Source: a virus
Length of the DNA stretch: 64,000 nucleotides
Direction: 5' to 3' (one strand)
IMG/VR virus record: IMGVR_UViG_3300042731_004843
Span: 1 to 64,000 of that record
Shown: positions 1-64,000 of the stretch, piece by piece
How positions within the stretch are numbered: the stretch's first letter is position 1
Layout of the letters: every line of letters starts with the position of its first letter
The notes under the pieces: generated by a model
Seen by the model: the letters and a program-made list of their open reading frames with translations, nothing else
Databases searched by the model: none
Told to the model about the DNA's origin: nothing
Translations under genes and position numbers: made by a program

Positions 1-2664
1 TACGGCGATACGACCTTTCGAGGCGCGAATGATTTCACCTCGATTGCTGAGCTCCGCCTGAAGATACTGCAGCAGATATCTGCGGCGGAAAAGGACAGCA
101 GCACACGCCGACTATTCGCCCGCAAGACGTTCAACATGTGGATGAACCGGCAGATGGGCAGCCTGGGCAAGCTGGTGACTTTCCGCGGGCTCACCAGGAT
201 CCTGCAGAAGTTCATCTTCCACGAGATCTACCCCAACCCAGCGGCCTTCTACCAGCCTAAGAAGACGGGCCTGAAGAAGAAAAAGGTCTACTCCCTGCGG
301 GTGGACAAGGACCCACGCACCAGAACGTTCATCAATACGATCAAGAAGTTAGAACCAGTGATCAACTCTTTGGTGGACAACCTCAATAAGTGGGGCCAGC
401 TGGGGTTCAGCATTTCCGGCGCACTAACTGCGCTCAGTGTGGGCGGCGCACCGCAACTGCTTCGCACCATAGCCGCCGACTTTGCTGATGCCGACAAGAT
501 CATGCGCTCTCTTATCGGGGGTGGCACACCAAAGGGAGTGCCCGGTCTATTGCGGGAGACCAGTAGGATAAACTCGGCGCTTCTGAAGGCACACCGGCTA
601 GTGGCCCCGAAGAGACCGTTGCGAACGTCCACCACCATACTGTCTCCAGAACTCCTTGGGTCCGAGGCGCGCAGGAAGGGTGCCGTTGACGCTCTTGGGG
701 AAGCGCAGTCTGCCATCACCGTCTTGCTCGGCATGCGCGTGAGGCGCTCGAAGGAAGTGACCTACGACAAGTTGGACAGGGTGCACAATCAAATACTGCG
801 GCCAGATCTCTGGTTTGCGTCCCCGCCCCGATGCAACGTCCTGTTTCCGGAGCTGTACGGGAACCTGACCTGGCAGCGGAACTTCATGCGCGAGGTATCG
901 CGCATGGAGCTGCAGACCACCAATGAGATCTTGGGTGACGACGCCCTGTTCAACGGCCGTTACTATGCCCCAAACGTAATCGATATGCGTAAGGGTGTGC
1001 GGTTGAGTTCCAGGAAGTTCGGACGCCTGATAATGGCGCATGAGCTGCTGACCGGCATCATCCCGATGTTCGAGAAGATGACCGAGGCCAACCTCTTCGC
1101 CATGAAGGCTCGCCGGGTCAAGTACAAGGGGGCCAAGGTCGGGTACGCGCAAAGGGCGGTAAACTTCCAGTACTTCAAGCACCGCTTCGCTTCCAGGGCC
1201 ATGTCCGCGGCAGGCAGGTTCAACCCTTGGTTCGTGTGCGGGTTCCCGGCGCCGCTTGTCGACAGGCCCATGACGTCAGCAGACCTGCTGACCAGCGGCA
1301 AGCCTATAGCAGACCAACTGGCGGACCTGGACATCGTGCCGGAAAAAGGCCAAACGATAACCAGGGCCACCCTACTGCAACTGCTCGTACCCACCCAATA
1401 CTTTGGGTCCTGCGTACAACTGGTGCACAACGTCAATCAGCAGGGCGGCCAAACCAGTTACCAATTCGCGCAGGCCAGGCTGCATCGTGAAGACACTGAA
1501 TTCTTGGGGGTGGACAAGAAGGTCGTCAACAAGAAGATCGGCACCACCAGGCGTATCAGTGTAGTGGCGGCCCTACCATCTGAAGCACCGAAGACCAACA
1601 ATCGAGGTCCTCGAGGAGGGCGCATAACGTCCGTCCGGGATGTGACTGGCCAGTACCGCAACTCATTCTTGCCGCTGTATGGCGCGTCTAGGGGCACAGC
1701 CAAGGTTAAGGTGGGCACCACCGATACCGTTGCCGCCGCCTTGGGTGTCGGGGAGCAGCAAACCAGCACAGAAAGTTTCAAGGCGTACCGGGTTACAGAA
1801 ACGTTCACACGTCGGGCTCGGGTAAAGATAGACATGCCTATCGAGGAGGCTGTGCGGCCGACATGGATGTGGGACGGGTGGTCCAACCTGAAGATAGGCG
1901 AAACCTACATGCAGATGTTAGGCACCAACTCGATCACGGATGTAGAGGGCATCACGTCCAGGGACCTGCTGTTCGATCTGCTGGACGCGGACTCTTCGGA
2001 GGCCGTACTAGAGGCACGAGAAGGGAAGACGCAGGGGCTCTTGAAGGAGGATGAGGCCGGCGCAGAGTTCCAGGACCGCACATCCGGCACTGGGCAGAAG
2101 AAGGCGCTGGGAGACGACAGGAAGAACCAGAAGCCCAAGGAGGCGCTGGTAGTGTCCGGCACGTCTGTGCAGAGAGCTTCCCACGAGAAGGTGTCCGCCG
2201 ATGCCATCCTGACCATCGAGAAGGAGAGGACCATCGAGAACGCCGTAGACTACTTGGTGAGGGTCTACAGCTACTTGATGCATCGGGGGCTCGATGTGGG
2301 GAACTTCGTACGGACCTACACCTGGCGCCCGGTCGCCACCATGCCGGAGATCTTGGGGTCCGCGAACTTCACCATCCAGGAGAAGACGGCGCTACGGTTC
2401 GTGGGCAACTCCATAGACGAGCTCCAGCTTACGGAGACCCCGGATGGCTACGTAACTTCTGGAACTGAGGGCTTCCACAGCCGTGCATTCGGTGACGTGG
2501 AGGACCTGTTCGCGCTGGTAGACCCCAAAGTACGGAAGATACTAGGGCTGAGCAAAGAAAAGAAGCAGGCTACGGCTAGGAAGCTGGACGTACGGAAACG
2601 CCGGCGGCAAGCCGTCAGGGAGTACGTAGACGAGCTGACGGCTTCCAGAGGCTTGCTGGGATAG
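1..2664 (+). CDS. 5'-truncated large structural protein, possibly baseplate hub (gp27/gpD-like)
   Basis: Frame is open from base 1 to TAG 2664. The segment GRFNPWFVCGFPAPLVD...GSCVQLVHNV..GGQTSY resembles the C-terminal hub fold, and it lies in the tail gene block. Confidence 0.4.
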   Translation, partial: YGDTTFRGANDFTSIAELRLKILQQISAAEKDSSTRRLFARKTFNMWMNRQMGSLGKLVTFRGLTRILQKFIFHEIYPNPAAFYQPKKTGLKKKKVYSLRVDKDPRTRTFINTIKKLEPVINSLVDNLNKWGQLGFSISGALTALSVGGAPQLLRTIAADFADADKIMRSLIGGGTPKGVPGLLRETSRINSALLKAHRLVAPKRPLRTSTTILSPELLGSEARRKGAVDALGEAQSAITVLLGMRVRRSKEVTYDKLDRVHNQILRPDLWFASPPRCNVLFPELYGNLTWQRNFMREVSRMELQTTNEILGDDALFNGRYYAPNVIDMRKGVRLSSRKFGRLIMAHELLTGIIPMFEKMTEANLFAMKARRVKYKGAKVGYAQRAVNFQYFKHRFASRAMSAAGRFNPWFVCGFPAPLVDRPMTSADLLTSGKPIADQLADLDIVPEKGQTITRATLLQLLVPTQYFGSCVQLVHNVNQQGGQTSYQFAQARLHREDTEFLGVDKKVVNKKIGTTRRISVVAALPSEAPKTNNRGPRGGRITSVRDVTGQYRNSFLPLYGASRGTAKVKVGTTDTVAAALGVGEQQTSTESFKAYRVTETFTRRARVKIDMPIEEAVRPTWMWDGWSNLKIGETYMQMLGTNSITDVEGITSRDLLFDLLDADSSEAVLEAREGKTQGLLKEDEAGAEFQDRTSGTGQKKALGDDRKNQKPKEALVVSGTSVQRASHEKVSADAILTIEKERTIENAVDYLVRVYSYLMHRGLDVGNFVRTYTWRPVATMPEILGSANFTIQEKTALRFVGNSIDELQLTETPDGYVTSGTEGFHSRAFGDVEDLFALVDPKVRKILGLSKEKKQATARKLDVRKRRRQAVREYVDELTASRGLLG

Positions 2665-2682
2665 CGTGCTGCGGGGTATAAC
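2653..2682 (+). promoter_or_regulatory. sigma70-like promoter TTGCTG-N18-TATAAC
   Basis: Hexamers at 2653-2658 and 2677-2682, directly upstream of ATG 2690. Confidence 0.35.
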
Positions 2683-2689
2683 AGTGGCT

Positions 2690-2923
2690 ATGGATCAACG
2701 CCTAATTGGGCTCTTCAGCGAGCTGGAAAAGATCGGGGTTAACAAGGGCCTATCCCATTTCACGCAGAGTCGTGGTGGGCGCCGACCTATCAGAGTCGAC
2801 AAGCTGCTGGAGAAGGAGAAGGCGTTTCTCCCCAAAGCACAAGACGACGATGCCTCCGAGGATGGGAAGGACCATGAGATGGAGGGAGGTCTCGGCATGG
2901 GTGAAGGCGCCACGGAGGGCTGA
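2690..2923 (+). CDS. small protein with N-terminal ELEKI tag
   Basis: ATG 2690, LFSELEKIG near the N-terminus; abuts the next ATG at 2925. Confidence 0.65.
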   Translation: MDQRLIGLFSELEKIGVNKGLSHFTQSRGGRRPIRVDKLLEKEKAFLPKAQDDDASEDGKDHEMEGGLGMGEGATEG

Positions 2924-2924
2924 C

Positions 2925-3449
2925 ATGTACGGCTCATTTTTCGATGAACTGGTCAAGTTGGCCAAGGACGAGACTGGCGAGAAGATCATGCGTGGTGCGG
3001 TGGCTGCCAGACCGTGGGCCCAGAGGTTTGTTACAGCCGGGATACCTGCAGCTGTGGCGGCCAACTTTTTTCTGCCTATGAAGGACAGTCCTTTGAAGCG
3101 TAAGCTGATAGCCGGCTCCGGACTTCTAGGCGGTGGGGCCGGTGTGGGGGAGTTGGCCGTACGTAGATGGGCGGAGAAGAACCCTCGTAAGGGTTTGGCT
3201 AAAGAGATCAAGAAGATGGGCGCGGCACAGGCGTTCCTGAAGGTGGCCGCCATGGCCGCAGATCTACGCAAAGCCGGTATCGGTGGGGTAGAGAGGCCGC
3301 CGCTGATTACGGAGGACAGCAAGGAGCACGCGTACAACAGGCTGCGGCAGTCGGCTAAGCCTGGCGAGTTCCTGTCCGCCACAAAGCCCCGCCATCTCAA
3401 GGCCCCAGGGCCGTCGATCAAACAGATCTCCGCCCTCCCAACGGGGTAG
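2925..3449 (+). CDS. basic, Gly/Ala-rich protein with FFDELVKLA tag (putative internal head/ejection protein)
   Basis: ATG 2925 follows the TGA of the previous gene with GGAGGG upstream; glycine-zipper-like segment GSGLLGGGAGVG. Confidence 0.6.
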   Translation: MYGSFFDELVKLAKDETGEKIMRGAVAARPWAQRFVTAGIPAAVAANFFLPMKDSPLKRKLIAGSGLLGGGAGVGELAVRRWAEKNPRKGLAKEIKKMGAAQAFLKVAAMAADLRKAGIGGVERPPLITEDSKEHAYNRLRQSAKPGEFLSATKPRHLKAPGPSIKQISALPTG

Positions 3450-3452
3450 ATA

Positions 3453-4223
3453 GTGGACGCCGTCAGTGACTTCCTGGAAGCGCTTGGCCAGGTCAAGGAG
3501 GCCGCGGTCAAAGACTTGCGTAAGCGGCAGGCGCAAGAGATGCAGATGTGGGAGCGGTGGAAGCAGGGTGGGGAGAAGCCACAAGACTTGCGTCCGCTCA
3601 TACACTCGTTCAAGCCTCTAGTAAGTCACCAGGCCAACATCTGGGCTGGTAAGGTGCGTGACGTACCTCCAGCGGCTATCCGGGCGGAATTCACCAACCA
3701 GTTCGTTTCCGCTCTTCAGACTTATGATCCACAGCGCGGAGCAGGACTCGGTACGCACATACGGCACCAGCTGAAGAAAGCGCAACGGTTCGTCACAACG
3801 TATCAGAATCCTGGCAGGATCCCAGAGAATCGGGTCTACCGCATACGGGAGCTGCAAGACGCAGAGATGCAGCTGGATGAGCGCTTTGGTAGAGAGCCTA
3901 CACAGCTCGAGATAGCTGACCACCTGAAGTGGTCCCCGAAACAGGTGGACGTGCTCCAGAGGGAGGTCCGCAAAGCACGACCAACGGGTCAGTTCGAGAC
4001 GGACCCATCTACGTTCACCCCGTCCAGGCAGAAAGAGGTTCTGCGCCTGCTGCCCTACGAGCTAACATCTGACGAGAAGCAGGTGTTCGAGTACATCTAC
4101 GGCGTGGGCGGGAAACCAAAACTCGGGCCCGGTCAGATAGCCCGGAAGCTGAAGATGAGCGCCCCTAAGATCTCCAGACTTAAGCGCTCCATAGCTGAAA
4201 AGTACGCGAGGCATTCAAGCTGA
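3453..4223 (+). CDS. sigma-70 family RNA polymerase sigma factor (group 3, FliA/SigF-like architecture)
   Basis: Region 2 YDPQRGAGLGTH (cf. FDPxRGxxFxTY), region 3 GREPTQLEIADHL, region 4 LTSDEKQVF...IARKLKMSAPKISRL. Confidence 0.85.
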   Translation: MDAVSDFLEALGQVKEAAVKDLRKRQAQEMQMWERWKQGGEKPQDLRPLIHSFKPLVSHQANIWAGKVRDVPPAAIRAEFTNQFVSALQTYDPQRGAGLGTHIRHQLKKAQRFVTTYQNPGRIPENRVYRIRELQDAEMQLDERFGREPTQLEIADHLKWSPKQVDVLQREVRKARPTGQFETDPSTFTPSRQKEVLRLLPYELTSDEKQVFEYIYGVGGKPKLGPGQIARKLKMSAPKISRLKRSIAEKYARHSS

Positions 4224-4462
4224 TGGCCGATCCAAAACTACCTGTAGATCAGCGACAACAGGACAGGGACGCCCGCCTGGATGAGCTGAAAACGGCCACT
4301 ACCGATTGGGCCGATAAGGAAGAGAAGCGCCTCACAGACGAGGCCACTTTCTTGAGGTCGGTACTTAAGGGCCGGACAGGTGCGGGGAGACTAGCAGACC
4401 AAAACGTGGCTGACTCTTCCAAACTGGTGGTCGATGAGATCTCCAGGTTCTTGGAAGGATAG
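4223..4462 (+). CDS. hypothetical protein
   Basis: TGATG overlap with the sigma gene. Confidence 0.6.
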   Translation: MADPKLPVDQRQQDRDARLDELKTATTDWADKEEKRLTDEATFLRSVLKGRTGAGRLADQNVADSSKLVVDEISRFLEG

Positions 4463-4471
4463 GAGGACAAA

Positions 4472-5104
4472 ATGGAGAACGAAGAGAGAGTAATCGAGTT
4501 GACGCCAGATCACCGCAGCGAGCTTGTGCAGGCCAAAATCATCAAGCCGGATCAGGCCAGCATGCCCCAGAAGGAGTATGCTGCAGCCCTCGAGGCGCTA
4601 CGTCAGATGAAGTTGGCTGACGCGAAAGATAGCGTGGAGAGGCTCAGTACTGGCCTGCAGAACGCGCAGGGGGTGATAGACGGTATCCGCGCTAAACAAC
4701 GCAAGGTACACCGGCCCCCCAACACCCCGGATATGCCCATCGGAGATCCGGATGAGATGGCCGCGGAAGAGTGGAAGAAGTACGAGCAGCCGCTCACGGA
4801 GGCAAGTAAGCGCATTCAGCAGGCAAAGGCGGCGGCTGGAAAGGTAGAACAGGCGTCCAGGTTAGTACAACTCGACCCGACTATGGTGCTCAGGATCGAG
4901 CTCACCGCGGCTAAGAAGCGAGCAGCTGTGGCAGAAGAGAGCCTCGCTATCCTAGCGCTGCAAGAGGCTAGGAAAGCAAAAGACGCGGCGGAAAGAGAAG
5001 AGGCGCTACTGATGCGGGCAGTGTCTGCCCAGCTGGGCGTTACTCCGGGCAAGAACGTTCGCCTGGTGGACAAGGAAAAGGGCATTTGCCAGATCGAGGG
5101 CTAG
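4472..5104 (+). CDS. hypothetical coiled-coil protein
   Basis: AGGAGG RBS; helical composition. Confidence 0.7.
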   Translation: MENEERVIELTPDHRSELVQAKIIKPDQASMPQKEYAAALEALRQMKLADAKDSVERLSTGLQNAQGVIDGIRAKQRKVHRPPNTPDMPIGDPDEMAAEEWKKYEQPLTEASKRIQQAKAAAGKVEQASRLVQLDPTMVLRIELTAAKKRAAVAEESLAILALQEARKAKDAAEREEALLMRAVSAQLGVTPGKNVRLVDKEKGICQIEG

Positions 5105-5509
5105 ATGGCTGTCGTCGTCCGAAAACGAGCTGGCGCAGCAGTACTAGGCTGGGGCGCCGGCCTGTTGGGGACGTCCGATACCGTACGGTACCTATATCCT
5201 GGGTACAGTGATCAGCTAGCTGAAGTTCGGGAGACAAGCCTGCAGGCACCCAGATCCGGCGTTCTCAGGAATCTACAAGTGCGTCATAATGTCCCTGACG
5301 GTAATGGCGCGTCGATTGTCTACACTGCGCGTGTGAATGGCGTAGATACGGCATTGGCCGCGGCCGTGCCTTCCACGGCCGGGTCTGGGAACGATTTGAC
5401 GAACTCCGTAGCTGTCGATATTGGGGATCTGGTGAGTATCAGGGTGAGTAAGGTAGCCGGGGTCGGGAAGTCGCCAAAGAATGTCGTCGTGACTGCAGAG
5501 CTCATATAG
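5105..5509 (+). CDS. structural beta-sandwich protein, paralogous to the C-terminus of 5519-6574
   Basis: RSGVLRNLQVRHNVPDGNGASIVYT matches RAGILRNMYVRHNITGGNGNAIVYT. Confidence 0.65.
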   Translation: MAVVVRKRAGAAVLGWGAGLLGTSDTVRYLYPGYSDQLAEVRETSLQAPRSGVLRNLQVRHNVPDGNGASIVYTARVNGVDTALAAAVPSTAGSGNDLTNSVAVDIGDLVSIRVSKVAGVGKSPKNVVVTAELI

Positions 5510-5518
5510 GAGAAGTAA

Positions 5519-6574
5519 ATGGCCCTCGCGAACTACAGATTCAGGAAAACTGACGCGTCAGCTGCACTGGACGACATCAATGATAGGTTAGCCGGGAGTG
5601 CTGTCCTCGTCGATCAGGCAGGTGGACAAGTCGTCACGGTTCAGTACGATGATTCTGCTACGAACGAGGCGGACCTCATCGATGTGATGGCGCAGAAGGG
5701 GTACGCCCTCATCGAGGGGTCCGGTGGTGCTGGAGTTACTGGAACTGCTTACGATGATCACGAGCAGCGCCAGGACCAAATGAAGGCGCCGGTTCGGGTG
5801 GTCGAGTCATCGGACCTGGTTACTGCCGGATGGGTCTCGAGCGGTGGAGGCAAGAACAAGACCCTGACCAGTCCGAGCGATTCAGTTTCGTTCAATGATT
5901 TCGACAGTATCACGTTCACGGCGGGCGTTGGCCAGCGTGTGTTGCTGACCGGGCTCACGCCCGCCTCGCATAACGGTATCTACTTCCTCGAGACTGCGGC
6001 AGATGGCGCAGGCCAAAACGCTGTTTTGAAGCGTGCCTACGATGCTGATGAGGACGAAGAGGTCCTTTCCGGCATGAGTGCGTTGGTCGTAGAGGGCAGT
6101 CAAGAGAAGAAGATCTACGCCCTAAAAACGACCGGCACCATCACGGTCGACACTACCTCCCTGACGTTCGAGGCCATCCGCGCAGATGTTGATGCTGCGG
6201 AGAACCTGCTATTCGGGGCTGGGAAGCTCGTCACTTCTACTACTACCAACTACCTGTTCCCTTGTTACTCGGACAGCCTGGCCCAGACCACCGCAATACA
6301 GTTCCGCGCATCCCGTGCCGGTATTCTTCGCAACATGTACGTGCGCCACAACATCACTGGCGGCAACGGTAACGCGATCGTCTACACACTGCGTAAGAAC
6401 GGCATTGCAACAGCACTGACAGTGTCCCTGGCGTCAACAGCAAATGACGGGTCCGACTTGGTTAACTCAGTTAGCGTGGCCAAGGGCGATCTGATCGATG
6501 TTGAGGTCACCAAAGCAGCGGGCATCGGAGGAACTCCAAGAGACATCACCGTCTCGATGGAATTCGCTGCCTAG
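5519..6574 (+). CDS. virion fibre/decoration protein
   Basis: Central GQRVLLTG..ASHNGIY...KRAYDAD...SGM..LV.EG motif is typical of phage fibre proteins; AGGAG RBS. Confidence 0.6.
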   Translation: MALANYRFRKTDASAALDDINDRLAGSAVLVDQAGGQVVTVQYDDSATNEADLIDVMAQKGYALIEGSGGAGVTGTAYDDHEQRQDQMKAPVRVVESSDLVTAGWVSSGGGKNKTLTSPSDSVSFNDFDSITFTAGVGQRVLLTGLTPASHNGIYFLETAADGAGQNAVLKRAYDADEDEEVLSGMSALVVEGSQEKKIYALKTTGTITVDTTSLTFEAIRADVDAAENLLFGAGKLVTSTTTNYLFPCYSDSLAQTTAIQFRASRAGILRNMYVRHNITGGNGNAIVYTLRKNGIATALTVSLASTANDGSDLVNSVSVAKGDLIDVEVTKAAGIGGTPRDITVSMEFAA

Positions 6575-6576
6575 CA

Positions 6577-7200
6577 ATGGCGTTGGTCATCTACAGGTTT
6601 CGGCTCAGGACTCCTGGTGCGTCCATTGAGCAGCTCAACACCGAAGTCGGCACTACTGTAGTTGTCTCCGACAGTGCCGGCGGTGTGCTCATAGACCTGG
6701 AGTGCGATGATGCATTCGGCCAAAATCTGATAGATAGCCTTGAAGGTAGAGGCTACGAGTTCGTAGAGGGCGCTCCGACCATATCTGCGGAAGAGCAATT
6801 TCGATTAGACAACAATCTCGCCTCAGCAGTCGGCCTGGCCAACGTTATGCAGCTGCTGATTTCCGTTGATAACTTTCCGCTGCTTGGTGACTACTTTACA
6901 CTAAGGTCTATGATCTGGGGAGGAACGGACAGCTGGGGTGAGATCAACGAAATTCTAGCCCTGACGTATCAGACCGGAACTGGCGGAAAGACACATGATG
7001 TACGTGTGTATGACGTAACCAACGCGAACACCATCGCAGAGGCCACCGGGTTCAACCACTTGCTTCCGACGATAGTGGACCTGGGCGCGGTGTCTAACCT
7101 CTCCGCGGGTCCAGCCATTTGGGCCGTACAAGTGCGCAGCGGAAGTCCTGCGTCACATAGATTGTACTTCGACTCGATCAGTTTTAAGGGTGGAGCATGA
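6577..7200 (+). CDS. structural protein sharing its N-terminal domain with 5519-6574
   Basis: MALVIYRFR...LIDSLEGRGYEFVEG matches MALANYRFR...LIDVMAQKGYALIEG. Confidence 0.6.
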   Translation: MALVIYRFRLRTPGASIEQLNTEVGTTVVVSDSAGGVLIDLECDDAFGQNLIDSLEGRGYEFVEGAPTISAEEQFRLDNNLASAVGLANVMQLLISVDNFPLLGDYFTLRSMIWGGTDSWGEINEILALTYQTGTGGKTHDVRVYDVTNANTIAEATGFNHLLPTIVDLGAVSNLSAGPAIWAVQVRSGSPASHRLYFDSISFKGGA

Positions 7201-8144
7201 AAGTTTACGAGTACTGGCTCTGGTGTAACGACGAGAGCGCCTGGGTAACTGTATGGTCCCCGGACCCGGACAATGCGCCAACACTATGTCCAAATGACAC
7301 CGGCCATACGATAGACCAATCGAAGACCTTCATCCAAAGATCTGTTGGGGAAACTGTCAGTGTCCAGGAGTTGATTGACGCCCCAAAGACTGACGAAGAT
7401 ATCCCCATCACAGCCCAGGACGGGCCACGAGAGTGCGACAGGAAACCGGTCATGGTCATGTCCCCGGCAACAGAGGGGACATTCACGTTTTTGTCTAGTT
7501 GTGGGGACGACCTCTCTCCTACACCCCCTAACTCCGGAAGGGGTGAGGGTGCCCAGCTTTATCTAAACTTTGCTGACGCCGGTGAGGACGAAGTAGAGAT
7601 TCAGTTCTGTGAGCCTGTAGAGCTGCACGATGCCCACTGTTCTTGGAGTGGGAACTGGGGATTTCTAGACAGGTGGTCTACCTCTGTAAGGATACCAGCT
7701 ACACCTGATCCCGTAGTTAATCCTGGGGGTACTGGGAACTGCTACGTGATCCCTACTGGCTTTGGATTCAATTCTATCGTTCCGGCTGACGGTGCGGGCA
7801 CTCACGACGTCGACCTCAATCTTGCGGTTCCTGTACCTGACGGTTATTCCAAGAAATCAGGAGAGGGCCAGGGGTTTTGGAATGTGGATGAGCGCTGGAG
7901 TGAGGTCATCACCCCCTGCGAGGATTTTGGATACGGCCCCTATAACTTGTACGACGTCAATCTCCAGATGTTCTTCTGCAAAAACATGGATTGCGGAGAT
8001 CCTCGGGGCATTTGGGATCTAGACGCCTACAAGGCTGAGTGGATATCTAAGAAGTGGAAGATAGCCTTTAGAGTACTTAAGGTCTCTCCCGATCCGGGAG
8101 AGATCGGCGGCTATCTGATGATCTTCAGACCTGGAGCTACGTAA
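7197..8144 (+). CDS. hypothetical acidic, Cys/Pro-rich structural protein
   Basis: ATGA overlap; 315-aa ORF. Confidence 0.6.
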   Translation: MKVYEYWLWCNDESAWVTVWSPDPDNAPTLCPNDTGHTIDQSKTFIQRSVGETVSVQELIDAPKTDEDIPITAQDGPRECDRKPVMVMSPATEGTFTFLSSCGDDLSPTPPNSGRGEGAQLYLNFADAGEDEVEIQFCEPVELHDAHCSWSGNWGFLDRWSTSVRIPATPDPVVNPGGTGNCYVIPTGFGFNSIVPADGAGTHDVDLNLAVPVPDGYSKKSGEGQGFWNVDERWSEVITPCEDFGYGPYNLYDVNLQMFFCKNMDCGDPRGIWDLDAYKAEWISKKWKIAFRVLKVSPDPGEIGGYLMIFRPGAT

Positions 8145-8145
8145 G

Positions 8146-8973
8146 ATGAAGACCGCTTTAGTTGTTTCTGGAGGCGGTTCCCGCGGTGCGTTTGCTGTTG
8201 GGGTGCTAGAAGTTCTACGGGAGAGGGGTTGGGAGTTCGACATCATCAGCGGGACCAGTACTGGTGCTTTGATCGCGTCTCTGGCTTCCATTGGAGACAT
8301 AGACGAGCTGGTGCGGATTTACACCTCGGTTCGAACAAAAGACATTCTGCGCCTCAACTGGCGGCGTTTGTTCAAGGACGCCATTTACGACACGAAGCCG
8401 CTAGAGAAGCTGATTCGAAAGACCATGAAGGGGGACCGTTACGAGAGGTTGATGGCGGCCCAAACCACCACGCTTTTCTGCCGCATAGCCTTGCGGTCGG
8501 GGAACATACTGTATGGGTCCCAGAGGGCTATCTCAGGGCATGAAGACGTCGTTCCTTGGGGAGACTTCAATGGGTACGTCAAGGCGCTGCTCTCCTCGAC
8601 TAATGAGCCCTTGTTCATGCCACCTATCGAAATTGACGGGCAGACTTGTTTGGATGGCGGGGTCAGGGAAGTGGTTCCCTTCAGGATCGTGAAGTCTCTT
8701 GGTGCCCACAAAGTGGTAGTCATAGCGAATGGCCCCGTGGACCCGGCGCCTACAGACAAATCGTATTCTTGCGTACTGGACACGGGGTTCAGGGCGATTG
8801 ATCTGATGACTACGGAAATAACCAACGACGATCTGGTTGGTGTTGGCAACAACGTGACTGTGATCCGCCCCACAGCCCCTCTTCCTGGTAGCTCGTTGGA
8901 GTTCATCCCGGAGGAGATGCAGGAGCTGCGAACCATTGGCCAGAATCGAGCAAGGGAAGTCCTATCCTTGTAG
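8146..8973 (+). CDS. patatin-like phospholipase
   Basis: Oxyanion hole GGGSRG, nucleophile GTSTG, catalytic DGG. Confidence 0.92.
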   Translation: MKTALVVSGGGSRGAFAVGVLEVLRERGWEFDIISGTSTGALIASLASIGDIDELVRIYTSVRTKDILRLNWRRLFKDAIYDTKPLEKLIRKTMKGDRYERLMAAQTTTLFCRIALRSGNILYGSQRAISGHEDVVPWGDFNGYVKALLSSTNEPLFMPPIEIDGQTCLDGGVREVVPFRIVKSLGAHKVVVIANGPVDPAPTDKSYSCVLDTGFRAIDLMTTEITNDDLVGVGNNVTVIRPTAPLPGSSLEFIPEEMQELRTIGQNRAREVLSL

Positions 8974-8982
8974 GGGGCGGCC

Positions 8983-9291
8983 ATGGACACTGAGAGCGCA
9001 CTCAGAAAACTCTTCGCCAAACTAGATGTTCTGGACGACGTTGTCGCCCGTTTGGAGAGCCTGGAAAGGCGTCTGGCAGAATTGGACACCAATGGGAAGC
9101 TAGGGGAGATAGAGCGGCAGATGAAGACCGTAGCCGCGAATAGCCAGGTGGTGATAAGTACGGTAGAGTCGCACGGTACCGTACTAGAAAAGCTCTCTAA
9201 CCGTTTGAGAAGACTGGATCTCCGTTGCCCGCTCCTCAAACCCCCGACTGAGGAACTAAAGAAGGTTAGCAGCGGAGCGGGCGGCGTCTGA
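8983..9291 (+). CDS. hypothetical coiled-coil protein
   Basis: Heptad-like composition; RBS GGGGG. Confidence 0.6.
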   Translation: MDTESALRKLFAKLDVLDDVVARLESLERRLAELDTNGKLGEIERQMKTVAANSQVVISTVESHGTVLEKLSNRLRRLDLRCPLLKPPTEELKKVSSGAGGV

Positions 9292-9333
9292 TAGAATGGT
9301 GGTTGGTACCCCCTATGCTTTCATTGAGGCACC

Positions 9334-9576
9334 ATGGAAACGGCTCTGGCGAAATTGGTGGCAGGTCTGGTCTCCTACGGGCCGGGCTTTGCAGTAGCTG
9401 CCATCTTTATCGTCTTCTACCTACTGGAACGTAAGAAAAGCGAAGAAGCCGCGAAGGCGCTCATGGAGCTTGCCGTGGAAAGCATCAAGGCAGACATGGA
9501 GCACACCAAGGCTTATGCGACACTGGAGAAGGCGTTCAATGCTGCTATTGAAGCCCTGACAGCGAGGAGGGACTAG
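9334..9576 (+). CDS. small single-TM protein (holin-like)
   Basis: Hydrophobic YGPGFAVAAIFIVFYLL followed by a charged helix. Confidence 0.45.
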   Translation: METALAKLVAGLVSYGPGFAVAAIFIVFYLLERKKSEEAAKALMELAVESIKADMEHTKAYATLEKAFNAAIEALTARRD

Positions 9577-9578
9577 CC

Positions 9579-9971
9579 ATGTCCAAGGGGCCCCAGATGG
9601 ACCCCACCAGCCTGGGGAGCATTCTGCTCGATTGGGGGGTCATTACTGAGGCAGATCTACGCCGCGCGCTGAAGGAACAGGAAACTCTGCGTGGGGACGA
9701 CCTGCTCGGTAGACTGCTGGTGGCCAGCGGAGCATGTACAGAGGATGCGATAAAAACGGCATTATCTGCCCAAACTAGCATGCGTGCGGCCGGAAAACAT
9801 AAGCACGCGATGGCCGTGGCGAATTTGGCCATCAGTAGGCGCCGGCGCAAAAGCGTCATGGTGCGTAGGGAGGCCATTGTCGAGCAGGGTAATCGCGTTT
9901 CTAGAGCCATAACTGGAGACGCGCACCCAGCGGTAACTTCCGCAATGCTGGCAAAGTCCGGAGAGTCCTAG
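9579..9971 (+). CDS. stand-alone MshEN (T2SSE_N)-like protein
   Basis: Two 24-aa repeats SLGSILLDWGVITEADLRRALKEQ and LLGRLLVASGACTEDAIKTALSAQ fit the RLGxxLLxxGLIxxxxLxxxLxxQ motif except at the Arg. Confidence 0.75.
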   Translation: MSKGPQMDPTSLGSILLDWGVITEADLRRALKEQETLRGDDLLGRLLVASGACTEDAIKTALSAQTSMRAAGKHKHAMAVANLAISRRRRKSVMVRREAIVEQGNRVSRAITGDAHPAVTSAMLAKSGES

Positions 9972-9986
9972 TAAGATCGCTGGGAC

Positions 9987-10526
9987 ATGGCACTCCCAGC
10001 TACAGTAGGTGTCCCGGTCCCTATCGCCATGGTGTTGGAGGACGGGAACGAAGTGCAGCACCCGCAGGTCGAGCTCTATGCTCCCGGGGCTACTTCTCCC
10101 ACTGCCGTCATAGATCTGCCGCACAAGGTGAGGGGCAGGTACGAGGCGTCTTGGACACCGCCCAGCGCGGATGTATGGTCTGCCCAGTTCTTCGTGTACG
10201 CGGACGCCGCCCACACGGTAGAAAACATCACGTACACCAGGTCCATCGAGCAGATCGTGGCTACGAACAGCTCTATCGACGATCTGTCGTCCAGAATAAT
10301 CCGTATCTTGGGGTTGGTACACGAGAACGCCTTCATCGACAACACGGTACACAATGCCGAAGGGTCTCTGGTAGCTGCTAGAGTTCGCATATTCGACTCC
10401 AGGGCCGCTGTGGAGGCGGCCACCGATGGTGGTAGCGAAACTGCCGGTCTCATCGCTACGTACGAGATCGAGACAACGTACGAGGCTGACTGTAGAATGG
10501 GTAGCTACAGGATGAAGCTGGTATGA
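9987..10526 (+). CDS. hypothetical structural protein
   Basis: 179-aa ORF in the operon, beta-rich. Confidence 0.6.
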   Translation: MALPATVGVPVPIAMVLEDGNEVQHPQVELYAPGATSPTAVIDLPHKVRGRYEASWTPPSADVWSAQFFVYADAAHTVENITYTRSIEQIVATNSSIDDLSSRIIRILGLVHENAFIDNTVHNAEGSLVAARVRIFDSRAAVEAATDGGSETAGLIATYEIETTYEADCRMGSYRMKLV

Positions 10527-10816
10527 GCGGGGTGGCCATAGCTACGCGCGGGATGGTCCGTTCCTGCTGCCGTCAGGGCGGGTTCATCTGCGGGGACAGC
10601 CCAGAAGTACAGGCTGTACTCGAAGTGCGCCCCAAGATCCGCTATGCGGCCGCACCCCCATCTGGAGATGTTACTAGCCCCATCATGATCGGGGCGCAAG
10701 AGCTTAGGCCGTCTGCGGGGGCTACGGGCCCGGGACCTGCAGACCCAGACCCGAAGCCGACCCAAACCTCGGCACAAGAGCTGCGCCCCGTCATCAAACG
10801 GGCCGAAGAGGATTAA
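10523..10816 (+). CDS. hypothetical Pro-rich protein
   Basis: ATGA overlap; internal AQELRP repeat twice. Confidence 0.55.
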   Translation: MSGVAIATRGMVRSCCRQGGFICGDSPEVQAVLEVRPKIRYAAAPPSGDVTSPIMIGAQELRPSAGATGPGPADPDPKPTQTSAQELRPVIKRAEED

Positions 10817-11764
10817 ATGGCGGTCATCAAAGTCAAGATCTTCGTGCCGGAAATAGACAACGTCATATCCCTGTTCGACGTGATTCAGGTCCAACGTTCG
10901 GAAGCGGGATCCCCGTATACGGACGCTAAGGACATTACCGCCGACACGGCCCAAAAACCAGTGCTGGTGGGCGCAGAGGAAGGGCCATTCGCGTCTCTGC
11001 AGGGGAAGACACTGAGGCTGAAAGTGGATGGGGGACTCGAGCAGGAAGTCACGTTCACGGCAGCAGATCCCATCAGCCTCAGCAATGTCATCGCTGAGTT
11101 CAACACGGAGATCTCCGGGGCGACCGCGGACGATGACGGCACGGGTAAGCTGCAGATAGAGGGCAACGCCCCAGGTACAGTAGGCACCCTGGAGATGACG
11201 GGCGGCACCGCACTGGCCATACTGGGCTTCGTCACGGGAGACAAGGATAACGGGGAAGACAGTCACCCCACTCTGCTCCCAGGGGTGGATTCTTACGAGT
11301 ACGATGATCAAAGCGGGCAGGCGTCGTACTGGTACAGGACCAGGTACTACAACACTGGCGACGGTACGGTAAGCTCGTACTCGGACTGGGTACAGGGCTC
11401 GACTGGTGCGGTCATCGATCCTGCCGAGCTTATCGTGGGTAAGATCAAATTGGCCGGGGTGGACGGCACGGCAATGGTGGGGGCCAAGATCTCCATCGTG
11501 AACACCTACAGTCCGTTGGTTGCTGATGAGCACTTCATAGCCGGACGTAACCTGCAGATAGAGACGGATGGGTCCGGTTATGCAGAGACGACACTAATCA
11601 GAAATTCCATTGTGGACGTGGTCATCGAGGGCACGTCCTTCATCCGCCGAATCCAGGTCCCCGCCACCGGTACGGAGTTCGATCTGATGGACGAGAGCCT
11701 GGTACTGGATGATCCGTTCCAGATCCAGGTACCGGACTTGCCGGCGGCAGTGAGGAGAAGCTGA
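10817..11764 (+). CDS. structural protein (C-terminus paralogous to 13023-13985)
   Basis: IETDGSGYAETTLIRN matches LRTDKDGYAELDLYRN. Confidence 0.6.
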   Translation: MAVIKVKIFVPEIDNVISLFDVIQVQRSEAGSPYTDAKDITADTAQKPVLVGAEEGPFASLQGKTLRLKVDGGLEQEVTFTAADPISLSNVIAEFNTEISGATADDDGTGKLQIEGNAPGTVGTLEMTGGTALAILGFVTGDKDNGEDSHPTLLPGVDSYEYDDQSGQASYWYRTRYYNTGDGTVSSYSDWVQGSTGAVIDPAELIVGKIKLAGVDGTAMVGAKISIVNTYSPLVADEHFIAGRNLQIETDGSGYAETTLIRNSIVDVVIEGTSFIRRIQVPATGTEFDLMDESLVLDDPFQIQVPDLPAAVRRS

Positions 11765-12291
11765 TGCCAGGACGTAAGAGCTATGGGCCGGGTGGAAAGT
11801 GGATCCATGATCGCGCCCACGGGTTGATGGATGAGCGCAAGAAGGGGAGCCTGACCGAGCGGTATGGGGACAAGAAGGGCAAGTCGATCGCCTACGCTAT
11901 CGCTACTCAACAGGCCCACAAGGTCGGTAAGAGCCCGAAAGGCTTCCGCACTACAGAGGGCGTCCGCGAGGCTAAGCAGAAGTTCGATAAGCCGAAGAAG
12001 GAGTACCAGAAGACGGCGGCTCGCACAGGACGCTTACTTAGGATGACGGATTCCATCGTCAGAAAAGGTGGAGATAAAGCTCCAGGCAAGCTGATAGATG
12101 CCGCCAAGAGACTCGGTAAAGCGGTTGAGCAGTCTAACGTCCGGCGTGGACTGGATACTGCGGAACAAGCAACCAAACACATGACCGATAAGCAGAGAAA
12201 CAATATCTTCATGAAGGCTATAGAGAATATGGGCAAGACCGGCAGCATTTCTTTGTCCTCCTTCTTTGATGAGCTGCAGCAGATCCAATGA
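11764..12291 (+). CDS. highly basic protein with C-terminal FFDELQQI tag
   Basis: K/R-rich; KSIAYAIATQQAHK segment; TGATG overlap. Confidence 0.6.
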   Translation: MPGRKSYGPGGKWIHDRAHGLMDERKKGSLTERYGDKKGKSIAYAIATQQAHKVGKSPKGFRTTEGVREAKQKFDKPKKEYQKTAARTGRLLRMTDSIVRKGGDKAPGKLIDAAKRLGKAVEQSNVRRGLDTAEQATKHMTDKQRNNIFMKAIENMGKTGSISLSSFFDELQQIQ

Positions 12292-12785
12292 GGCGAACCT
12301 TGACCACGACCATCAAAAGCTCGCTACCGGCATTCTTCGGTGAGCTCGAGAAGATTGGGCAAGCTCCGGGGTCATTAGCTCATCGGGCACAATTGGGCGC
12401 TCCGGGGGCCTGGGGCAGTCTGGGGTCGTCTGGTGGGGCCTCCTCTGGTGGGGCCTCCTCCGGTGGTGTTTCCCCGCCAACTGGGCCAGGAAGTAGCGGC
12501 GGAGCAGGGGCGAGCATGCCTAAGCCGCCGACGGCCGGAGAGATGGGGGGCGGGATGAGTGCTGCAGATCTGGGTCTTTCCGGCTCTAACCCCCCGCCTA
12601 TCCAGGCGCCCACCCAACCGCAGCAGCCCATGTCAGCTACCGGTACGCCGCCCCCAGGTGCACCGGCTACTGCGCCCGGGTCTTTGGCCAGTCCACAAAG
12701 GAAGAAGGGCTTCGGTACTGGTACACTATCGTCTGCTGAGAGCGCTGAGGTAGCCCCACCATCAGCATCTGAGTTTGGAGGCTAG
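12288..12785 (+). CDS. low-complexity G/S/P protein with FFGELEKIG tag
   Basis: ATGA overlap; disordered composition. Confidence 0.55.
   Translation: MRRTLTTTIKSSLPAFFGELEKIGQAPGSLAHRAQLGAPGAWGSLGSSGGASSGGASSGGVSPPTGPGSSGGAGASMPKPPTAGEMGGGMSAADLGLSGSNPPPIQAPTQPQQPMSATGTPPPGAPATAPGSLASPQRKKGFGTGTLSSAESAEVAPPSASEFGG
12429..12458 (+). repeat. 15-bp tandem repeat TCTGGTGGGGCCTCC x2 (SGGAS)
   Basis: Direct reading. Confidence 0.7.
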
Positions 12786-12787
12786 TT

Positions 12788-13006
12788 ATGCTGCCCATGG
12801 TCAGCTTCTTCGAGGAGATGGAGAAGATAGCCCTCGTGGGCCCGCTTATCGGGCAGGCCGTCAAGTACCCAGGCATGGTAGGCTGGCGACTGCATCAGAT
12901 CGAAGAAGGTAAAGGCGCACACAGGCGCATGATGCAGAACATAGAGCGGGGCGTTCCCGCCGGTTGGGCGGCCCTGGGGATGCGTCCGAGAGATACCAGG
13001 CGATAG
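12788..13006 (+). CDS. small protein with FFEEMEKIA tag
   Basis: GGAGG RBS upstream. Confidence 0.6.
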   Translation: MLPMVSFFEEMEKIALVGPLIGQAVKYPGMVGWRLHQIEEGKGAHRRMMQNIERGVPAGWAALGMRPRDTRR

Positions 13007-13022
13007 TGCCACGGAGGAATAG

Positions 13023-13985
13023 ATGGCGGCCGAAACTGTCAAGTTCTATGTCGTTGACCAAGACACGAACCCCGTAATCGGTGTTTTGGTTCGTGTGTTC
13101 AACGAAGCTGGGGACTCGTTCATCACCCAAGACTACTCTGTAGCTGTTGGCGGCGATGCAGTAGCGGAGGTAACGCTAGATGGGGATGATCCTCCCATTA
13201 AGTACACCATCCGGATGTCCAAGTCTGGCGTAGCCTTCGATGGGGCTCTTGGGGACAACAATAAAAGCCCTCAGCTTATCGAGGTCTACAGCCCGGCATC
13301 TGCAGCACCCAACTCGAAGAACGACTTCGACCTCCTGGCGGAGACCTTCACACGCCCGGTATCTACAGACCCTCGGCTGTGCCGCTGTAGCGGGTTCTTC
13401 AAGGACATCACGGGAGCGCCTTTGCCGAACCTGGAGATGTTCTTCATCAATCAATTCCAGCCCACGGTGGTGGACGGCAATGCGGTGCTGGGGTCCAAGG
13501 TACAGCTGCGCACCGACAAGGACGGCTACGCGGAGCTAGACCTGTACCGCAATGCCGAGTACCACGTCATGGTGCAGAGCATCCAGGCGGCCGAGGCAGA
13601 TGAGACCGGGGCCATCGTATTCCCTCGGATGATCGTGGTCCCAGATACGTCGTCCTACAATCTGGTAGATCTGCTGTTCCCCGTAGTTGAATCGGTGTCG
13701 TTCGCTCCTGATCCAGTGTCTATGGCCGTGGATTCCTACGTAGAGGTCTTGACCACTGTAGCGGCCTCTGATGGGAGGGTACTGCAGGGGACCGGTTGCG
13801 AGGACGTGCTCTACGAGAGCTCGGACCCATCGGTGGTCTCTCTATCTGTAGATCAGGACAAGTTGGTTCTTTACGGTACGGGCTCCGGCACTGCGGAGAT
13901 TACGGCAGTCAGGAAAGACCAGTCGCTTGTGATCATACCGAGCACAGGAATCACCGGGCAGCCGCTCCTAGTCACGGTGACGTAA
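13023..13985 (+). CDS. structural protein with C-terminal Ig-like (Big_2-type) domain
   Basis: YESSDPSVVSL...GTGSGTAEITA is typical of Ig-like group 2 domains. Confidence 0.6.
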   Translation: MAAETVKFYVVDQDTNPVIGVLVRVFNEAGDSFITQDYSVAVGGDAVAEVTLDGDDPPIKYTIRMSKSGVAFDGALGDNNKSPQLIEVYSPASAAPNSKNDFDLLAETFTRPVSTDPRLCRCSGFFKDITGAPLPNLEMFFINQFQPTVVDGNAVLGSKVQLRTDKDGYAELDLYRNAEYHVMVQSIQAAEADETGAIVFPRMIVVPDTSSYNLVDLLFPVVESVSFAPDPVSMAVDSYVEVLTTVAASDGRVLQGTGCEDVLYESSDPSVVSLSVDQDKLVLYGTGSGTAEITAVRKDQSLVIIPSTGITGQPLLVTVT

Positions 13986-14293
13986 TGGGCTTGTTGCTCG
14001 TGCAGCCCGTTCATACGGATGTCCATGCGATCAAGTTGCTGCTGGCCGCGATAATTCGCCGCAGTGCCTTTGATATCGCTCTGTACAAGGACGCCAAGAA
14101 ACTGGCCAACAGACGGATAGGGGAGTCGGCCTACAGGTGGATGTTCAGTGATAGGGACGACTACTACACCTCCTTCCTCAGCCTTTGCGCTATCTTGGAC
14201 CAGGATCCGGGCGTCATACGCAGGAAGACACTAAAGCTGCGCAGAGAGGATATCCGGAAGTTCGATATGGTGGACACGCATGGCCGGATATAG
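13985..14293 (+). CDS. conserved hypothetical protein
   Basis: TAATG overlap gives the true start at 13985; LLxAII...AYRWMFSD...SFLSLCAILDQDP..IR pattern. Confidence 0.6.
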   Translation: MGLLLVQPVHTDVHAIKLLLAAIIRRSAFDIALYKDAKKLANRRIGESAYRWMFSDRDDYYTSFLSLCAILDQDPGVIRRKTLKLRREDIRKFDMVDTHGRI

Positions 14294-16847
14294 CGACAGC
14301 GAAATTGAGGCCGCAGTAGGCAACTTCGTCAAGAGCGAGGTGTCTGTACAGCGAGATCCGCTGGGACCGGTGGATCTCGCTGCCAAGTTCAATGAAGTAA
14401 TCCAGCTGACTTCGTCCACCTTGATCTTTGACCCCAACGCCATCTTCTATCTGATCTTCCTGGCCACCAACAAACTCAACACATCCGTGCTGACCGCCAT
14501 AGAGTACGTAGAGGATATCCAGCAGGCCATCCAGGAAGTGAGTAAACGGACAAAGGACGTCACCAGGACTACCCTTCTGGGGGATGCGGCCGCTGCCCTG
14601 CTGACTGTGGACTCCATCCTGACCAGCAGTGATGCTATCAGCCAGACCGCCTTCGACAGATACAAGAGGGCAGTAGCAGATTTCACCGACGTGTCGTTGG
14701 CTCCGAACGTCAAAGACGCCGGCGAGATAGTTCGAGCGCCCCAGCTTGCTCGTAAGGAGGTGGTCACCACCCTCCAGAACCTGTCGGCCTTGTGGCCGGA
14801 GATACTGGATGGGCTGACTCAGATAGAGGAAGAGCTGTCTGACTTCCTGAGCCTCAACCTGCCGGTTAACTTCGTGCAGAGGTCGATACGGCGCGTGCGG
14901 GACGACCTGATATCCTGGCAGAATACATTCGAGAGCGCCAGTACGACCCGTGACGATAAGATCGCTGAGTGCAGGGACGCCTATCTGAGCCTAACCTCCG
15001 GGAAGTCGGTGCTGGACAACTACACCACAGTCACCGACCCAACGGACCCCAGAGTAGAGTCCAGCGACGACACGGTTGGTAGGGCTGCCCTACCTGTAGG
15101 AGACGAAGGCGCCCTAAACGTGCCGGAAGACACATGCACCAAGTCCGGTCCTTGGTCCGTGGTCACAGGGGTGAACGACGAGTTCAAGGTGGCGGCAGAC
15201 GGCGCCCTCGAGGTGACTTACACTCTTGTGCCGCCTTCTCAACCCAGCTTGACTGGGTTCGTAGCACACGAAGACGCTACTGAATTCTACGAGATTACAG
15301 CTGGCGTGAACGATAGGCTGGAGATAGACGGCCTAGCGCCCACCATTGCCCTGACTGCAGGCGTGGGGCGCACAACCACGCAGATAGTCTCCGACATCTC
15401 TACCTGGATCACAGCCAACTACCCAGGGCTGTACAGTGCGTCTGTGGTGACCGCGGGCGGCCGCTCCTTTGTGAAGATCACAAAGACGCAGAACGGCGTC
15501 CAACGGCTGCGTATCACAGCAGACGACGTTGCTGACGCGAGCAAGATAGAGCGCGGCTGGCAGGCCCTCGGATTTTGGATCGGGCAGGAGGACAGTAACG
15601 AGGGCATATCGGCTTCAGAGTTCGTTGAGCAGCTCAATGATGCTGGGGACTTCCTGGCGGAGACCGAGACTACCTTGTACGAGGAGGGCACCAATGGCGA
15701 GGTGACCAGTGCCACGGTCTTCGAGGTGCCCATCGATACCATCGCCTCGCTAGACCACGCCGACGACATGCTGTTGGTTCGGAACGCGGAGAATGCCGGG
15801 TACCACCGCATCGTGTCCATCGTCAGGGTGGCTGGCGTAGATCGCATAACAGTGGATGCCGGCACGCCATTCCTAGCCGTGACTACCGACCAGAACTGGC
15901 AGATCGTACGGGACGTGCTGACTATCAGGTCCAAGGCCACGGACCTGACAACGGAGCTGGTCATCGGTGCAGGCAGCGCCAACAGCACGCTGGGGTTCAC
16001 GGCAGGCACGCTGAAGGGCGCGACTACGGGCTTTCGTGTGTCAGTGAGTGGCGTAGACGAGGACTTCTCCAGACGTGACGTCGTGGAGGGGGACCTGGTG
16101 CGTGTCTCTAAGGGACCAGGATACGCAGAGACAGAGCATACTGTGCTCGAGCTCTCCGACAGCAATAGGCAGCTCGAGCTAGATCCCCCAGTGGATGTGG
16201 ACCTCAACACGACCACCTACCCGGACCTGCAGTTCGAGGTCTTGAGTGCGGCCGCGGTAGCCTACGAAGCGTTCATCGAAGAAGTGGCGGCCTGGAGAGA
16301 ACTACTAGAGGCCTCAGACTACTCCGAGGATATCCTGGAGCTCGGACGGGTGATGAACCCCCTTATCGCCAATAAGAACCCCTCCATAGCGCAGATAAAC
16401 GACGCTGAGGCGGCAGCGGACGAGCTATATGAGCTGCTTACCAACGCGTCACCTCCGGGGCTCACCGAGGTCCTGACCGGCTTTGAGGTGGAGGTGGTGC
16501 CCAGGGTAGACGCAGCACTCAACATGCTCAAGGAACGTAGCCTAGACCGCGCCTACGATGAGCTCATGGACGGAGATATCGCCTCCTTTTTCGGGATGGA
16601 CAAGGACGACGCCTCTTCTAGCGGGTACATGCTCAAGACGGCTAGGTCCGTGGTCCAAGAGGACCTACGCACATCAAAGCTGGACGACGACGTGGATGAG
16701 GTCGCACACTGGGATGAGGTCGAAGATACGGACGCCGACTTCGACTACACAGATGCCGACGAAGACGAAAACATTGAGATCCTTGGGGAGATCCCGGACT
16801 ACGATGACGAGGGGGACGTAACCACCACCGAACGGGTGAGGTACTAG
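14280..16847 (+). CDS. large acidic tail/baseplate-associated protein
   Basis: 855 aa, directly upstream of the baseplate genes; acidic C-terminus. Confidence 0.6.
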   Translation: MAGYSDSEIEAAVGNFVKSEVSVQRDPLGPVDLAAKFNEVIQLTSSTLIFDPNAIFYLIFLATNKLNTSVLTAIEYVEDIQQAIQEVSKRTKDVTRTTLLGDAAAALLTVDSILTSSDAISQTAFDRYKRAVADFTDVSLAPNVKDAGEIVRAPQLARKEVVTTLQNLSALWPEILDGLTQIEEELSDFLSLNLPVNFVQRSIRRVRDDLISWQNTFESASTTRDDKIAECRDAYLSLTSGKSVLDNYTTVTDPTDPRVESSDDTVGRAALPVGDEGALNVPEDTCTKSGPWSVVTGVNDEFKVAADGALEVTYTLVPPSQPSLTGFVAHEDATEFYEITAGVNDRLEIDGLAPTIALTAGVGRTTTQIVSDISTWITANYPGLYSASVVTAGGRSFVKITKTQNGVQRLRITADDVADASKIERGWQALGFWIGQEDSNEGISASEFVEQLNDAGDFLAETETTLYEEGTNGEVTSATVFEVPIDTIASLDHADDMLLVRNAENAGYHRIVSIVRVAGVDRITVDAGTPFLAVTTDQNWQIVRDVLTIRSKATDLTTELVIGAGSANSTLGFTAGTLKGATTGFRVSVSGVDEDFSRRDVVEGDLVRVSKGPGYAETEHTVLELSDSNRQLELDPPVDVDLNTTTYPDLQFEVLSAAAVAYEAFIEEVAAWRELLEASDYSEDILELGRVMNPLIANKNPSIAQINDAEAAADELYELLTNASPPGLTEVLTGFEVEVVPRVDAALNMLKERSLDRAYDELMDGDIASFFGMDKDDASSSGYMLKTARSVVQEDLRTSKLDDDVDEVAHWDEVEDTDADFDYTDADEDENIEILGEIPDYDDEGDVTTTERVRY

Positions 16848-17176
16848 TGGCTACCAGCACTCCCAGCAAGCAGACTAAGCTGAATCTACAGCTACGTGAG
16901 TCACTAGCTGGTGCTTACGCCTTCGTGCGCGGCAGGCAGTTCACTGAGCAGCTGGCCAACGTCACATATGAGGAGCTGCTTGACGCCGCCATCGACCGCA
17001 TAGAGGGTACCAAAGGCCGGACAGAGGTACGTCCCACACTGCTGGAACGCATAAAGATGATCAAAGAAGAGGTGGTGCAAGCCGTAGATACGGTCAAAAA
17101 GAAACCACCCTCTTACTGGACCATAGAGAATGACGGTAGAATCAGCGCTGAGGACGCGACGAACACCAAGGAGTAG
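16847..17176 (+). CDS. hypothetical protein
   Basis: TAGTG overlap (GTG start). Confidence 0.55.
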   Translation: MATSTPSKQTKLNLQLRESLAGAYAFVRGRQFTEQLANVTYEELLDAAIDRIEGTKGRTEVRPTLLERIKMIKEEVVQAVDTVKKKPPSYWTIENDGRISAEDATNTKE

Positions 17177-17178
17177 TA

Positions 17179-17829
17179 ATGGACCTACAGTTCGTACAGT
17201 TCCAAGACGCGCTGAAGCTGACGGGTGCGCGTGAGGTCCCAGACCTCGATCCGCGTACGCTGCAGATAACTGGGCCCGACTTCCGCTCGGCAGTCGAGGT
17301 GATCATCAACGAGGTACCGTCTCCCTCGTTTGTGGTGGCGTCCAAACAGCACATACTGGCGCAAGTCCCGCCTACTCAGGTGAAGAACACCATCAGGGTC
17401 GTTACGGTCCTTAGCGCAAACTTCACGGCCTCATTTCAGAGCAAGATACGTTTCCGGCTGGGCCCGAATTCCACTACGGCCACTGGACTGAAGGCCATGA
17501 TGCAGACCTTCCTGAAGGTGCTGCTGACTACGGTGGGCTCGGACGCGTTCGCCAAGAACCAGGGGGGCAGCGCCCTGAAGAATGTCGGGAAGAACTTCGA
17601 TCTTGGGCAGAGCTCATCCCTGGTGTCAGATTTCGCTATTGCTGTGCGGCGCACGGAGCAGCAGATACGCTCTTTCCAGAGCTACCAGCCGCGGCTTGCG
17701 GATGATGAGCGGCTCTTGTCCGCGAACCTTCTGAACGCGAAGTTCGACGTGAACACGTTGACCCTGATAGCCAGAGTGGAGTTGATCTCCCAATCCGGCA
17801 TCAGAGCAATCGCGAACTTGGAGCTGTAG
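17179..17829 (+). CDS. putative baseplate wedge/sheath initiator (IPT-like N-terminus + gp25/GpW-like C-terminus)
   Basis: Position immediately before the Baseplate-J gene; LQITGPDF...V.INEV IPT-like start; KVLLTTVGSD gp25-like segment. Confidence 0.5.
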   Translation: MDLQFVQFQDALKLTGAREVPDLDPRTLQITGPDFRSAVEVIINEVPSPSFVVASKQHILAQVPPTQVKNTIRVVTVLSANFTASFQSKIRFRLGPNSTTATGLKAMMQTFLKVLLTTVGSDAFAKNQGGSALKNVGKNFDLGQSSSLVSDFAIAVRRTEQQIRSFQSYQPRLADDERLLSANLLNAKFDVNTLTLIARVELISQSGIRAIANLEL

Positions 17830-17830
17830 C

Positions 17831-20800
17831 ATGCCAGGCACCGAAGACCTCAAGGAATTCGTAGAGAACAGGCTGCTTGCCTACGATCCGGACATAGACC
17901 TTACCGAGGGGTCTCCTGCTCAAGAGCAGGTGGTCGATCCCATCGTCAATAGGTACGCCGTTGACCCCCTCGAGATGGACATCGAAAAGTTCATCGATGC
18001 ACGCCTATCTCAAGAATACCCGAACATGAACTTCCGGGAAGGGAGCGGCGTACGCGACACCTTGGTGAAACCGGACCAAGTTCTGATGGACCCGGTAGTC
18101 CGGGAAACCAACCTGATCAAGCAGGGTCAGTCCTTGGCCAATCCGGAGCTCCTCTCAGATACTGAGGCGGACTCCCTCGTGGCCAATATCTTCGTCACTC
18201 GTACTACTGGCGGCCTATCGACCGGCACCGTGCGCCTCTATTTCAACGCCCCAGTGGCGGTAAATATCAGTGTAGGCAACGTAGCTTACACCGCCGCAGG
18301 TCTGCGTTTTCTGCCCACCACTCTGCAGAGCATCTCTGCGGAAGCGATGATCTTCAACCAGTCCGGTAGCCTCTACTACTTCGATATCCAAGTAACGGCG
18401 GAGAAGGCTGGGGACGAGTACAACATCGGCCGGGAAGAAATCATTGGCATCACCAACCTCAACATAGCAGTACGGGTCACCAACCCCGAGAGGTTCGAGA
18501 ACGGTATCAACGAGGAGACCACCGAAGAGCTGATAGACAGAGCTGAGATCAGCATCACCGAGCGGTCGCTCGTTACCGGCCGTGGTGTGGCAGCGCGCCT
18601 CTACGACCAGTTCGAGGACCTGAAACATCTCCAGGTTGTGGGGCACTACGATGAGGAGATGCAGAGGGACATCATCAAGGGCGGAGATCTGGGCCCTGTA
18701 CTTCTATCCGGGTCGGACGGGTACACGGAAGATGACGGTGATGGGGACTCTGCCACCCGCTACTTCAAGTCCAGGTACGCGGACTTTGCTGCATTCTTTG
18801 GGGCTTTGGGGGCTGAGGAGAACCACTACCTAACCGTCAGTCAGGCCGTTTACGGTACCGACGGCTCGGTACCTGCCAGTGCCTTGAACCACTTGATCAT
18901 ACCAGGCGCCGAGTTCACTGCCGAAGATGTGGGCATCATGATCGTAGCGGTAGATGCCGCAAATCCAGGAAACATCGGCCCGGTAGAAGTCGAGGCCATC
19001 TCTAGCGACGTCGAGGTGCGCGTCAACCGTACTGGTGTTGCTGAGAGCGGCACCATCACCTACATACTCCTCCGGCCGCCCAAGGACTACGAAATACTAG
19101 AGGTTGTGGGCACGTCAGAACTACGGGTCAGTGAAGATCTGCCCGTAGATAGGCAGGCCCTGATATGGTCCGTGCGTCAGAAAGTGCTCACCCTCTCGGA
19201 CATCCCAGGTGGCATCCTCTTTTCCATAAACGGGGAGGTGGAGATCCAATCGGATGAGATCCACATCGGAGGTGCCAGCGACTTCTACATCAGAGGTACC
19301 GGAGTGGAGGAGCGCGAGCTCACCATTGCCGCGATCTCGGATGAGATCCCAGTACTAAGAGCCCTAACCGGCGAGACGGACACATCTGTCGGATACGAGG
19401 AATTCTTCCGCGACCAGAACCAGAACTTCGTGGCCCTGGGTGTGCAACCTGGTATGTCCCTGGTCATTGAGTCAGGGGTGGACGCTGGCACCAAAACTAT
19501 CCTGCGCGTAGGCGTGAAGCCCGCGGGCGCGGCGGTAGGAACGGAAACCCAATGGCTGCAGGTGGAGCCGAGCATAACCTCCACCGCCACGGACCTGCGG
19601 TACAAGATCGTAGACGACATCGACATCAACTTGAACGAGCCGAAGACCAGGCGCGGTGAGGGTACCGACCTCCAGACCATCCAGCTCAGCGACACAGTAA
19701 CCACGCTTTCTGCTGTGGACTTCTTGGCGCTGGGTACGGAGGTGGACGATACACTGAAGATCGTGGATGGAGACGACGAGGGGGAGTACACAGTCACCGG
19801 CACGTCCGGAACGGGCAACAAGAACCTGATCCTCAGCGCCTTGATGGTCTCTACAGCGAACAACATCTCCTGGGAGCTGTACAAAGCGCAGGAGGGCATA
19901 GAGTTCCCACTGGTACGTATCCGTTCAGTGGACATCCTGGACAGCTCCGAGCAGCCCACGGGGGACATCATCCCCTACGCTGTACCCATCGATGCCCGTT
20001 CTACCTGCTTCTCTAACGCCGGCCGGGGTATCAAGGTCAGCACGGGGGACGCCATCACGGGCATCGTGGCCACCACCTCTCTGGATGACCTCGTGTACCC
20101 GTTGGCGGCCGCGCAGCTGGACTTCTCAGTGAATGGTGGGGCCACCCAGTCTGTAGTAGTGACTGGAGCCACGGGCAAGACCGACCTCGTCAATAAGATT
20201 AACGCAGTGATCCCAAATATTGCTGGTTTCATTACCATTACTGGCAAGGACTACCTGACCATTAGATCTGGAGACCGTTGGATACAGGTGTTGGCCAGGG
20301 CGGACAACGCCGTAGTAGGCCTGGATACTACCGGCGAGGACAACAGGCAGATCAAGAGCTCGGGGAATATTTCTGACTGGACCTCGGCTACCTATGATTT
20401 GAAAGCCGTCAAGGACGCCGTATCAATCACTACCGGCGATAACATAGGGTACCTGTACCTGGTGGCGGTAGAGACTGACCGCATACTGGCCGTGGGATTC
20501 GACGAGGGAGAGCGTCGTCTGCGGTTTTTGGCTCCGGGTACGCGCGTGTCCATGAGTGTGGGGTCGCGATCTTATGGCAAGGCCAGGGTATACTTCCTCG
20601 ACCCCACCTCTTTCCAGGTAAGGGGGGCCTGGCACCCACCCCTGAAGAACACCACAGACATACCGGCCAACATGGCTCTGACTGCTGGCGGCTCTAGTAT
20701 AGCCGTAGATGAGGAAGACGTTGCCTACTTCACGGCCACAATAAACGGAACCAATCTACGCTTCTTCCCGGACCCGGACCTGAAGCATCAGGTGCTGCCT

Positions 20801-22159
20801 CCGTCTGGAGACGGTCCCCCGAATAATTTACTCACGTCTATCGCAACTCCAAATTTCTGCGAGACTGATTCTACGCCTAGTCTCCCATTGGGGCAGAACT
20901 CTAGAGACCCGGATATCGACTTCCTGCAGCGCGAAGTTCGGGTGGGTGATTTGCTAGAAGTAACCTACCAGCCTATACAGGGTAACGTAGATCTGACCAC
21001 CGCAGGCGGATTTAGCTACGGCGACCTGCCGGCCGACGATATCCCCAGTAATCCGCCCAGGACGCTGACCCTCTCTTTGGATGGTGCGCCATCCAAGACT
21101 CTGACCTTCTCTGATCAAGTCACAAATGAGGACGACTTGGTCGGTGAAATTAACGACTTCTGGGGAGAAGAGTTCGCGTTTTTGGAGGACATCGGTGGGG
21201 CCAAATATTTGAGGTTGGAGGCGGACTACGAGATCGTGCTCTACGGTGGCATAGCAAACCAGGCCAATGTGATCCTGGGGCTCCCTCCCACAACTGCAAC
21301 GAATGCGGCCTTCGCGGGACCAGGGCTCTACGCGATAACCTATGTGGGGGATTCTGGAGACCCAGCGGCGCATAATGCATTGGAGGTCAGTCCAGCATTC
21401 AGCCATCCTTTGGGCGTGGGAGCGCCTGCGCAGCATTTCATCGTCTACCGTCCCGGCTTGCAGAGACTCCACTCCACGGCCATGGCCGAGAATGTGGAGG
21501 TCGGGCTCTACTACATGGATGTAGAGCTGGTGTCCGAGGGGTCGGGAGATGACTGGAACATCCCAGATGGAGAGCTCTTGGACATAGAGGGCTACGAATC
21601 CGACGGCTACCGTTTGGTGGTCGCGGATTCCAATCTGTCCTACTCCACGGAGGAGCAGGTCGCCATGATCCTGAGTCGGCGTATTCTGACGGTGGGCTCT
21701 AGCGACAGGCCCGATCAGGCGCTGACACTCTCAGGACAGAATATCCAGGTGAACTATGACAGGTCCCCCCTCGTGTCTTCAGTACAGGCATTCGCCTCGG
21801 CAGATCTGGAGCGCGTACTGACGGCCAGTCTGTTGGTGCGCCATCTCCAGCCGCACTACCTGAACTTCGAGATACTCTACAGAGGAGGGTCTTCTGCAGA
21901 TGTGGTGACGGACGACGTGGACGCCTATCTAGACGGTCTTGGGCCAGAGGACAGGGTAGAGTCGTCGGACCTCCAAGGCGTGGCCATCAGACGAGGCGCC
22001 ACGTACGTTCAGAACCCCATCACGCTGGTAGCGGTGGCGCATGATGCGGAACGGAGGATATCTGTGGACAGGTCCGAGGACTACGTCACTACCGGTAGAC
22101 TGTCCACCTTCTTCTCCGGGGACATAACGATCACTAGGGAAATACCCGAGAGCCTTTAG
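17831..22159 (+). CDS. baseplate wedge protein, Baseplate-J (gp6/gpJ)-like with large insertions
   Basis: GTVRLYF...VTAEKAGDEYNI...VTNPERFENGINEETTEELIDR is characteristic of the Baseplate_J N-terminus. Confidence 0.8.
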   Translation: MPGTEDLKEFVENRLLAYDPDIDLTEGSPAQEQVVDPIVNRYAVDPLEMDIEKFIDARLSQEYPNMNFREGSGVRDTLVKPDQVLMDPVVRETNLIKQGQSLANPELLSDTEADSLVANIFVTRTTGGLSTGTVRLYFNAPVAVNISVGNVAYTAAGLRFLPTTLQSISAEAMIFNQSGSLYYFDIQVTAEKAGDEYNIGREEIIGITNLNIAVRVTNPERFENGINEETTEELIDRAEISITERSLVTGRGVAARLYDQFEDLKHLQVVGHYDEEMQRDIIKGGDLGPVLLSGSDGYTEDDGDGDSATRYFKSRYADFAAFFGALGAEENHYLTVSQAVYGTDGSVPASALNHLIIPGAEFTAEDVGIMIVAVDAANPGNIGPVEVEAISSDVEVRVNRTGVAESGTITYILLRPPKDYEILEVVGTSELRVSEDLPVDRQALIWSVRQKVLTLSDIPGGILFSINGEVEIQSDEIHIGGASDFYIRGTGVEERELTIAAISDEIPVLRALTGETDTSVGYEEFFRDQNQNFVALGVQPGMSLVIESGVDAGTKTILRVGVKPAGAAVGTETQWLQVEPSITSTATDLRYKIVDDIDINLNEPKTRRGEGTDLQTIQLSDTVTTLSAVDFLALGTEVDDTLKIVDGDDEGEYTVTGTSGTGNKNLILSALMVSTANNISWELYKAQEGIEFPLVRIRSVDILDSSEQPTGDIIPYAVPIDARSTCFSNAGRGIKVSTGDAITGIVATTSLDDLVYPLAAAQLDFSVNGGATQSVVVTGATGKTDLVNKINAVIPNIAGFITITGKDYLTIRSGDRWIQVLARADNAVVGLDTTGEDNRQIKSSGNISDWTSATYDLKAVKDAVSITTGDNIGYLYLVAVETDRILAVGFDEGERRLRFLAPGTRVSMSVGSRSYGKARVYFLDPTSFQVRGAWHPPLKNTTDIPANMALTAGGSSIAVDEEDVAYFTATINGTNLRFFPDPDLKHQVLPPSGDGPPNNLLTSIATPNFCETDSTPSLPLGQNSRDPDIDFLQREVRVGDLLEVTYQPIQGNVDLTTAGGFSYGDLPADDIPSNPPRTLTLSLDGAPSKTLTFSDQVTNEDDLVGEINDFWGEEFAFLEDIGGAKYLRLEADYEIVLYGGIANQANVILGLPPTTATNAAFAGPGLYAITYVGDSGDPAAHNALEVSPAFSHPLGVGAPAQHFIVYRPGLQRLHSTAMAENVEVGLYYMDVELVSEGSGDDWNIPDGELLDIEGYESDGYRLVVADSNLSYSTEEQVAMILSRRILTVGSSDRPDQALTLSGQNIQVNYDRSPLVSSVQAFASADLERVLTASLLVRHLQPHYLNFEILYRGGSSADVVTDDVDAYLDGLGPEDRVESSDLQGVAIRRGATYVQNPITLVAVAHDAERRISVDRSEDYVTTGRLSTFFSGDITITREIPESL

Positions 22160-22473
22160 TCCTCCGGGCCGTCAAGTATGGGGAAGGCCGGTTTCAGTGC
22201 CTTGGCCAAGTTGCCGAGCGTTACGATGATCCCTGAATGAGGGTCATGCACGCAGCCACATGCTTCGCACTCGAGCAGGTACCGCGGCATGGGGTCGCCG
22301 TTGCGGAACATCATGCGCGCGTCTCCGGTCTTCTTCAGGCCGGTGGTGCCGCAATGTGGACAGACCTGGCTGTAGTAGAAGGCCTCTCGCTCGTCTGCTA
22401 GAGGGCTGACGACGTCCCGGTGCCCTTCTAGTAGTTTCTTGGTGATTTCGGGATCGAGTGTCTTGAGTTGCAT
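22156..22473 (-). CDS. zinc-ribbon protein
   Basis: CPHC...CEAC; its stop overlaps the stop of the baseplate gene. Confidence 0.65.
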   Translation of the reverse strand: MQLKTLDPEITKKLLEGHRDVVSPLADEREAFYYSQVCPHCGTTGLKKTGDARMMFRNGDPMPRYLLECEACGCVHDPHSGIIVTLGNLAKALKPAFPILDGPED

Positions 22474-22514
22474 CACTGCACAGGGTAGCCTCACATGACC
22501 AGAAGTTCAATGGT

Positions 22515-22544
22515 TTGACCCTCTGCGATGTGGGAGAGTAGAAT
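22515..22544 (+). promoter_or_regulatory. sigma70-like promoter TTGACC-N18-TAGAAT
   Basis: Hexamers at 22515-22520 and 22539-22544, in the intergenic gap before ATG 22576. Confidence 0.55.
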
Positions 22545-22575
22545 GCAGAATGCAGAAACCTGCCAGGGCTGACTG

Positions 22576-25500
22576 ATGCCTAAGACCCTTATTGCCGTAG
22601 TTCCCAACGCGGATATCTACAAGCGCACGGGAGGATCTTGGTCCGCGCTTTCTCCGGCTGTGGATTGGGGCGGTGGTGCTGGCGGTCGGATGATCCTCGG
22701 GCTACCCCACGGAGAGATCGTAGTCCAACGTGACACCTCACCAGAGTTCTGCCATCGCAATGCCCTGACTGCGGAATGGAGTTACAAGCCAAGGGCTTCG
22801 GCGGGATCCGACCTTTTTCACAGCGGTTGCGTTGTTGACGCGACACACGCTTACGCCTTCAGTGAGGACGGGTACGTAGAGAGGTTCAATGGGCTAGAAT
22901 GGTATGATTTGACTCCCGGGGGTGGTCCTCTGGCTGGCGGCGCAAGCCATGGATGGGCGGCCGGGGTTGAGGATCTCTGGTGCTGTAACCGCGCTGGATA
23001 TCTGTGGCACAAGGTCAGTGGCGGAATTTGGACAGATAGATTTTCAGAGCTGACGGCTGCCCTGCCCGCATTGGGTATAACCAGGATTAACGATGTATGG
23101 TCGTATGGCAGCAACGTCTACTTTCTTGCCGTAAACTGGGCGACCGATACGACCTATCTGGTCAAGTACGATGGGGTGTCATGGACGGCGGTGGGGGGAG
23201 CACCCATAACTGGTGCTACGACAAGCGACCTGCACACAGTATGGGGTACTGACGACAGCCACATTTGGGTTAACGGGCGCACGCTCAGTCCGAACGCCTA
23301 CGTGGTCTATTTCTGGAATGGCGGTTCCTGGGCTGCGCAGTACGCAAGCGGGACGCCTACTGGAGTACAGACTGATGGCCGGAGCCTGTTTGGTGAGAAT
23401 GCCTCTGTTGTGGCCTCTTGCTTCCAAAGTGGGGCTGCTGATGAGATGCTTGAGACAACTGACGGAGCTTCTTGGTCGGCGCTGACAATACCGCCCAACA
23501 ACACCTATGGTTTGGGCGTGCAATATGACAGCTCCCCGCTAACTGGTGAGGTACTTTTGGCGGTCGGTGGCGGACCGTTGGTGCTCGGTAGCACAAAGGC
23601 TTTGTATAGATATGATGATGGGGTTTCTGCGTGGAATCTCTTTCCTGTACAGCCGCCTTGGCCTGTAGCCAGTACAGGTTCCTATTTTGCGGCAGGGCTG
23701 CCAAACGGGGAGATCATCGTCAATGACGGGCCAAATGCGGGGTACTTCCCAGACAAGTACCTGCACTTCGATCCGACGACTGCCGCCTGGTCCCAGGTCC
23801 AGAAGCCCCTCCCGGTAATCCACCCCAAGGTATCCTTTGTCCGGGACGACAACCTGGTGGTATTGGGTGCCACCACCCGAGAAATAGACATCTGGGATGG
23901 CGTATCTTACTCCCGTGCCCCCTCTGGGATGACCGCTGGAGCACTTAGAGGCATCGCGGCCGCGTCCAGTACCGACATCTGGTGTACTACCGACACCACC
24001 GCTCTGTGGCATCTGGAGTCGGGGTCCTGGGTCAACAGGTGGGACGAAGCTCGAATCGCTCTTGGCGGGACGAACCTGTTTTTCAAGGGAGTGTGGTACG
24101 TTGATGGGGCTTACTACTTCATCAGCAATGACTTCACGGGGTATAACGGCAAGATTTCCAAATGGACCCCTGGCGGCGGGTTCTCTCTAGTTGCGCTTAT
24201 CGGGGCCCCCTCTCCTGGGAACTCAACCATAACCTGTGATATCTGGGCCAGAGCTGCCGATGACATCTGGGTGTTCGGATACTGGTCGAACGACGAGGTT
24301 TGGCATTGGAATGGTAGCACCGTCACTCGCAAGTTTGAGGCTCCGAGCCGAAAACTTAACATGTTCTATAGTGGGGATCATCTAATACACGGGACCGATA
24401 GCAATCCCTATATGTTCGGCACGACACCCGACAACGGCGGGGCTTGGTACGAAAGCACTGACACGGGGGCTAGCTGGCTTCCGATCACATGGATTGACGG
24501 GAATCGGCTATTTGGGTTGGGGAAGAGCGGGGACCCCTCTTCCGCCATCCTCCCCATGCCCACCAGCGCTGATTGGGAGTGCATGGACATCTCAGAAACC
24601 GAGATGCCCGATGTACTAATAACAGAAGGCGTACAGGCATCTCGAGGAGCTCCGTGGTTTTCCATCGACGGCAATGACGACCTCGTCATCTACAGCGACG
24701 ACGGCACGGAAAGCATCCTGACCATAGAGCTTCCCATCTCCTCCACATTCTCCTTTGAGACCACGTTCAAGATGAGCGACCTGCCGCTTGATCTGAGCCA
24801 ACTCGACAAAGAGCGGTTCTTCGTGGGTGTCTACGACAAGCAGGACAACGCTGGTGGCGTGCTGCTGTCCCGCAATGGCCTGGCCATGGTTGCGGCTTTT
24901 GGTACACAGGCCCTGACGCTGCCCGGCAGCCAGAACATCTTCGATGAGGGGGAAGACTATTGGACCATGAGGTTCGTGGTCCGGGGGGACATCGACAGAT
25001 TCGACCTCTACCTCACAAAGACGGACGAGCTCCCGGCCACTGGACACGTGCTAAGGTACACGTCTGCGGCACCTGTGACCCCGCCCGGTTCTTTGGACGA
25101 GGTGCGTATCGAGATCTTGGGGCAGAGCCCTACCAACCAAACGGTGGGCAAGTTCTCGACCCTGCGATGCGCCTGCTTCGACGCTCTTATCCCCAACCAG
25201 CGCCCCATAGCTGACGCCGGCGCTGACCAGGCGGCTAACATAGGGTCCGCTGTCACTCACGACGGTCGCAACAGCTACGATCCAGAAGGCGCGGCGCTTA
25301 CCTACGACTGGGCACTGATCAGTGCCCCGGAGGGGTCTAGGTTCAAGATCTCTGGGTCAGGCTCAACTATCGATGACGGAGATGCCGACGGCTTCACGGA
25401 CGTCTTTAACGGCGGCACAGAAGCCTTCAGCGAGGAGAACGCTCCCCTACTACAGCCGGGGGACCACCTACTTGTGGGGGGTGTGCTTCATCGGGTGTCT

Positions 25501-28143
25501 TCCGACCGTTGGGTGCTAGATCCCGTCACGAACAAGTACGTGCGGGACGATCCCGGAACTTGGAACGATGACGAGCTCGTCATCACAACAGACACTCTAC
25601 CGGACAACCTCTCCGGCGCAGCATACGATGTGCTGCACACGATCACGTACTTCAGTGACTCCACGCAGCCCTTTCCGTCCGCCATCCCGGACATAGCTGG
25701 CCTGTACGATGTACAGCTTGTAGTGAATGACGGGGAGCTCGACAGCTTGCCGGCCACTGCGCTGCTCAATATCACGCAGACATCGGTGCCCCTCGGGTGC
25801 ATACCCGAGGTAGGGTGGATCTGGAACTATCTGGCCGATTTCTGGAACCTTCTAGAGGACAGGGAGGTTATAGAGACGGTGTGGTCTGGCTTCGCCCAGG
25901 CGGCCGCAGCGCAGTTGTTGGTGGCCTGGCAGGTTGACTACAACAAGAGCCTCAAGGACATACAGAGGGTATTCCAGAGGCGTTGGCTGGACTACGACAC
26001 GGTTCTTGATGTAGAGCCCGATGACGCTGAAATCCGTATCATCCGTGGGCCGCTGTTGACACAGGCCGTCACGGCGGGCGTGCTGTTCGACAGCAGCAAC
26101 AATGAGCTGCAGGTGGTCTTCGATGGTGGGGGCATTGAGACGGTAACGTTCTCAGCTGGCCTGCTCACCCCGACACAGATAGCGTCGGAGATCAACACCC
26201 AGCTGGGGTTCACGTCGGACTTGTCTGTGCTGGCTACGGTGGTGAACGACGGTCTCGATGACTACGTACAGCTGGACTACGCATCCCTGCTCAGAATACG
26301 CCCCAACGGTACAGCCAATACTGTGCTTGGGTTCTCCGCCACTGAGTACACCAACAATGATCTGCGGGGAAATCTAGGTGCGGCCATTTCGGTGGACGCA
26401 CTGCGCGCATTTGAGGCCACGCACCCTCCGGTCTTGAATTTTGACGATGCCGGGATAGGGCCCAACGACCTGCTGGTCAAGGCCAGCGTAGGCTACCGTG
26501 TTCAGAAGACCGCTCTGGACGCTGCCACAGGCACACTGACGACCGGTCTGTCCCTCTTGGACGACCTCCCAGATACCAGCTCGGAGGCCTGGGAGGTCCC
26601 ATCGGTAGTCGTGGTGTCCAACGTCTCTGGCGATCCTGATTTCGACTACGAGCTCGTGATACCCAAAGACCTAGTGATCTTCGAGGTCAAAGACCTGACC
26701 AGTCCGTCGGGCCAGGCTACGTCGGAGGTGCTCTGCGAGATCGTGGGAGTGCGGGCCAATCGAATCGGCTTTGATCCGCAGCCTCTACTGGAGATGCTGA
26801 ACGGGGAGCCTGGCAACTACGAGGTCATCTGTGTGGGCGTGAAGCACACGCAAGCGCTACCTGTGGATGACTTGGTGCTCGAGGTGCCGCGGCTGCAAGA
26901 GATCATCAAGAATCCGCAGATCACGTTCGACATGAACACGGACTATCTGATAGACGACTCCCTGGGCCGCAATGCCATTCAGTTCCGTGACGGTACGTTC
27001 AGTTTGACGGACCCACCACCGGACACCTTCTGGGCCGAGGTCACGTATTTGGATAACCGTCCAACAATCGAGGCCAATTTCGGTAGGCTGGTGAATTTCA
27101 CGGTGGAAGACATGGAATCCAGGACGGATGACCTGGACTACCTGTCCGCTGTGCGCGGGTTGTGGTGGGCCTACTTTGGCGGCCCCTCCCTGGACAAGGT
27201 ACGTACCGGGGTGCAGATACTCCTTGGCCTTCCTTTCGCGGAAGAGGAGGGCACGGTCACCTCCATAGAGCCGAACTTCAGCACCACTGAGGGTAGGATC
27301 GTCATGGAGGATGCGATCGACAACAACGTCGTCCGCACGTACTTTTACCCCCTGGACGCCGGGCTGGCCATCAACCAGGCGACGGGGGAAGAGATCAAAG
27401 AGGGGGACCTACTCCCCAGGTTCGCTCCGCTGTCCGGGGGCATAGAGGTCAGGGACTGGGTACAGACTCCGTACTGGTTGGCCAAGTACGTCAGCATGGG
27501 TAAGTACGGGGAGCTGGACAAGTACTTCAAGTTCTTGGTGCGTGGAGACGTGGACACGTTCAATGTCGCCAACATGGTACTGGCCATAGATTTTGTCAGG
27601 AAGATCAAACCGCACTACACGTGGCCGCTGTTCGTGCTGCTCAAGCGCTTGAAGCCCACTGAGGTAGACGTAGACGACGAGTTCTACATTGCGGCCAAGT
27701 TAAAGTTGGTGGACAGTACTTGCCCAGATGAGCCGGGAGCGTTCCGCTACGACGACACCAACGAGGGCCTGCCTGGCCCGCCAGGCAGCCACCAAACAGT
27801 ACAGCCCGGCGTACAGGGCCTGCCCACAAACTGGATCCACCAATACGACGCCGGCCCTGGAACGGATGGCACGGCGTTCCTGTACGATCTCCAGTCGCTA
27901 TGTCCCGCTGAGTCATTGTGGGTACACATCTCGTACATCCATCCGGGATCGGCGGGCTGGTTTTACGACACGATATGGGCCTATGATGACGGGGACACGG
28001 ACGGGGACACGATATCGGACGACCGCCTGCCTCTAAGTGGGCCAGACTCTTCACCTCCAGCCCCGTATGGGCCGCTAGTGGGCGTGATCGACTATGATGC
28101 TACCGTGGCAGCAGGCACATACCACCGAGAGCGTAACCTGTAA
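22576..28143 (+). CDS. large baseplate/receptor-binding protein: Trp-rich beta-propeller repeats + PKD domain + wedge-like C-terminus
   Basis: LHTVWGTDDSHIW/DIWARAADDIW repeats; PKD motif NQRPIADAGADQ...DGRNSYDPEGAALTYDW. Confidence 0.65.
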   Translation: MPKTLIAVVPNADIYKRTGGSWSALSPAVDWGGGAGGRMILGLPHGEIVVQRDTSPEFCHRNALTAEWSYKPRASAGSDLFHSGCVVDATHAYAFSEDGYVERFNGLEWYDLTPGGGPLAGGASHGWAAGVEDLWCCNRAGYLWHKVSGGIWTDRFSELTAALPALGITRINDVWSYGSNVYFLAVNWATDTTYLVKYDGVSWTAVGGAPITGATTSDLHTVWGTDDSHIWVNGRTLSPNAYVVYFWNGGSWAAQYASGTPTGVQTDGRSLFGENASVVASCFQSGAADEMLETTDGASWSALTIPPNNTYGLGVQYDSSPLTGEVLLAVGGGPLVLGSTKALYRYDDGVSAWNLFPVQPPWPVASTGSYFAAGLPNGEIIVNDGPNAGYFPDKYLHFDPTTAAWSQVQKPLPVIHPKVSFVRDDNLVVLGATTREIDIWDGVSYSRAPSGMTAGALRGIAAASSTDIWCTTDTTALWHLESGSWVNRWDEARIALGGTNLFFKGVWYVDGAYYFISNDFTGYNGKISKWTPGGGFSLVALIGAPSPGNSTITCDIWARAADDIWVFGYWSNDEVWHWNGSTVTRKFEAPSRKLNMFYSGDHLIHGTDSNPYMFGTTPDNGGAWYESTDTGASWLPITWIDGNRLFGLGKSGDPSSAILPMPTSADWECMDISETEMPDVLITEGVQASRGAPWFSIDGNDDLVIYSDDGTESILTIELPISSTFSFETTFKMSDLPLDLSQLDKERFFVGVYDKQDNAGGVLLSRNGLAMVAAFGTQALTLPGSQNIFDEGEDYWTMRFVVRGDIDRFDLYLTKTDELPATGHVLRYTSAAPVTPPGSLDEVRIEILGQSPTNQTVGKFSTLRCACFDALIPNQRPIADAGADQAANIGSAVTHDGRNSYDPEGAALTYDWALISAPEGSRFKISGSGSTIDDGDADGFTDVFNGGTEAFSEENAPLLQPGDHLLVGGVLHRVSSDRWVLDPVTNKYVRDDPGTWNDDELVITTDTLPDNLSGAAYDVLHTITYFSDSTQPFPSAIPDIAGLYDVQLVVNDGELDSLPATALLNITQTSVPLGCIPEVGWIWNYLADFWNLLEDREVIETVWSGFAQAAAAQLLVAWQVDYNKSLKDIQRVFQRRWLDYDTVLDVEPDDAEIRIIRGPLLTQAVTAGVLFDSSNNELQVVFDGGGIETVTFSAGLLTPTQIASEINTQLGFTSDLSVLATVVNDGLDDYVQLDYASLLRIRPNGTANTVLGFSATEYTNNDLRGNLGAAISVDALRAFEATHPPVLNFDDAGIGPNDLLVKASVGYRVQKTALDAATGTLTTGLSLLDDLPDTSSEAWEVPSVVVVSNVSGDPDFDYELVIPKDLVIFEVKDLTSPSGQATSEVLCEIVGVRANRIGFDPQPLLEMLNGEPGNYEVICVGVKHTQALPVDDLVLEVPRLQEIIKNPQITFDMNTDYLIDDSLGRNAIQFRDGTFSLTDPPPDTFWAEVTYLDNRPTIEANFGRLVNFTVEDMESRTDDLDYLSAVRGLWWAYFGGPSLDKVRTGVQILLGLPFAEEEGTVTSIEPNFSTTEGRIVMEDAIDNNVVRTYFYPLDAGLAINQATGEEIKEGDLLPRFAPLSGGIEVRDWVQTPYWLAKYVSMGKYGELDKYFKFLVRGDVDTFNVANMVLAIDFVRKIKPHYTWPLFVLLKRLKPTEVDVDDEFYIAAKLKLVDSTCPDEPGAFRYDDTNEGLPGPPGSHQTVQPGVQGLPTNWIHQYDAGPGTDGTAFLYDLQSLCPAESLWVHISYIHPGSAGWFYDTIWAYDDGDTDGDTISDDRLPLSGPDSSPPAPYGPLVGVIDYDATVAAGTYHRERNL

Positions 28144-28151
28144 TGGCGGGC

Positions 28152-28180
28152 TTGGAAGAAGCCGGATTCGCGCCTAGAAT
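28152..28180 (+). promoter_or_regulatory. sigma70-like promoter TTGGAA-N17-TAGAAT
   Basis: Intergenic, upstream of AAGGAG and ATG 28202. Confidence 0.4.
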
Positions 28181-28201
28181 AGATCCGTCAAGGAGCAGCG
28201 C

Positions 28202-28888
28202 ATGAAGCCGTTCGTCGAAAAGATCGACGCTAAAGCTAACGTAAGGATCATTGCCAGGGAACGCGGGAAGAAAGTACCCAATCTGTGTCGTGAAGAGCAC
28301 AACATCTGGGTCAACATCGGTCGCGAGTACTTGGCTAAGGTCATCTCCCCTACAGCCGGGTTCACTGGGCACGTCAACGATAGCGTAGTTCAGTACATGG
28401 GGCTGGGGATAGGTGGGGACCAGCAGTTGGTAGACCTAACTGGACCTTCCTGGACCACGTTGGCCGCACACTACCCCGGCCAAAACATCTTTGATGATAC
28501 GGACTTAACCATTCCCTATCTCGAGCGACCAGTGAAGGTCACTGGGACAGCTGGTACCGGGACCGCCCCAGGAGACTGGCTGAGTCAGGTGGCTGCGCCA
28601 CCCACCTTCCTCGGCACGCCGATCACTAGTGTGGATTTCGAGACCCTCTTCGACTACACCGATATCAACCTGGCGGGGGCGTACCCCACGGTACCCTTGT
28701 CTGAAGCGGCGCTTGTGTTGTCTAGTGAGGTGAGCAGCAGGCTATCAAACGAGGTCTACGATTACGGCTCACCCCCGGACTACATCAACGTCTCGACCAG
28801 GCAAAGGCTGGTGGCCTACAATACGTTTGCCACTTTGGCCAAGACTGTAGCTGTTTCTCTGGAAGTGCACTGGGAAATCCAGTTTTAG
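28202..28888 (+). CDS. tail fibre attachment/collar-type baseplate protein
   Basis: NIWVNIGREYLA...YMGLGIG...LSEAAL...LVAYNTF..L.KT..LEVHWEIQF pattern; precedes the tail spike. Confidence 0.55.
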   Translation: MKPFVEKIDAKANVRIIARERGKKVPNLCREEHNIWVNIGREYLAKVISPTAGFTGHVNDSVVQYMGLGIGGDQQLVDLTGPSWTTLAAHYPGQNIFDDTDLTIPYLERPVKVTGTAGTGTAPGDWLSQVAAPPTFLGTPITSVDFETLFDYTDINLAGAYPTVPLSEAALVLSSEVSSRLSNEVYDYGSPPDYINVSTRQRLVAYNTFATLAKTVAVSLEVHWEIQF

Positions 28889-28900
28889 TGGAGGAATCTG

Positions 28901-31900
28901 ATGGCTCTACCTAACCCACACGGCGCCGCAGCTGGCGAGATCGCCAACAACTCGATCTACGACACCGGCGTAACGCCAGGCTCAACCGGTGGTAAGTTTA
29001 TCGGCTTCGGTGAAGAGGGCACGTCCTTCATCGCCAACAGGGCGCACTGGGCTCTGTCCGAGAACATCGATTACCTCTACCAGATCGTGGCCGGAGATCG
29101 GGCTATTCCTGCTGGAGCGTCCTTCACTTCTGCTGGGCAGAGCACCTACCAGATTACGGACGACGTGTGGTGCGGGGACGCTGGCTACCCAGGCGCCGTG
29201 GGTGTGTTCGACGCTGCCCATAAAGAGGGCATGCTGATCCTCTTTGCCGTGCTGGACGAGAACTACAACGAGCTGACGGACGCTAGCGGCAACGAGGTAC
29301 GTGTCCACATCGTCAGGGACTCGACCAACACCACCGAAGAGTACAAAAACGGATTCATCACCAATCCGGTGATCACGTTCAAGACGATCGACTCCAGCGG
29401 GGCAGATGTTCCTGGAGGCAATCCGTACACCATCCCGGCCGCGCAGGACGTGCGCGTGCTCTACGGCTCCAAGAGCAGTGTGGAGGCCCTACCTGTCGAT
29501 GCGCTAGTGAAGTTCAAGCTGCAGTCGGCAAGTGAGGTGGAGGCCGGTGCCTTCTTGCAGGACGGCACCAAGAAGATGACGGGGGACGCCGACTACGACG
29601 GCAACAAGATCCTCAATCTGGATGAGGCTCGAGGGGCTGCAGGGGCGGACCTACTCATCCGCGCTATTCAGGACTTGAACCTCCAGGGTGACCAGGAACT
29701 CACCCTAAAAGACCAGCATCTGGCAGCTGCGGTAGCTCTATCTCAAGCAGGAGAGCTAGCTGTAAACGGGTACTACCCCAGTATTATCGGCTCGTTGAAC
29801 AGCAAGACCGACATGCTGACGTCGTTGGTTGGCAACCGTAGCTTGGATACGGCCGGCGTACTCACCTTCACAGCTGGCACAGGTCAGGTAGCGTGGCCCA
29901 ATCTGAACGTGACGATAGATGGCGAGCGCCGCGTTATTCCGGCGGGCAACATCATCGTGTCCAATACCGGAACCACGGTCTACTACCTAGCCGTAACTGC
30001 CCTGGGCGCGGTGGTAGAGAGGACTGACCTGCAGGAGACGGACATTCCCTTGACGGCGCACGCCTGGAATGGCGCGGCCTTCAATGTGGCCATAGACCTG
30101 CGCTGGGCATACAACAAAACCACACGTGCGTTCGAGGTCACTTGCGGAGACGGGGGCGGGACGGATTTCGGGGATCTGGATGACGCCGTAGAAGTCGCGG
30201 CAGCCCTCAGTAAGTCCTCCAGGGCGCCTACTGTTGTAAGGGTCAAGGGCGTTGCCCCGATTAGCAGCAGCGTGAATACGATAGTGGTGCGGGAGCCTAT
30301 TGCTATCGTGGGTGAGGGTCCGGGGCTATCCACCATTAAATCGAACAACGCCACCGGTGATGCGAACGACTTCATCGACTGCCAGTCTAACCAGGTGAGG
30401 ATCGAGAACCTCACGGTCATGCATGCTGGAAACAAGCAGCTGGCCGGTCTTGCCGGCATCAAAAATGCCGGGGACTTTAGCATCTTCCGCAATTTGACAT
30501 TCGAGCCCGACACTACCGCCTTCAACTGGAACTTCGCCAACGCCTTCCTGTGGGATGCTGCGGCGGAGGGTGTGCTGATAGAGAAGGTGCGGGGTGGCGT
30601 GCAGTGCTCCGACCAGGCTGGCGGTGGATCATTCATTCTCGGCTCTAACGCAGCCTACACTACGGCCTACCTGACTGAGAGCCGCATCAGAGACGTGAAG
30701 CTGGAGTGGGGCGTTGGCGGCACGCCGGAACACGCCATCGTAGCTAATGGTGAGGGCAACATCATAGAGAATGTAGAGTGCCGTTCAGGTGTGAGCGACT
30801 TCATCTTCATCATCGGCAGCGATTGCATGGTCGACAAGTGTAAGGCGAGCTTGTTCACGGCTGGGGGCGCTGCTCCGGCACACGTGATCTACAAGCCTCT
30901 AGCCGGAGCGACCTACACGGACATGGCCACCATCAAGGACAGCTTCTTCGAGCAGGCTGACTTCGGTGTGCGGCTTTCTGACCTGACGGGCTTGAATGGC
31001 AAACTGACGATCAAGAACTGCCGGTTCAGCGAGATCAATCTGCCGTTCGACTCCTCGGGTGCCGGCACACCGAACCCGGGCTCCAACATCGTCATTGACG
31101 GGAACGAGACACAGTACTCTGCTTGGGGCGTGTTTAACCTTGACGGGGACATCGACTACAAAGTCACGAACAACAACATGTTCTCGGTCAACGGCGATGG
31201 GATCTTCGTTGGGTTTGCCGCCAGTGCGCAGATCAACAACAACTTCATCGAGGGATTTGGGCCATTGGGGACCTACGCCAACGCCATAGAGGTGTCTGTT
31301 GGTCCGGGTGTTGTGGTGGTCAGCAATAACATCATTGGTAGTGCCGGTGCCGGCACCGGCACTAGCCAGGTGCGTTCGGGCCGCAGGTTCACGTTCACAA
31401 ACAATGTTCTTATCGGCGGTGACCTGTCTGGACAAAAGGGGCTTCAGCTCACTGGCGTGTTTCCCCTTTATGCGGACAACTGCACCATCGCGAACAATCT
31501 GATGGGCAACCACGGAGATGGCGGTATCTGGGTACGCCAGGATTGTAACGGCTGCCGTATTGAAAACAACGCCTTCTTCAACGAGGACAAGTGGGGTGTT
31601 TGGGTAGACAATGCAGTGGATACCATAATTTCCGGGAACGCGTTCCTGTCTGATATTCTCGGCATCTTCTCCGGTATAGGCGTGCTGGTTACGGGCACCG
31701 CCGCGGGTTTCGGCTCCAACACCCAGATCATCGGCAACCACTTCCGCGGTGTGGAAGGTATCGGCAACGGCACGTGGTACGGATGCATCTATGTGGTCGG
31801 AGCAGTGGAGGGTGCGGTCTCCGATTGCCAGATCATGGACAACGAGATCTTCGGCTGTGGTTCCACTGATGCCGTACTGCTCAACCAGCTGTGGGCAGGC

Positions 31901-32449
31901 ATCTACTCCAATGGCGTACGCACACAGGTGCAGGGCAACAACGTGCGCGTCCTCAAGGGGTACGTCGGGAACAGCACCACGGTGGGTATTCGTGTGGACT
32001 ATGAGCCGGGTAGCGAGGTTTCGTGCTCCCAGATCATCGGCAACACCGTGCGACACAACATGTCCGATACGCAGAACTCTACGCTCATGTTCGGCATCCA
32101 GGTGGTGGGCAACTTTACCCACATACACACCACCGTGTCCCACAACGTCATTGACTTCAGGGACACCGGGGCCCCTCCCGGTGGCGGGGGCGGCAAGACT
32201 ACAATCGCCATCTATTTCCAGACGGCTAATAGCGTGATCGCGGTGGGCAATATGATCCCCTTCTGGAACCACGCTGCGGCCACCAACTGGGCCATCGACC
32301 TTACGTTGGGCACGAACTCGTTCGTGCTGGCCAACATAACTGGAAACCCTGGGTCGCTACTAAGCAACAACCTCAATCCGGTGGTGTTGCCTCCGGCCAT
32401 AACGTCCGGAAACCTACGAGCCGATTTCAACGTGGGCGCGCTATTTTAA
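28901..32449 (+). CDS. tail spike/fibre with right-handed parallel beta-helix (pectin-lyase-like depolymerase fold)
   Basis: Many I/VxNN, IxGN and GIxV repeats in the C-terminal ~700 aa; IVGEGPGLSTI entry motif. Confidence 0.8.
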   Translation: MALPNPHGAAAGEIANNSIYDTGVTPGSTGGKFIGFGEEGTSFIANRAHWALSENIDYLYQIVAGDRAIPAGASFTSAGQSTYQITDDVWCGDAGYPGAVGVFDAAHKEGMLILFAVLDENYNELTDASGNEVRVHIVRDSTNTTEEYKNGFITNPVITFKTIDSSGADVPGGNPYTIPAAQDVRVLYGSKSSVEALPVDALVKFKLQSASEVEAGAFLQDGTKKMTGDADYDGNKILNLDEARGAAGADLLIRAIQDLNLQGDQELTLKDQHLAAAVALSQAGELAVNGYYPSIIGSLNSKTDMLTSLVGNRSLDTAGVLTFTAGTGQVAWPNLNVTIDGERRVIPAGNIIVSNTGTTVYYLAVTALGAVVERTDLQETDIPLTAHAWNGAAFNVAIDLRWAYNKTTRAFEVTCGDGGGTDFGDLDDAVEVAAALSKSSRAPTVVRVKGVAPISSSVNTIVVREPIAIVGEGPGLSTIKSNNATGDANDFIDCQSNQVRIENLTVMHAGNKQLAGLAGIKNAGDFSIFRNLTFEPDTTAFNWNFANAFLWDAAAEGVLIEKVRGGVQCSDQAGGGSFILGSNAAYTTAYLTESRIRDVKLEWGVGGTPEHAIVANGEGNIIENVECRSGVSDFIFIIGSDCMVDKCKASLFTAGGAAPAHVIYKPLAGATYTDMATIKDSFFEQADFGVRLSDLTGLNGKLTIKNCRFSEINLPFDSSGAGTPNPGSNIVIDGNETQYSAWGVFNLDGDIDYKVTNNNMFSVNGDGIFVGFAASAQINNNFIEGFGPLGTYANAIEVSVGPGVVVVSNNIIGSAGAGTGTSQVRSGRRFTFTNNVLIGGDLSGQKGLQLTGVFPLYADNCTIANNLMGNHGDGGIWVRQDCNGCRIENNAFFNEDKWGVWVDNAVDTIISGNAFLSDILGIFSGIGVLVTGTAAGFGSNTQIIGNHFRGVEGIGNGTWYGCIYVVGAVEGAVSDCQIMDNEIFGCGSTDAVLLNQLWAGIYSNGVRTQVQGNNVRVLKGYVGNSTTVGIRVDYEPGSEVSCSQIIGNTVRHNMSDTQNSTLMFGIQVVGNFTHIHTTVSHNVIDFRDTGAPPGGGGGKTTIAIYFQTANSVIAVGNMIPFWNHAAATNWAIDLTLGTNSFVLANITGNPGSLLSNNLNPVVLPPAITSGNLRADFNVGALF

Positions 32450-32459
32450 GGAGGTCACT

Positions 32460-32819
32460 GTGGATAAGATCACTGGAGTCATGGCCAGCTGGGAAGCCTT
32501 CCTCCTCGCGTTCGCTGCGTTCGCTATCTTGGGCGTCGTGCGGCAGATGGGCACCAAGAAGGATACCAAGGGCAAGGTAGTGGGTGGTTGGGCGCAAAGT
32601 CGCCCGTTCCGGATGCTGCTTCCTGTGTACCCCTACGTACTGTGCCTGGGCATGATTTTCATCCCCGGCGTTCCTCTACCGGAAAAGCTCGGGGCTGCTC
32701 TGGGCGCCAAGCTACTGTTCGCCCTTTGGGCCGGGTGGCTCTCAGACAAGTCCTTCGAGATCGTCAAGCGCATCCTGGAGAAGGGCTTCAACGTGAAGTT
32801 CGATAAGGCAGGGAGCTAG
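32460..32819 (+). CDS. multi-TM membrane protein (holin-like)
   Basis: Three hydrophobic segments; AAGGAGG RBS, GTG start. Confidence 0.5.
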   Translation: MDKITGVMASWEAFLLAFAAFAILGVVRQMGTKKDTKGKVVGGWAQSRPFRMLLPVYPYVLCLGMIFIPGVPLPEKLGAALGAKLLFALWAGWLSDKSFEIVKRILEKGFNVKFDKAGS

Positions 32820-32821
32820 CC

Positions 32822-33094
32822 ATGCATGAGGCTAGTATGCAGGCGCTTCAAAGTGAGCTGGAGAAAATAGCCAAGACGAAGGGGAGCAGGCGCCTTGCGG
32901 AAGCTATGTTTGGTAGGCTTCGTGCAGCGAGGGGAGGCGGCGTTAAGGGCAGCGAAGTGGGCGCGTTCAGGAAGTTGCGTAGGGCGAACTACGGACCATC
33001 GGAAGCGGCGGGAGCTATCGATAAGGCTAGATGGCGCGGCGATCAGTACGTGAAGGTGCCTGAAGGTTACGGCCATCGCTACATAGATTTTTAG
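32822..33094 (+). CDS. small basic protein with LQSELEKIA tag
   Basis: GGGAG RBS. Confidence 0.6.
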   Translation: MHEASMQALQSELEKIAKTKGSRRLAEAMFGRLRAARGGGVKGSEVGAFRKLRRANYGPSEAAGAIDKARWRGDQYVKVPEGYGHRYIDF

Positions 33095-33103
33095 GAGAGC
33101 ACT

Positions 33104-33427
33104 GTGTCCAAGGTCTGGGCTTGGTTGAAGAAAAACTGGAAGTGGTTGATCCTCCCGCTCTGGTTGGTGTCGCTACTCTTAGTCTGGTTCCTCAGCGGCG
33201 GTAAGAGCACCCTGTTCCCTCCGTCCGGTACCACGGATGAGGCTGCCGATGAGGCCATCGCGGCCAAAGACAAGGCCATCGCGGACTTCAGGGCTCGATT
33301 GGATGATCTGCACAAGAAGGCGGAGGAGAGACTGAAGAATGCCTCCGAAGAGCAGATCAAAGAGTATGAGGAGCTCAAAGACAAGCCCGTGGAGGACGTG
33401 GCCAAGTGGATCGACAGCCTCTCGTAG
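33104..33427 (+). CDS. N-terminal TM + coiled-coil protein (inner spanin-like)
   Basis: WKWLILPLWLVSLLLVWFL followed by a charged helix; AGGAG RBS. Confidence 0.5.
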   Translation: MSKVWAWLKKNWKWLILPLWLVSLLLVWFLSGGKSTLFPPSGTTDEAADEAIAAKDKAIADFRARLDDLHKKAEERLKNASEEQIKEYEELKDKPVEDVAKWIDSLS

Positions 33428-33436
33428 GACTTCCTG

Positions 33437-36400
33437 ATGCGACTCAAGACCGCATTCGAGTGGGCGGCGACAGGACCCAACAGGGGTGAGCGCGTACACG
33501 ATGCTCCCGTACTGTGGCGGCCCGGCAAACTGAAGCGGTCGGATTTCCAACCTGCCGCAGGGATCAATCCCGATGTAGCCAGGGGTGTTGCTCGAGAGCC
33601 GCAAGAGAAGGTCTCCATATTCGATGGGGACGGTACCAAGCTGATGCCCCACCTACGCGCCATCCACAAGCTGGGCGGCATCTCTGCCAGTGAAGTGGGG
33701 ATTGAAGACCTGGACGGCTTCAAGACCACCGGCAGGCACTACGCCAGACAGGCGCAAAGGGCCTTTAGCGACAAGCCCGTAGATGCTGGTCCTGGCTACG
33801 GGGCAGACCACGAGAGCAATAGCACGGCCGGAGAAGGCAACGAGCCCGATACTTCAGGGGAAATTCCTATCGAGGATCCGCAGGACAGCACACCTCTGCG
33901 CGGACATCTACGTAATATCAGGGGGTTAAAGAAGCAGGGGGCTGGTGTGCTGTCTGGGGAGCTGCTGGCTGGGCTGCCCAGGATAGATGTCATCGCTGCC
34001 GAGCAACAGCGCCAGCTGCTATCCAGGGCCGTCCACGAGGCCCGTAGCCGCGGCGGGGAGCTCAGAGGGGCCCAGGAGCCCTCAGCTCTACCTCTGGCCG
34101 GTGAGGGGGCTCTAGAGGGCGCTCAGTATGTCAGGCTGTCAGAGGCCGATGTAGACGCCATCAATGCCCGCCTAGCCCGCCAGGCTATGGAGAAGAGTTC
34201 GAGTTGGGATCCGCGGCTCAAATCCGTCTCTGTGACTGGCTGCGTCAAACTGGCAGAGCCGGCGCCCCGTTTGCGCACAAAGCTATTGCCCCACCAAGAG
34301 CGGGTAGTTGAGAAGCTAAAGGGGCGGCCGGGACTGGTAGTGGCTCATGGGTTGGGATCGGGCAAGACGCTGAGTTCCATAGCCGCTGCTGTACAGCTGG
34401 AGCCGGACAGGACCAAGGTACTGGTTCCGGCGTCTCTCAGGGCCAACTACCAGAAGGAGCTGGACAAGCACGTAGAAGGTACCCTGCCCATAGAGGTGGG
34501 CTCTCTACAGGGTGCGGCCGCACGCGGGGAGGTGCCGCGTGCAGACCTACTGGTGGTAGATGAGGCGCACAGAGGCAGGAACCCGCAGTCCAAAACGTAC
34601 CAGATGATCCAAGGCGCCGAGGCCAAGAAGCGCCTGATGTTGACTGCGTCACCTACCTACAACCGGCCGTCTGACGTAGCCACTCTGGTAAACATGGCTG
34701 CTGGCGATAGGGTCATGCCCATGGGTAAGGCCTTTGATGAGCGGTACATCGCGCAGCCCAAGAAGGGTATCTGGGGCCTGCTCCCGTTCTCTAGAAAGCA
34801 GGAGGGCTTGAAGCGCAAGGGAGAGCTCGGCAAGGCTTTGTCGGAGTGGGTGGACTACCACAAGTCTGGGGGCAAGGGGTTTCCAGATGTGATGGAGGAG
34901 CGCCACGCGGTCAAGATGACCAAGCGCCAGACGCAGCTTCACGATGCTGCGTGGGGACAGCTCTCTTTGTTGTCCAAGATGCGTCTGCGCCGCGGGCTGC
35001 CTCCCGACAAGCAGGACCTCTCCAAGATCAACAACTTCCAGTCTCAGACCCGGCAGATCTCCAGTACTGAGTCGCCGTACACTAAGAAGGGGCGGGGCGA
35101 GGTATCTCCTAAGATCGTGAAGGCTGTAGGGCTCCTGGACACAGAAGCCAGGGCGAACCCTGATCACAAGGCGCTGGTCTACTCTAACTACTTGGGCACC
35201 TTGAGAGACTACTCTAAGGAGCTGGAGAAGCGGAAGGTGCCCCACGCCATATTCTCCGGCCAGCAAAAGATGCGGGACCGCAAGCAGATGGTGGAGGACT
35301 ACAACGCCGGCAAACTGAAAGCCCTGCTGGTATCGTCTGCTGGAGGGGAGGGGCTGGACCTGAAGGGCACCAGGCAGGTCCAGGTACTCGAGCCGCACTG
35401 GAACGTAGAGAAGCTGAAGCAGGTGGAGGGCCGGGCCATCCGCCGCGGTTCCCACACGCACCTGCCGAAAGACCAGCAGAAGGTACTGCTGCAGAGGTTC
35501 GAGTCCTATCCACGTGGAGGCATCTTCAGAAAGCGCCGCGGTGTAGAGCAGGTGCTGGGCGACATGGCTGCCAATAAGGAGAGGCTGAACCAGGAGATGC
35601 TGGGGCTGATGGAAAAGAGCGCAGAGCCACCACCCCCAGAAGGCGTCTCCGCCAAAGAGTGGGACGAGATACTGGACAACAAGGCCAGTAAGCCGCGTCC
35701 CCTGCCCGAGGTCATAACCAAGGACCGGCTTCGTGATCCTGTTGTCCAGCCACGCGACCTTATCCGGCGGCAGGAAACCCGGATGGAAAAGAGCGCGAAG
35801 CGCAAGTCCTGTTTTGATGAGTCCGTGAGAATAGCCGTAAAGAACCCACAGCTTACGCTAATGAAGGGGGATCCTTTCAAGGGCTCTGGAGACAGGGCCC
35901 ACTTCTGGTTGGAAGACAAGGACGGAAAGATCACCGACCCTACTGCGGGACAGTACCCGAAAAGTACGAGAGTCTATACGGGTGGACGACCAGTCAGCTT
36001 GAGTAGGAATCGTGATGCAGTAGAAAGAGCTCTGCAGAAAAGAGCATTCAAGCTGCAGGGACAGACCGAAGTGCAAGGCATTCCTGTAGCCATCGAGAAC
36101 CGCAAGGGGTCTGTACGGAAGGGCAAAGATCCGGACGGCAACGAGTGGCGTACCAAGATGCAGAACCCGTACGGGTACATCAAGGGCACCAAGGGAGCAG
36201 ATGGGGAAGAGGTAGATGCCTACGTGGGCCCGGACAAGGAAGCCCCCAAAGCGTTCGTCGTACACCAGCGAGACAAAGAGACCGGTGAGTATGACGAGGA
36301 CAAGGTCATGCTGGCCTTCAAGTCCAAGGCCGACGCCAAGAGAGCCTTTCTTGCACACTACGACAGCCCCAAGTTCCTCGGACCCATCAGTGCGGTACCC

Positions 36401-37093
36401 ATGGAGCGTCTGCGGGAGCTAGTAGAGAGCAAGAAGAGGCTGGTCAAGATCTCTTTCGCCGTGCCGGTTGTAGAGGACAAAGGTTACCAGAAGAAGGTAC
36501 GCCGGAGATTCGATAAACTGACCAAAGCGCTGGCACGTCACGGGGACCCAGTGGGCACAGGGCACAAGAGGATCGTCATCCCCAAGCGTGTTATGAAAGA
36601 GGATGACCTTGTTGGGCAGCTGGGGTTCGTTCCAGTCAAGGTGGCCATCCCGGAGGCCGGGCAGTCCCGCTTTGCCAGTTTTAGGCACCCGGACAATCTA
36701 TTCCACCTGCACGAGCACGGTGATGCGTGGGTCATGCACAAAGATGAGCACCCTGCGTCCACCATGCTGGTGAAGAAGTGGCGTATGGCCAGAGAGGCCG
36801 CTAAGAGCGCCACGGGCAAGAGTCAAGCTGAAGTGAAGGCGGCTCTCAAGGCTACGGGCGGGAAGCTCAAGCCGGTCGGGGATTTCATCAGAGGCCTGCC
36901 GCACGTGGTCACGGAGGGTGTTCCTGGAGCGTACTACTACGCCAAGGGGCAGATCTTAAAGACCAAGGGTATGCGGGAGAGGGTAGAAGAAGCTGTACCC
37001 AACGCGTACAAGCGCCAGGTGACGAAGTGGATAGAGCTAAAAAAGGCCGCAAGTGCCGGCTACGCCGATCTCGGTAGCCTAGTTCAGGAGTGA
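33437..37093 (+). CDS. polyvalent multidomain protein: SWI2/SNF2-like helicase + small Cys-His-Asp domain + phage inorganic-pyrophosphatase-like (InPase) domain
   Basis: HGLGSGKT, DEAH, TASP, GGEGLDL, QVEGRAIR; SCF...AHFWL...DPT; IENRKGSVRKG...YGYIKGTKGADGEEVDAYVGP...DEDKVML. Confidence 0.85.
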   Translation: MRLKTAFEWAATGPNRGERVHDAPVLWRPGKLKRSDFQPAAGINPDVARGVAREPQEKVSIFDGDGTKLMPHLRAIHKLGGISASEVGIEDLDGFKTTGRHYARQAQRAFSDKPVDAGPGYGADHESNSTAGEGNEPDTSGEIPIEDPQDSTPLRGHLRNIRGLKKQGAGVLSGELLAGLPRIDVIAAEQQRQLLSRAVHEARSRGGELRGAQEPSALPLAGEGALEGAQYVRLSEADVDAINARLARQAMEKSSSWDPRLKSVSVTGCVKLAEPAPRLRTKLLPHQERVVEKLKGRPGLVVAHGLGSGKTLSSIAAAVQLEPDRTKVLVPASLRANYQKELDKHVEGTLPIEVGSLQGAAARGEVPRADLLVVDEAHRGRNPQSKTYQMIQGAEAKKRLMLTASPTYNRPSDVATLVNMAAGDRVMPMGKAFDERYIAQPKKGIWGLLPFSRKQEGLKRKGELGKALSEWVDYHKSGGKGFPDVMEERHAVKMTKRQTQLHDAAWGQLSLLSKMRLRRGLPPDKQDLSKINNFQSQTRQISSTESPYTKKGRGEVSPKIVKAVGLLDTEARANPDHKALVYSNYLGTLRDYSKELEKRKVPHAIFSGQQKMRDRKQMVEDYNAGKLKALLVSSAGGEGLDLKGTRQVQVLEPHWNVEKLKQVEGRAIRRGSHTHLPKDQQKVLLQRFESYPRGGIFRKRRGVEQVLGDMAANKERLNQEMLGLMEKSAEPPPPEGVSAKEWDEILDNKASKPRPLPEVITKDRLRDPVVQPRDLIRRQETRMEKSAKRKSCFDESVRIAVKNPQLTLMKGDPFKGSGDRAHFWLEDKDGKITDPTAGQYPKSTRVYTGGRPVSLSRNRDAVERALQKRAFKLQGQTEVQGIPVAIENRKGSVRKGKDPDGNEWRTKMQNPYGYIKGTKGADGEEVDAYVGPDKEAPKAFVVHQRDKETGEYDEDKVMLAFKSKADAKRAFLAHYDSPKFLGPISAVPMERLRELVESKKRLVKISFAVPVVEDKGYQKKVRRRFDKLTKALARHGDPVGTGHKRIVIPKRVMKEDDLVGQLGFVPVKVAIPEAGQSRFASFRHPDNLFHLHEHGDAWVMHKDEHPASTMLVKKWRMAREAAKSATGKSQAEVKAALKATGGKLKPVGDFIRGLPHVVTEGVPGAYYYAKGQILKTKGMRERVEEAVPNAYKRQVTKWIELKKAASAGYADLGSLVQE

Positions 37094-37095
37094 TC

Positions 37096-37611
37096 ATGCG
37101 CGCTATCATCGTAGCACTCATTCTTCTGTGGCCTTGTATAGCTATTGCCGCAGATCAGTGCACCAAGCAGATCTACAGCGACCCCAATGTAGAGCCTGAC
37201 TACAGCTGCCCAGGTCCAGGCGAAGATGCCATGGTCCCCAAGATCCAGCTGAGGGCATCTGTAGAGCTCAAGGCTAAGCAGGCATCTCCCTGGTCGGGCA
37301 TCTTGATGGACAAGAACCGGGTGCTGGTTCTCGGTCTGCGTATCAAGGGCTTGCGCCGCATCAGGTGGCAGGAGAACAATACTTGCCGGGAGTCGTTGGC
37401 GGCAGAGAAGAAGTTCATGGAGGACTCGTTCAACGCCACGATCAAACTGCGTACTTCTCAGAGGGACAGCTACAAGGCACAGAATGTAGATCTGCGGAAA
37501 GAGATCGTACGCCTGAATAGATGGTACCGATCTCCCACCTTCTGGTTCGTCACTGGGGTCTTGGTGACGGCCGCTGGGGCCACGGCCCTGGCATACGGGT
37601 TGAGGAAGTAA
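37096..37611 (+). CDS. signal-peptide protein with C-terminal TM (spanin-like)
   Basis: MRAIIVALILLWPCIAIA signal; WYRSPTFWFVTGVLV C-terminal anchor; AGGAG RBS. Confidence 0.5.
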   Translation: MRAIIVALILLWPCIAIAADQCTKQIYSDPNVEPDYSCPGPGEDAMVPKIQLRASVELKAKQASPWSGILMDKNRVLVLGLRIKGLRRIRWQENNTCRESLAAEKKFMEDSFNATIKLRTSQRDSYKAQNVDLRKEIVRLNRWYRSPTFWFVTGVLVTAAGATALAYGLRK

Positions 37612-37614
37612 AGA

Positions 37615-37638
37615 AGAGAGGGCTTCTACGCCCTCTCT
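37615..37638. terminator. intrinsic terminator hairpin between convergent blocks
   Basis: AGAGAGGGC-TTCTAC-GCCCTCTCT 9-bp stem; followed by TCTTTACTT on the minus strand. Confidence 0.7.
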
Positions 37639-37670
37639 CCGATCAGCTTATCCCTTCAACTGGCGGGTTC

Positions 37671-37880
37671 TTACAGGGACGAGGCCAGTATGGCCCGCAG
37701 AAGGGTCATGCGGTCTAGGTCTGGGTCCTCCAGCGGTATGTCGTTTACCGTCTGGGAGGCCAGCTCTCTTAGTTCGTCCATGTTCATTTTGGCGAGTTGT
37801 TCCTCAGTGACCTGTAGCAGGTCCTCGGGGCCTGGGAGCAGTGGATCGCGGAGATCTAGTCCCCGCTGTCGTCGTTTCCC
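37671..37880 (-). CDS. -1 frameshift extension of the 37856-38401 gene (HeH/Rho-N-like domain)
   Basis: In the -1 frame from the GGGAAAC slippery site; encodes VTEEQLAKMNMDELRELA...DRMTLLRAIL. Confidence 0.6.
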   Translation of the reverse strand, partial: GKRRQRGLDLRDPLLPGPEDLLQVTEEQLAKMNMDELRELASQTVNDIPLEDPDLDRMTLLRAILASSL

Positions 37881-37897
37881 TGGGCGTCCCACTCCTC
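37848..37897 (-). other. programmed -1 ribosomal frameshift signal
   Basis: GAGGAG-N11-G GGA AAC (37880-37874)-N7-hairpin GCGGGGA-CTAGA-TCTCCGC. Confidence 0.65.
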
Positions 37898-38401
37898 TTG
37901 GAGCTCCTCCACACGAGCTTCCAGCGCATCGGGCTCATCGACAGCCTTGTAGACATCGGTGAGCAGCCCGAAGATCATGTAGAGCTGCCGGCGCGCCTCG
38001 GTCAGATCTGCCTCGAGGGTCTCGATGGTCGACTTGAGTTCCTCGGTCGACTCGTCCACGGTCTTACCGACCGCGTCGATGCGCCGCAGGACCTCGTCCA
38101 CCGATGGGTCCCCACCGCCCGCGCTTTCCTGGGGCGGCTCCTCTTTGGCGGCCCTGCCACGTCCAGCAGCCGGGGCACGGCCGGCTGCTGCTCGGCCCCT
38201 TCCCCGACCTTCCTGCTTACCGTTGTCCTTGGACTTGCCCTTTCCGCCTTCCTGGGCCTGCAGGATGCGGGTGATGAGTTCTCCAGACGTGGTGTTGGAG
38301 CACTCCTTGTTGTCGATGCCCAGCACGGCGATGGCAGTCCTGCGCAGGTCGACTCTTGCCATCCCCTTGAGGTCCTCTTGGGTGTATTTCTTGTCAGACA
38401 T
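37856..38401 (-). CDS. HeH/Rho-N-like N-terminal domain + RG-rich linker + coiled coil
   Basis: YTQEDLKGMARVDLRRTA...GELITRILQAQ; GRGRGRAAAGR linker. Confidence 0.65.
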   Translation of the reverse strand: MSDKKYTQEDLKGMARVDLRRTAIAVLGIDNKECSNTTSGELITRILQAQEGGKGKSKDNGKQEGRGRGRAAAGRAPAAGRGRAAKEEPPQESAGGGDPSVDEVLRRIDAVGKTVDESTEELKSTIETLEADLTEARRQLYMIFGLLTDVYKAVDEPDALEARVEELQEEWDAQGNDDSGD

Positions 38402-38636
38402 GTCTTCTCCGTCTCCTAGGTTGTATTTTGGCGCGTCCTGAGCTCAGGTTTTGTACCTCGTACCGTAGCGCCCCCGGTCCGAGACCCTCAATGATGGTTC
38501 TTCGGGCGTCCATGTTGGCGATATTTACCGGACGCCAGTCCCCACAACACTCACCGTTCTCGAGCATATACTCGGTGACGGTCTTGCAGTCCCTGAGACG
38601 CCGACAGCACGTACATGCTTTCGGTATACCCGCCAT
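38394..38636 (-). CDS. small Cys-rich protein
   Basis: MAGIPKACTCCRRLRDC; TGATG overlap. Confidence 0.55.
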   Translation of the reverse strand: MAGIPKACTCCRRLRDCKTVTEYMLENGECCGDWRPVNIANMDARRTIIEGLGPGALRYEVQNLSSGRAKIQPRRRRRHV

Positions 38637-38971
38637 CAGCACTCCTTTCGGACCTTCTCCATTATGTCGTCGTCGCACTCTTCAACAGCGCAGACATACG
38701 CTCTCGCTGCCGGGCAGATCCAACACGGGCAGTGCTCCTCAGTGCAGTCCAGCTGCTCTTTCACGGAGGGCCACTCTTCGATCATCCGCATCATGGCGTT
38801 ACGATCGGCGTCCGCGGGATCTTGCGGCAGGTCGTCAGGATGTACCCGTCCCTCCAGCGCGTCTATGAGCAGGTCTCTTCCCAGCCCCCGATGAGCCCCT
38901 AAGAAACCTCTCTGTGAGCATAGAGCGGCCAGTTCTGACAGGTTTAGTTGGCTGTAGTCCACGTCGTTCAT
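38636..38971 (-). CDS. HeH-like + Cys-rich hypothetical protein
   Basis: YSQLNLSELAALC..RG; C-terminal CTEEHCPCWIC; AGGAGG RBS. Confidence 0.6.
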   Translation of the reverse strand: MNDVDYSQLNLSELAALCSQRGFLGAHRGLGRDLLIDALEGRVHPDDLPQDPADADRNAMMRMIEEWPSVKEQLDCTEEHCPCWICPAARAYVCAVEECDDDIMEKVRKEC

Positions 38972-39410
38972 AGGCCTCCTTAGTTAGACCCACCTCCTCT
39001 TCTGGGACCTCACGCAGCTTGACGTAGATCCCTGGATTTTCTGGGTCGCAGTGTTTTTCCAGCAAGAGCCGGAAGTTGTGGCAGTCATCGACCCCCACCG
39101 CCTTGGCGACGGTGTCCTCTATGAGCTTGACCTGGTTGCTCAGATCTATCTTCTTGTAGCGACTACCCGTGCTGGACGACTTGACCTCCACCTGCTCGAA
39201 GAAGATGGCCAGCGTCAGTTCGTACGGCACGTTCTGCTTGAGTTGTAGTAGCGCCACTCTTCCTTGCTTTTGGACGGCGCGCATGGCCTTGATCTTGAAA
39301 GTACGTGCTTTGTCGGACAGAACACGCCCCTTGCCCTGCGGATGCCTCACGTAGATCTGATTGGAAGAGGGAGGCAGGTGCGGTACCCATACCCTCAGCT
39401 CCGGGTTCAT
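38835..39410 (-). CDS. rusA: RusA-like Holliday junction resolvase
   Basis: PPSSN; DLSNQVKLIEDTV...VDD catalytic motif. Confidence 0.75.
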   Translation of the reverse strand: MNPELRVWVPHLPPSSNQIYVRHPQGKGRVLSDKARTFKIKAMRAVQKQGRVALLQLKQNVPYELTLAIFFEQVEVKSSSTGSRYKKIDLSNQVKLIEDTVAKAVGVDDCHNFRLLLEKHCDPENPGIYVKLREVPEEEVGLTKEAYERRGLQPTKPVRTGRSMLTERFLRGSSGAGKRPAHRRAGGTGTS

Positions 39411-40009
39411 CTTTTGCGCCCTCTCCTGAAGGTGTTCAGTACCGAGGTCTGCTCTCGATTACGCCGGTCCCGTTGCCGCGACTTTCGGTCTAGGCCAACC
39501 CCCTTACCTTCTGCCCCTGTCCTAGATTCCAGAACAGAGGCCGCCCGAGAGATCGTCTCTATGTCCCGTTTCAGGCCTTCAACGATCCCCACCAACAGTC
39601 TGTACTGGGAATCCCGAAACTCGAACCGGGCATCAACCTCTATGTACCGCTTGTCCAGCCTGGTGGCATCGTCCTTGTCGGACACGGTACCAGACTTGGT
39701 TCTGCGTATCCTAGCCCAAGCCACCGTCCGTTGTTTCTCGGCAGCATTACGCATACCTTCGGCCAGCTTCTGTTGCCCGATGGCGTAGTCATACCACTCC
39801 GTGAACTTACCTATCAGCCTCTGCAGTTCCGGAAACGAGGCCGCACTCAGATCATAGGGAAGCGATGGGAACTCCTCGAACTCTCCCCTGGGATCTACCG
39901 GTCGGGTAGCCACAGACAGGCCAGCGCGGATGATCGCGTCCTCAGCTTCCTCGGGTGCTGCCCCGTAGGCGCCCAGGCCCTCTTCAAGCGTCACTTCATA
40001 GTTGGGCAT
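39407..40009 (-). CDS. helical protein, possible UvsY-like recombination mediator
   Basis: Long helices, DKRYIE...LVGIVEGL; next to RecA and the nucleases. Confidence 0.35.
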   Translation of the reverse strand: MPNYEVTLEEGLGAYGAAPEEAEDAIIRAGLSVATRPVDPRGEFEEFPSLPYDLSAASFPELQRLIGKFTEWYDYAIGQQKLAEGMRNAAEKQRTVAWARIRRTKSGTVSDKDDATRLDKRYIEVDARFEFRDSQYRLLVGIVEGLKRDIETISRAASVLESRTGAEGKGVGLDRKSRQRDRRNREQTSVLNTFRRGRKR

Positions 40010-40896
40010 CAGGCCTCCTTCCTCTTGCGGAATGCGGACGATACGCGTGTGTTGGGTCCCCTAGTCCGCCTGGGAGGCTTGCACACCTTCCGGTACTTGC
40101 AGTTGGTGCAGTGCCACCCATTCTCCCTCTCCGGAGGTTCATCTCGCATGGCGTGCTCTCTGACCCAGTCCAGCTTGCACACGACAGCGTCCCAGCAGTT
40201 CTGGTCGAACACATGCGCGTACTCCACCATGCTCGAATCGTTCTTGTTGTAGTAGACAAACACCATCACCGGCAGATCCAACGCCTTCTGGTAGATGGTG
40301 CCTTGTGTCAGGTGCTCTGGGTGCGGGCTGGAGGTCTTCTCGTAACCCGCAGCGTTGATGGTCTTGAGCTCTATCCCGAACCGCAGGCGCATGTCCGGAG
40401 TGATGACCATATACTTGCCGTCAGTGTGCCCGGACAGGTCCATGGAATCCGCCACCTCATTGGTGTCGGGATCTACCACCGCCTCTGGCTCGAAGCTCTC
40501 CACGCCATCACTACGCCTAGTGATCTCTTCTAGGTACGCTTGTAGCTGGGCGTGGACAGCGGACCCGGTGTCTAGCAGAGCACGCATCCTAGGTTCCCAG
40601 GCGCCCTCAGCCTCCGCTCCCACAAAGTCGTAGTACAGCAGCCGGGCGCACCCCATCTTGTACTTGCCGCACAGGGACGTACCGGATGCACTACCTACCG
40701 AAGATGCATGGAAGACGAGCGTCTTCCGGTTCTGCCCCAGATCAAACTCCACGGGCAGCTTCCGTATGGGATCAACGTTGAGGTCTTCCAGGAATGAGTG
40801 TATGCGTGCGACCACAGTACACTGCGGCAGCAGCCGCTTCAGCCTGGTTTTGTCCAGCCGCGCTAAGTCGGCGATTGTCCAAAGAAGATCAGTCAC
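40009..40896 (-). CDS. Cas4-like PD-(D/E)XK exonuclease
   Basis: GxAVH, GHTDG, IELKT, QxxxY, C-terminal CxxCxxxxxC. Confidence 0.8.
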   Translation of the reverse strand: MTDLLWTIADLARLDKTRLKRLLPQCTVVARIHSFLEDLNVDPIRKLPVEFDLGQNRKTLVFHASSVGSASGTSLCGKYKMGCARLLYYDFVGAEAEGAWEPRMRALLDTGSAVHAQLQAYLEEITRRSDGVESFEPEAVVDPDTNEVADSMDLSGHTDGKYMVITPDMRLRFGIELKTINAAGYEKTSSPHPEHLTQGTIYQKALDLPVMVFVYYNKNDSSMVEYAHVFDQNCWDAVVCKLDWVREHAMRDEPPERENGWHCTNCKYRKVCKPPRRTRGPNTRVSSAFRKRKEA

Positions 40897-41410
40897 GTAG
40901 CTTCTCCACTATTGCTATAAACAGTTCGTACGGGATCGTGACGAACTGCCGCTTGAGTCGGCGGAAATTGATGACCAGAGCAGGCCACTCCCCGGCCAGG
41001 TTCGCGTAGTGTACCAGAGTACTCAGTGTAGATATCTCTAGGCGCCAGCCCTTCAGGCTATCGGTGTACTTGTGCTCTATGCGCCATTCGTCGATCTTCC
41101 TGATGTCACCCTTGACGTCCCGGTTACCTGAGCCAGGGGTAGTCCTGCCCCCGACGTCTCTTGCCACCCCCTTCTCCAACTTCCTGGAGACCTTGATACG
41201 TGACTTGCGCTCCTTCTTCGTGGTCACGGAGGGGCGATTGACCTGGAACTTGATGACGTACCCGTTGTCCTGGCAAGCGTCGCAAAGCAGGAACTCCTGT
41301 ACCTGCTTGTCGTCCTGCCGTATCTCGTAACGGGTAGTCTCCCTTACCCTGCCGCAACCGGAGCACCTCTTCCCGAATCCGACGTATCTGATCGCTAGTT
41401 CCAGATTCAT
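40889..41410 (-). CDS. PD-(D/E)XK endonuclease (Holliday resolvase-like) with N-terminal Zn finger
   Basis: E...PGSGN..KGDI...IEHK; CSGC...CDAC. Confidence 0.7.
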   Translation of the reverse strand: MNLELAIRYVGFGKRCSGCGRVRETTRYEIRQDDKQVQEFLLCDACQDNGYVIKFQVNRPSVTTKKERKSRIKVSRKLEKGVARDVGGRTTPGSGNRDVKGDIRKIDEWRIEHKYTDSLKGWRLEISTLSTLVHYANLAGEWPALVINFRRLKRQFVTIPYELFIAIVEKLRD

Positions 41411-42690
41411 CGGTATCTGACGTGCTGCAGGTTGGCGTGCTCGAGCATAGCCTGCCAGAGCTGCTTCTTGAATTCCGGATCATCCGCCAGGGCGTCTAGC
41501 ACTTCTGCTTTGCCCTTGAACTTGGTATCACCAAATGTGTACGACGATCCAGCACGATGGATGATGTTGTTGGCGGTGCAGTAGGTGTAGAAGTCAAAAT
41601 CCACGTCGATCGAGGGCGGCTCGAAGAAGTACTTGAAGGTGCCCTTCGGACCCTCATGAGTGCCGGCTTTGCCCTTGACCAACTCCCAGCCTATCTCCTT
41701 CCCGATCTTCACTTCCCCGGCCTTGATGATGTCAGTCTGCCTGACCTGAATGTCGACCAGTTTGCCGTGCTTCAGCGCCCAAGATCCTCCGATCTTCCAC
41801 TCCCTGCCGTACTGTGTTTTCTTCATGTTGGCACGCACCTGGCGGACGCCGATCACGGTAGTCTCGATCTCGTCCAGCTTCGGCAGCTTGCCCTTCCAAT
41901 TGCAGTCACCGCCTCGGCAGTACCAGTTGTAGCTGCCGGAGTTGGTCTTCTTGTGCTCCATGGTCAAGGAGCCGCACTGCGGGCAGTAGTGGCGCGGGGT
42001 TAGTGCCCCGTGCACCTTCCGCATCCAACGAGTCTGCACGCTGCTGGCTGAAGCCATGCGGGCATCTTCAGAGAGGTCAGTCTCATCTTCCCAGGCGGTC
42101 AGCATCGCGTCCCACGAATCGATTGCGCCTAGTTGATAGGCGTTGGACTCGATCATGGCCACCACGGCATCCAGGTTGGCCTCGGCACAACCACGCATGA
42201 CATGGAACCTGCCGCAGCCAGTTTCGTCCTGGAGCTCTTTGATCTCTTCCTTGGTGAGGGGCTCCCTCCCGGCCTCCTTACGTCTGCGCATCTCCACCCC
42301 GATCTCATAGTCTGAGAACGGCACCCGGAACCCGATCTTCCGCGCAAACATCTTGTCGAAAGGGAATTCCATGCAGAGCATGAAGAGGTTGGTGTCATCG
42401 CCGTAGATCTTCTGCGCTTGGGCGAAGTAGTGGTAGATCAGCAGGTTCTTCCCCGCGCCCTCCGGGCCATCCACTTGGGACAGGCCGCCGGCGGGTAGAC
42501 CGCCACCGGTGTGGATGTCCAAGGAAGGGATACCGCAGGGTCGGCGTAGATCGAAACGCCCCTCCAGATCTCTGCCGCGCTGAAGCACGACTCCACGCCC
42601 ACCCAGCTCCGCTTGAAGCCCCTCGAACAGTAGATCAGGGTCTATAGTTTGTGGTCCGCTGGCTGTCGGACTAGCCGTCTTTCTTGCCAC
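41407..42690 (-). CDS. recA: RecA/UvsX recombinase with Zn-ribbon insertion
   Basis: GIPSLDIHTGGGLPAG, GPEGAGK, IDSWD, RQVR, GGSWALKH. Confidence 0.88.
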   Translation of the reverse strand: MARKTASPTASGPQTIDPDLLFEGLQAELGGRGVVLQRGRDLEGRFDLRRPCGIPSLDIHTGGGLPAGGLSQVDGPEGAGKNLLIYHYFAQAQKIYGDDTNLFMLCMEFPFDKMFARKIGFRVPFSDYEIGVEMRRRKEAGREPLTKEEIKELQDETGCGRFHVMRGCAEANLDAVVAMIESNAYQLGAIDSWDAMLTAWEDETDLSEDARMASASSVQTRWMRKVHGALTPRHYCPQCGSLTMEHKKTNSGSYNWYCRGGDCNWKGKLPKLDEIETTVIGVRQVRANMKKTQYGREWKIGGSWALKHGKLVDIQVRQTDIIKAGEVKIGKEIGWELVKGKAGTHEGPKGTFKYFFEPPSIDVDFDFYTYCTANNIIHRAGSSYTFGDTKFKGKAEVLDALADDPEFKKQLWQAMLEHANLQHVRYR

Positions 42691-42832
42691 CTGGTCTCCT
42701 TTCGTACGGTTCCGTCCCCTTCTTCGGATCGACGGGCACGTTGGTGTTCGGGTGAGGGTCTTTACTCCCTGCTCCTGCCCTCTTCTCTTTGGGCACCTTG
42801 TTTGGGTCGATCTCTACTGCGTACTTTTCCAC
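42671..42832 (-). CDS. small hypothetical protein (MEKYAV...)
   Basis: GTG start after AGGAG; overlaps the recA start. Confidence 0.45.
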   Translation of the reverse strand: MEKYAVEIDPNKVPKEKRAGAGSKDPHPNTNVPVDPKKGTEPYERRPGGKKDG

Positions 42833-43172
42833 GTGGTCTCTCCTTTCTTGGAAGCCCGAAACGCTTCGATAGGCTCTCCTCCTTGAATAGATCAAAAGAC
42901 CTCTTCACGCCATCCCTTAACGCGTCACAGGGCACAAAACGCACCCTACGCGACGGCGGGATCGGAACACGCTCACCAGTAGTGGCGTTACGTCCCGACC
43001 TCGCCGCCGCGTGTACGTTCTCGAAGCGTCCCAGACCTGGTATCTTCACGTCCAACCCATCTGAGAGGCCTTCCCGCACCACCTTGGCAAAGGCGCGCAA
43101 GATAGTCCTGACCTCCCTTCGGGTGTATCTGGTCTCCTCTGACAGGGCGACCACCAGATCTTGGAACTCCAT
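42762..43172 (-). CDS. HU/IHF-family DNA-binding protein
   Basis: VKIPGLGRF...AARSGRNATTGERVPIP..RRVRFVP. Confidence 0.9.
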   Translation of the reverse strand: MEFQDLVVALSEETRYTRREVRTILRAFAKVVREGLSDGLDVKIPGLGRFENVHAAARSGRNATTGERVPIPPSRRVRFVPCDALRDGVKRSFDLFKEESLSKRFGLPRKERPRGKVRSRDRPKQGAQREEGRSRE

Positions 43173-43175
43173 TGT

Positions 43176-45143
43176 TTACGCCTTTGCGCTAGACCACGAG
43201 TACCCCATACCTCCGTCGACATCGAGGGGGACCAGAAGGTCCTCATCAAAGGGGTGCTCCATGATGTTGCAGACGATCCCCATGGCCTCTTTGGCGTGGA
43301 CCTCGGGTACCTCGAACATGAGCTCGTCGTGCACCTGTAGGAGCATCTCTGCTCCAAGGGATCGTAGCTCTGGGCTGAACTCGCACTTGATCATGGCCAT
43401 CTTGGCCACATCAGCCGCAGAGCCCTGGATCACACTGTTGACTGACTGCCGCTCACACTGAGCCAGCAGGGACTTGGCAGAACCCGGCAGACCCCAACGA
43501 CCCGTCTTCTGCATCATGGGGCCGATGGACGCCATGTCGTGGAACCGCCGTGGCCTACCCAGGATGGTCTCCACCATAGCGTGCTCAGCGATGAAGCCGT
43601 GCACTCCGTTGATGAAGTCACGAACCAGTGGATACGGCTGGAAGTACTGCTCCTTCAGCTCCTTGGCCCGGTCCTTTGAGACACCCAGCGTGTTAGCCAG
43701 CTTCTCAATACCCTCTCCGTAGTTCAACCCGAAGCCGATGGTCTTCGACGCCTGGCGGGCGAAGCACATGTCCTTCTCGAGCTGGCTTAGCTGGACACTG
43801 GGGTCTATGGCTGCCGCTTTCTTTCTCTTCCCAGCAGCCTTGATGTCCTCGTACTCATGGCCGAACATCAGCGAGGCCGTACCAGTGTGGATGTCCCAGC
43901 CCTTACGGATAACGTCGATCATGTTGGGGTCTTGGGAGTAGTGGGCCATGAGCCGCATCTCCAGCTGCTCGTAGTCCACGACGATCAGGATGTGGTCCTG
44001 CTTGGGCATGAACGCGGACCTGATGCCGAATTCATCTCCACCAGGACGGGGTACGTTCTGTAGGTTGGGATCCACAGAACTGAGTCGGCCAGTGACGGCC
44101 ACATGCTGGGTGAGGGTTGGGTGTATGCGCAGGTCGTCATCGGCCCACTTACGCAAACCATCTACGTAGGTGCCCTTCATCTTGACCAGGCCACGTATAC
44201 CCAGCACCAACTGTGCTGCCTCCACGCCTTTGGCGGCCAGCTTGGTCAGCACTTCTACGTCAGTGGACGGCTGCCGATTGCCGCTCGTACCACCAGAGGT
44301 GTACTTGGTAGGGGCTAGGCCCAACTTCTTGAACAGCAGTTCCCGCAGCTGCTGCACGCTGTTCGGGTTCATCTCCCGGCCTGCAATTCTGTTCAACTTC
44401 TTGTGCAGGTCGTCGATGCGCTCTTGGATCTTGGGGGACAGCTCGTCCAGGTACCCGACATCCACCATCACTCCACGCCGGCAGCATTCGTACAGCACTC
44501 GGGTAAAGGGCGCCTCCACTTCATCGAAGTAGTCCCAGAGACACATACCGTCCAGGCTATGCTGAGACTCCAGCTCCTCTCGCAGGTACTTGTACACTCG
44601 GAAGGTAGCCCAGGCGTCCAGAGATGCGTAGGAGTGTGCTTTCATTGGTTGTTCGAGCAGAACGCGCATGAACCGCTGCGCTACATCCTCACCTTTCTTG
44701 CGTTCTGGGAAGACGGACTTGAACTCGTTCATGTTGAGACCGAGGTGGTCCCACGCAGTTTCCTTCAAGCCGTGGCGGCCCATCCGGTTCTCGTCATAGA
44801 GCCAATCCATGGCCAGGGTGCAGTACGCATCACCTTTAGGCACCATGACGCCGGAGTTATGCAGCATGCAGAAGTCGAACGTCTGGTTGGTGAAGTACCA
44901 CTTCAGGTCCGAGTCGTTAGCCAGTTCTTTGTCGTAGAGATCTAACATCTCCCTAGACAGGCAGTACCGGGAACCTTCATCAGGACATGCTGACCACAAG
45001 ATCACATGGTCACGTGCCCTGTTTATGCCGGTGGTCTCTGTATCTAGGGCGCACTCTCCTGTGTCCCGTACATGCCTGGCGAACTGCATGAAACCTTCGC
45101 CAGTGTCCACGTAGGTAACTGGGGGGACGTACTGAGTTGCCAT
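43176..45143 (-). CDS. polA: DNA polymerase family A (3'-5' exonuclease + polymerase)
   Basis: DTETTG, YASLDA, TGRLSSVDPNLQN, DYEQLEMR, RQASKTIGFGLNYG, IQGSAAD, QVHDEL; likely start MATQ. Confidence 0.95.
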   Translation of the reverse strand: MATQYVPPVTYVDTGEGFMQFARHVRDTGECALDTETTGINRARDHVILWSACPDEGSRYCLSREMLDLYDKELANDSDLKWYFTNQTFDFCMLHNSGVMVPKGDAYCTLAMDWLYDENRMGRHGLKETAWDHLGLNMNEFKSVFPERKKGEDVAQRFMRVLLEQPMKAHSYASLDAWATFRVYKYLREELESQHSLDGMCLWDYFDEVEAPFTRVLYECCRRGVMVDVGYLDELSPKIQERIDDLHKKLNRIAGREMNPNSVQQLRELLFKKLGLAPTKYTSGGTSGNRQPSTDVEVLTKLAAKGVEAAQLVLGIRGLVKMKGTYVDGLRKWADDDLRIHPTLTQHVAVTGRLSSVDPNLQNVPRPGGDEFGIRSAFMPKQDHILIVVDYEQLEMRLMAHYSQDPNMIDVIRKGWDIHTGTASLMFGHEYEDIKAAGKRKKAAAIDPSVQLSQLEKDMCFARQASKTIGFGLNYGEGIEKLANTLGVSKDRAKELKEQYFQPYPLVRDFINGVHGFIAEHAMVETILGRPRRFHDMASIGPMMQKTGRWGLPGSAKSLLAQCERQSVNSVIQGSAADVAKMAMIKCEFSPELRSLGAEMLLQVHDELMFEVPEVHAKEAMGIVCNIMEHPFDEDLLVPLDVDGGMGYSWSSAKA

Positions 45144-45160
45144 ATGCCCTCCGCATGGAG

Positions 45161-45186
45161 GGCCTCCCCTCGTAGCAGGGGAGGCC
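45161..45186. terminator. 10-bp stem hairpin between the SSB and polymerase genes
   Basis: GGCCTCCCCT-CGTAGC-AGGGGAGGCC. Confidence 0.55.
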
Positions 45187-45197
45187 TCCCACACTAG

Positions 45198-46274
45198 TTA
45201 GAGTTCCGGCTCTTCCGCGTAGTCGCGCGCTTTGTCTTGTCCCTCGGACCCGTAGGGGTTGCGGATCTTGAGTACCTTGGCCTGCCAGTCGAAGGGGTCC
45301 GGGGAGAACACCTTCTTGAAGGGCCAGGGCTTAGCCATCTCCTTCAGGTCGTCGGATAGTTCCGTGGGAGTCCACCTGGGGACCATGATGGTGGAATCGG
45401 TATTCTCTCCCTCCCGCTTGATCTCCAGGTCACAGTCGAAGATGCTGAGCGGGGTGGGATCTTGGCACCCGTCACACTCACTCTGCTTGATGGGGAAGTC
45501 TTTGGTGCCGCACTTCGGGCACTCCATGTGGCGCGCAGTGACTTTGAGGATGTCCTCGTCCTTCATGTCCGTGTTGGCGAGGTCGATCAGAGGTTCGGCA
45601 CAGTTGGAGCACTCCCAGAGCACCTCCTCGAGCCGACCACCGCAGTTGGCGCAGTCCTTCTCGATCTCGTTCGTGATGCCCGCCAGTTGGCCCAGGTGCC
45701 GGCTACCCAGACTCAGGTGCACTTTCTTACCGAAGACCTTCTCCAGACCATCCTTGCAGTACTTGCAGCGGCGGCCTTCACAGAGCACCTTCCGGTGTAC
45801 CTGCTCGCCTTGTCGGTCACCCTTCTTGTAGACGATGGGCTTGCCGTCATCATCGAACACGGGTTCTAGGTGGTAGTAGGCGAGGTGGATAGCGTTGAAG
45901 GCGTGTAGCAGCTGCCAGCCCACACCATCGTCGCCCTTCTCGATGGCTTCACAGCCCAGGCACTTGCCGCCGACCGCGGTGAGGTCACCGTCCGTGATCT
46001 TGTACTGCTTGCTGCAGATGAAGCTCTTGTTGCTGCGCTTCACGAAGTGGTTCACGTAGGGGTAGTACTCGCTGTCCAGCCCCTCGAGGTCGGTATAGGA
46101 TCCCGGTAGCAGGCGCAGCTTAGTGGTCACACCGACAGGCGGCTTGAAGCGAGCATTCCAGCGGATGCTCAGGGAGTAGCCCTTGCCACCGCCACCGCCG
46201 CTTTCTTGACGGCGAGTGGCGTAGCCCCTTACTCGTTGGCCGAACGACGATCTGTTGCGAGATGAATGTTGCAC
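45198..46274 (-). CDS. gp32-like single-stranded DNA-binding protein with multiple Zn ribbons
   Basis: KLRLLPG...YVNHF...FICS; several CxxC pairs; acidic tail; GTG start after GGAGG; sits between primase and polymerase. Confidence 0.55.
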   Translation of the reverse strand: MQHSSRNRSSFGQRVRGYATRRQESGGGGGKGYSLSIRWNARFKPPVGVTTKLRLLPGSYTDLEGLDSEYYPYVNHFVKRSNKSFICSKQYKITDGDLTAVGGKCLGCEAIEKGDDGVGWQLLHAFNAIHLAYYHLEPVFDDDGKPIVYKKGDRQGEQVHRKVLCEGRRCKYCKDGLEKVFGKKVHLSLGSRHLGQLAGITNEIEKDCANCGGRLEEVLWECSNCAEPLIDLANTDMKDEDILKVTARHMECPKCGTKDFPIKQSECDGCQDPTPLSIFDCDLEIKREGENTDSTIMVPRWTPTELSDDLKEMAKPWPFKKVFSPDPFDWQAKVLKIRNPYGSEGQDKARDYAEEPEL

Positions 46275-47266
46275 GGTCTCTGCCTCCAGTGATGCCAGTC
46301 CTCTGCGTCCTCCAGGACGGCCAGTAGTTCTGGCTGGGATAGGTTGTCTGGCTGTGCCTCGTCCCCGAACTCCTCGGGGTACGTGCACACCAGTACTTCT
46401 AGGCCGCGCTGCCGCAGCCTCCTTCCTGCGTCTAGTGCGCCCTCTCTTCCTGCTTTGTTGGCGTCTAGCAGTAGGACGATGGAAGTCCCCAAGCGGCTCA
46501 GGATGCGCTCTTGCATCCATGTCATCCGACTTCCCTGCAGCGCGACTACGTTCTCGATGTCTTGCTGCAGTACCCAGATACACGCCTTGTACCCCTCCAC
46601 GATGACTAGGGTATCCAATTCACCGTGGAACGCCTGGGGCCAGACGTTGTGCATGTTCCACAGGAACTCATGGTTCTTGATGTCATAACGCTTGTAGCGT
46701 TCTTTGGTGTCGTAGTCGTCCGGCGCGTACTTCAGCAGGTCCGGAGACTTGTAGACCTTGTATCGTGGGTAGTCCCCGACCACAGTGCGCCCGGAGATAC
46801 CGACCAGATTCCCGTACAGGTCCCGGATGGGGAACGTGATACGCTGCTCGTCATGATCGAAGCCGATGTCCAGGCTTTTGAGTAGCTTCTCATCAAATCC
46901 GGCATCGACTAGATCTAACGGGCAGTACTGAAACACGCCTAGCAGCGCCTCGTTTAGGAAGTGCTCGCCGCGACCGACCTCAATAGTAGATGGATCGCGG
47001 CGACGTTTCGGCTGGAGCTTCTCCAGCTCCAGAGCAACATCTATCTGTTCTGGAGAAGAGCCCATCTTGCGCAGGAACTGGACGAACGTTCCTCGGGCGT
47101 GGCAGGAGTGGCAGTAGTACACCCCTGTATCCAGGTGCATGTAGAACGATGGCTTCTTCTCCATCCCTCCTTTGTGGAATGGGCAGGGACCGCCAATGTT
47201 ATTGGGCCCGGACATTTTGACGAAGCGCAGGTGGCGCTCTGCCATCTTTCGTACTGTGTCTCTCAT
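46229..47266 (-). CDS. dnaG: DnaG-type DNA primase
   Basis: CPFH...CHSC Zn finger; ISGR; TOPRIM IVEG...LLLDANKAG. Confidence 0.9.
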   Translation of the reverse strand: MRDTVRKMAERHLRFVKMSGPNNIGGPCPFHKGGMEKKPSFYMHLDTGVYYCHSCHARGTFVQFLRKMGSSPEQIDVALELEKLQPKRRRDPSTIEVGRGEHFLNEALLGVFQYCPLDLVDAGFDEKLLKSLDIGFDHDEQRITFPIRDLYGNLVGISGRTVVGDYPRYKVYKSPDLLKYAPDDYDTKERYKRYDIKNHEFLWNMHNVWPQAFHGELDTLVIVEGYKACIWVLQQDIENVVALQGSRMTWMQERILSRLGTSIVLLLDANKAGREGALDAGRRLRQRGLEVLVCTYPEEFGDEAQPDNLSQPELLAVLEDAEDWHHWRQRPCNIHLATDRRSANE

Positions 47267-48768
47267 CCGTGCCGTTTACCCTTATTCATGAGCCCCGCCG
47301 CCCAGTCCTTCATGTCTCTGGATGGTTCTGAGCGCATGCGCTCAGAGCCGTTTCTTTTTCTCTCGTTGTCTTGTTCCTTGAAGAAGTTCTTGATGTCCTC
47401 GATCTCGTAGAAGACTACGGGCTCGAGCATCGGGTTGCCGTCACCGTCCACCTGCACCACACCGGTTTCGCTGATCACCTTGCGCATCATTACGCCGAAG
47501 TCCGAAGCAGCATTGCCGTGGATAGCGAAGCCCGTCATGTTGATCTCGCGGGCACCGGTTATGGCCAGCGCCAACTCATTCACTTCTGGGTTTCTGGTAG
47601 ACTTCTTGTTGATCTCCACGGCCAGGTCGCAGTCCATGCCGTAGGAGTCAGCGAAGGCGATATTGGCCATACTCTTGCCCCTAGCCTCTTCAGATGGCCG
47701 GTTGGCCTGAGTGGTCCCAATCACTGGGATCTTGAAGTCCAGTGCTATCTCTTTGACGTCCTGGGTGATAGCAGACTGGTCATCCCACTTCACTGACCGC
47801 GTGTTCTTGCGGTCATTACGCATCAGGTACATGGCGTCCACGCAGACTAGGTCGGGCTTGTGGTCCTCGACCTTCTTACGCAGACCCAGAACACCACCAC
47901 CTCGTGGGTCGGTCCTATCGCTGGTGATGATCAGGGTCTTCCTGAATCCGGTCTCCAGCGCGCAGGTATCCTCATCTTGAGACATGGTTTCCGCAGTGGC
48001 GTAGAACCGCTCCTCCATGGTTCCGCCTTCTGGGACGGGGATCTCAGCTAGCGTGCCTTGCTTGTACGCTCGGTAGGGCGCGCCGATCAACAGGCAGATG
48101 CTACGGTCTATCATCTGCTCCGGAGTCATCTCCCTGGTGTAGACCAGAACGCGGCGGCTACTGAAGTCGTAGGCATGCGTGGCAATCTTCAGCAGCACCC
48201 ATGTCTTTAGTGACTTCGGCCTCCCGTAGAATAGGATGAACTCGCTTGTCTGCATCCCCTGGGTTTCTTTGTTCAACACGTCCCACGGGTACGGTATCCC
48301 TTGGTAGCCGTCTTGATCTCTGTGGCTCTCGTACCTGTCGATGGCCGAGGAGATGCTCTGTGACAAGATCAAATCCTGTGTCACGCGGCGTGTCCTCGCC
48401 AGGTCCCCTACAGTATTTTGGATGTCGACCAGCAGTTGGTCCGGCTTGTTGATGTTGTCCACGATGTGGTCAGACAGCACCTTCAACTCGGCACGTACGT
48501 GGTGGTCTTTGAATTCCGCAAGTACTGCATCCAGGTTGAGCCGATTTTCTCTCGGGAGATCTACAGTCGGGAAACGTTTCTCCACCATCTCTCGAGTGGG
48601 GACGTTGCCCGCGGTTCGTTTGTTTCTCCAGAACTTGAGCAGGTACTTCAGCACCATGCGGCCGTCTTCGGTCTTGAAGTCTTCCAGCCGCACGCCCTCA
48701 TCCAGCACCTTCTGTAGATCTCCGACGTCTATTACTTTGGCTATGAGTTCTAGTTCTTGGCTTGCCAT
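47263..48768 (-). CDS. dnaB: DnaB-like replicative helicase
   Basis: GIPYPW..LN..T.G, GRPKSLKT, TREM, VCVDAMY, TQANR, DCD. Confidence 0.85.
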   Translation of the reverse strand: MASQELELIAKVIDVGDLQKVLDEGVRLEDFKTEDGRMVLKYLLKFWRNKRTAGNVPTREMVEKRFPTVDLPRENRLNLDAVLAEFKDHHVRAELKVLSDHIVDNINKPDQLLVDIQNTVGDLARTRRVTQDLILSQSISSAIDRYESHRDQDGYQGIPYPWDVLNKETQGMQTSEFILFYGRPKSLKTWVLLKIATHAYDFSSRRVLVYTREMTPEQMIDRSICLLIGAPYRAYKQGTLAEIPVPEGGTMEERFYATAETMSQDEDTCALETGFRKTLIITSDRTDPRGGGVLGLRKKVEDHKPDLVCVDAMYLMRNDRKNTRSVKWDDQSAITQDVKEIALDFKIPVIGTTQANRPSEEARGKSMANIAFADSYGMDCDLAVEINKKSTRNPEVNELALAITGAREINMTGFAIHGNAASDFGVMMRKVISETGVVQVDGDGNPMLEPVVFYEIEDIKNFFKEQDNERKRNGSERMRSEPSRDMKDWAAGLMNKGKRHG

Positions 48769-48870
48769 GCTGCCTCCTGATAGAAAGCATCAAGAGTCAG
48801 CCCCGGAAACCTAGCAGTCAAGCCGCTAGGTATGGGGCCGCCGTCAGTAGAACACCACAAGATGTAGTGC

Positions 48871-49986
48871 CTATCTGGACAGTCTGCGCAGCACGTTTCC
48901 AGCCATGGCTTCGAACTCGAAACGCCTGTTCATGTCGTCGTAGTCTTGTGCGGCGCGGGTGATGGCCTGGAGAATCCCATAGTTGGTCTTGATGGGTTCC
49001 TTGTCGAACGCCTTGATGGCGGCCTCTCGGAAGTGCTTGGGAGCATCCAGCCGCTTCAGCTCGGACTCGATGAGTGCTTGAGGGTGGTCTACAGAGCTAT
49101 CCTGCATGTTGGTGAGTTGGTTGCGCGTCCGCTCCCAGCGTACTGGAGCTTGGCTGAAGACGCTCTTGAGCTGCTGGTCCAGTGCAGCGTCTTCGATGGG
49201 CCGGTGCTGCCGGTACAGCAGGCGGGAGTCACCGACAGTGATCATCATGCCGTTGAGGCAGACCAGCCGGAAGCTGAACTCATCGATGGTGATGGCAGTG
49301 AATCCTACTTCCGAATTGCGCATGTGGAAGCCCGGGTAGACCAGGTCGTCTTTGGGCAGCGCGCCCTCGGCTTCGGCGATGTCGTAAATGTTCCGCACGG
49401 CGGGGTCAGGGTGGTTGCGGTCGATGGCCCCCATGTTGATGGGGTCTCCGACCAGGGTGAAGTGGTTGCACCGATCGTCACCCCACCTGGTCTTCTTGCT
49501 CAGGTGGTTGCCCATGAACCGGAGCTCGCTGACTTCGGATCCGAACTGCCTCTCCATCCGGTCGAACAGCCGCTCATTGTCGATGGGGTGGTAGCCCGGT
49601 GACAGCACGGCACGCATGTACCCGTCGCATCCTGGTACGCCGGGAGTGCCGGGGCGGAATTTTGTGGTCCGCACCTTCCTCTTGTCTCCCGTCTTGGAGA
49701 AGCGCCGTTGCAGCTCTTCTTGTACCTGCTCATGCGTGACGAGTTTGGGGTCGAACCACTTGGCCCACTGCACCCCGAGCACAGAGCCCAACTGCTTCTG
49801 GGCCCAGTCGGTCATACGGAATGTGCCGACTTGGGGCAGCTCCAGATCTAGCTGCGGTGTGACACGGATCTTGTCCATCTCCACCACAGTGTCAGGGTTC
49901 TGGAGGGCATGCTCCTTCGCCACAACTTCTCGTACGTGGTCAAATTTGGTCAGGTTTTTCGTTTGTTCCAAGTCCAGTCCGCGCAT
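48871..49986 (-). CDS. DUF932-like protein
   Basis: RAVLSPGY..IDN; RNSEVG...FRLVCLNGM. Confidence 0.6.
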   Translation of the reverse strand: MRGLDLEQTKNLTKFDHVREVVAKEHALQNPDTVVEMDKIRVTPQLDLELPQVGTFRMTDWAQKQLGSVLGVQWAKWFDPKLVTHEQVQEELQRRFSKTGDKRKVRTTKFRPGTPGVPGCDGYMRAVLSPGYHPIDNERLFDRMERQFGSEVSELRFMGNHLSKKTRWGDDRCNHFTLVGDPINMGAIDRNHPDPAVRNIYDIAEAEGALPKDDLVYPGFHMRNSEVGFTAITIDEFSFRLVCLNGMMITVGDSRLLYRQHRPIEDAALDQQLKSVFSQAPVRWERTRNQLTNMQDSSVDHPQALIESELKRLDAPKHFREAAIKAFDKEPIKTNYGILQAITRAAQDYDDMNRRFEFEAMAGNVLRRLSR

Positions 49987-50308
49987 CTTCTTCCTCCGCT
50001 GAGGCTCCCTCACTGAAGTGGTAAGGGAGCAGGTCTTGTTCCATGGAATCGAGCAGCTCGTTCAGCAGGTTTAGGGTGCGCTCCGACCAAGTCTCTACTT
50101 GGGCCGAGCACTTACCGTGGGTGTGTAGGAGAGTTTTCTGCGTCCCTTTTACTGCGTCCTCCGCCGTCCCCTCCACGGTTGCGTAGGTCGCGGTCATTTG
50201 TGGGGACGTCGGAACCCCGGCGCGCACCTGTATGGAACGCATATTATCCACGTCTACGCTGACTACGTGCACGCCGTTGATCTTGCACGCTCCGCTAGAC
50301 ACCCTCAT
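49940..50308 (-). CDS. hypothetical protein
   Basis: Overlapping operon gene. Confidence 0.55.
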   Translation of the reverse strand: MRVSSGACKINGVHVVSVDVDNMRSIQVRAGVPTSPQMTATYATVEGTAEDAVKGTQKTLLHTHGKCSAQVETWSERTLNLLNELLDSMEQDLLPYHFSEGASAEEEDARTGLGTNEKPDQI

Positions 50309-50655
50309 CGGTGAGACTCCGAGGCGAAGCTGTCCAGGTGCAGATCCATCTCCTCCGCGCCCTGGATGGCCGTGGTCTCTGCGATCCTACCGGCCTCTTC
50401 GAGGGCCGCTTCGATCTCCTTTCTGCTTTGCCCGCAGGTGATGGTGACGTGGGATTCCGCCTTCACGGTCATGCCGGCTTCCCTGGTCGAGTACCAGTGG
50501 CTGAACCCTCTGGTCTGCCCGGCACGTGCGTTCCCGTCTCCCAGCGGTAGGTCGGTCTTCTGTCTTTTGTTCACGCGTTTCATCCTCTCTATGCGGTCAG
50601 CCGTCTTGTTGAACAAGAAGAATGTGCCGCTTATGGTCGCGACCGCATTAGTCAT
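50305..50655 (-). CDS. hypothetical protein
   Basis: Overlapping operon gene. Confidence 0.55.
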   Translation of the reverse strand: MTNAVATISGTFFLFNKTADRIERMKRVNKRQKTDLPLGDGNARAGQTRGFSHWYSTREAGMTVKAESHVTITCGQSRKEIEAALEEAGRIAETTAIQGAEEMDLHLDSFASESHR

Positions 50656-51127
50656 CGATCGGCACGGATGGTATGACGTATGGTTTGGGCGTCCCCGGCA
50701 TGTTGGCGGGGGCCTGCTCGTCCTCGTGGTACGCCTTGGCTACCAGCTCGTTGTCCACCTCACCTTGCCGCACCAACTGGTGCAATAGGTCGGCGTCCAG
50801 TTTGTAGGTGACCGTCTCTGTCAGAACCAGGTCGGCCTGTTCAGCCGGCAGGGTGTTGGCCAGGAAATCTACGTCGTAGTAGCGCTTGTACTTCTTCTGC
50901 GCCCCAACAACTCCTACGACCAGCTTGTCCTGGTCTAAGGTCCGCAGCTGGGTCTTGACAGCCCGGCTCGCAGCATCCAGTTGGCGGTTGTACTCACCAA
51001 CCAGCTGCTCGTACTCGAGCAGTATGTCCTTGATTTCAGGGTCGGCCATGAACGTGAACAGCTCTTCCTTGGCCTCATCGAATCTGGCTACCGCCCGCTC
51101 AGCTACGCTAAGTTCTTTTTCTGGCAC
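50648..51127 (-). CDS. hypothetical protein
   Basis: GTG start after GAGG; operon packing. Confidence 0.6.
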   Translation of the reverse strand: MPEKELSVAERAVARFDEAKEELFTFMADPEIKDILLEYEQLVGEYNRQLDAASRAVKTQLRTLDQDKLVVGVVGAQKKYKRYYDVDFLANTLPAEQADLVLTETVTYKLDADLLHQLVRQGEVDNELVAKAYHEDEQAPANMPGTPKPYVIPSVPIDD

Positions 51128-51806
51128 GGGTCACCTCTCTCCTGCTTTCTGGTGGCTCGATCCCGTAATATGTTTCCCGCAGGTGATCGATCACCTGGGC
51201 TGCCCTGACGAAATCCTCGGTAGTCTTGTACCAGGGCCCGCTCTTGGTTCGGTTGTGGGACCTGGCCAGGAACGCAGTGTGGTAAACGGGCATAAGCGCG
51301 TAGCGGATCGGCACATGTCGTCCTTGCATGGTGAACGTACGCATTCTGCCGCGCACCGCCTCCATCTTTGGGGCCTTGCCGGTCAATATTTGTAGCGGCA
51401 CTTTGCCGACTGCGATGATCAGCAGAGGGTCCACGAGGTAGATCTGCTCTAGCAGCCTCTCTTTACACGCTTCCCTTTCAACTTTAGACGGCGGCCGATT
51501 ATCTATGCGTACTCCGCCTGATCGGTCGTCTTCTACTTCCACAGTAGGCCGGCAACAGACGACGTTGGTGATGTAGAGGTCCTCCTGCCGGTCCAAGTCC
51601 ACCGACTCCAGAAACTGGTCCAGTACCTCTCCTGCACGTCCGAAGAAGGGTCGGCCAGAACGGTCCTCGTGCTCCCCCGGCCCTTCCCCAACGATCATGA
51701 TGTCCGCGTTGGGATTGCCCTCACCGAATACGAGACGCGTCCTGGTCTCTGCGAGGCCGCAGCGCTGGCAGTCTCCCCAGCTATCTTGGAGCTGAGCAAG
51801 GCTCAC
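51108..51806 (-). CDS. uracil-DNA glycosylase family 4
   Basis: CQRCGL, VFGEG, GEGPG, G.PFFGRAG, ITNVVCCRP, YH.A; GTG start at 51806. Confidence 0.92.
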   Translation of the reverse strand: MSLAQLQDSWGDCQRCGLAETRTRLVFGEGNPNADIMIVGEGPGEHEDRSGRPFFGRAGEVLDQFLESVDLDRQEDLYITNVVCCRPTVEVEDDRSGGVRIDNRPPSKVEREACKERLLEQIYLVDPLLIIAVGKVPLQILTGKAPKMEAVRGRMRTFTMQGRHVPIRYALMPVYHTAFLARSHNRTKSGPWYKTTEDFVRAAQVIDHLRETYYGIEPPESRREVTRARKRT

Positions 51807-52204
51807 GACTGGTGCCCGCTCGGTAGCGGGCCTCCCGCGGGTTCTATGCCTGCGTCTTTGGCGCGGGACACCATCTCTGCCCGAGAGCACTTCTCGAGCT
51901 GCTCCAGTAGGGGGCGCAGAGTACCAGGGCTTTCCTCGGGCCAGAAGTAGGACACGGGCTTGACCCTGACAGGCACCGCAGATCTGCAGATACCAGCTGG
52001 GAGCACCTGGTTGGATTGGACTAGAGCGCCATCCTCTCTAGGGAGTAGTAGCGTACGCAGAGTGCGCGCCTCATCCAGCAGGATGAAATCCCCCTTCCTC
52101 GCCGCCTCACAGATCTCGTCGTCTGTGAGTGTGGTCTTGCCGACCCAGAATGACTGGGGCGTGCCGTCACCGACTATGACCCAGTGCGCTTCTTGCTCAC
52201 TCAT
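51803..52204 (-). CDS. hypothetical protein
   Basis: AGGAGG RBS; ATGA overlap. Confidence 0.6.
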   Translation of the reverse strand: MSEQEAHWVIVGDGTPQSFWVGKTTLTDDEICEAARKGDFILLDEARTLRTLLLPREDGALVQSNQVLPAGICRSAVPVRVKPVSYFWPEESPGTLRPLLEQLEKCSRAEMVSRAKDAGIEPAGGPLPSGHQS

Positions 52205-53655
52205 TTGGTTTCCTCCTTACCGTAAGGTCTCAGTATCTTGTAATCTAGGGGCCCGCCCTGCTCCTTGGGCCACCTACGTATCAGCCGTTTCAGTGTCGAG
52301 CACATCTTGTGCATCTTGGGCACAAAGACGTGGTCGAGGATGATGATCACAGGCGTCTTCTTGTTTTCTCGGAACCGTTGTGCCCGGCCCATGCCCTGCT
52401 GGAGGGTGTTGAGTCCGCCGTCTTCCACGGATGAGCTGCCGAAGGGAGTCAGGAAGTAGAGCAGGTCTAGCGTGTCTTCATCCAGAGCCTCCTTCACCAG
52501 CTGCAGAGTCCCGAAGCTGATCTGCTTTGTGCGAAGGGTGCGTAGCCTGGCCTCCGGCTTCTCATTCCCAGTACACAACCCGGAGTCAGCAAACATGTCG
52601 TTGAGCAGGCGCAGCTGCTCAACGCTGTGGCTCAGGACCAAGATCTTCCGCCCCTTCTCCAACGGGGCACGTAGCTTGCGGGCGATGAACTCGTTGCACT
52701 CAGGTAGCCTGCCGAGATATGTCCGCAGCTTCGGTATGTTGATCTTGCCCTGTTTGTCGTAGATGCCCGTCTCTGGATTCTTCGCCTCTTTGGATTTCAC
52801 GTCCACTGTTGCGGGGCATTCCTGGAAGTAGATGCGAGGGATCATGTCCGGCATGAGGTCGGAGTGGTACACGTCCCCGATGTGGTACTGATAGATAGGC
52901 TCGAGCCCGTCCTCACGATTCACTGTGGCGGTCAGACCGTGCCGTTCTCCATAGAACATGGGCGCTGTGCGGACAAATAGTGGGGCCGACAGGTGGTGTA
53001 CCTCGTCATAGATGACCAGCCCGAAGTACCTGTCCATGCCGGCCGGGATGTTGTTAGCGTGCAGAGACAGGGAGTGTATCATCGCCACACAGATGCCCCG
53101 TCCATCCCAGTCCCAGGTGTCCGGGGAGCCCTGCAGTACACCAATCCCCCCGGGCACGCGCCTCATGTGCTCGCGGATCCTGTCCTGCCACTGATCGATC
53201 AGAGTGGTATTGTTCACCACCACCAGCGCGGGCACTTTACGCTCAGCTACGAGCTTCAGTGCCATGATCGTTTTTCCCTTACCGCAAGCTAGGTTGAGCA
53301 GCCCACTCTTCGCCGCCTTCATAGGCACCCATGCATCACGCTGGGTGGTGAGGTCTGGGCGTTTGGCGTCTAGCTCTATCCTGTCCATAAAGGCGACGCG
53401 CGGGAACTCCGTAGGTTGTACGGATAGGATCGGGAATGACAGGGCGGCGTACTCTCCACGGGGAAAGAACTCCCTGGGGACAATGAGGTGGTCCTTTTCC
53501 TCATGCCATAGCTGCAGGTACGTGATCCCCTCATTGTCCATCACCGGGAACTCGAGCCCGCTCTTCACGGAGCGCACATTGATGTGCTTCTTGGGCAGCC
53601 AAAGCTGCCTCCCGAAATACCCCTTGTCGGGGTCCCGACGCACGAAACTCAGCAT
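52201..53655 (-). CDS. SF2 helicase (UvsW/XPB-like)
   Basis: ACGKGKT, DEVH, GLTAT, QGMGRAQR; likely start MLSF after GGAGG. Confidence 0.85.
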   Translation of the reverse strand: MLSFVRRDPDKGYFGRQLWLPKKHINVRSVKSGLEFPVMDNEGITYLQLWHEEKDHLIVPREFFPRGEYAALSFPILSVQPTEFPRVAFMDRIELDAKRPDLTTQRDAWVPMKAAKSGLLNLACGKGKTIMALKLVAERKVPALVVVNNTTLIDQWQDRIREHMRRVPGGIGVLQGSPDTWDWDGRGICVAMIHSLSLHANNIPAGMDRYFGLVIYDEVHHLSAPLFVRTAPMFYGERHGLTATVNREDGLEPIYQYHIGDVYHSDLMPDMIPRIYFQECPATVDVKSKEAKNPETGIYDKQGKINIPKLRTYLGRLPECNEFIARKLRAPLEKGRKILVLSHSVEQLRLLNDMFADSGLCTGNEKPEARLRTLRTKQISFGTLQLVKEALDEDTLDLLYFLTPFGSSSVEDGGLNTLQQGMGRAQRFRENKKTPVIIILDHVFVPKMHKMCSTLKRLIRRWPKEQGGPLDYKILRPYGKEETK

Positions 53656-53720
53656 GCATCCTCCAGAACGGCTAACTGCTTGTAATCCTTGTGGTGACGT
53701 TGCGGGGGCGGCCATGAACA

Positions 53721-53746
53721 GTACCTTACCAGATCTGGTAAGGTAC
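53721..53746. repeat. perfect 26-bp palindrome
   Basis: GTACCTTACCAGA|TCTGGTAAGGTAC. Confidence 0.85.
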
Positions 53747-53771
53747 ATTTATACATACATCGTCCGCCCTG

Positions 53772-54143
53772 TCAAAACCTATAATTGCGGAAGAACTGCC
53801 AGGCTTCGTAGAAGAGTCCGCGGAGGGCACCGCTGGCGCAATCTTTGGCGAAGCGCTCTATGGCGCGTTCTCCTTCGCCAACGATACCGCTTTCGCAGTT
53901 AGATCTCAGTCCGTCATCAGCGTCCTCTCCGTACCGCCGAGAGCGTCTGCCGGCGGTATTGGTGCGGCCGATTACTGTGGGGCGGGGAGAGAATGGACGC
54001 CGACTGTCTACTACCTCCATGCGGCAACTATGTTGGTACCTGCAGCCTTGACATTCGTGGTCATCGAGGCTGAAAGTGTGGGGGTTGCCCCAGCAGCTGG
54101 GGCGGTTGTCGTCGTTAGAGCTGATGTGGTCGTCATACGACAC
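53772..54143 (-). CDS. Cys-rich hypothetical protein
   Basis: CWG...ECQGCRYQHSC; GTG start after AGGAG. Confidence 0.6.
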   Translation of the reverse strand: MSYDDHISSNDDNRPSCWGNPHTFSLDDHECQGCRYQHSCRMEVVDSRRPFSPRPTVIGRTNTAGRRSRRYGEDADDGLRSNCESGIVGEGERAIERFAKDCASGALRGLFYEAWQFFRNYRF

Positions 54144-54181
54144 GTTATCTCCTGGGGTTAGTTGGGGTCCAAGACGAAGAT

Positions 54182-54190
54182 CTTATAACA
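54182..54190 (-). promoter_or_regulatory. extended -10-like element TGTTATAAG driving the replication block
   Basis: Located in the divergent intergenic region; the same TATAAG occurs at 60756-60761. Confidence 0.4.
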
Positions 54191-54221
54191 GCGTGTAGGC
54201 GTTTTTTGTCCTGCCCACTTG

Positions 54222-54250
54222 TTGACCCCACCGGAGCCGAGACGTAGTAT
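54222..54250 (+). promoter_or_regulatory. sigma70-like promoter TTGACC-N17-TAGTAT
   Basis: Upstream of ATG 54277. Confidence 0.55.
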
Positions 54251-54276
54251 CATCGGGAGATCACGGAGAGACTGAC

Positions 54277-55641
54277 ATGCATACTGGATCTATCGTCGAC
54301 TTCTACGATGACCCTCAGGGACTAGTTCTGAAGAATCGTCTGCCGCAAGAAGGCGTACCGGACTTCATCAAGCAGGCAGAGTTTCTAGATGAGCATACCC
54401 GCGGCACCTTACCGGACGATGTATTTGCCCTGGTCATGGTCGACCGTGGCGAGAAGCTGCGCAAGTTCGCCTGTGTAGACAAGGGTAATGTGGCCCTCAA
54501 CGTGATCTACTTCATGGAGAACCGGGACCGCCTACCAGAAGAGGCCCAGAAGACTGCTGCGGCTAACCTGGCTAGGGCCTGTTCTTGGTTCGACCTGGCA
54601 GTACCTATGGGACTGGACAAGGAGGCGGGATTTTCTAGCCTGTTGAAGGCCCCTAGCAAGCTGGTGGGCGGGGGTATGGCTGCCGCAGATATAGGCGGCA
54701 GGGTCTCTGCAGGCAAAGAACGCCACCGACAGATGACGCGCACGGCCGACATGATCGGCTCCAACGTCATGCCCACCTCCGGTAGCAAGGAAAAGGCAGC
54801 AGCTCCTTCTACCCGTTCGGCTCTACGGGAACTGGACAAACAGAGAGCCGCAGATCCGGATCTACAGCGTAAGCTGAAGCGTACTAGAGCAGACATGAGG
54901 GCCAACCCGAGTAAGTACACCCTAAAGTCGGCCGCACTCCAGCCATATGTGGACGTCACGGGGCAGAGGCCGCCGGAGAGGATCAAGCAGGCTAGCGCGG
55001 AACGGCACTGCTTGATTAAAGAAGGTCAGGCACACTTTCCGATCGACAGCTATGGCCAGATCAAGCAAGCGTCGGTTTGGTTTGACGAGTACGGGCACAC
55101 ACTGCACCCAGCAGAGCGCCGGGAGTACTGCACCAAGCTAGCATCCAGGGCGGACGAAGTCGGCATCGAGGTCAGTGATCTCATTCGAAAATACGGGTCA
55201 CCGGGCTATGCCACGGATGGAGAAGTGAACGTCGCGGTCTGTACCAGGATGCAGCATTGGGCAGACGATGCGCCTGAGCGTGACATGCTGAAGGGGTTGA
55301 TGGAGAAAGCTGCTTCAGTCTCCCCGGATGTTTTCTGTGAAGCTCTCCGGCAGTTCGATGAAGCCACGGGCATGGACCATCTGTGGGACGATGAGATCTA
55401 CGACCCCTGGTTTTCCACGTACGGCTTCAAGAAAGAGGCCGCGTGGTCCTGGCAGAGCGGAAACGACAGAGTAACGGAAGCGCAACTAAAGCTGTCGGCT
55501 AAGAAAGACTTCTTGGCTATCCGTGAAGCGTTCGGGTTGGAGGTGGCGGAGGAGTACAGGAAGAACCCCCAGCAGGTATTTGACTCCATGCCATTGGATT
55601 CTAAGCGCATTCTTACGCGCATGGCCAACGACCCCCTGTAG
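54277..55641 (+). CDS. putative head/scaffold-associated protein with two LPDxxFA..RK(F/Y)P-like modules
   Basis: LPDDVFALV...RKFACVD and HFPIDSYGQIKQA modules; upstream of the portal; many K-x-A sites. Confidence 0.5.
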   Translation: MHTGSIVDFYDDPQGLVLKNRLPQEGVPDFIKQAEFLDEHTRGTLPDDVFALVMVDRGEKLRKFACVDKGNVALNVIYFMENRDRLPEEAQKTAAANLARACSWFDLAVPMGLDKEAGFSSLLKAPSKLVGGGMAAADIGGRVSAGKERHRQMTRTADMIGSNVMPTSGSKEKAAAPSTRSALRELDKQRAADPDLQRKLKRTRADMRANPSKYTLKSAALQPYVDVTGQRPPERIKQASAERHCLIKEGQAHFPIDSYGQIKQASVWFDEYGHTLHPAERREYCTKLASRADEVGIEVSDLIRKYGSPGYATDGEVNVAVCTRMQHWADDAPERDMLKGLMEKAASVSPDVFCEALRQFDEATGMDHLWDDEIYDPWFSTYGFKKEAAWSWQSGNDRVTEAQLKLSAKKDFLAIREAFGLEVAEEYRKNPQQVFDSMPLDSKRILTRMANDPL

Positions 55642-55644
55642 GAT

Positions 55645-56535
55645 ATGGCTACCCACGAAGAGCAGCTGCTGGGCCTCCTGGAGAAGATAGGCCAGCCGGA
55701 AGAGACCACTGCCGAGGTCCCGTCTGTACTGGACGGGACCTCCAATGACGATCACGTCGAGACGTACGGCTCTTCCGAGGACCCCAACACGGAGGCTGAG
55801 CACGAAGAGCTGGCGGCAGCCAATACTGACCGGCAAGGGATGCCGGAAGGTGCGCTGTCCCCAGTCACGAAGCGGAACATGTGGGTGCATCACGACACCC
55901 ACCCGGTAACATATGATGTGGCCCTCCTGGGCACGTACGGCACAGACTGGTTTGAGTGGGAGCCCGGTACCCTCTGGCGTGAGATCAGAGAGGACTTCCG
56001 GGTACCCTCTATCAATGACCACGCCAAGGCCAAGATACAGGCGGCGAAGACGCTGCACATCAATGAATGGTACTGGACGAAGTGGGAAGTGTTCTGCTGG
56101 ATCACGCAGGCCTTGAACAACAATATCCCGGACTTCCATGTACTCCAGAAGCCTTCCATAGCGCAGCTGATGCAGTCTGTAGACGCCGCTACGATGGTAC
56201 GCAATGACGTGGAGTTCACCCCAGAGCTCCAGATGTTCGTGGCGGCTGCGATGGTAGAGTCCGGTGTATTCTATGCCCCGAAGCCCATAGACTTTTGCCA
56301 GGACGAGATCGAGACGCTGCTTGACGAGCTTCAGATAGATAAGAGCTTGATCGGGCAAGTACAGAGCAGGTGGCGAGAGGTGAAGCAGATCTCTCCAGAG
56401 GCGTGGGCGCGTTCTCCAGAACCCGTACTGCGGGAAGACGTGGTAGACATCCAGGTAGCCAAATTGAAAGTAGCGTGCGATTATCTGGATCTACGTCGTC
56501 GCCAACTGCAGGAGCAACTGAGGCTGCTCAAATGA
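55645..56535 (+). CDS. hypothetical protein with LLGLLEKIG tag
   Basis: 296-aa ORF in the head block. Confidence 0.65.
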   Translation: MATHEEQLLGLLEKIGQPEETTAEVPSVLDGTSNDDHVETYGSSEDPNTEAEHEELAAANTDRQGMPEGALSPVTKRNMWVHHDTHPVTYDVALLGTYGTDWFEWEPGTLWREIREDFRVPSINDHAKAKIQAAKTLHINEWYWTKWEVFCWITQALNNNIPDFHVLQKPSIAQLMQSVDAATMVRNDVEFTPELQMFVAAAMVESGVFYAPKPIDFCQDEIETLLDELQIDKSLIGQVQSRWREVKQISPEAWARSPEPVLREDVVDIQVAKLKVACDYLDLRRRQLQEQLRLLK

Positions 56536-57506
56536 AGCACATCACGGCTCCCCACATGCATGGTTTCGTAAATGGGTTGACGAAGGAAGCCATCAACATG
56601 CGCAGCTTTATGGATCTCTACCGCAGAGCCGCCGGAAAGACTATTCCGGGGCACATTGGGAGGGCCACCAGCGCTATCAAGGACACGGCCAAGAAGCATC
56701 TGTCTGGTAGATACGGACGGCAGGTTGCCCTGGGCGCAGGCCTCGGTGCTGCAGGCGGTGCCGCTACTGGTGACGACGAGAACTGGAAAACTAGGGCGCT
56801 ACAGGGCGCGCTGATCGGTGGTACTGCTGCTGGCGGCCGTATTTTGGGCACAAAGGTTGGTAGGCAGGCTGCATCGGAAGCCACCAAGAGGTTCGGTGAG
56901 CGCCAGCTATACACCTTGACCGGCAAGGGATTCAAAGGCCGGGAGGTTGGCCTTGAGGACGCCAAAAGATTGGGGATCCTCAAGGTTCCGGAGTGGGAGA
57001 AGCTAAAGGATACTCCGGGCGCTGTTAGCCGGGCCGTCTCCAAGGTCACCGGGAAGCCGGCAAAGACGCAGCTGGGCCGGGAAGCTGGGCGCTATGCTGC
57101 CGATGTAGAGGCTTTCCAGAAGGGCTTTCAGAACATCCCTGGTGTGGTGCACGGCGCTCTGACCCGACCTGGGGAACTCCTACGTAGTGGTTGGCAGAGG
57201 GCAGGTACAGCTGGGAAAGTCTTCGCTGGAGCCGGCGCTCTCGAGGCAGCACGCGCAGCGACCAAGAAACCGGAGGCCGGGGATCCGGGTAGGGCTCAAG
57301 CTGCTCTTGGCAGCTTGGGGCGCACGGCCGGTTACTTGGTGGCCCCCGGGGCTATGCTGGGGCAGGTAGCGGTGGGTGGCCTGGCTGGTAAGGGCGGAGA
57401 GGCCGTGGGGAAGATAGGTGATGTGGCGTCTAAGGCCAGGAAGGCCGCGATCCAAGTCCCGTACCAGCAGTATGCTGACCTAGCCCCGTACTACGGTGGG
57501 AGGTAG
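56532..57506 (+). CDS. basic glycine-zipper protein (putative ejected/internal virion protein)
   Basis: ATGA overlap gives the start at 56532; LGAGLGAAGGAA and GALIGGTAAGG segments; FVNGLTKEA. Confidence 0.55.
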   Translation: MKHITAPHMHGFVNGLTKEAINMRSFMDLYRRAAGKTIPGHIGRATSAIKDTAKKHLSGRYGRQVALGAGLGAAGGAATGDDENWKTRALQGALIGGTAAGGRILGTKVGRQAASEATKRFGERQLYTLTGKGFKGREVGLEDAKRLGILKVPEWEKLKDTPGAVSRAVSKVTGKPAKTQLGREAGRYAADVEAFQKGFQNIPGVVHGALTRPGELLRSGWQRAGTAGKVFAGAGALEAARAATKKPEAGDPGRAQAALGSLGRTAGYLVAPGAMLGQVAVGGLAGKGGEAVGKIGDVASKARKAAIQVPYQQYADLAPYYGGR

Positions 57507-57508
57507 TC

Positions 57509-59530
57509 TTGTCCGGCGCTAGTACGCAATCTGCGTCCAGGTTCTCCAGTCGTGGTCGTTCTGGTGGAGCGCAGGACTACGGACTCCAGTACCCCAGCCC
57601 CTTCTTCGACATCGGGCAGACCTATCTCCCGGCCACCGTCAAGCAGATGTTCAGGTGGTGTAGGTACTATTACTTGGTCAACCCGCTGATCAACGCGGTG
57701 GTGTCCAAGATGGCGGAGTACCCCATCACCGACGTGCTGTTTGACACAGAGCGGACAGAGCTGAAGGACAGGTGGACAGGCTTCCTGCTGGACCATCTGC
57801 GGTACCGGGCGTTCCAGGTAGAGGTGGGGCTGGACTACTACACCTACGGTAACGCGCTTGTCTCGATCTTCTATCCGTTCTTGAAGTTGTTGGAGTGCCG
57901 CTCATGCGGCAACAAGCAGTGGGCTAAGGACGCAGAGTACAGGTTCCAGAACTATCAGTTCTACATGGTGTGCCCCAAGTGTGGGAACCATGGTCCGGCT
58001 CGAGCTTACGACCGGTACATCAAGGCGTCTAAGGGCATCAGGCTGCTTAGATGGAACCCGGAAGACGTAGACATACGCTACAACGACATCACGGGGGAGT
58101 ACGAGTACTACTACTCTATCCCGACCCAGCTCCGCAACGACATCATCATCGGCAAGAAGTCCACGGTAGAGACCGTTCCCCAGCTCTTCATAGACGCTCT
58201 GCGCCTGAAGAAGTCTGTGGTCTTCTCCCGCGACAACATCTACCACTTCAAGCGTCCAACTTTGGCGGGCAAGGACAGGGGGTGGGGTACCCCCATGATC
58301 CTCCCGGTTCTGAAGGACACGTACTACCTTCAGATCATGCGGAAGGCCCAGGAAGCCATCGCCCTCGAGCACATAGTGCCTCTGAGGGTGATCTTCCCAC
58401 AAGCCGGTTCAGCTACATCTGATCCTTTCACGTCCGTGAATCTGCAGGACTGGAGAGATCAGGTAGCCGGTGAGATCAGACGCTGGAGAGCGGACAACAA
58501 CTACATCCCAATTATGCCCCTGCCTCTAGGTCACCAGACCATCGGCGGCGACGGGCGTGCGCTCCTGCTGTCGCAAGAGATACGGGTCTGGTCCGAGCAG
58601 ATCGTGGCCGGTATGGGCATCCCTGTCGAGCTAGTGTTCGGAGGGTTGAGCTACTCTGGTAGCAACGTCTCCCTGCGCATGCTCGAGAACACCTTCCTGG
58701 GCTATCTCCAGGATCACCATTCGATGCTTAAGTGGATCATCAAGAGCACATCTGCGTATCTTGGTTGGTCCCCCGTCCGGTCCAGGTTCAAGCCGTTCAA
58801 GATGGCCGACGACCTGCAAAGAAAGGCGTATCTCTTCCAGCTCAATCAGGCCGGCAAGCTGTCGGACGAGTCCCTTTTGGCGGACGCTGACTACGATTCC
58901 GCCAAGGAGGACTTGATCATGGAGCGCGAGAGCACCCGTAGGGCGAGTGCTCATAAGAAGCGTGTCCTACAGGACGCGGACATGCAGGGCGAGGCACAGA
59001 TGGTCCAGATGAAGTGGCAGTCCAAGATGCAGGCGCAGCAGATGAAGACGGAAGCTGCTATGCAGAATGAGATAGCCAAGGACCAGGCAGCCTTCCAGGG
59101 TGAGCAGCAGAAAGACCTGATGGGCGCGCAGATGGCCATGCAGCAGGGAGGGCAGCCAGCGGAAACGGCACCAGAGATGCGGCCATCGCCAAGACGCCCA
59201 GAACTGATAGAGCCGCCGGAGCAGATCAAGTCGCCACTAACTGCTAGGTCTATGCAACCGATTCCTGCTGGGGCGACAGGAGAGTCCTTGCAGGGCAAGT
59301 CCAACATAGACCTCCTGCTTTTGGGTCGTAGGCTGGCGGACCAGCTGAACACACTGCAGCCAGTACAGAAGCAGCAAGCACTGTCCGAGCTCAGAGTCAT
59401 GCAACCAGAGCTGCATGATGTCGTTTTGGGGCTAATGGTATCAGGGGGAGCTAGAGCCTCTGCCGCAGCGGCCCGACCTCTGCCTGAACAGAAGCCGGCC
59501 CGCCGCGGACCAGAAGCGCAACTAGTCTAG
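57509..59530 (+). CDS. portal protein with Zn-ribbon insertion
   Basis: NPLINAVVSKMAEYP...DYYTYGNA...LLRWNP...IYHFK...GWGTP.I portal pattern; Q/M-rich tail. Confidence 0.75.
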   Translation: MSGASTQSASRFSSRGRSGGAQDYGLQYPSPFFDIGQTYLPATVKQMFRWCRYYYLVNPLINAVVSKMAEYPITDVLFDTERTELKDRWTGFLLDHLRYRAFQVEVGLDYYTYGNALVSIFYPFLKLLECRSCGNKQWAKDAEYRFQNYQFYMVCPKCGNHGPARAYDRYIKASKGIRLLRWNPEDVDIRYNDITGEYEYYYSIPTQLRNDIIIGKKSTVETVPQLFIDALRLKKSVVFSRDNIYHFKRPTLAGKDRGWGTPMILPVLKDTYYLQIMRKAQEAIALEHIVPLRVIFPQAGSATSDPFTSVNLQDWRDQVAGEIRRWRADNNYIPIMPLPLGHQTIGGDGRALLLSQEIRVWSEQIVAGMGIPVELVFGGLSYSGSNVSLRMLENTFLGYLQDHHSMLKWIIKSTSAYLGWSPVRSRFKPFKMADDLQRKAYLFQLNQAGKLSDESLLADADYDSAKEDLIMERESTRRASAHKKRVLQDADMQGEAQMVQMKWQSKMQAQQMKTEAAMQNEIAKDQAAFQGEQQKDLMGAQMAMQQGGQPAETAPEMRPSPRRPELIEPPEQIKSPLTARSMQPIPAGATGESLQGKSNIDLLLLGRRLADQLNTLQPVQKQQALSELRVMQPELHDVVLGLMVSGGARASAAAARPLPEQKPARRGPEAQLV

Positions 59531-59961
59531 CGCGCCAACCGTAGACGCATTTGGTTGCGGTGTTGTGCCTCTCCTTCCTCCCGCTCTCTTGCCAGAGCTT
59601 TGATTTGTGCGTCTTTGAAACGTCGGTACTGGGTGTTGTGCTGGATGTGCTTCCAGTATTCTGCCTCGGGAGTCCCCGCCTCATGCCCGCCCGCCAAAAG
59701 ACGTAGCCTCAGCTCTTCTACCGCCCTTCGCGGGTACCAGACCTCATGGTCACCCGTTTTTGCTCGGGCTCTGCTTCTGGGACCATCGGGGTTGATGTCC
59801 AGACGCTCGTGGACTGAACCACGCTGAGTTGACTTGAGGAACAGGTACTCATTGATCACGTCGTTGGGTTCATGGTAGCAGAGCCGGTCTAGGTCTTCCC
59901 GGCTAGAGATGCCCAGCTCCCGCATCCTCCGCGTCGGGTACCAACCTGACCCGCTTCTCAT
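59527..59961 (-). CDS. hypothetical basic protein
   Basis: GGAGG RBS; convergent with the portal. Confidence 0.6.
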   Translation of the reverse strand: MRSGSGWYPTRRMRELGISSREDLDRLCYHEPNDVINEYLFLKSTQRGSVHERLDINPDGPRSRARAKTGDHEVWYPRRAVEELRLRLLAGGHEAGTPEAEYWKHIQHNTQYRRFKDAQIKALAREREEGEAQHRNQMRLRLAR

Positions 59962-59970
59962 ACCATCCTC

Positions 59971-60450
59971 CTATCTGGCGATACCTAGCATTTCCCTGCC
60001 CGCGTCGTAGTTGCCGTCACCGAAATGGAACGACACGCAGTCGGCGCAGAGCAGACCCAGGTTCGCCTGATCGTCATATGGATCGAAGATCCACGTCTCG
60101 AAGTCCACCTTCCCTATTTGGAACTGGAAGGCGTAGGGGTGGACATGGAAGTCTTCCGGACATAGTCCGCACTCCCACCGACCCCCATTGGGTTTCCACA
60201 CATCACGTCTGTTCCCCACCTGCGTTAGAAAACAATGCAGGTGGAAGAACTCTATGACAGCTTCTTCACGAGTGATGTGGTTGTCGTTTTTCCAGTCTGG
60301 TAGGAAGTAGCTGTGCCCCGGGTCCTTCTTCATCGGGTACAGCCGGCCGGAGATAGCCGCTACCAGCTCATAGTCGCATCCAAATTCCTCCAGGCAGAAC
60401 CCGCACTTCTGTGCGGGGTTCACCTGGAATTGCGAAGGGATAACGTCCAT
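59971..60450 (-). CDS. Cys/His-rich (Zn-binding) hypothetical protein
   Basis: CGFC, HLHC, CGLC, CADC. Confidence 0.6.
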   Translation of the reverse strand: MDVIPSQFQVNPAQKCGFCLEEFGCDYELVAAISGRLYPMKKDPGHSYFLPDWKNDNHITREEAVIEFFHLHCFLTQVGNRRDVWKPNGGRWECGLCPEDFHVHPYAFQFQIGKVDFETWIFDPYDDQANLGLLCADCVSFHFGDGNYDAGREMLGIAR

Positions 60451-60451
60451 G

Positions 60452-60568
60452 TTATGTGGCCTGCTTACGATCCTCGTCCCCTAGCGCACGACTTAGGGCA
60501 CGCGCAATATCAGCCAGCTCGGAGAGTAGCGCGGCTCCGAAACTCAGGACGAAAACCGCCCACAGCAT
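60452..60568 (-). CDS. 38-aa hydrophobic peptide
   Basis: MLWAVFVLSFGAALLSELAD...; TAATG overlap with the upstream ORF; not in the ORF track. Confidence 0.4.
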   Translation of the reverse strand: MLWAVFVLSFGAALLSELADIARALSRALGDEDRKQAT

Positions 60569-60702
60569 TAGTCCTCATCGGAAGTGTTGTCGTCCTCCGC
60601 TTCATCTATACCGCCGGCGATCTCTTCATCGATCGTCCTCTCGAACTCTTCCAGGCTACTGCCGCTGTCTTCATGGGCGTCGTCGGTATTGTTAGGTCCC
60701 AT
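60568..60702 (-). CDS. 44-aa highly acidic peptide
   Basis: AGGAGG RBS; MGPNNTDDAHEDSGSSLEEFERTIDEEIAGGIDEAEDDNTSDED; not in the ORF track. Confidence 0.55.
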   Translation of the reverse strand: MGPNNTDDAHEDSGSSLEEFERTIDEEIAGGIDEAEDDNTSDED

Positions 60703-60841
60703 AGACTTCCTCCTGTTTGGGGCTGGAACAGCCTCTGCTTTTACTCTTCACCCTCCTTATACCCATCTGCCGCAGTATATTTCGTTGCCAGTTCTCCAGT
60801 TGATCTGGTAGGTTGTACGAACACATATACGGAGCGGCCTC

Positions 60842-63800
60842 ATGGCGCGTCTTTCCCCGGAAGAGAGCTTCGAAATTCTCAAGGACCGGGTCGCAGAGAC
60901 AGTCGGCGGGCTCTTCCCGATCGTAGGGAAGAAGCACACACTGGAACTGGGACAGGTCGACGTCAACGACAGGCTTCATATAGACGACATCCGTTCACAG
61001 AAGGAGGCCAAGCTGGGTAGCCGGACTTGGGCCGTCCCTGTGGAAGCTAAGGTCGTCTTACGAGACAACGACACAGGCAAGAGGGTGGATGAGCAAAAAC
61101 TCCGCCTCATGAGCTTGCCCAAGCACACCAGGCGCTACTCCCACATCGTCGATGGCCAGGAGTACCAGATCGACAACCAGTGGCGGCTGAAGTCCGGGGT
61201 CTACGCTCGAGTGAAGGACAATGGGGAGCTGAAGTCAGAGTTCAACCTGGCCAAGGGCAGGGGCTTCAGCTTGGGGTTCGACCCCAAGAACCGCCAGTTC
61301 CACATGTCGTACGGCACCTCCAACATACCGCTGGCCCCGCTGCTGCAAGAGATGGGTGTGCCACAAGCCAAGATACAGGAGCAATGGGGCTCTGCTATTG
61401 CCCAAGAGAACGATAAAGACGTAGAGCAGGCAGTACTGAAGTTCTACAAAGCCTCTACGGGTAAGAAGGCGGACGACTACGAGCAGGCGCGGCAGTACAT
61501 GAAGGACACGCTGACCGCGACAGAGCTGCGCCCAGACACTACGAAGGTCACGCTGGGCAAAGGGTACAAGTCGGTGACTGGGGACGCTTTGATGGATGCG
61601 TCTACCAAGCTGCTGCGCATATCCCAGGGTAAAGCAGAGCCAGATCCCAGAGACTCCTTGATGTTCAAGGACCTGCACAGCACGGAGGACTTTTTCGCTG
61701 AGCGGATCCAAAAGAGTGGTCGGGACATCACCCGGCGCATACAAAACACTCTAGATCGGAAGAAGCGTGTCAGCGACATCGTCGGCCCGGACGTCTTCAA
61801 TCGCCCCATCAGGACTATGTACCGCACTTCCCTGGCGAATGTCCCAGATCAAACCAACCCCTTGGAGATGATGTCTGGGCAGATGAAGACCACCATCACA
61901 GGCGAGGGAGGCATCAAGAGTTCGCACGCCATCACTGAGGACGCCAAGCTAGTCGACCCATCACACCTCGGGTATTTGGATCCGATACACACGCCGGAGG
62001 GGGCGTCCACAGGCGTGTCCCTGCGCATGCCTATCGGCGTGAAGAAGAAGGGCCACGATGTCGCCGTCAAGATGTTCAACGTCAAGACAGGCAGACTGGA
62101 GGACGTCAATCCAGAGAAGGCCATGAACTCCACTGTCGTCCTGCCTGACCAAGTTAGGTGGCAGGACGGCAAGCCTACGCCGGCCGGCAAAACGATCAAG
62201 ATGAGTGGGCCAGGTAATGAGATCGTCGAAGGGCCCATGAAGCAGGCGGACTACATCATGCGGGACCCCATACAGATGTTCTCCATGGCATCTAATCTGG
62301 TCCCTTTCGTGGCAGCAGACCACCCGAACCGCAGCACCATGGCGGGGAGGCACATGGAGCAGGCAATACCGCTACAACGGCGCAAGGCCCCCTTGGTGCA
62401 GAGTGTAGCGGGCACCAAGACTTTTGAGCGGGTGATGGGTGATTACGCCGGCCACACCACGCGCTTTGCTGGGGAGGTCGTGGGAATCAAGAAAGACGCC
62501 GTCGTCATCAAAGGAGACGATGGCAAGAATCATGAGGTTCAGCTATACGATCACTTCCCACTCAACGACGATAAAGGCTTCCTCCACTCGACTCCTACGG
62601 TGAAGGTTGGGGACAAGGTTAAAAAGGGCCAGCCGATAGCGGACACCAACTTCACAGATGGTGGGGCCCTAGCTCTAGGCACCAACCTCAAAGTCGGATA
62701 CATGCCCTACAAAGGGTACAACTTTGAGGACGGCATCGTGATCAGTGAAGGTGCCGCAAAGGAGTTGTCCAGCGAGCACCTTTACCGCAAGACCCTACAA
62801 CGAGACCGGCAGCACGTGCTGGACAAGAAGAAGTACCAGGCGTACGCGCCAGATGCCGTAACTCGAGAGCAATCAGACAAGCTCGATGATGAAGGGGTCA
62901 TCAAGCCAGGGCAGGTAGTGTCTCCGGGTGATACCCTGATCGCCGCACTACGCGAGAAGAAGGACACCAAGGAAGATCGCGAGCTCGCACGTATCCACAA
63001 GTCTCTAGTCCGGCCGTACACTGATGCCAGCGTGAAGTGGGAGGCTGACCACCCGGGGGTGGTGCAGGAGGTGGTAAAGAAGGGCAAGAAGTTGGCTGTC
63101 CACGTCAAGACTTTGGAGGCCGCTGAAATCGGGGACAAGATCGCCGGCCGTCACGGCAACAAAGGCATCATCACGAGCATTTTGCCGGATGACGAGATGC
63201 CACAGACCAAAGACGGCAAACCACTACAGATTCTGATGAACCCCACTGGCGTGCCCGGCCGTACTAACCTCGGCCAAGTGCTGGAGACGGCTGTCGGCAA
63301 GATAGCTGAGAAGACTGGTAAGCCGTACACGGTCAAGAACTTCCAGCCTAATGAAGATCTACACGCCAAAGTTACCGCAGATCTGAAGGCGCACGGGCTA
63401 CCTACTGACGGAAAAGAAGAAGTCGTGGACCCAAAGACCGGTAGGGTTTTGGGCAGGATCCTGACGGGGCCACAACATGTGGTCAAGTTGAAGCACCAAG
63501 TAGAGAAAAAGATGATCGCCAGGGCTGGTGGACCTGGCTATGCGTATGACAGGAACCTGGTACCCAAGGGAGGGGGCCCGCACGGGGCGCAGGCTTTGGG
63601 CACTCTCGGCCTCTACTCCATGCTGGCGCATGGCGCTAAGGCCAACTTGAGGGAGATGCAGACTCTCAAGAGTGACGCAGGCCAGAGTGATGAATTTTGG
63701 GCCGCCCTACAGGCTGGGGAAGCGCTGCCGGCGCCACGTCCCACGTTCGCGTACAAGAAATTCACCAGCTATCTCAACGCGCTAGGGGTCAACGTTAAGA

Positions 63801-64000
63801 AGGACGGCAACAATCTCTCACTCATCCCGTTCACCGATAAGCAGGTGGAGGAGATGAGTAATGGGCAGATCAAAGACGCAGCCAGGATGGTGCGGGCCAA
63901 GGACCTACGCCCAGAGACTGGAGGGCTGTTCGATCCCAAGACCACTGGCGGTGTTGACGGTACGAAGTGGAGCCACATTCGTCTGGCCGAGGCTATGCCC
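60842..64000 (+). CDS. rpoBC: multisubunit-type DNA-directed RNA polymerase, beta subunit fused to beta' (3'-truncated by the window)
   Basis: PSHLGYLDPIHTPEG, GYNFEDG (62714), GDKIAGRHGNKG (63131), KLKHQVEKKMIAR, LREMQTLKSD; continues in frame into beta'-like LRPETGGLFDP...WSHIRL. Confidence 0.92.
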   Translation, partial: MARLSPEESFEILKDRVAETVGGLFPIVGKKHTLELGQVDVNDRLHIDDIRSQKEAKLGSRTWAVPVEAKVVLRDNDTGKRVDEQKLRLMSLPKHTRRYSHIVDGQEYQIDNQWRLKSGVYARVKDNGELKSEFNLAKGRGFSLGFDPKNRQFHMSYGTSNIPLAPLLQEMGVPQAKIQEQWGSAIAQENDKDVEQAVLKFYKASTGKKADDYEQARQYMKDTLTATELRPDTTKVTLGKGYKSVTGDALMDASTKLLRISQGKAEPDPRDSLMFKDLHSTEDFFAERIQKSGRDITRRIQNTLDRKKRVSDIVGPDVFNRPIRTMYRTSLANVPDQTNPLEMMSGQMKTTITGEGGIKSSHAITEDAKLVDPSHLGYLDPIHTPEGASTGVSLRMPIGVKKKGHDVAVKMFNVKTGRLEDVNPEKAMNSTVVLPDQVRWQDGKPTPAGKTIKMSGPGNEIVEGPMKQADYIMRDPIQMFSMASNLVPFVAADHPNRSTMAGRHMEQAIPLQRRKAPLVQSVAGTKTFERVMGDYAGHTTRFAGEVVGIKKDAVVIKGDDGKNHEVQLYDHFPLNDDKGFLHSTPTVKVGDKVKKGQPIADTNFTDGGALALGTNLKVGYMPYKGYNFEDGIVISEGAAKELSSEHLYRKTLQRDRQHVLDKKKYQAYAPDAVTREQSDKLDDEGVIKPGQVVSPGDTLIAALREKKDTKEDRELARIHKSLVRPYTDASVKWEADHPGVVQEVVKKGKKLAVHVKTLEAAEIGDKIAGRHGNKGIITSILPDDEMPQTKDGKPLQILMNPTGVPGRTNLGQVLETAVGKIAEKTGKPYTVKNFQPNEDLHAKVTADLKAHGLPTDGKEEVVDPKTGRVLGRILTGPQHVVKLKHQVEKKMIARAGGPGYAYDRNLVPKGGGPHGAQALGTLGLYSMLAHGAKANLREMQTLKSDAGQSDEFWAALQAGEALPAPRPTFAYKKFTSYLNALGVNVKKDGNNLSLIPFTDKQVEEMSNGQIKDAARMVRAKDLRPETGGLFDPKTTGGVDGTKWSHIRLAEAMP

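Follow-up and report, generated by a model that had tools for sequence, protein, structure and literature searches.

Can a bacteriophage encode a bacterial-type RNA polymerase core as one polypeptide, with beta running directly into beta', and if so, what kind of enzyme would it be? The question is raised by the end of the window, meaning the whole stretch of 64,000 nucleotides that was analysed, which comprises bases 1-64000 of the 108,145-bp IMG/VR virus record IMGVR_UViG_3300042731_004843. The record comes from an uncultured wetland phage and is estimated to be 58% complete. An earlier note on this DNA had described a frame from ATG 60842 that reaches the window end, and had read it as a compact beta of about 985 residues fused to a beta' lacking its N-terminal four-cysteine domain. 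The frame is stop-free through the window end, and the full record extends it to a stop at 67000, giving a single chain of 2,052 aa. Fusion within a single ORF is borne out by the order of Pfam matches, which runs Rpb2_3, Rpb2_6, then Rpb1_1, 1_2, 1_3 and 1_5. The features of the gene are as follows, with positions beyond 64000 being those of the record.

60842..64000, continuing to 67000 of the record, + strand: fused beta-beta' RNA polymerase gene; the window holds the first 1,053 of its 2,052 codons
60842..61831, + strand: beta lobes (beta1/beta2), aa 1-330, compact, without a Pfam match
61844..61912, + strand: fork-region counterpart of rifampicin cluster I, PDQTNPLEMMSGQMKTTITGEGG, with Pfam Rpb2_3 at aa 335-393
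62579..63535, + strand: beta catalytic double-psi barrel and flap, Rpb2 domain 6, aa 580-898 (PF00562, E 3e-65)
63581..63610, + strand: variant of the universal C-terminal beta motif, HGAQALGTLG aligned with bacterial GGQRFGEMEV
63797..63814, + strand: junction KKDGNN, aa 986-991, between LGVNV, the last conserved beta element, and LSLIPFTD
63815..64000, + strand: N-terminus of beta' (clamp), including the site of the lost Cys4 domain
Record 65831-65845, + strand: bridge helix GARKG, aligned with bacteria
Within record 65933-66160, + strand: second zinc site, C1700, C1761, C1768 and C1771, cysteines nearly invariant in the family
Record 66260-66274, + strand: trigger loop FHTGG, aligned as GE..TQL..FHTGG

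The fusion would be spurious if the record were mis-assembled, if two genes had been joined by a frameshift, or if host DNA had entered a viral bin. Nothing was found that favors such an artefact. The assembly at 63780-63830, which the earlier note had singled out for checking, is crossed by contigs from Logan assemblies of two wetland-metagenome runs, one spanning 63737-64000 and the other 63734-63884, with 0 differences and no indels; the run that gave the first of these contigs may be that of the source sample. The junction sequence is kept in 26 loci, in a single frame in all 26, and in each of the 25 complete IMG/VR relatives the gene is one ORF, 2,031 aa or more in length. At least 150 independent clusters, defined at 50% identity, match at E < 1e-194, and most of them share the layout; the majority have about 2,000 aa or more, and their beta' part begins at around residue 1,000, further along in those with upstream inteins. 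The surrounding genes (portal, terminase, baseplate, DNA polymerase) are those of a phage rather than of a host chromosome, as had been supposed. The conserved single frame, the bridging contigs and the cluster matches together led to rejection of an artefact, the chance of which we consider negligible. Family members come from wetlands, sediments and other habitats, each genome has one polymerase gene, and some relatives carry inteins sited in catalytic motifs, which implies selection for function in the proteins that contain them.

The beta part (aa 1-985) retains the bacterial layout in shortened form. An AlphaFold2 model of aa 1-470 (mean pLDDT 78) was aligned by VIA-align with the B1-B2 region of Mycobacterium tuberculosis beta (4kbj_A), with a Z score of 23.3 and an rmsd of 4.5 over 318 aligned residues, matching model residues 1..327 to chain positions -1..425. 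The N-terminal beta1/beta2 lobes are thus present, with 327 aa in place of about 425 in 4kbj_A. Farther along the chain, the alignment shows that the bacterial consensus sqLSq.mDqtNpl.elth.RrlsalGpGG is mostly replaced in the phage family, and that the element GDK..GRHGNKG with its conserved lysines (63146-63166) is common to the phage family and bacteria. The universal RpoB C-terminal motif GGQRFGEMEVWA is absent, HGAQALGTLGLYSML standing in its place, and the family consensus at this position is only loosely related. The end of beta lies where it had first been placed, with LGVNV at aa 981-985 (63782-63796) joined directly to beta'.

The first beta' element, LSLIPFTD (63815-63838), is equivalent to bacterial LRVGLASPE. 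Compared with PDB sequences, the junction stretch alone (aa 940-1130) gave no meaningful match and was uninformative, so the junction was resolved by the family alignment together with structure. The model of the beta' N-terminal clamp aligns with E. coli beta' over 319 residues (Z about 24, rmsd 10.8), with model residues 109..474 opposite positions 16..423 of the bacterial chain, placing aa 988 of the fused protein, model residue 109, on E. coli beta' residue 16. The clamp helices are modelled as a helical hairpin at aa 1183-1227. Downstream of the junction, the series GGLFDPKTTGG (63920-63952), VDGTK (63953-63967) and WSHIRLAEAMPNP (from 63968) is exactly as first read, coordinates included. 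VDGTK occupies the place of the bacterial 32-residue Cys4 zinc-binding domain: in two automatic alignments, one of them made from 47 long rows with MAFFT FFT-NS-2, the phage protein has a 32-column gap against KDYECxCGKY...CxxCGVEV in 28 of 28 bacterial beta' sequences. Cysteine is likewise absent from the junction segment in all 22 scorable family members, and the fused protein has four cysteines in all, the first at aa 1700, which make up the second zinc site. On these data, the N-terminal four-cysteine domain is missing.

The remainder of beta', read from the full record, contains the catalytic center. The motif NADFDGD, which the earlier note had proposed looking for downstream, lies within this ORF, at aa 1388-1394 (record 65003-65023), and its residues D1390, D1392, G1393 and D1394 do not vary across 40 family members. 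A PF04998 match supports the bridge helix, trigger loop and C-terminal region. The best matches among PDB sequences are bacterial beta' (E 5e-107, aa 1065-2030), and the protein shares 25-31% identity with bacterial beta and beta' over nearly the entire length. With GGQRFGEME replaced and without the zinc-binding domain, which in E. coli takes part in hairpin-dependent pausing and termination and sits at the RNA exit channel, the phage enzyme may have lost or altered some of the functions of its bacterial counterpart.

A candidate partner for this core is encoded near the start of the window, where the earlier note had recognized a sigma factor.

3453..4223, + strand: sigma-70-family factor, 256 aa; Pfam Sigma70_r3 34.2 bits (cut-off 25.3), r4 19.6 bits

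That identification holds. Beyond the region 3 and 4 matches, the protein is similar to the gp10 sigma of phage Arash (tblastn, 26.6% identity, E 7e-24), and orthologues occur in relatives at 69, 54, 40 and 32% identity; for Sigma70_r2 (PF04542), it has no match at E <= 1. A 287-aa ORF on the opposite strand (2750-3613, -) was rejected as the sigma gene, its translation being antisense junk with no PHROGs match. When the phage sigma was modelled with the beta' clamp, the predicted complex reached an ipSAE of 0.76, compared with 0.01 for the best control; of 80 solved complexes, 58 reach the mark set for ipSAE, as do 2 of 110 mismatched pairs. At least 43% of contacts recur between model runs, partner pLDDT is at least 72, and the predicted interface pairs aa 1185-1218 of the clamp helices with sigma residues 70-89 and 117-124. 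Since sigma/beta' complexes have already been solved, passing the mark shows likeness to them, not binding. We presume that the product of 3453-4223 serves the fused polymerase as its specificity subunit.

In cellular-type RNA polymerases, alpha is considered the universal platform for assembly. A search for alpha and omega genes, also proposed by the earlier note, gave no match at E <= 1 to alpha (PF01000, PF01193) or omega (PF01192) profiles in this record and four relatives, and the profile controls matched in 14 of 14 genomes. Because the record is only 58% complete, the absence rests on the relatives, one of which is a 199-kb record rated 95% complete. A highly divergent alpha would escape the alpha profiles.

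Taken together, these features probably describe a working bacterial-type single-chain core enzyme that uses its own sigma as specificity partner, and we hold this reading with considerable confidence. The compact beta (aa 1-985), about six residues of junction and the compact beta' (aa 992-2052) would form a single-polypeptide core, the covalent link between beta and beta' would replace the alpha-dimer assembly platform, and the phage sigma would dock on the clamp helices of beta', as sigma does in bacterial holoenzymes, and give promoter specificity. The analysis shows the architecture and the catalytic motifs directly, together with conservation in the family and the lack of any alpha or omega gene; we infer catalytic activity, independence of alpha and partnership with sigma. 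The fused chain could instead borrow host alpha, and omega, for folding or for response to activators, making a hybrid phage-host enzyme, a proposal that draws on the bacterial architecture of beta and beta' overall. It appears unlikely, since covalent fusion removes the main need for an alpha platform and the alpha-less multisubunit polymerase of AR9 is active in vitro (PMC7598289). Moreover, the family is far from any bacterial lineage, so that a fit to alpha subunits from a wide range of hosts is improbable.

How far the family stands from bacteria also bears on its origin, which the earlier note had worded as a bacterial-derived phage RNA polymerase. In a quick tree, the comparison with bacterial RpoB/C that the note had suggested, 29 bacterial rows from 14 phyla, including the candidate phyla radiation, all lie on one side of a fully supported branch, with archaeal and mReC sequences left out; the sister of the phage family is the enzyme of Vibrio phage D69. 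The phage and bacterial-type parts of the earlier wording stand, but descent from bacteria is only one possible origin, as the family is not nested in any sampled bacterial phylum, and either direction of descent may apply. A recent capture of host rpoB-rpoC, or of an rpoBC fusion of the Helicobacter or Wolbachia kind carried as a passenger, would account for the 25-31% identity along almost the whole length, and natural bacterial fusions do exist (Helicobacter anseris, 2,901 aa). However, all 29 bacterial rows are set apart in the tree, where the Helicobacter fusion groups with Campylobacter, and the deletions are family-wide; descent from a Helicobacter-type fusion is further contradicted by the junction, which is different and far shorter. 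Gene order is also conserved within phages. It begins with the upstream neighbor of the polymerase:

57509..59530, + strand: portal gene; tblastn with Arash gp204, 32% identity, E 6e-86

The order portal, RNA polymerase, hub-like gene, 670-aa gene, TerL is kept in at least 20 related loci. The downstream, baseplate hub-like gene has weak Pfam Phage_base_V/Gp5_C matches, and PHROGs gave no match for nine neighboring proteins, portal included, recognizing TerL alone. Host capture is very improbable.

The closest known systems are Arash (Gp206 and Gp216, with sigma Gp10) and Vibrio phages D69, D148 and D181, whose polymerases are homologous over the whole length. Identity to these enzymes is 31-33%, with coverage of 97-98% in the Vibrio phages. 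In D69, beta is likewise joined to beta' and the zinc-binding domain is also absent; in Arash and the Vibrio phages, the portal gene lies just upstream and the sigma is orthologous. By tblastn against Arash, the polymerase matches at E 0, the sigma at 7e-24 and the portal at 6e-86, and the gene order is common to both. One important difference is that the Arash and Vibrio chain is divided downstream of the catalytic barrel, near aa 1478/1485 of the fused protein, whereas here it is undivided; the split form consists of beta plus the N-terminal part of beta' (1,525-1,527 aa) and a separate C-terminal part (609 aa in D69). The Arash genes were annotated simply as beta and beta', and both products were reported in virions (PMC10585845). 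The polymerase genes of the Vibrio phages are deposited as hypothetical proteins. No paper describing the fully fused form or its lineage was found in the literature.

Other fused or phage-borne polymerases differ more. In Helicobacter, beta precedes beta' in one ORF, as here, but the protein has 2,901 aa, keeps the zinc-binding domain and has a linker of about 25 residues compared with about six. Wolbachia also has a natural rpoB-rpoC fusion, and both Helicobacter and Wolbachia have alpha and omega. In crAss-like phages, the gp66-type enzyme is a single polypeptide with both catalytic barrels, thought to be delivered from the virion. This crAss-like fusion has been mentioned as having undetectable homology to COG0085/COG0086 (PMC7481178); compared by description, the fused enzyme studied here is unlike it in matching bacterial beta' at E 5e-107. 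Polymerases of the phiKZ/AR9 type are two-barrel phage enzymes without alpha or omega, one set of which is packaged in the virion (PMC7598289). They comprise four or five polypeptides, with two sets per genome and no sigma homologue, and are very divergent, in contrast to one chain, one gene, a sigma-70-family factor and clear bacterial similarity. The mReC phages likewise encode compact bacterial-like beta and beta' that can be aligned with cellular enzymes and fall outside cellular clades (Weinheimer & Aylward 2020, PMC7481178). The supplement to that study lists separate subunits, beta of roughly 1,000 aa and beta' of roughly 900-1,370 aa, and fusion in mReC is unmentioned (PMC7481178); the subunits listed are separate where the fused family has one chain, though the family could lie inside mReC or beside it. 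Cobetia phage Carin-5 may be a cultured mReC example with a sigma - beta - beta' operon. Its sigma gene adjoins the polymerase genes, and its beta' keeps the Cys4 zinc-binding domain, unlike the fused family.

The position of the gene leads to the question of whether the enzyme travels with the phage particle. The polymerase and sigma may be packaged in the capsid and injected, in which case early phage genes would be read without host polymerase. We put the chance of this at about even, because of the fixed position among portal, hub and terminase genes and because the Arash homologue is abundant in virions together with sigma. In Arash virions, Gp206 gave the most spectra of all proteins (3,516), above the major capsid protein, and Gp216 and sigma Gp10 were detected too (PMC10585845). 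These data favor packaging, but the Arash enzyme is only 33% identical and has a split beta'. The same enzyme could also be unpackaged, made after infection to transcribe middle and late genes while host polymerase reads the early ones. T7 RNA polymerase and the non-virion polymerase of phiKZ are precedents for this mode. The Arash virion list is relevant here as well, since many of its members are obviously non-structural enzymes: 116 of 272 proteins were virion-associated, ribonucleotide reductases and primase included, and the authors allow that abundant proteins were carried over (PMC10585845); with such enzymes on the list, carry-over is possible. There is, moreover, a single polymerase gene per genome, whereas the phiKZ type keeps virion and non-virion sets (PMC7598289), and no packaging signal was identified. 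Against synthesis after infection only, the gene is always wedged between portal and a hub-like gene, a position typical of particle components; the Arash homologue exceeds the major capsid protein in spectra; and the sigma gene lies among structural-type genes in both Arash and this phage. We regard the unpackaged enzyme as a real contender, with a likelihood somewhat below one half.

In its fullest form, the proposal is that the phage has the smallest bacterial-type transcription machine found in nature, one core chain and one sigma, lacking alpha, omega and the zinc-binding domain of beta'. This machine would be carried inside the capsid and threaded into the host cell, would make infection independent of host polymerase and probably resistant to its inhibitors, and would be the hallmark of a vast deep-branching phage lineage. 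We advance this combined proposal tentatively, as rather less than an even prospect. If true, a single-chain sigma-dependent enzyme lacking both alpha and the zinc-binding domain would show how much of the bacterial core can be dispensed with, would allow a direct test of the roles of the zinc-binding domain and alpha in assembly, termination and antitermination, and would supply an expression system of bacterial type that needs only two genes. Delivery of the enzyme together with the DNA would make these phages a third case of virion-delivered polymerases, beside the N4/crAss type and the phiKZ type. The position of the family outside the sampled bacterial phyla bears on the debate over ancient viral RNA polymerases. 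The family is very large, with conserved gene order and frequent inteins, and we found its fused form described in no paper.

Possible promoters were sought with a consensus scan, which found 0 sigma-70-like promoters around and in the polymerase gene, compared with 2.2 expected. On the minus strand, the motif G[GT]TATAAG occurs 2 times in the window, compared with 1.4 expected.

The polymerase gene of this phage encodes a conserved, intact single-chain beta-beta' enzyme that lacks the zinc-binding domain, and the phage carries a sigma factor with no alpha or omega genes found in its 58%-complete record (CheckV; G+C 58%), such that the overall reading of the earlier note is supported. The window covers bases 1-64,000 of that IMG/VR virus record, which has 108,145 bp. 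The frame from the ATG at 60842 is stop-free to the window end, and its stop lies at 67000 of the full record. The claimed fusion is thus one ORF of 2,052 residues (P0002) with its Pfam domains in the order beta then beta': Rpb2 domains 3 and 6 come first (aa 335-898), and Rpb1 domains 1, 2, 3 and 5 second (aa 1135-1957). All of the residues quoted in that note were found at their positions, as follows.

63782-63796, plus strand: LGVNV, end of the beta part
63797-63814, plus strand: KKDGNN, the junction
63815-63838, plus strand: LSLIPFTD, start of the beta' part
63920-63952, plus strand: GGLFDPKTTGG, beta' part
63953-63967, plus strand: VDGTK, beta' part
from 63968, plus strand: WSHIRLAEAMPNP, beta' part, after VDGTK

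Two wetland-metagenome runs support the assembly at the junction: their public Logan contigs bridge it with 0 differences and 0 indels (X1, covering 63737-64000, and X4, covering 63734-63884); X1 may be the source sample of the virus record. Metagenome contig depth peaks at 63112-63166 (199, versus ~4 elsewhere) because the GRHGNKG-coding stretch draws in numerous unrelated rpoB contigs of bacterial origin, at 90% likeness. A repeat at this position was therefore ruled out, the peak being a conserved-motif effect.

At the junction itself, the beta end, ...FAYKKFTSYLNALGVNV, aligns to bacterial ...ESFxVxxKELxxLxxDV, and the sequence that follows KKDGNN, LSLIPFTDKQVEEMSNG, aligns to the beta' segment LRVGLASPEKIRSWSFG. 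The beta C-terminal tail and about the first 15 residues of beta' have been lost, whereas the natural Helicobacter fusion keeps ~25 linker residues. An AlphaFold2 model of aa 880-1385 (mean pLDDT 72; most of the core at least 90) resembles the bacterial beta' N-terminal clamp (Z ~24, rmsd 10.8, 319 aligned), with model residues 109..474 corresponding to E. coli beta' 16..423, which places the start of beta' at ~aa 988, right after the last beta element. No Pfam match was found for the first 330 residues. The model of this N-terminal part (mean pLDDT 78) resembles M. tuberculosis beta in its beta1/beta2 lobes (Z 23.3, rmsd 4.5, 318 aligned; model 1..327 on chain -1..425), which shows that P0002 has these lobes in a compact form. 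Compared with the sequences of solved structures, P0002 matches bacterial beta' chains best, with aa 1065-2030 aligning to residues 142-1130 of C. difficile 7l7b_D (E 5e-107). The catalytic signatures of both subunits are all intact, including the NADFDGD motif, which the earlier note proposed to look for in the same ORF.

GDK..GRHGNKG: catalytic signature in the beta part, kept
NADFDGD, aa 1388-1394: catalytic signature, kept
GARKG: bridge helix, kept
trigger loop: kept, without a lineage-specific insertion

HGAQALGTLG stands for the universal beta motif GGQRFGEMEV, and rifampicin cluster I is mostly substituted relative to the bacterial consensus. From the changes in this cluster, the enzyme may be predicted to be insensitive to rifampicin.

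The proposed loss of the beta' zinc finger was borne out by two independent automatic alignments against beta' of many bacterial phyla, one of the junction (L-INS-i) and one of the whole concatenated sequences (FFT-NS-2). In both, the phage proteins have a 32-column gap where 28 of 28 bacteria have KDYECxCGKYK....CxxCGVEV; among the blocks missing from the phage family that at least 80% of the bacteria fill, this is the biggest. Only four cysteines occur in all 2,052 residues (C1700, C1761, C1768 and C1771); these are near-invariant in a 40-member alignment and equivalent to the second beta' zinc site. The N-terminal zinc-binding domain is likewise missing from beta' of Vibrio phage D69, and is retained, as a Cys4 type, in Cobetia phage Carin-5 (PV155638.1). 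Carin-5 is a cultured phage whose separate subunits, of 1,083 aa (beta) and 927 aa (beta'), share an operon with a sigma factor, in the order sigma, beta, beta'. It looks like a cultured counterpart of two-gene metagenomic phage polymerases.

A scan of IMG/VR yielded 33 loci related to the polymerase gene, with 44-79% identity, and each of the 25 complete copies is one frame, 2,031-3,591 aa long. In the longer relatives, six sites within conserved motifs (HTPEG, GRHGNKG, NADFDGD and others) carry in-frame insertions, which measure 337-522 aa. These insertions are inteins, since they contain LAGLIDADG, Hom_end and intein-splicing domains.

insertion sites: after P0002 aa 387, 767, 943, 1393, 1770 and 1808
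related loci with insertions: L014, L015, L020, L021, L026, L027, L029, L035 and L037

The 3,591-aa polymerase of L029 has four inteins; the copy in the window is intein-free. In L014, L015, L027, L029 and L035, only ~1/3-1/2 of the upstream portal homologue is matched, so that the portal gene may also have insertions, perhaps inteins. When 1.84 billion representatives (clustered at 50% identity) were searched exhaustively, the beta' half returned at least 150 clusters at E < 1e-194, mostly of ~2,000 aa or longer, up to 4,739 aa. In most of them the beta' part starts near residue 1,000, or later with inteins upstream; the shorter entries look like fragments.

The earlier note described the enzyme as bacterial-derived. 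Evidence bearing on this came from a tree of concatenated beta and beta' (2,176 columns, LG+G4, quick search, no outgroup) with 28 bacteria from 14 phyla by record title, including the candidate phyla radiation, the Helicobacter fusion, 16 fused phage proteins, D69 and Carin-5. The fused family and D69 form one clade (SH-aLRT 100), with D69 as sister of all fully fused proteins. A second branch with full support (length 0.69) has every one of the 29 bacterial rows on its far side, and the Helicobacter fusion clusters with Campylobacter. This quick, unrooted tree rules out recent capture from a sampled bacterial phylum; it sets the family apart from all bacterial rows and gives no source for it. 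Carin-5 joins between the phage clade and the bacteria, on a very long branch with fewer than half of the columns filled, making its placement unsure.

Each genome has one polymerase gene. Neither this record nor any of four relatives (64-95% complete) has a match at E <= 1 to the profiles for the alpha N-terminal domain (PF01000, PF01193) and omega (PF01192), for which the controls were positive in 14 of 14 reference genomes. The ORF at 3453-4223, which had been taken for a sigma factor, scores above the Pfam cut-off for sigma-70 region 3, with a weak region 4 match, and has orthologues in relatives (69, 54, 40 and 32% identity) and in Salmonella phage Arash (~26%). A model of sigma with a clamp fragment reached an ipSAE of 0.76, versus 0.01 for the best of three controls, a result to be read as likeness rather than binding because sigma/beta' complexes have already been solved; of the solved complexes, 58 of 80 attain that ipSAE mark, as do 2 of 110 mismatched pairs. 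Runs share at least 43% of contacts, partner pLDDT is at least 72, and the predicted interface, between the clamp helices (aa 1185-1218) and sigma residues 70-89 and 117-124, has the canonical arrangement.

The closest relatives in the phage collection are Vibrio phages D69, D148 and D181 (187 kb) and Arash (181 kb), with 31-33% identity. They differ from P0002 in that the fused chain (1,525-1,527 aa) comprises beta and only the N-terminal half of beta', the C-terminal half being a separate gene; the split falls at ~P0002 aa 1478/1485. The Arash genes are annotated as beta and beta' (PMC10585845).

57509-59530: homologue of the Arash portal
record 72243-74072: homologue of Arash TerL
3453-4223: homologue of the Arash sigma factor

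In gradient-purified Arash virions, Gp206 gave the most spectra (3,516, versus 1,333 for the capsid protein), and Gp216 and the sigma factor Gp10 were also found; 116 of 272 proteins are listed as virion-associated, and the authors concede possible carry-over (PMC10585845). By analogy, the polymerase and sigma could be carried in the capsid, with chances that we put at about even. The phage sigma would direct the fused polymerase, in which the covalent beta-beta' link may take the place of the alpha platform.

Bacterial-like phage beta and beta' are already known from mReC, with the subunits listed as separate proteins (PMC7481178), as are phage polymerases without alpha (phiKZ, AR9; PMC7598289). 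The crAss-like phage enzymes are single-chain too, but divergence puts them beyond alignment (PMC7481178). No description of this fully fused family without the zinc-binding domain was found in the literature searched, the coverage of which was incomplete.

Gene order is fixed in at least 20 loci: portal, two small minus-strand genes, polymerase, a hub-like gene with a weak Phage_base_V/Gp5_C match, a 670-aa gene and TerL. Almost all neighbours (window 54277-60450, record 67000-71503), the portal included, lack a PHROG or Pfam match, and the portal is identified only via the annotated Arash protein. A portal also lies upstream of the polymerase in Arash, D69 and a 204-kb contig (DAOQAF010000001.1) from the MAG "Bacteroidales bacterium". 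The polymerase on this contig is a fused family member of 2,873 aa with 37% identity; sigma-like ORFs are present there as well, and the alpha gene of the MAG is on a different contig. The contig probably represents a large phage that was binned together with the MAG, and the binning may point to a host.

A small ORF with a very acidic product (60456-60711, minus strand; ATG 60711 behind a GGAGG site) lies in the 391-bp gap ahead of the polymerase gene, with CGAAA-N16-GGTATAAG upstream of the ORF (60756-60784, minus strand); the window shows no enrichment of this motif (2 found versus 1.4 expected). A plus-strand 79-aa ORF listed in the same gap is probably not a gene. Elsewhere, 33437-37093 (plus strand) encodes a 1,218-aa protein that combines an SNF2/DEAD-type helicase with an InPase domain (inorganic pyrophosphatase-like, PF18823; E 1e-43).
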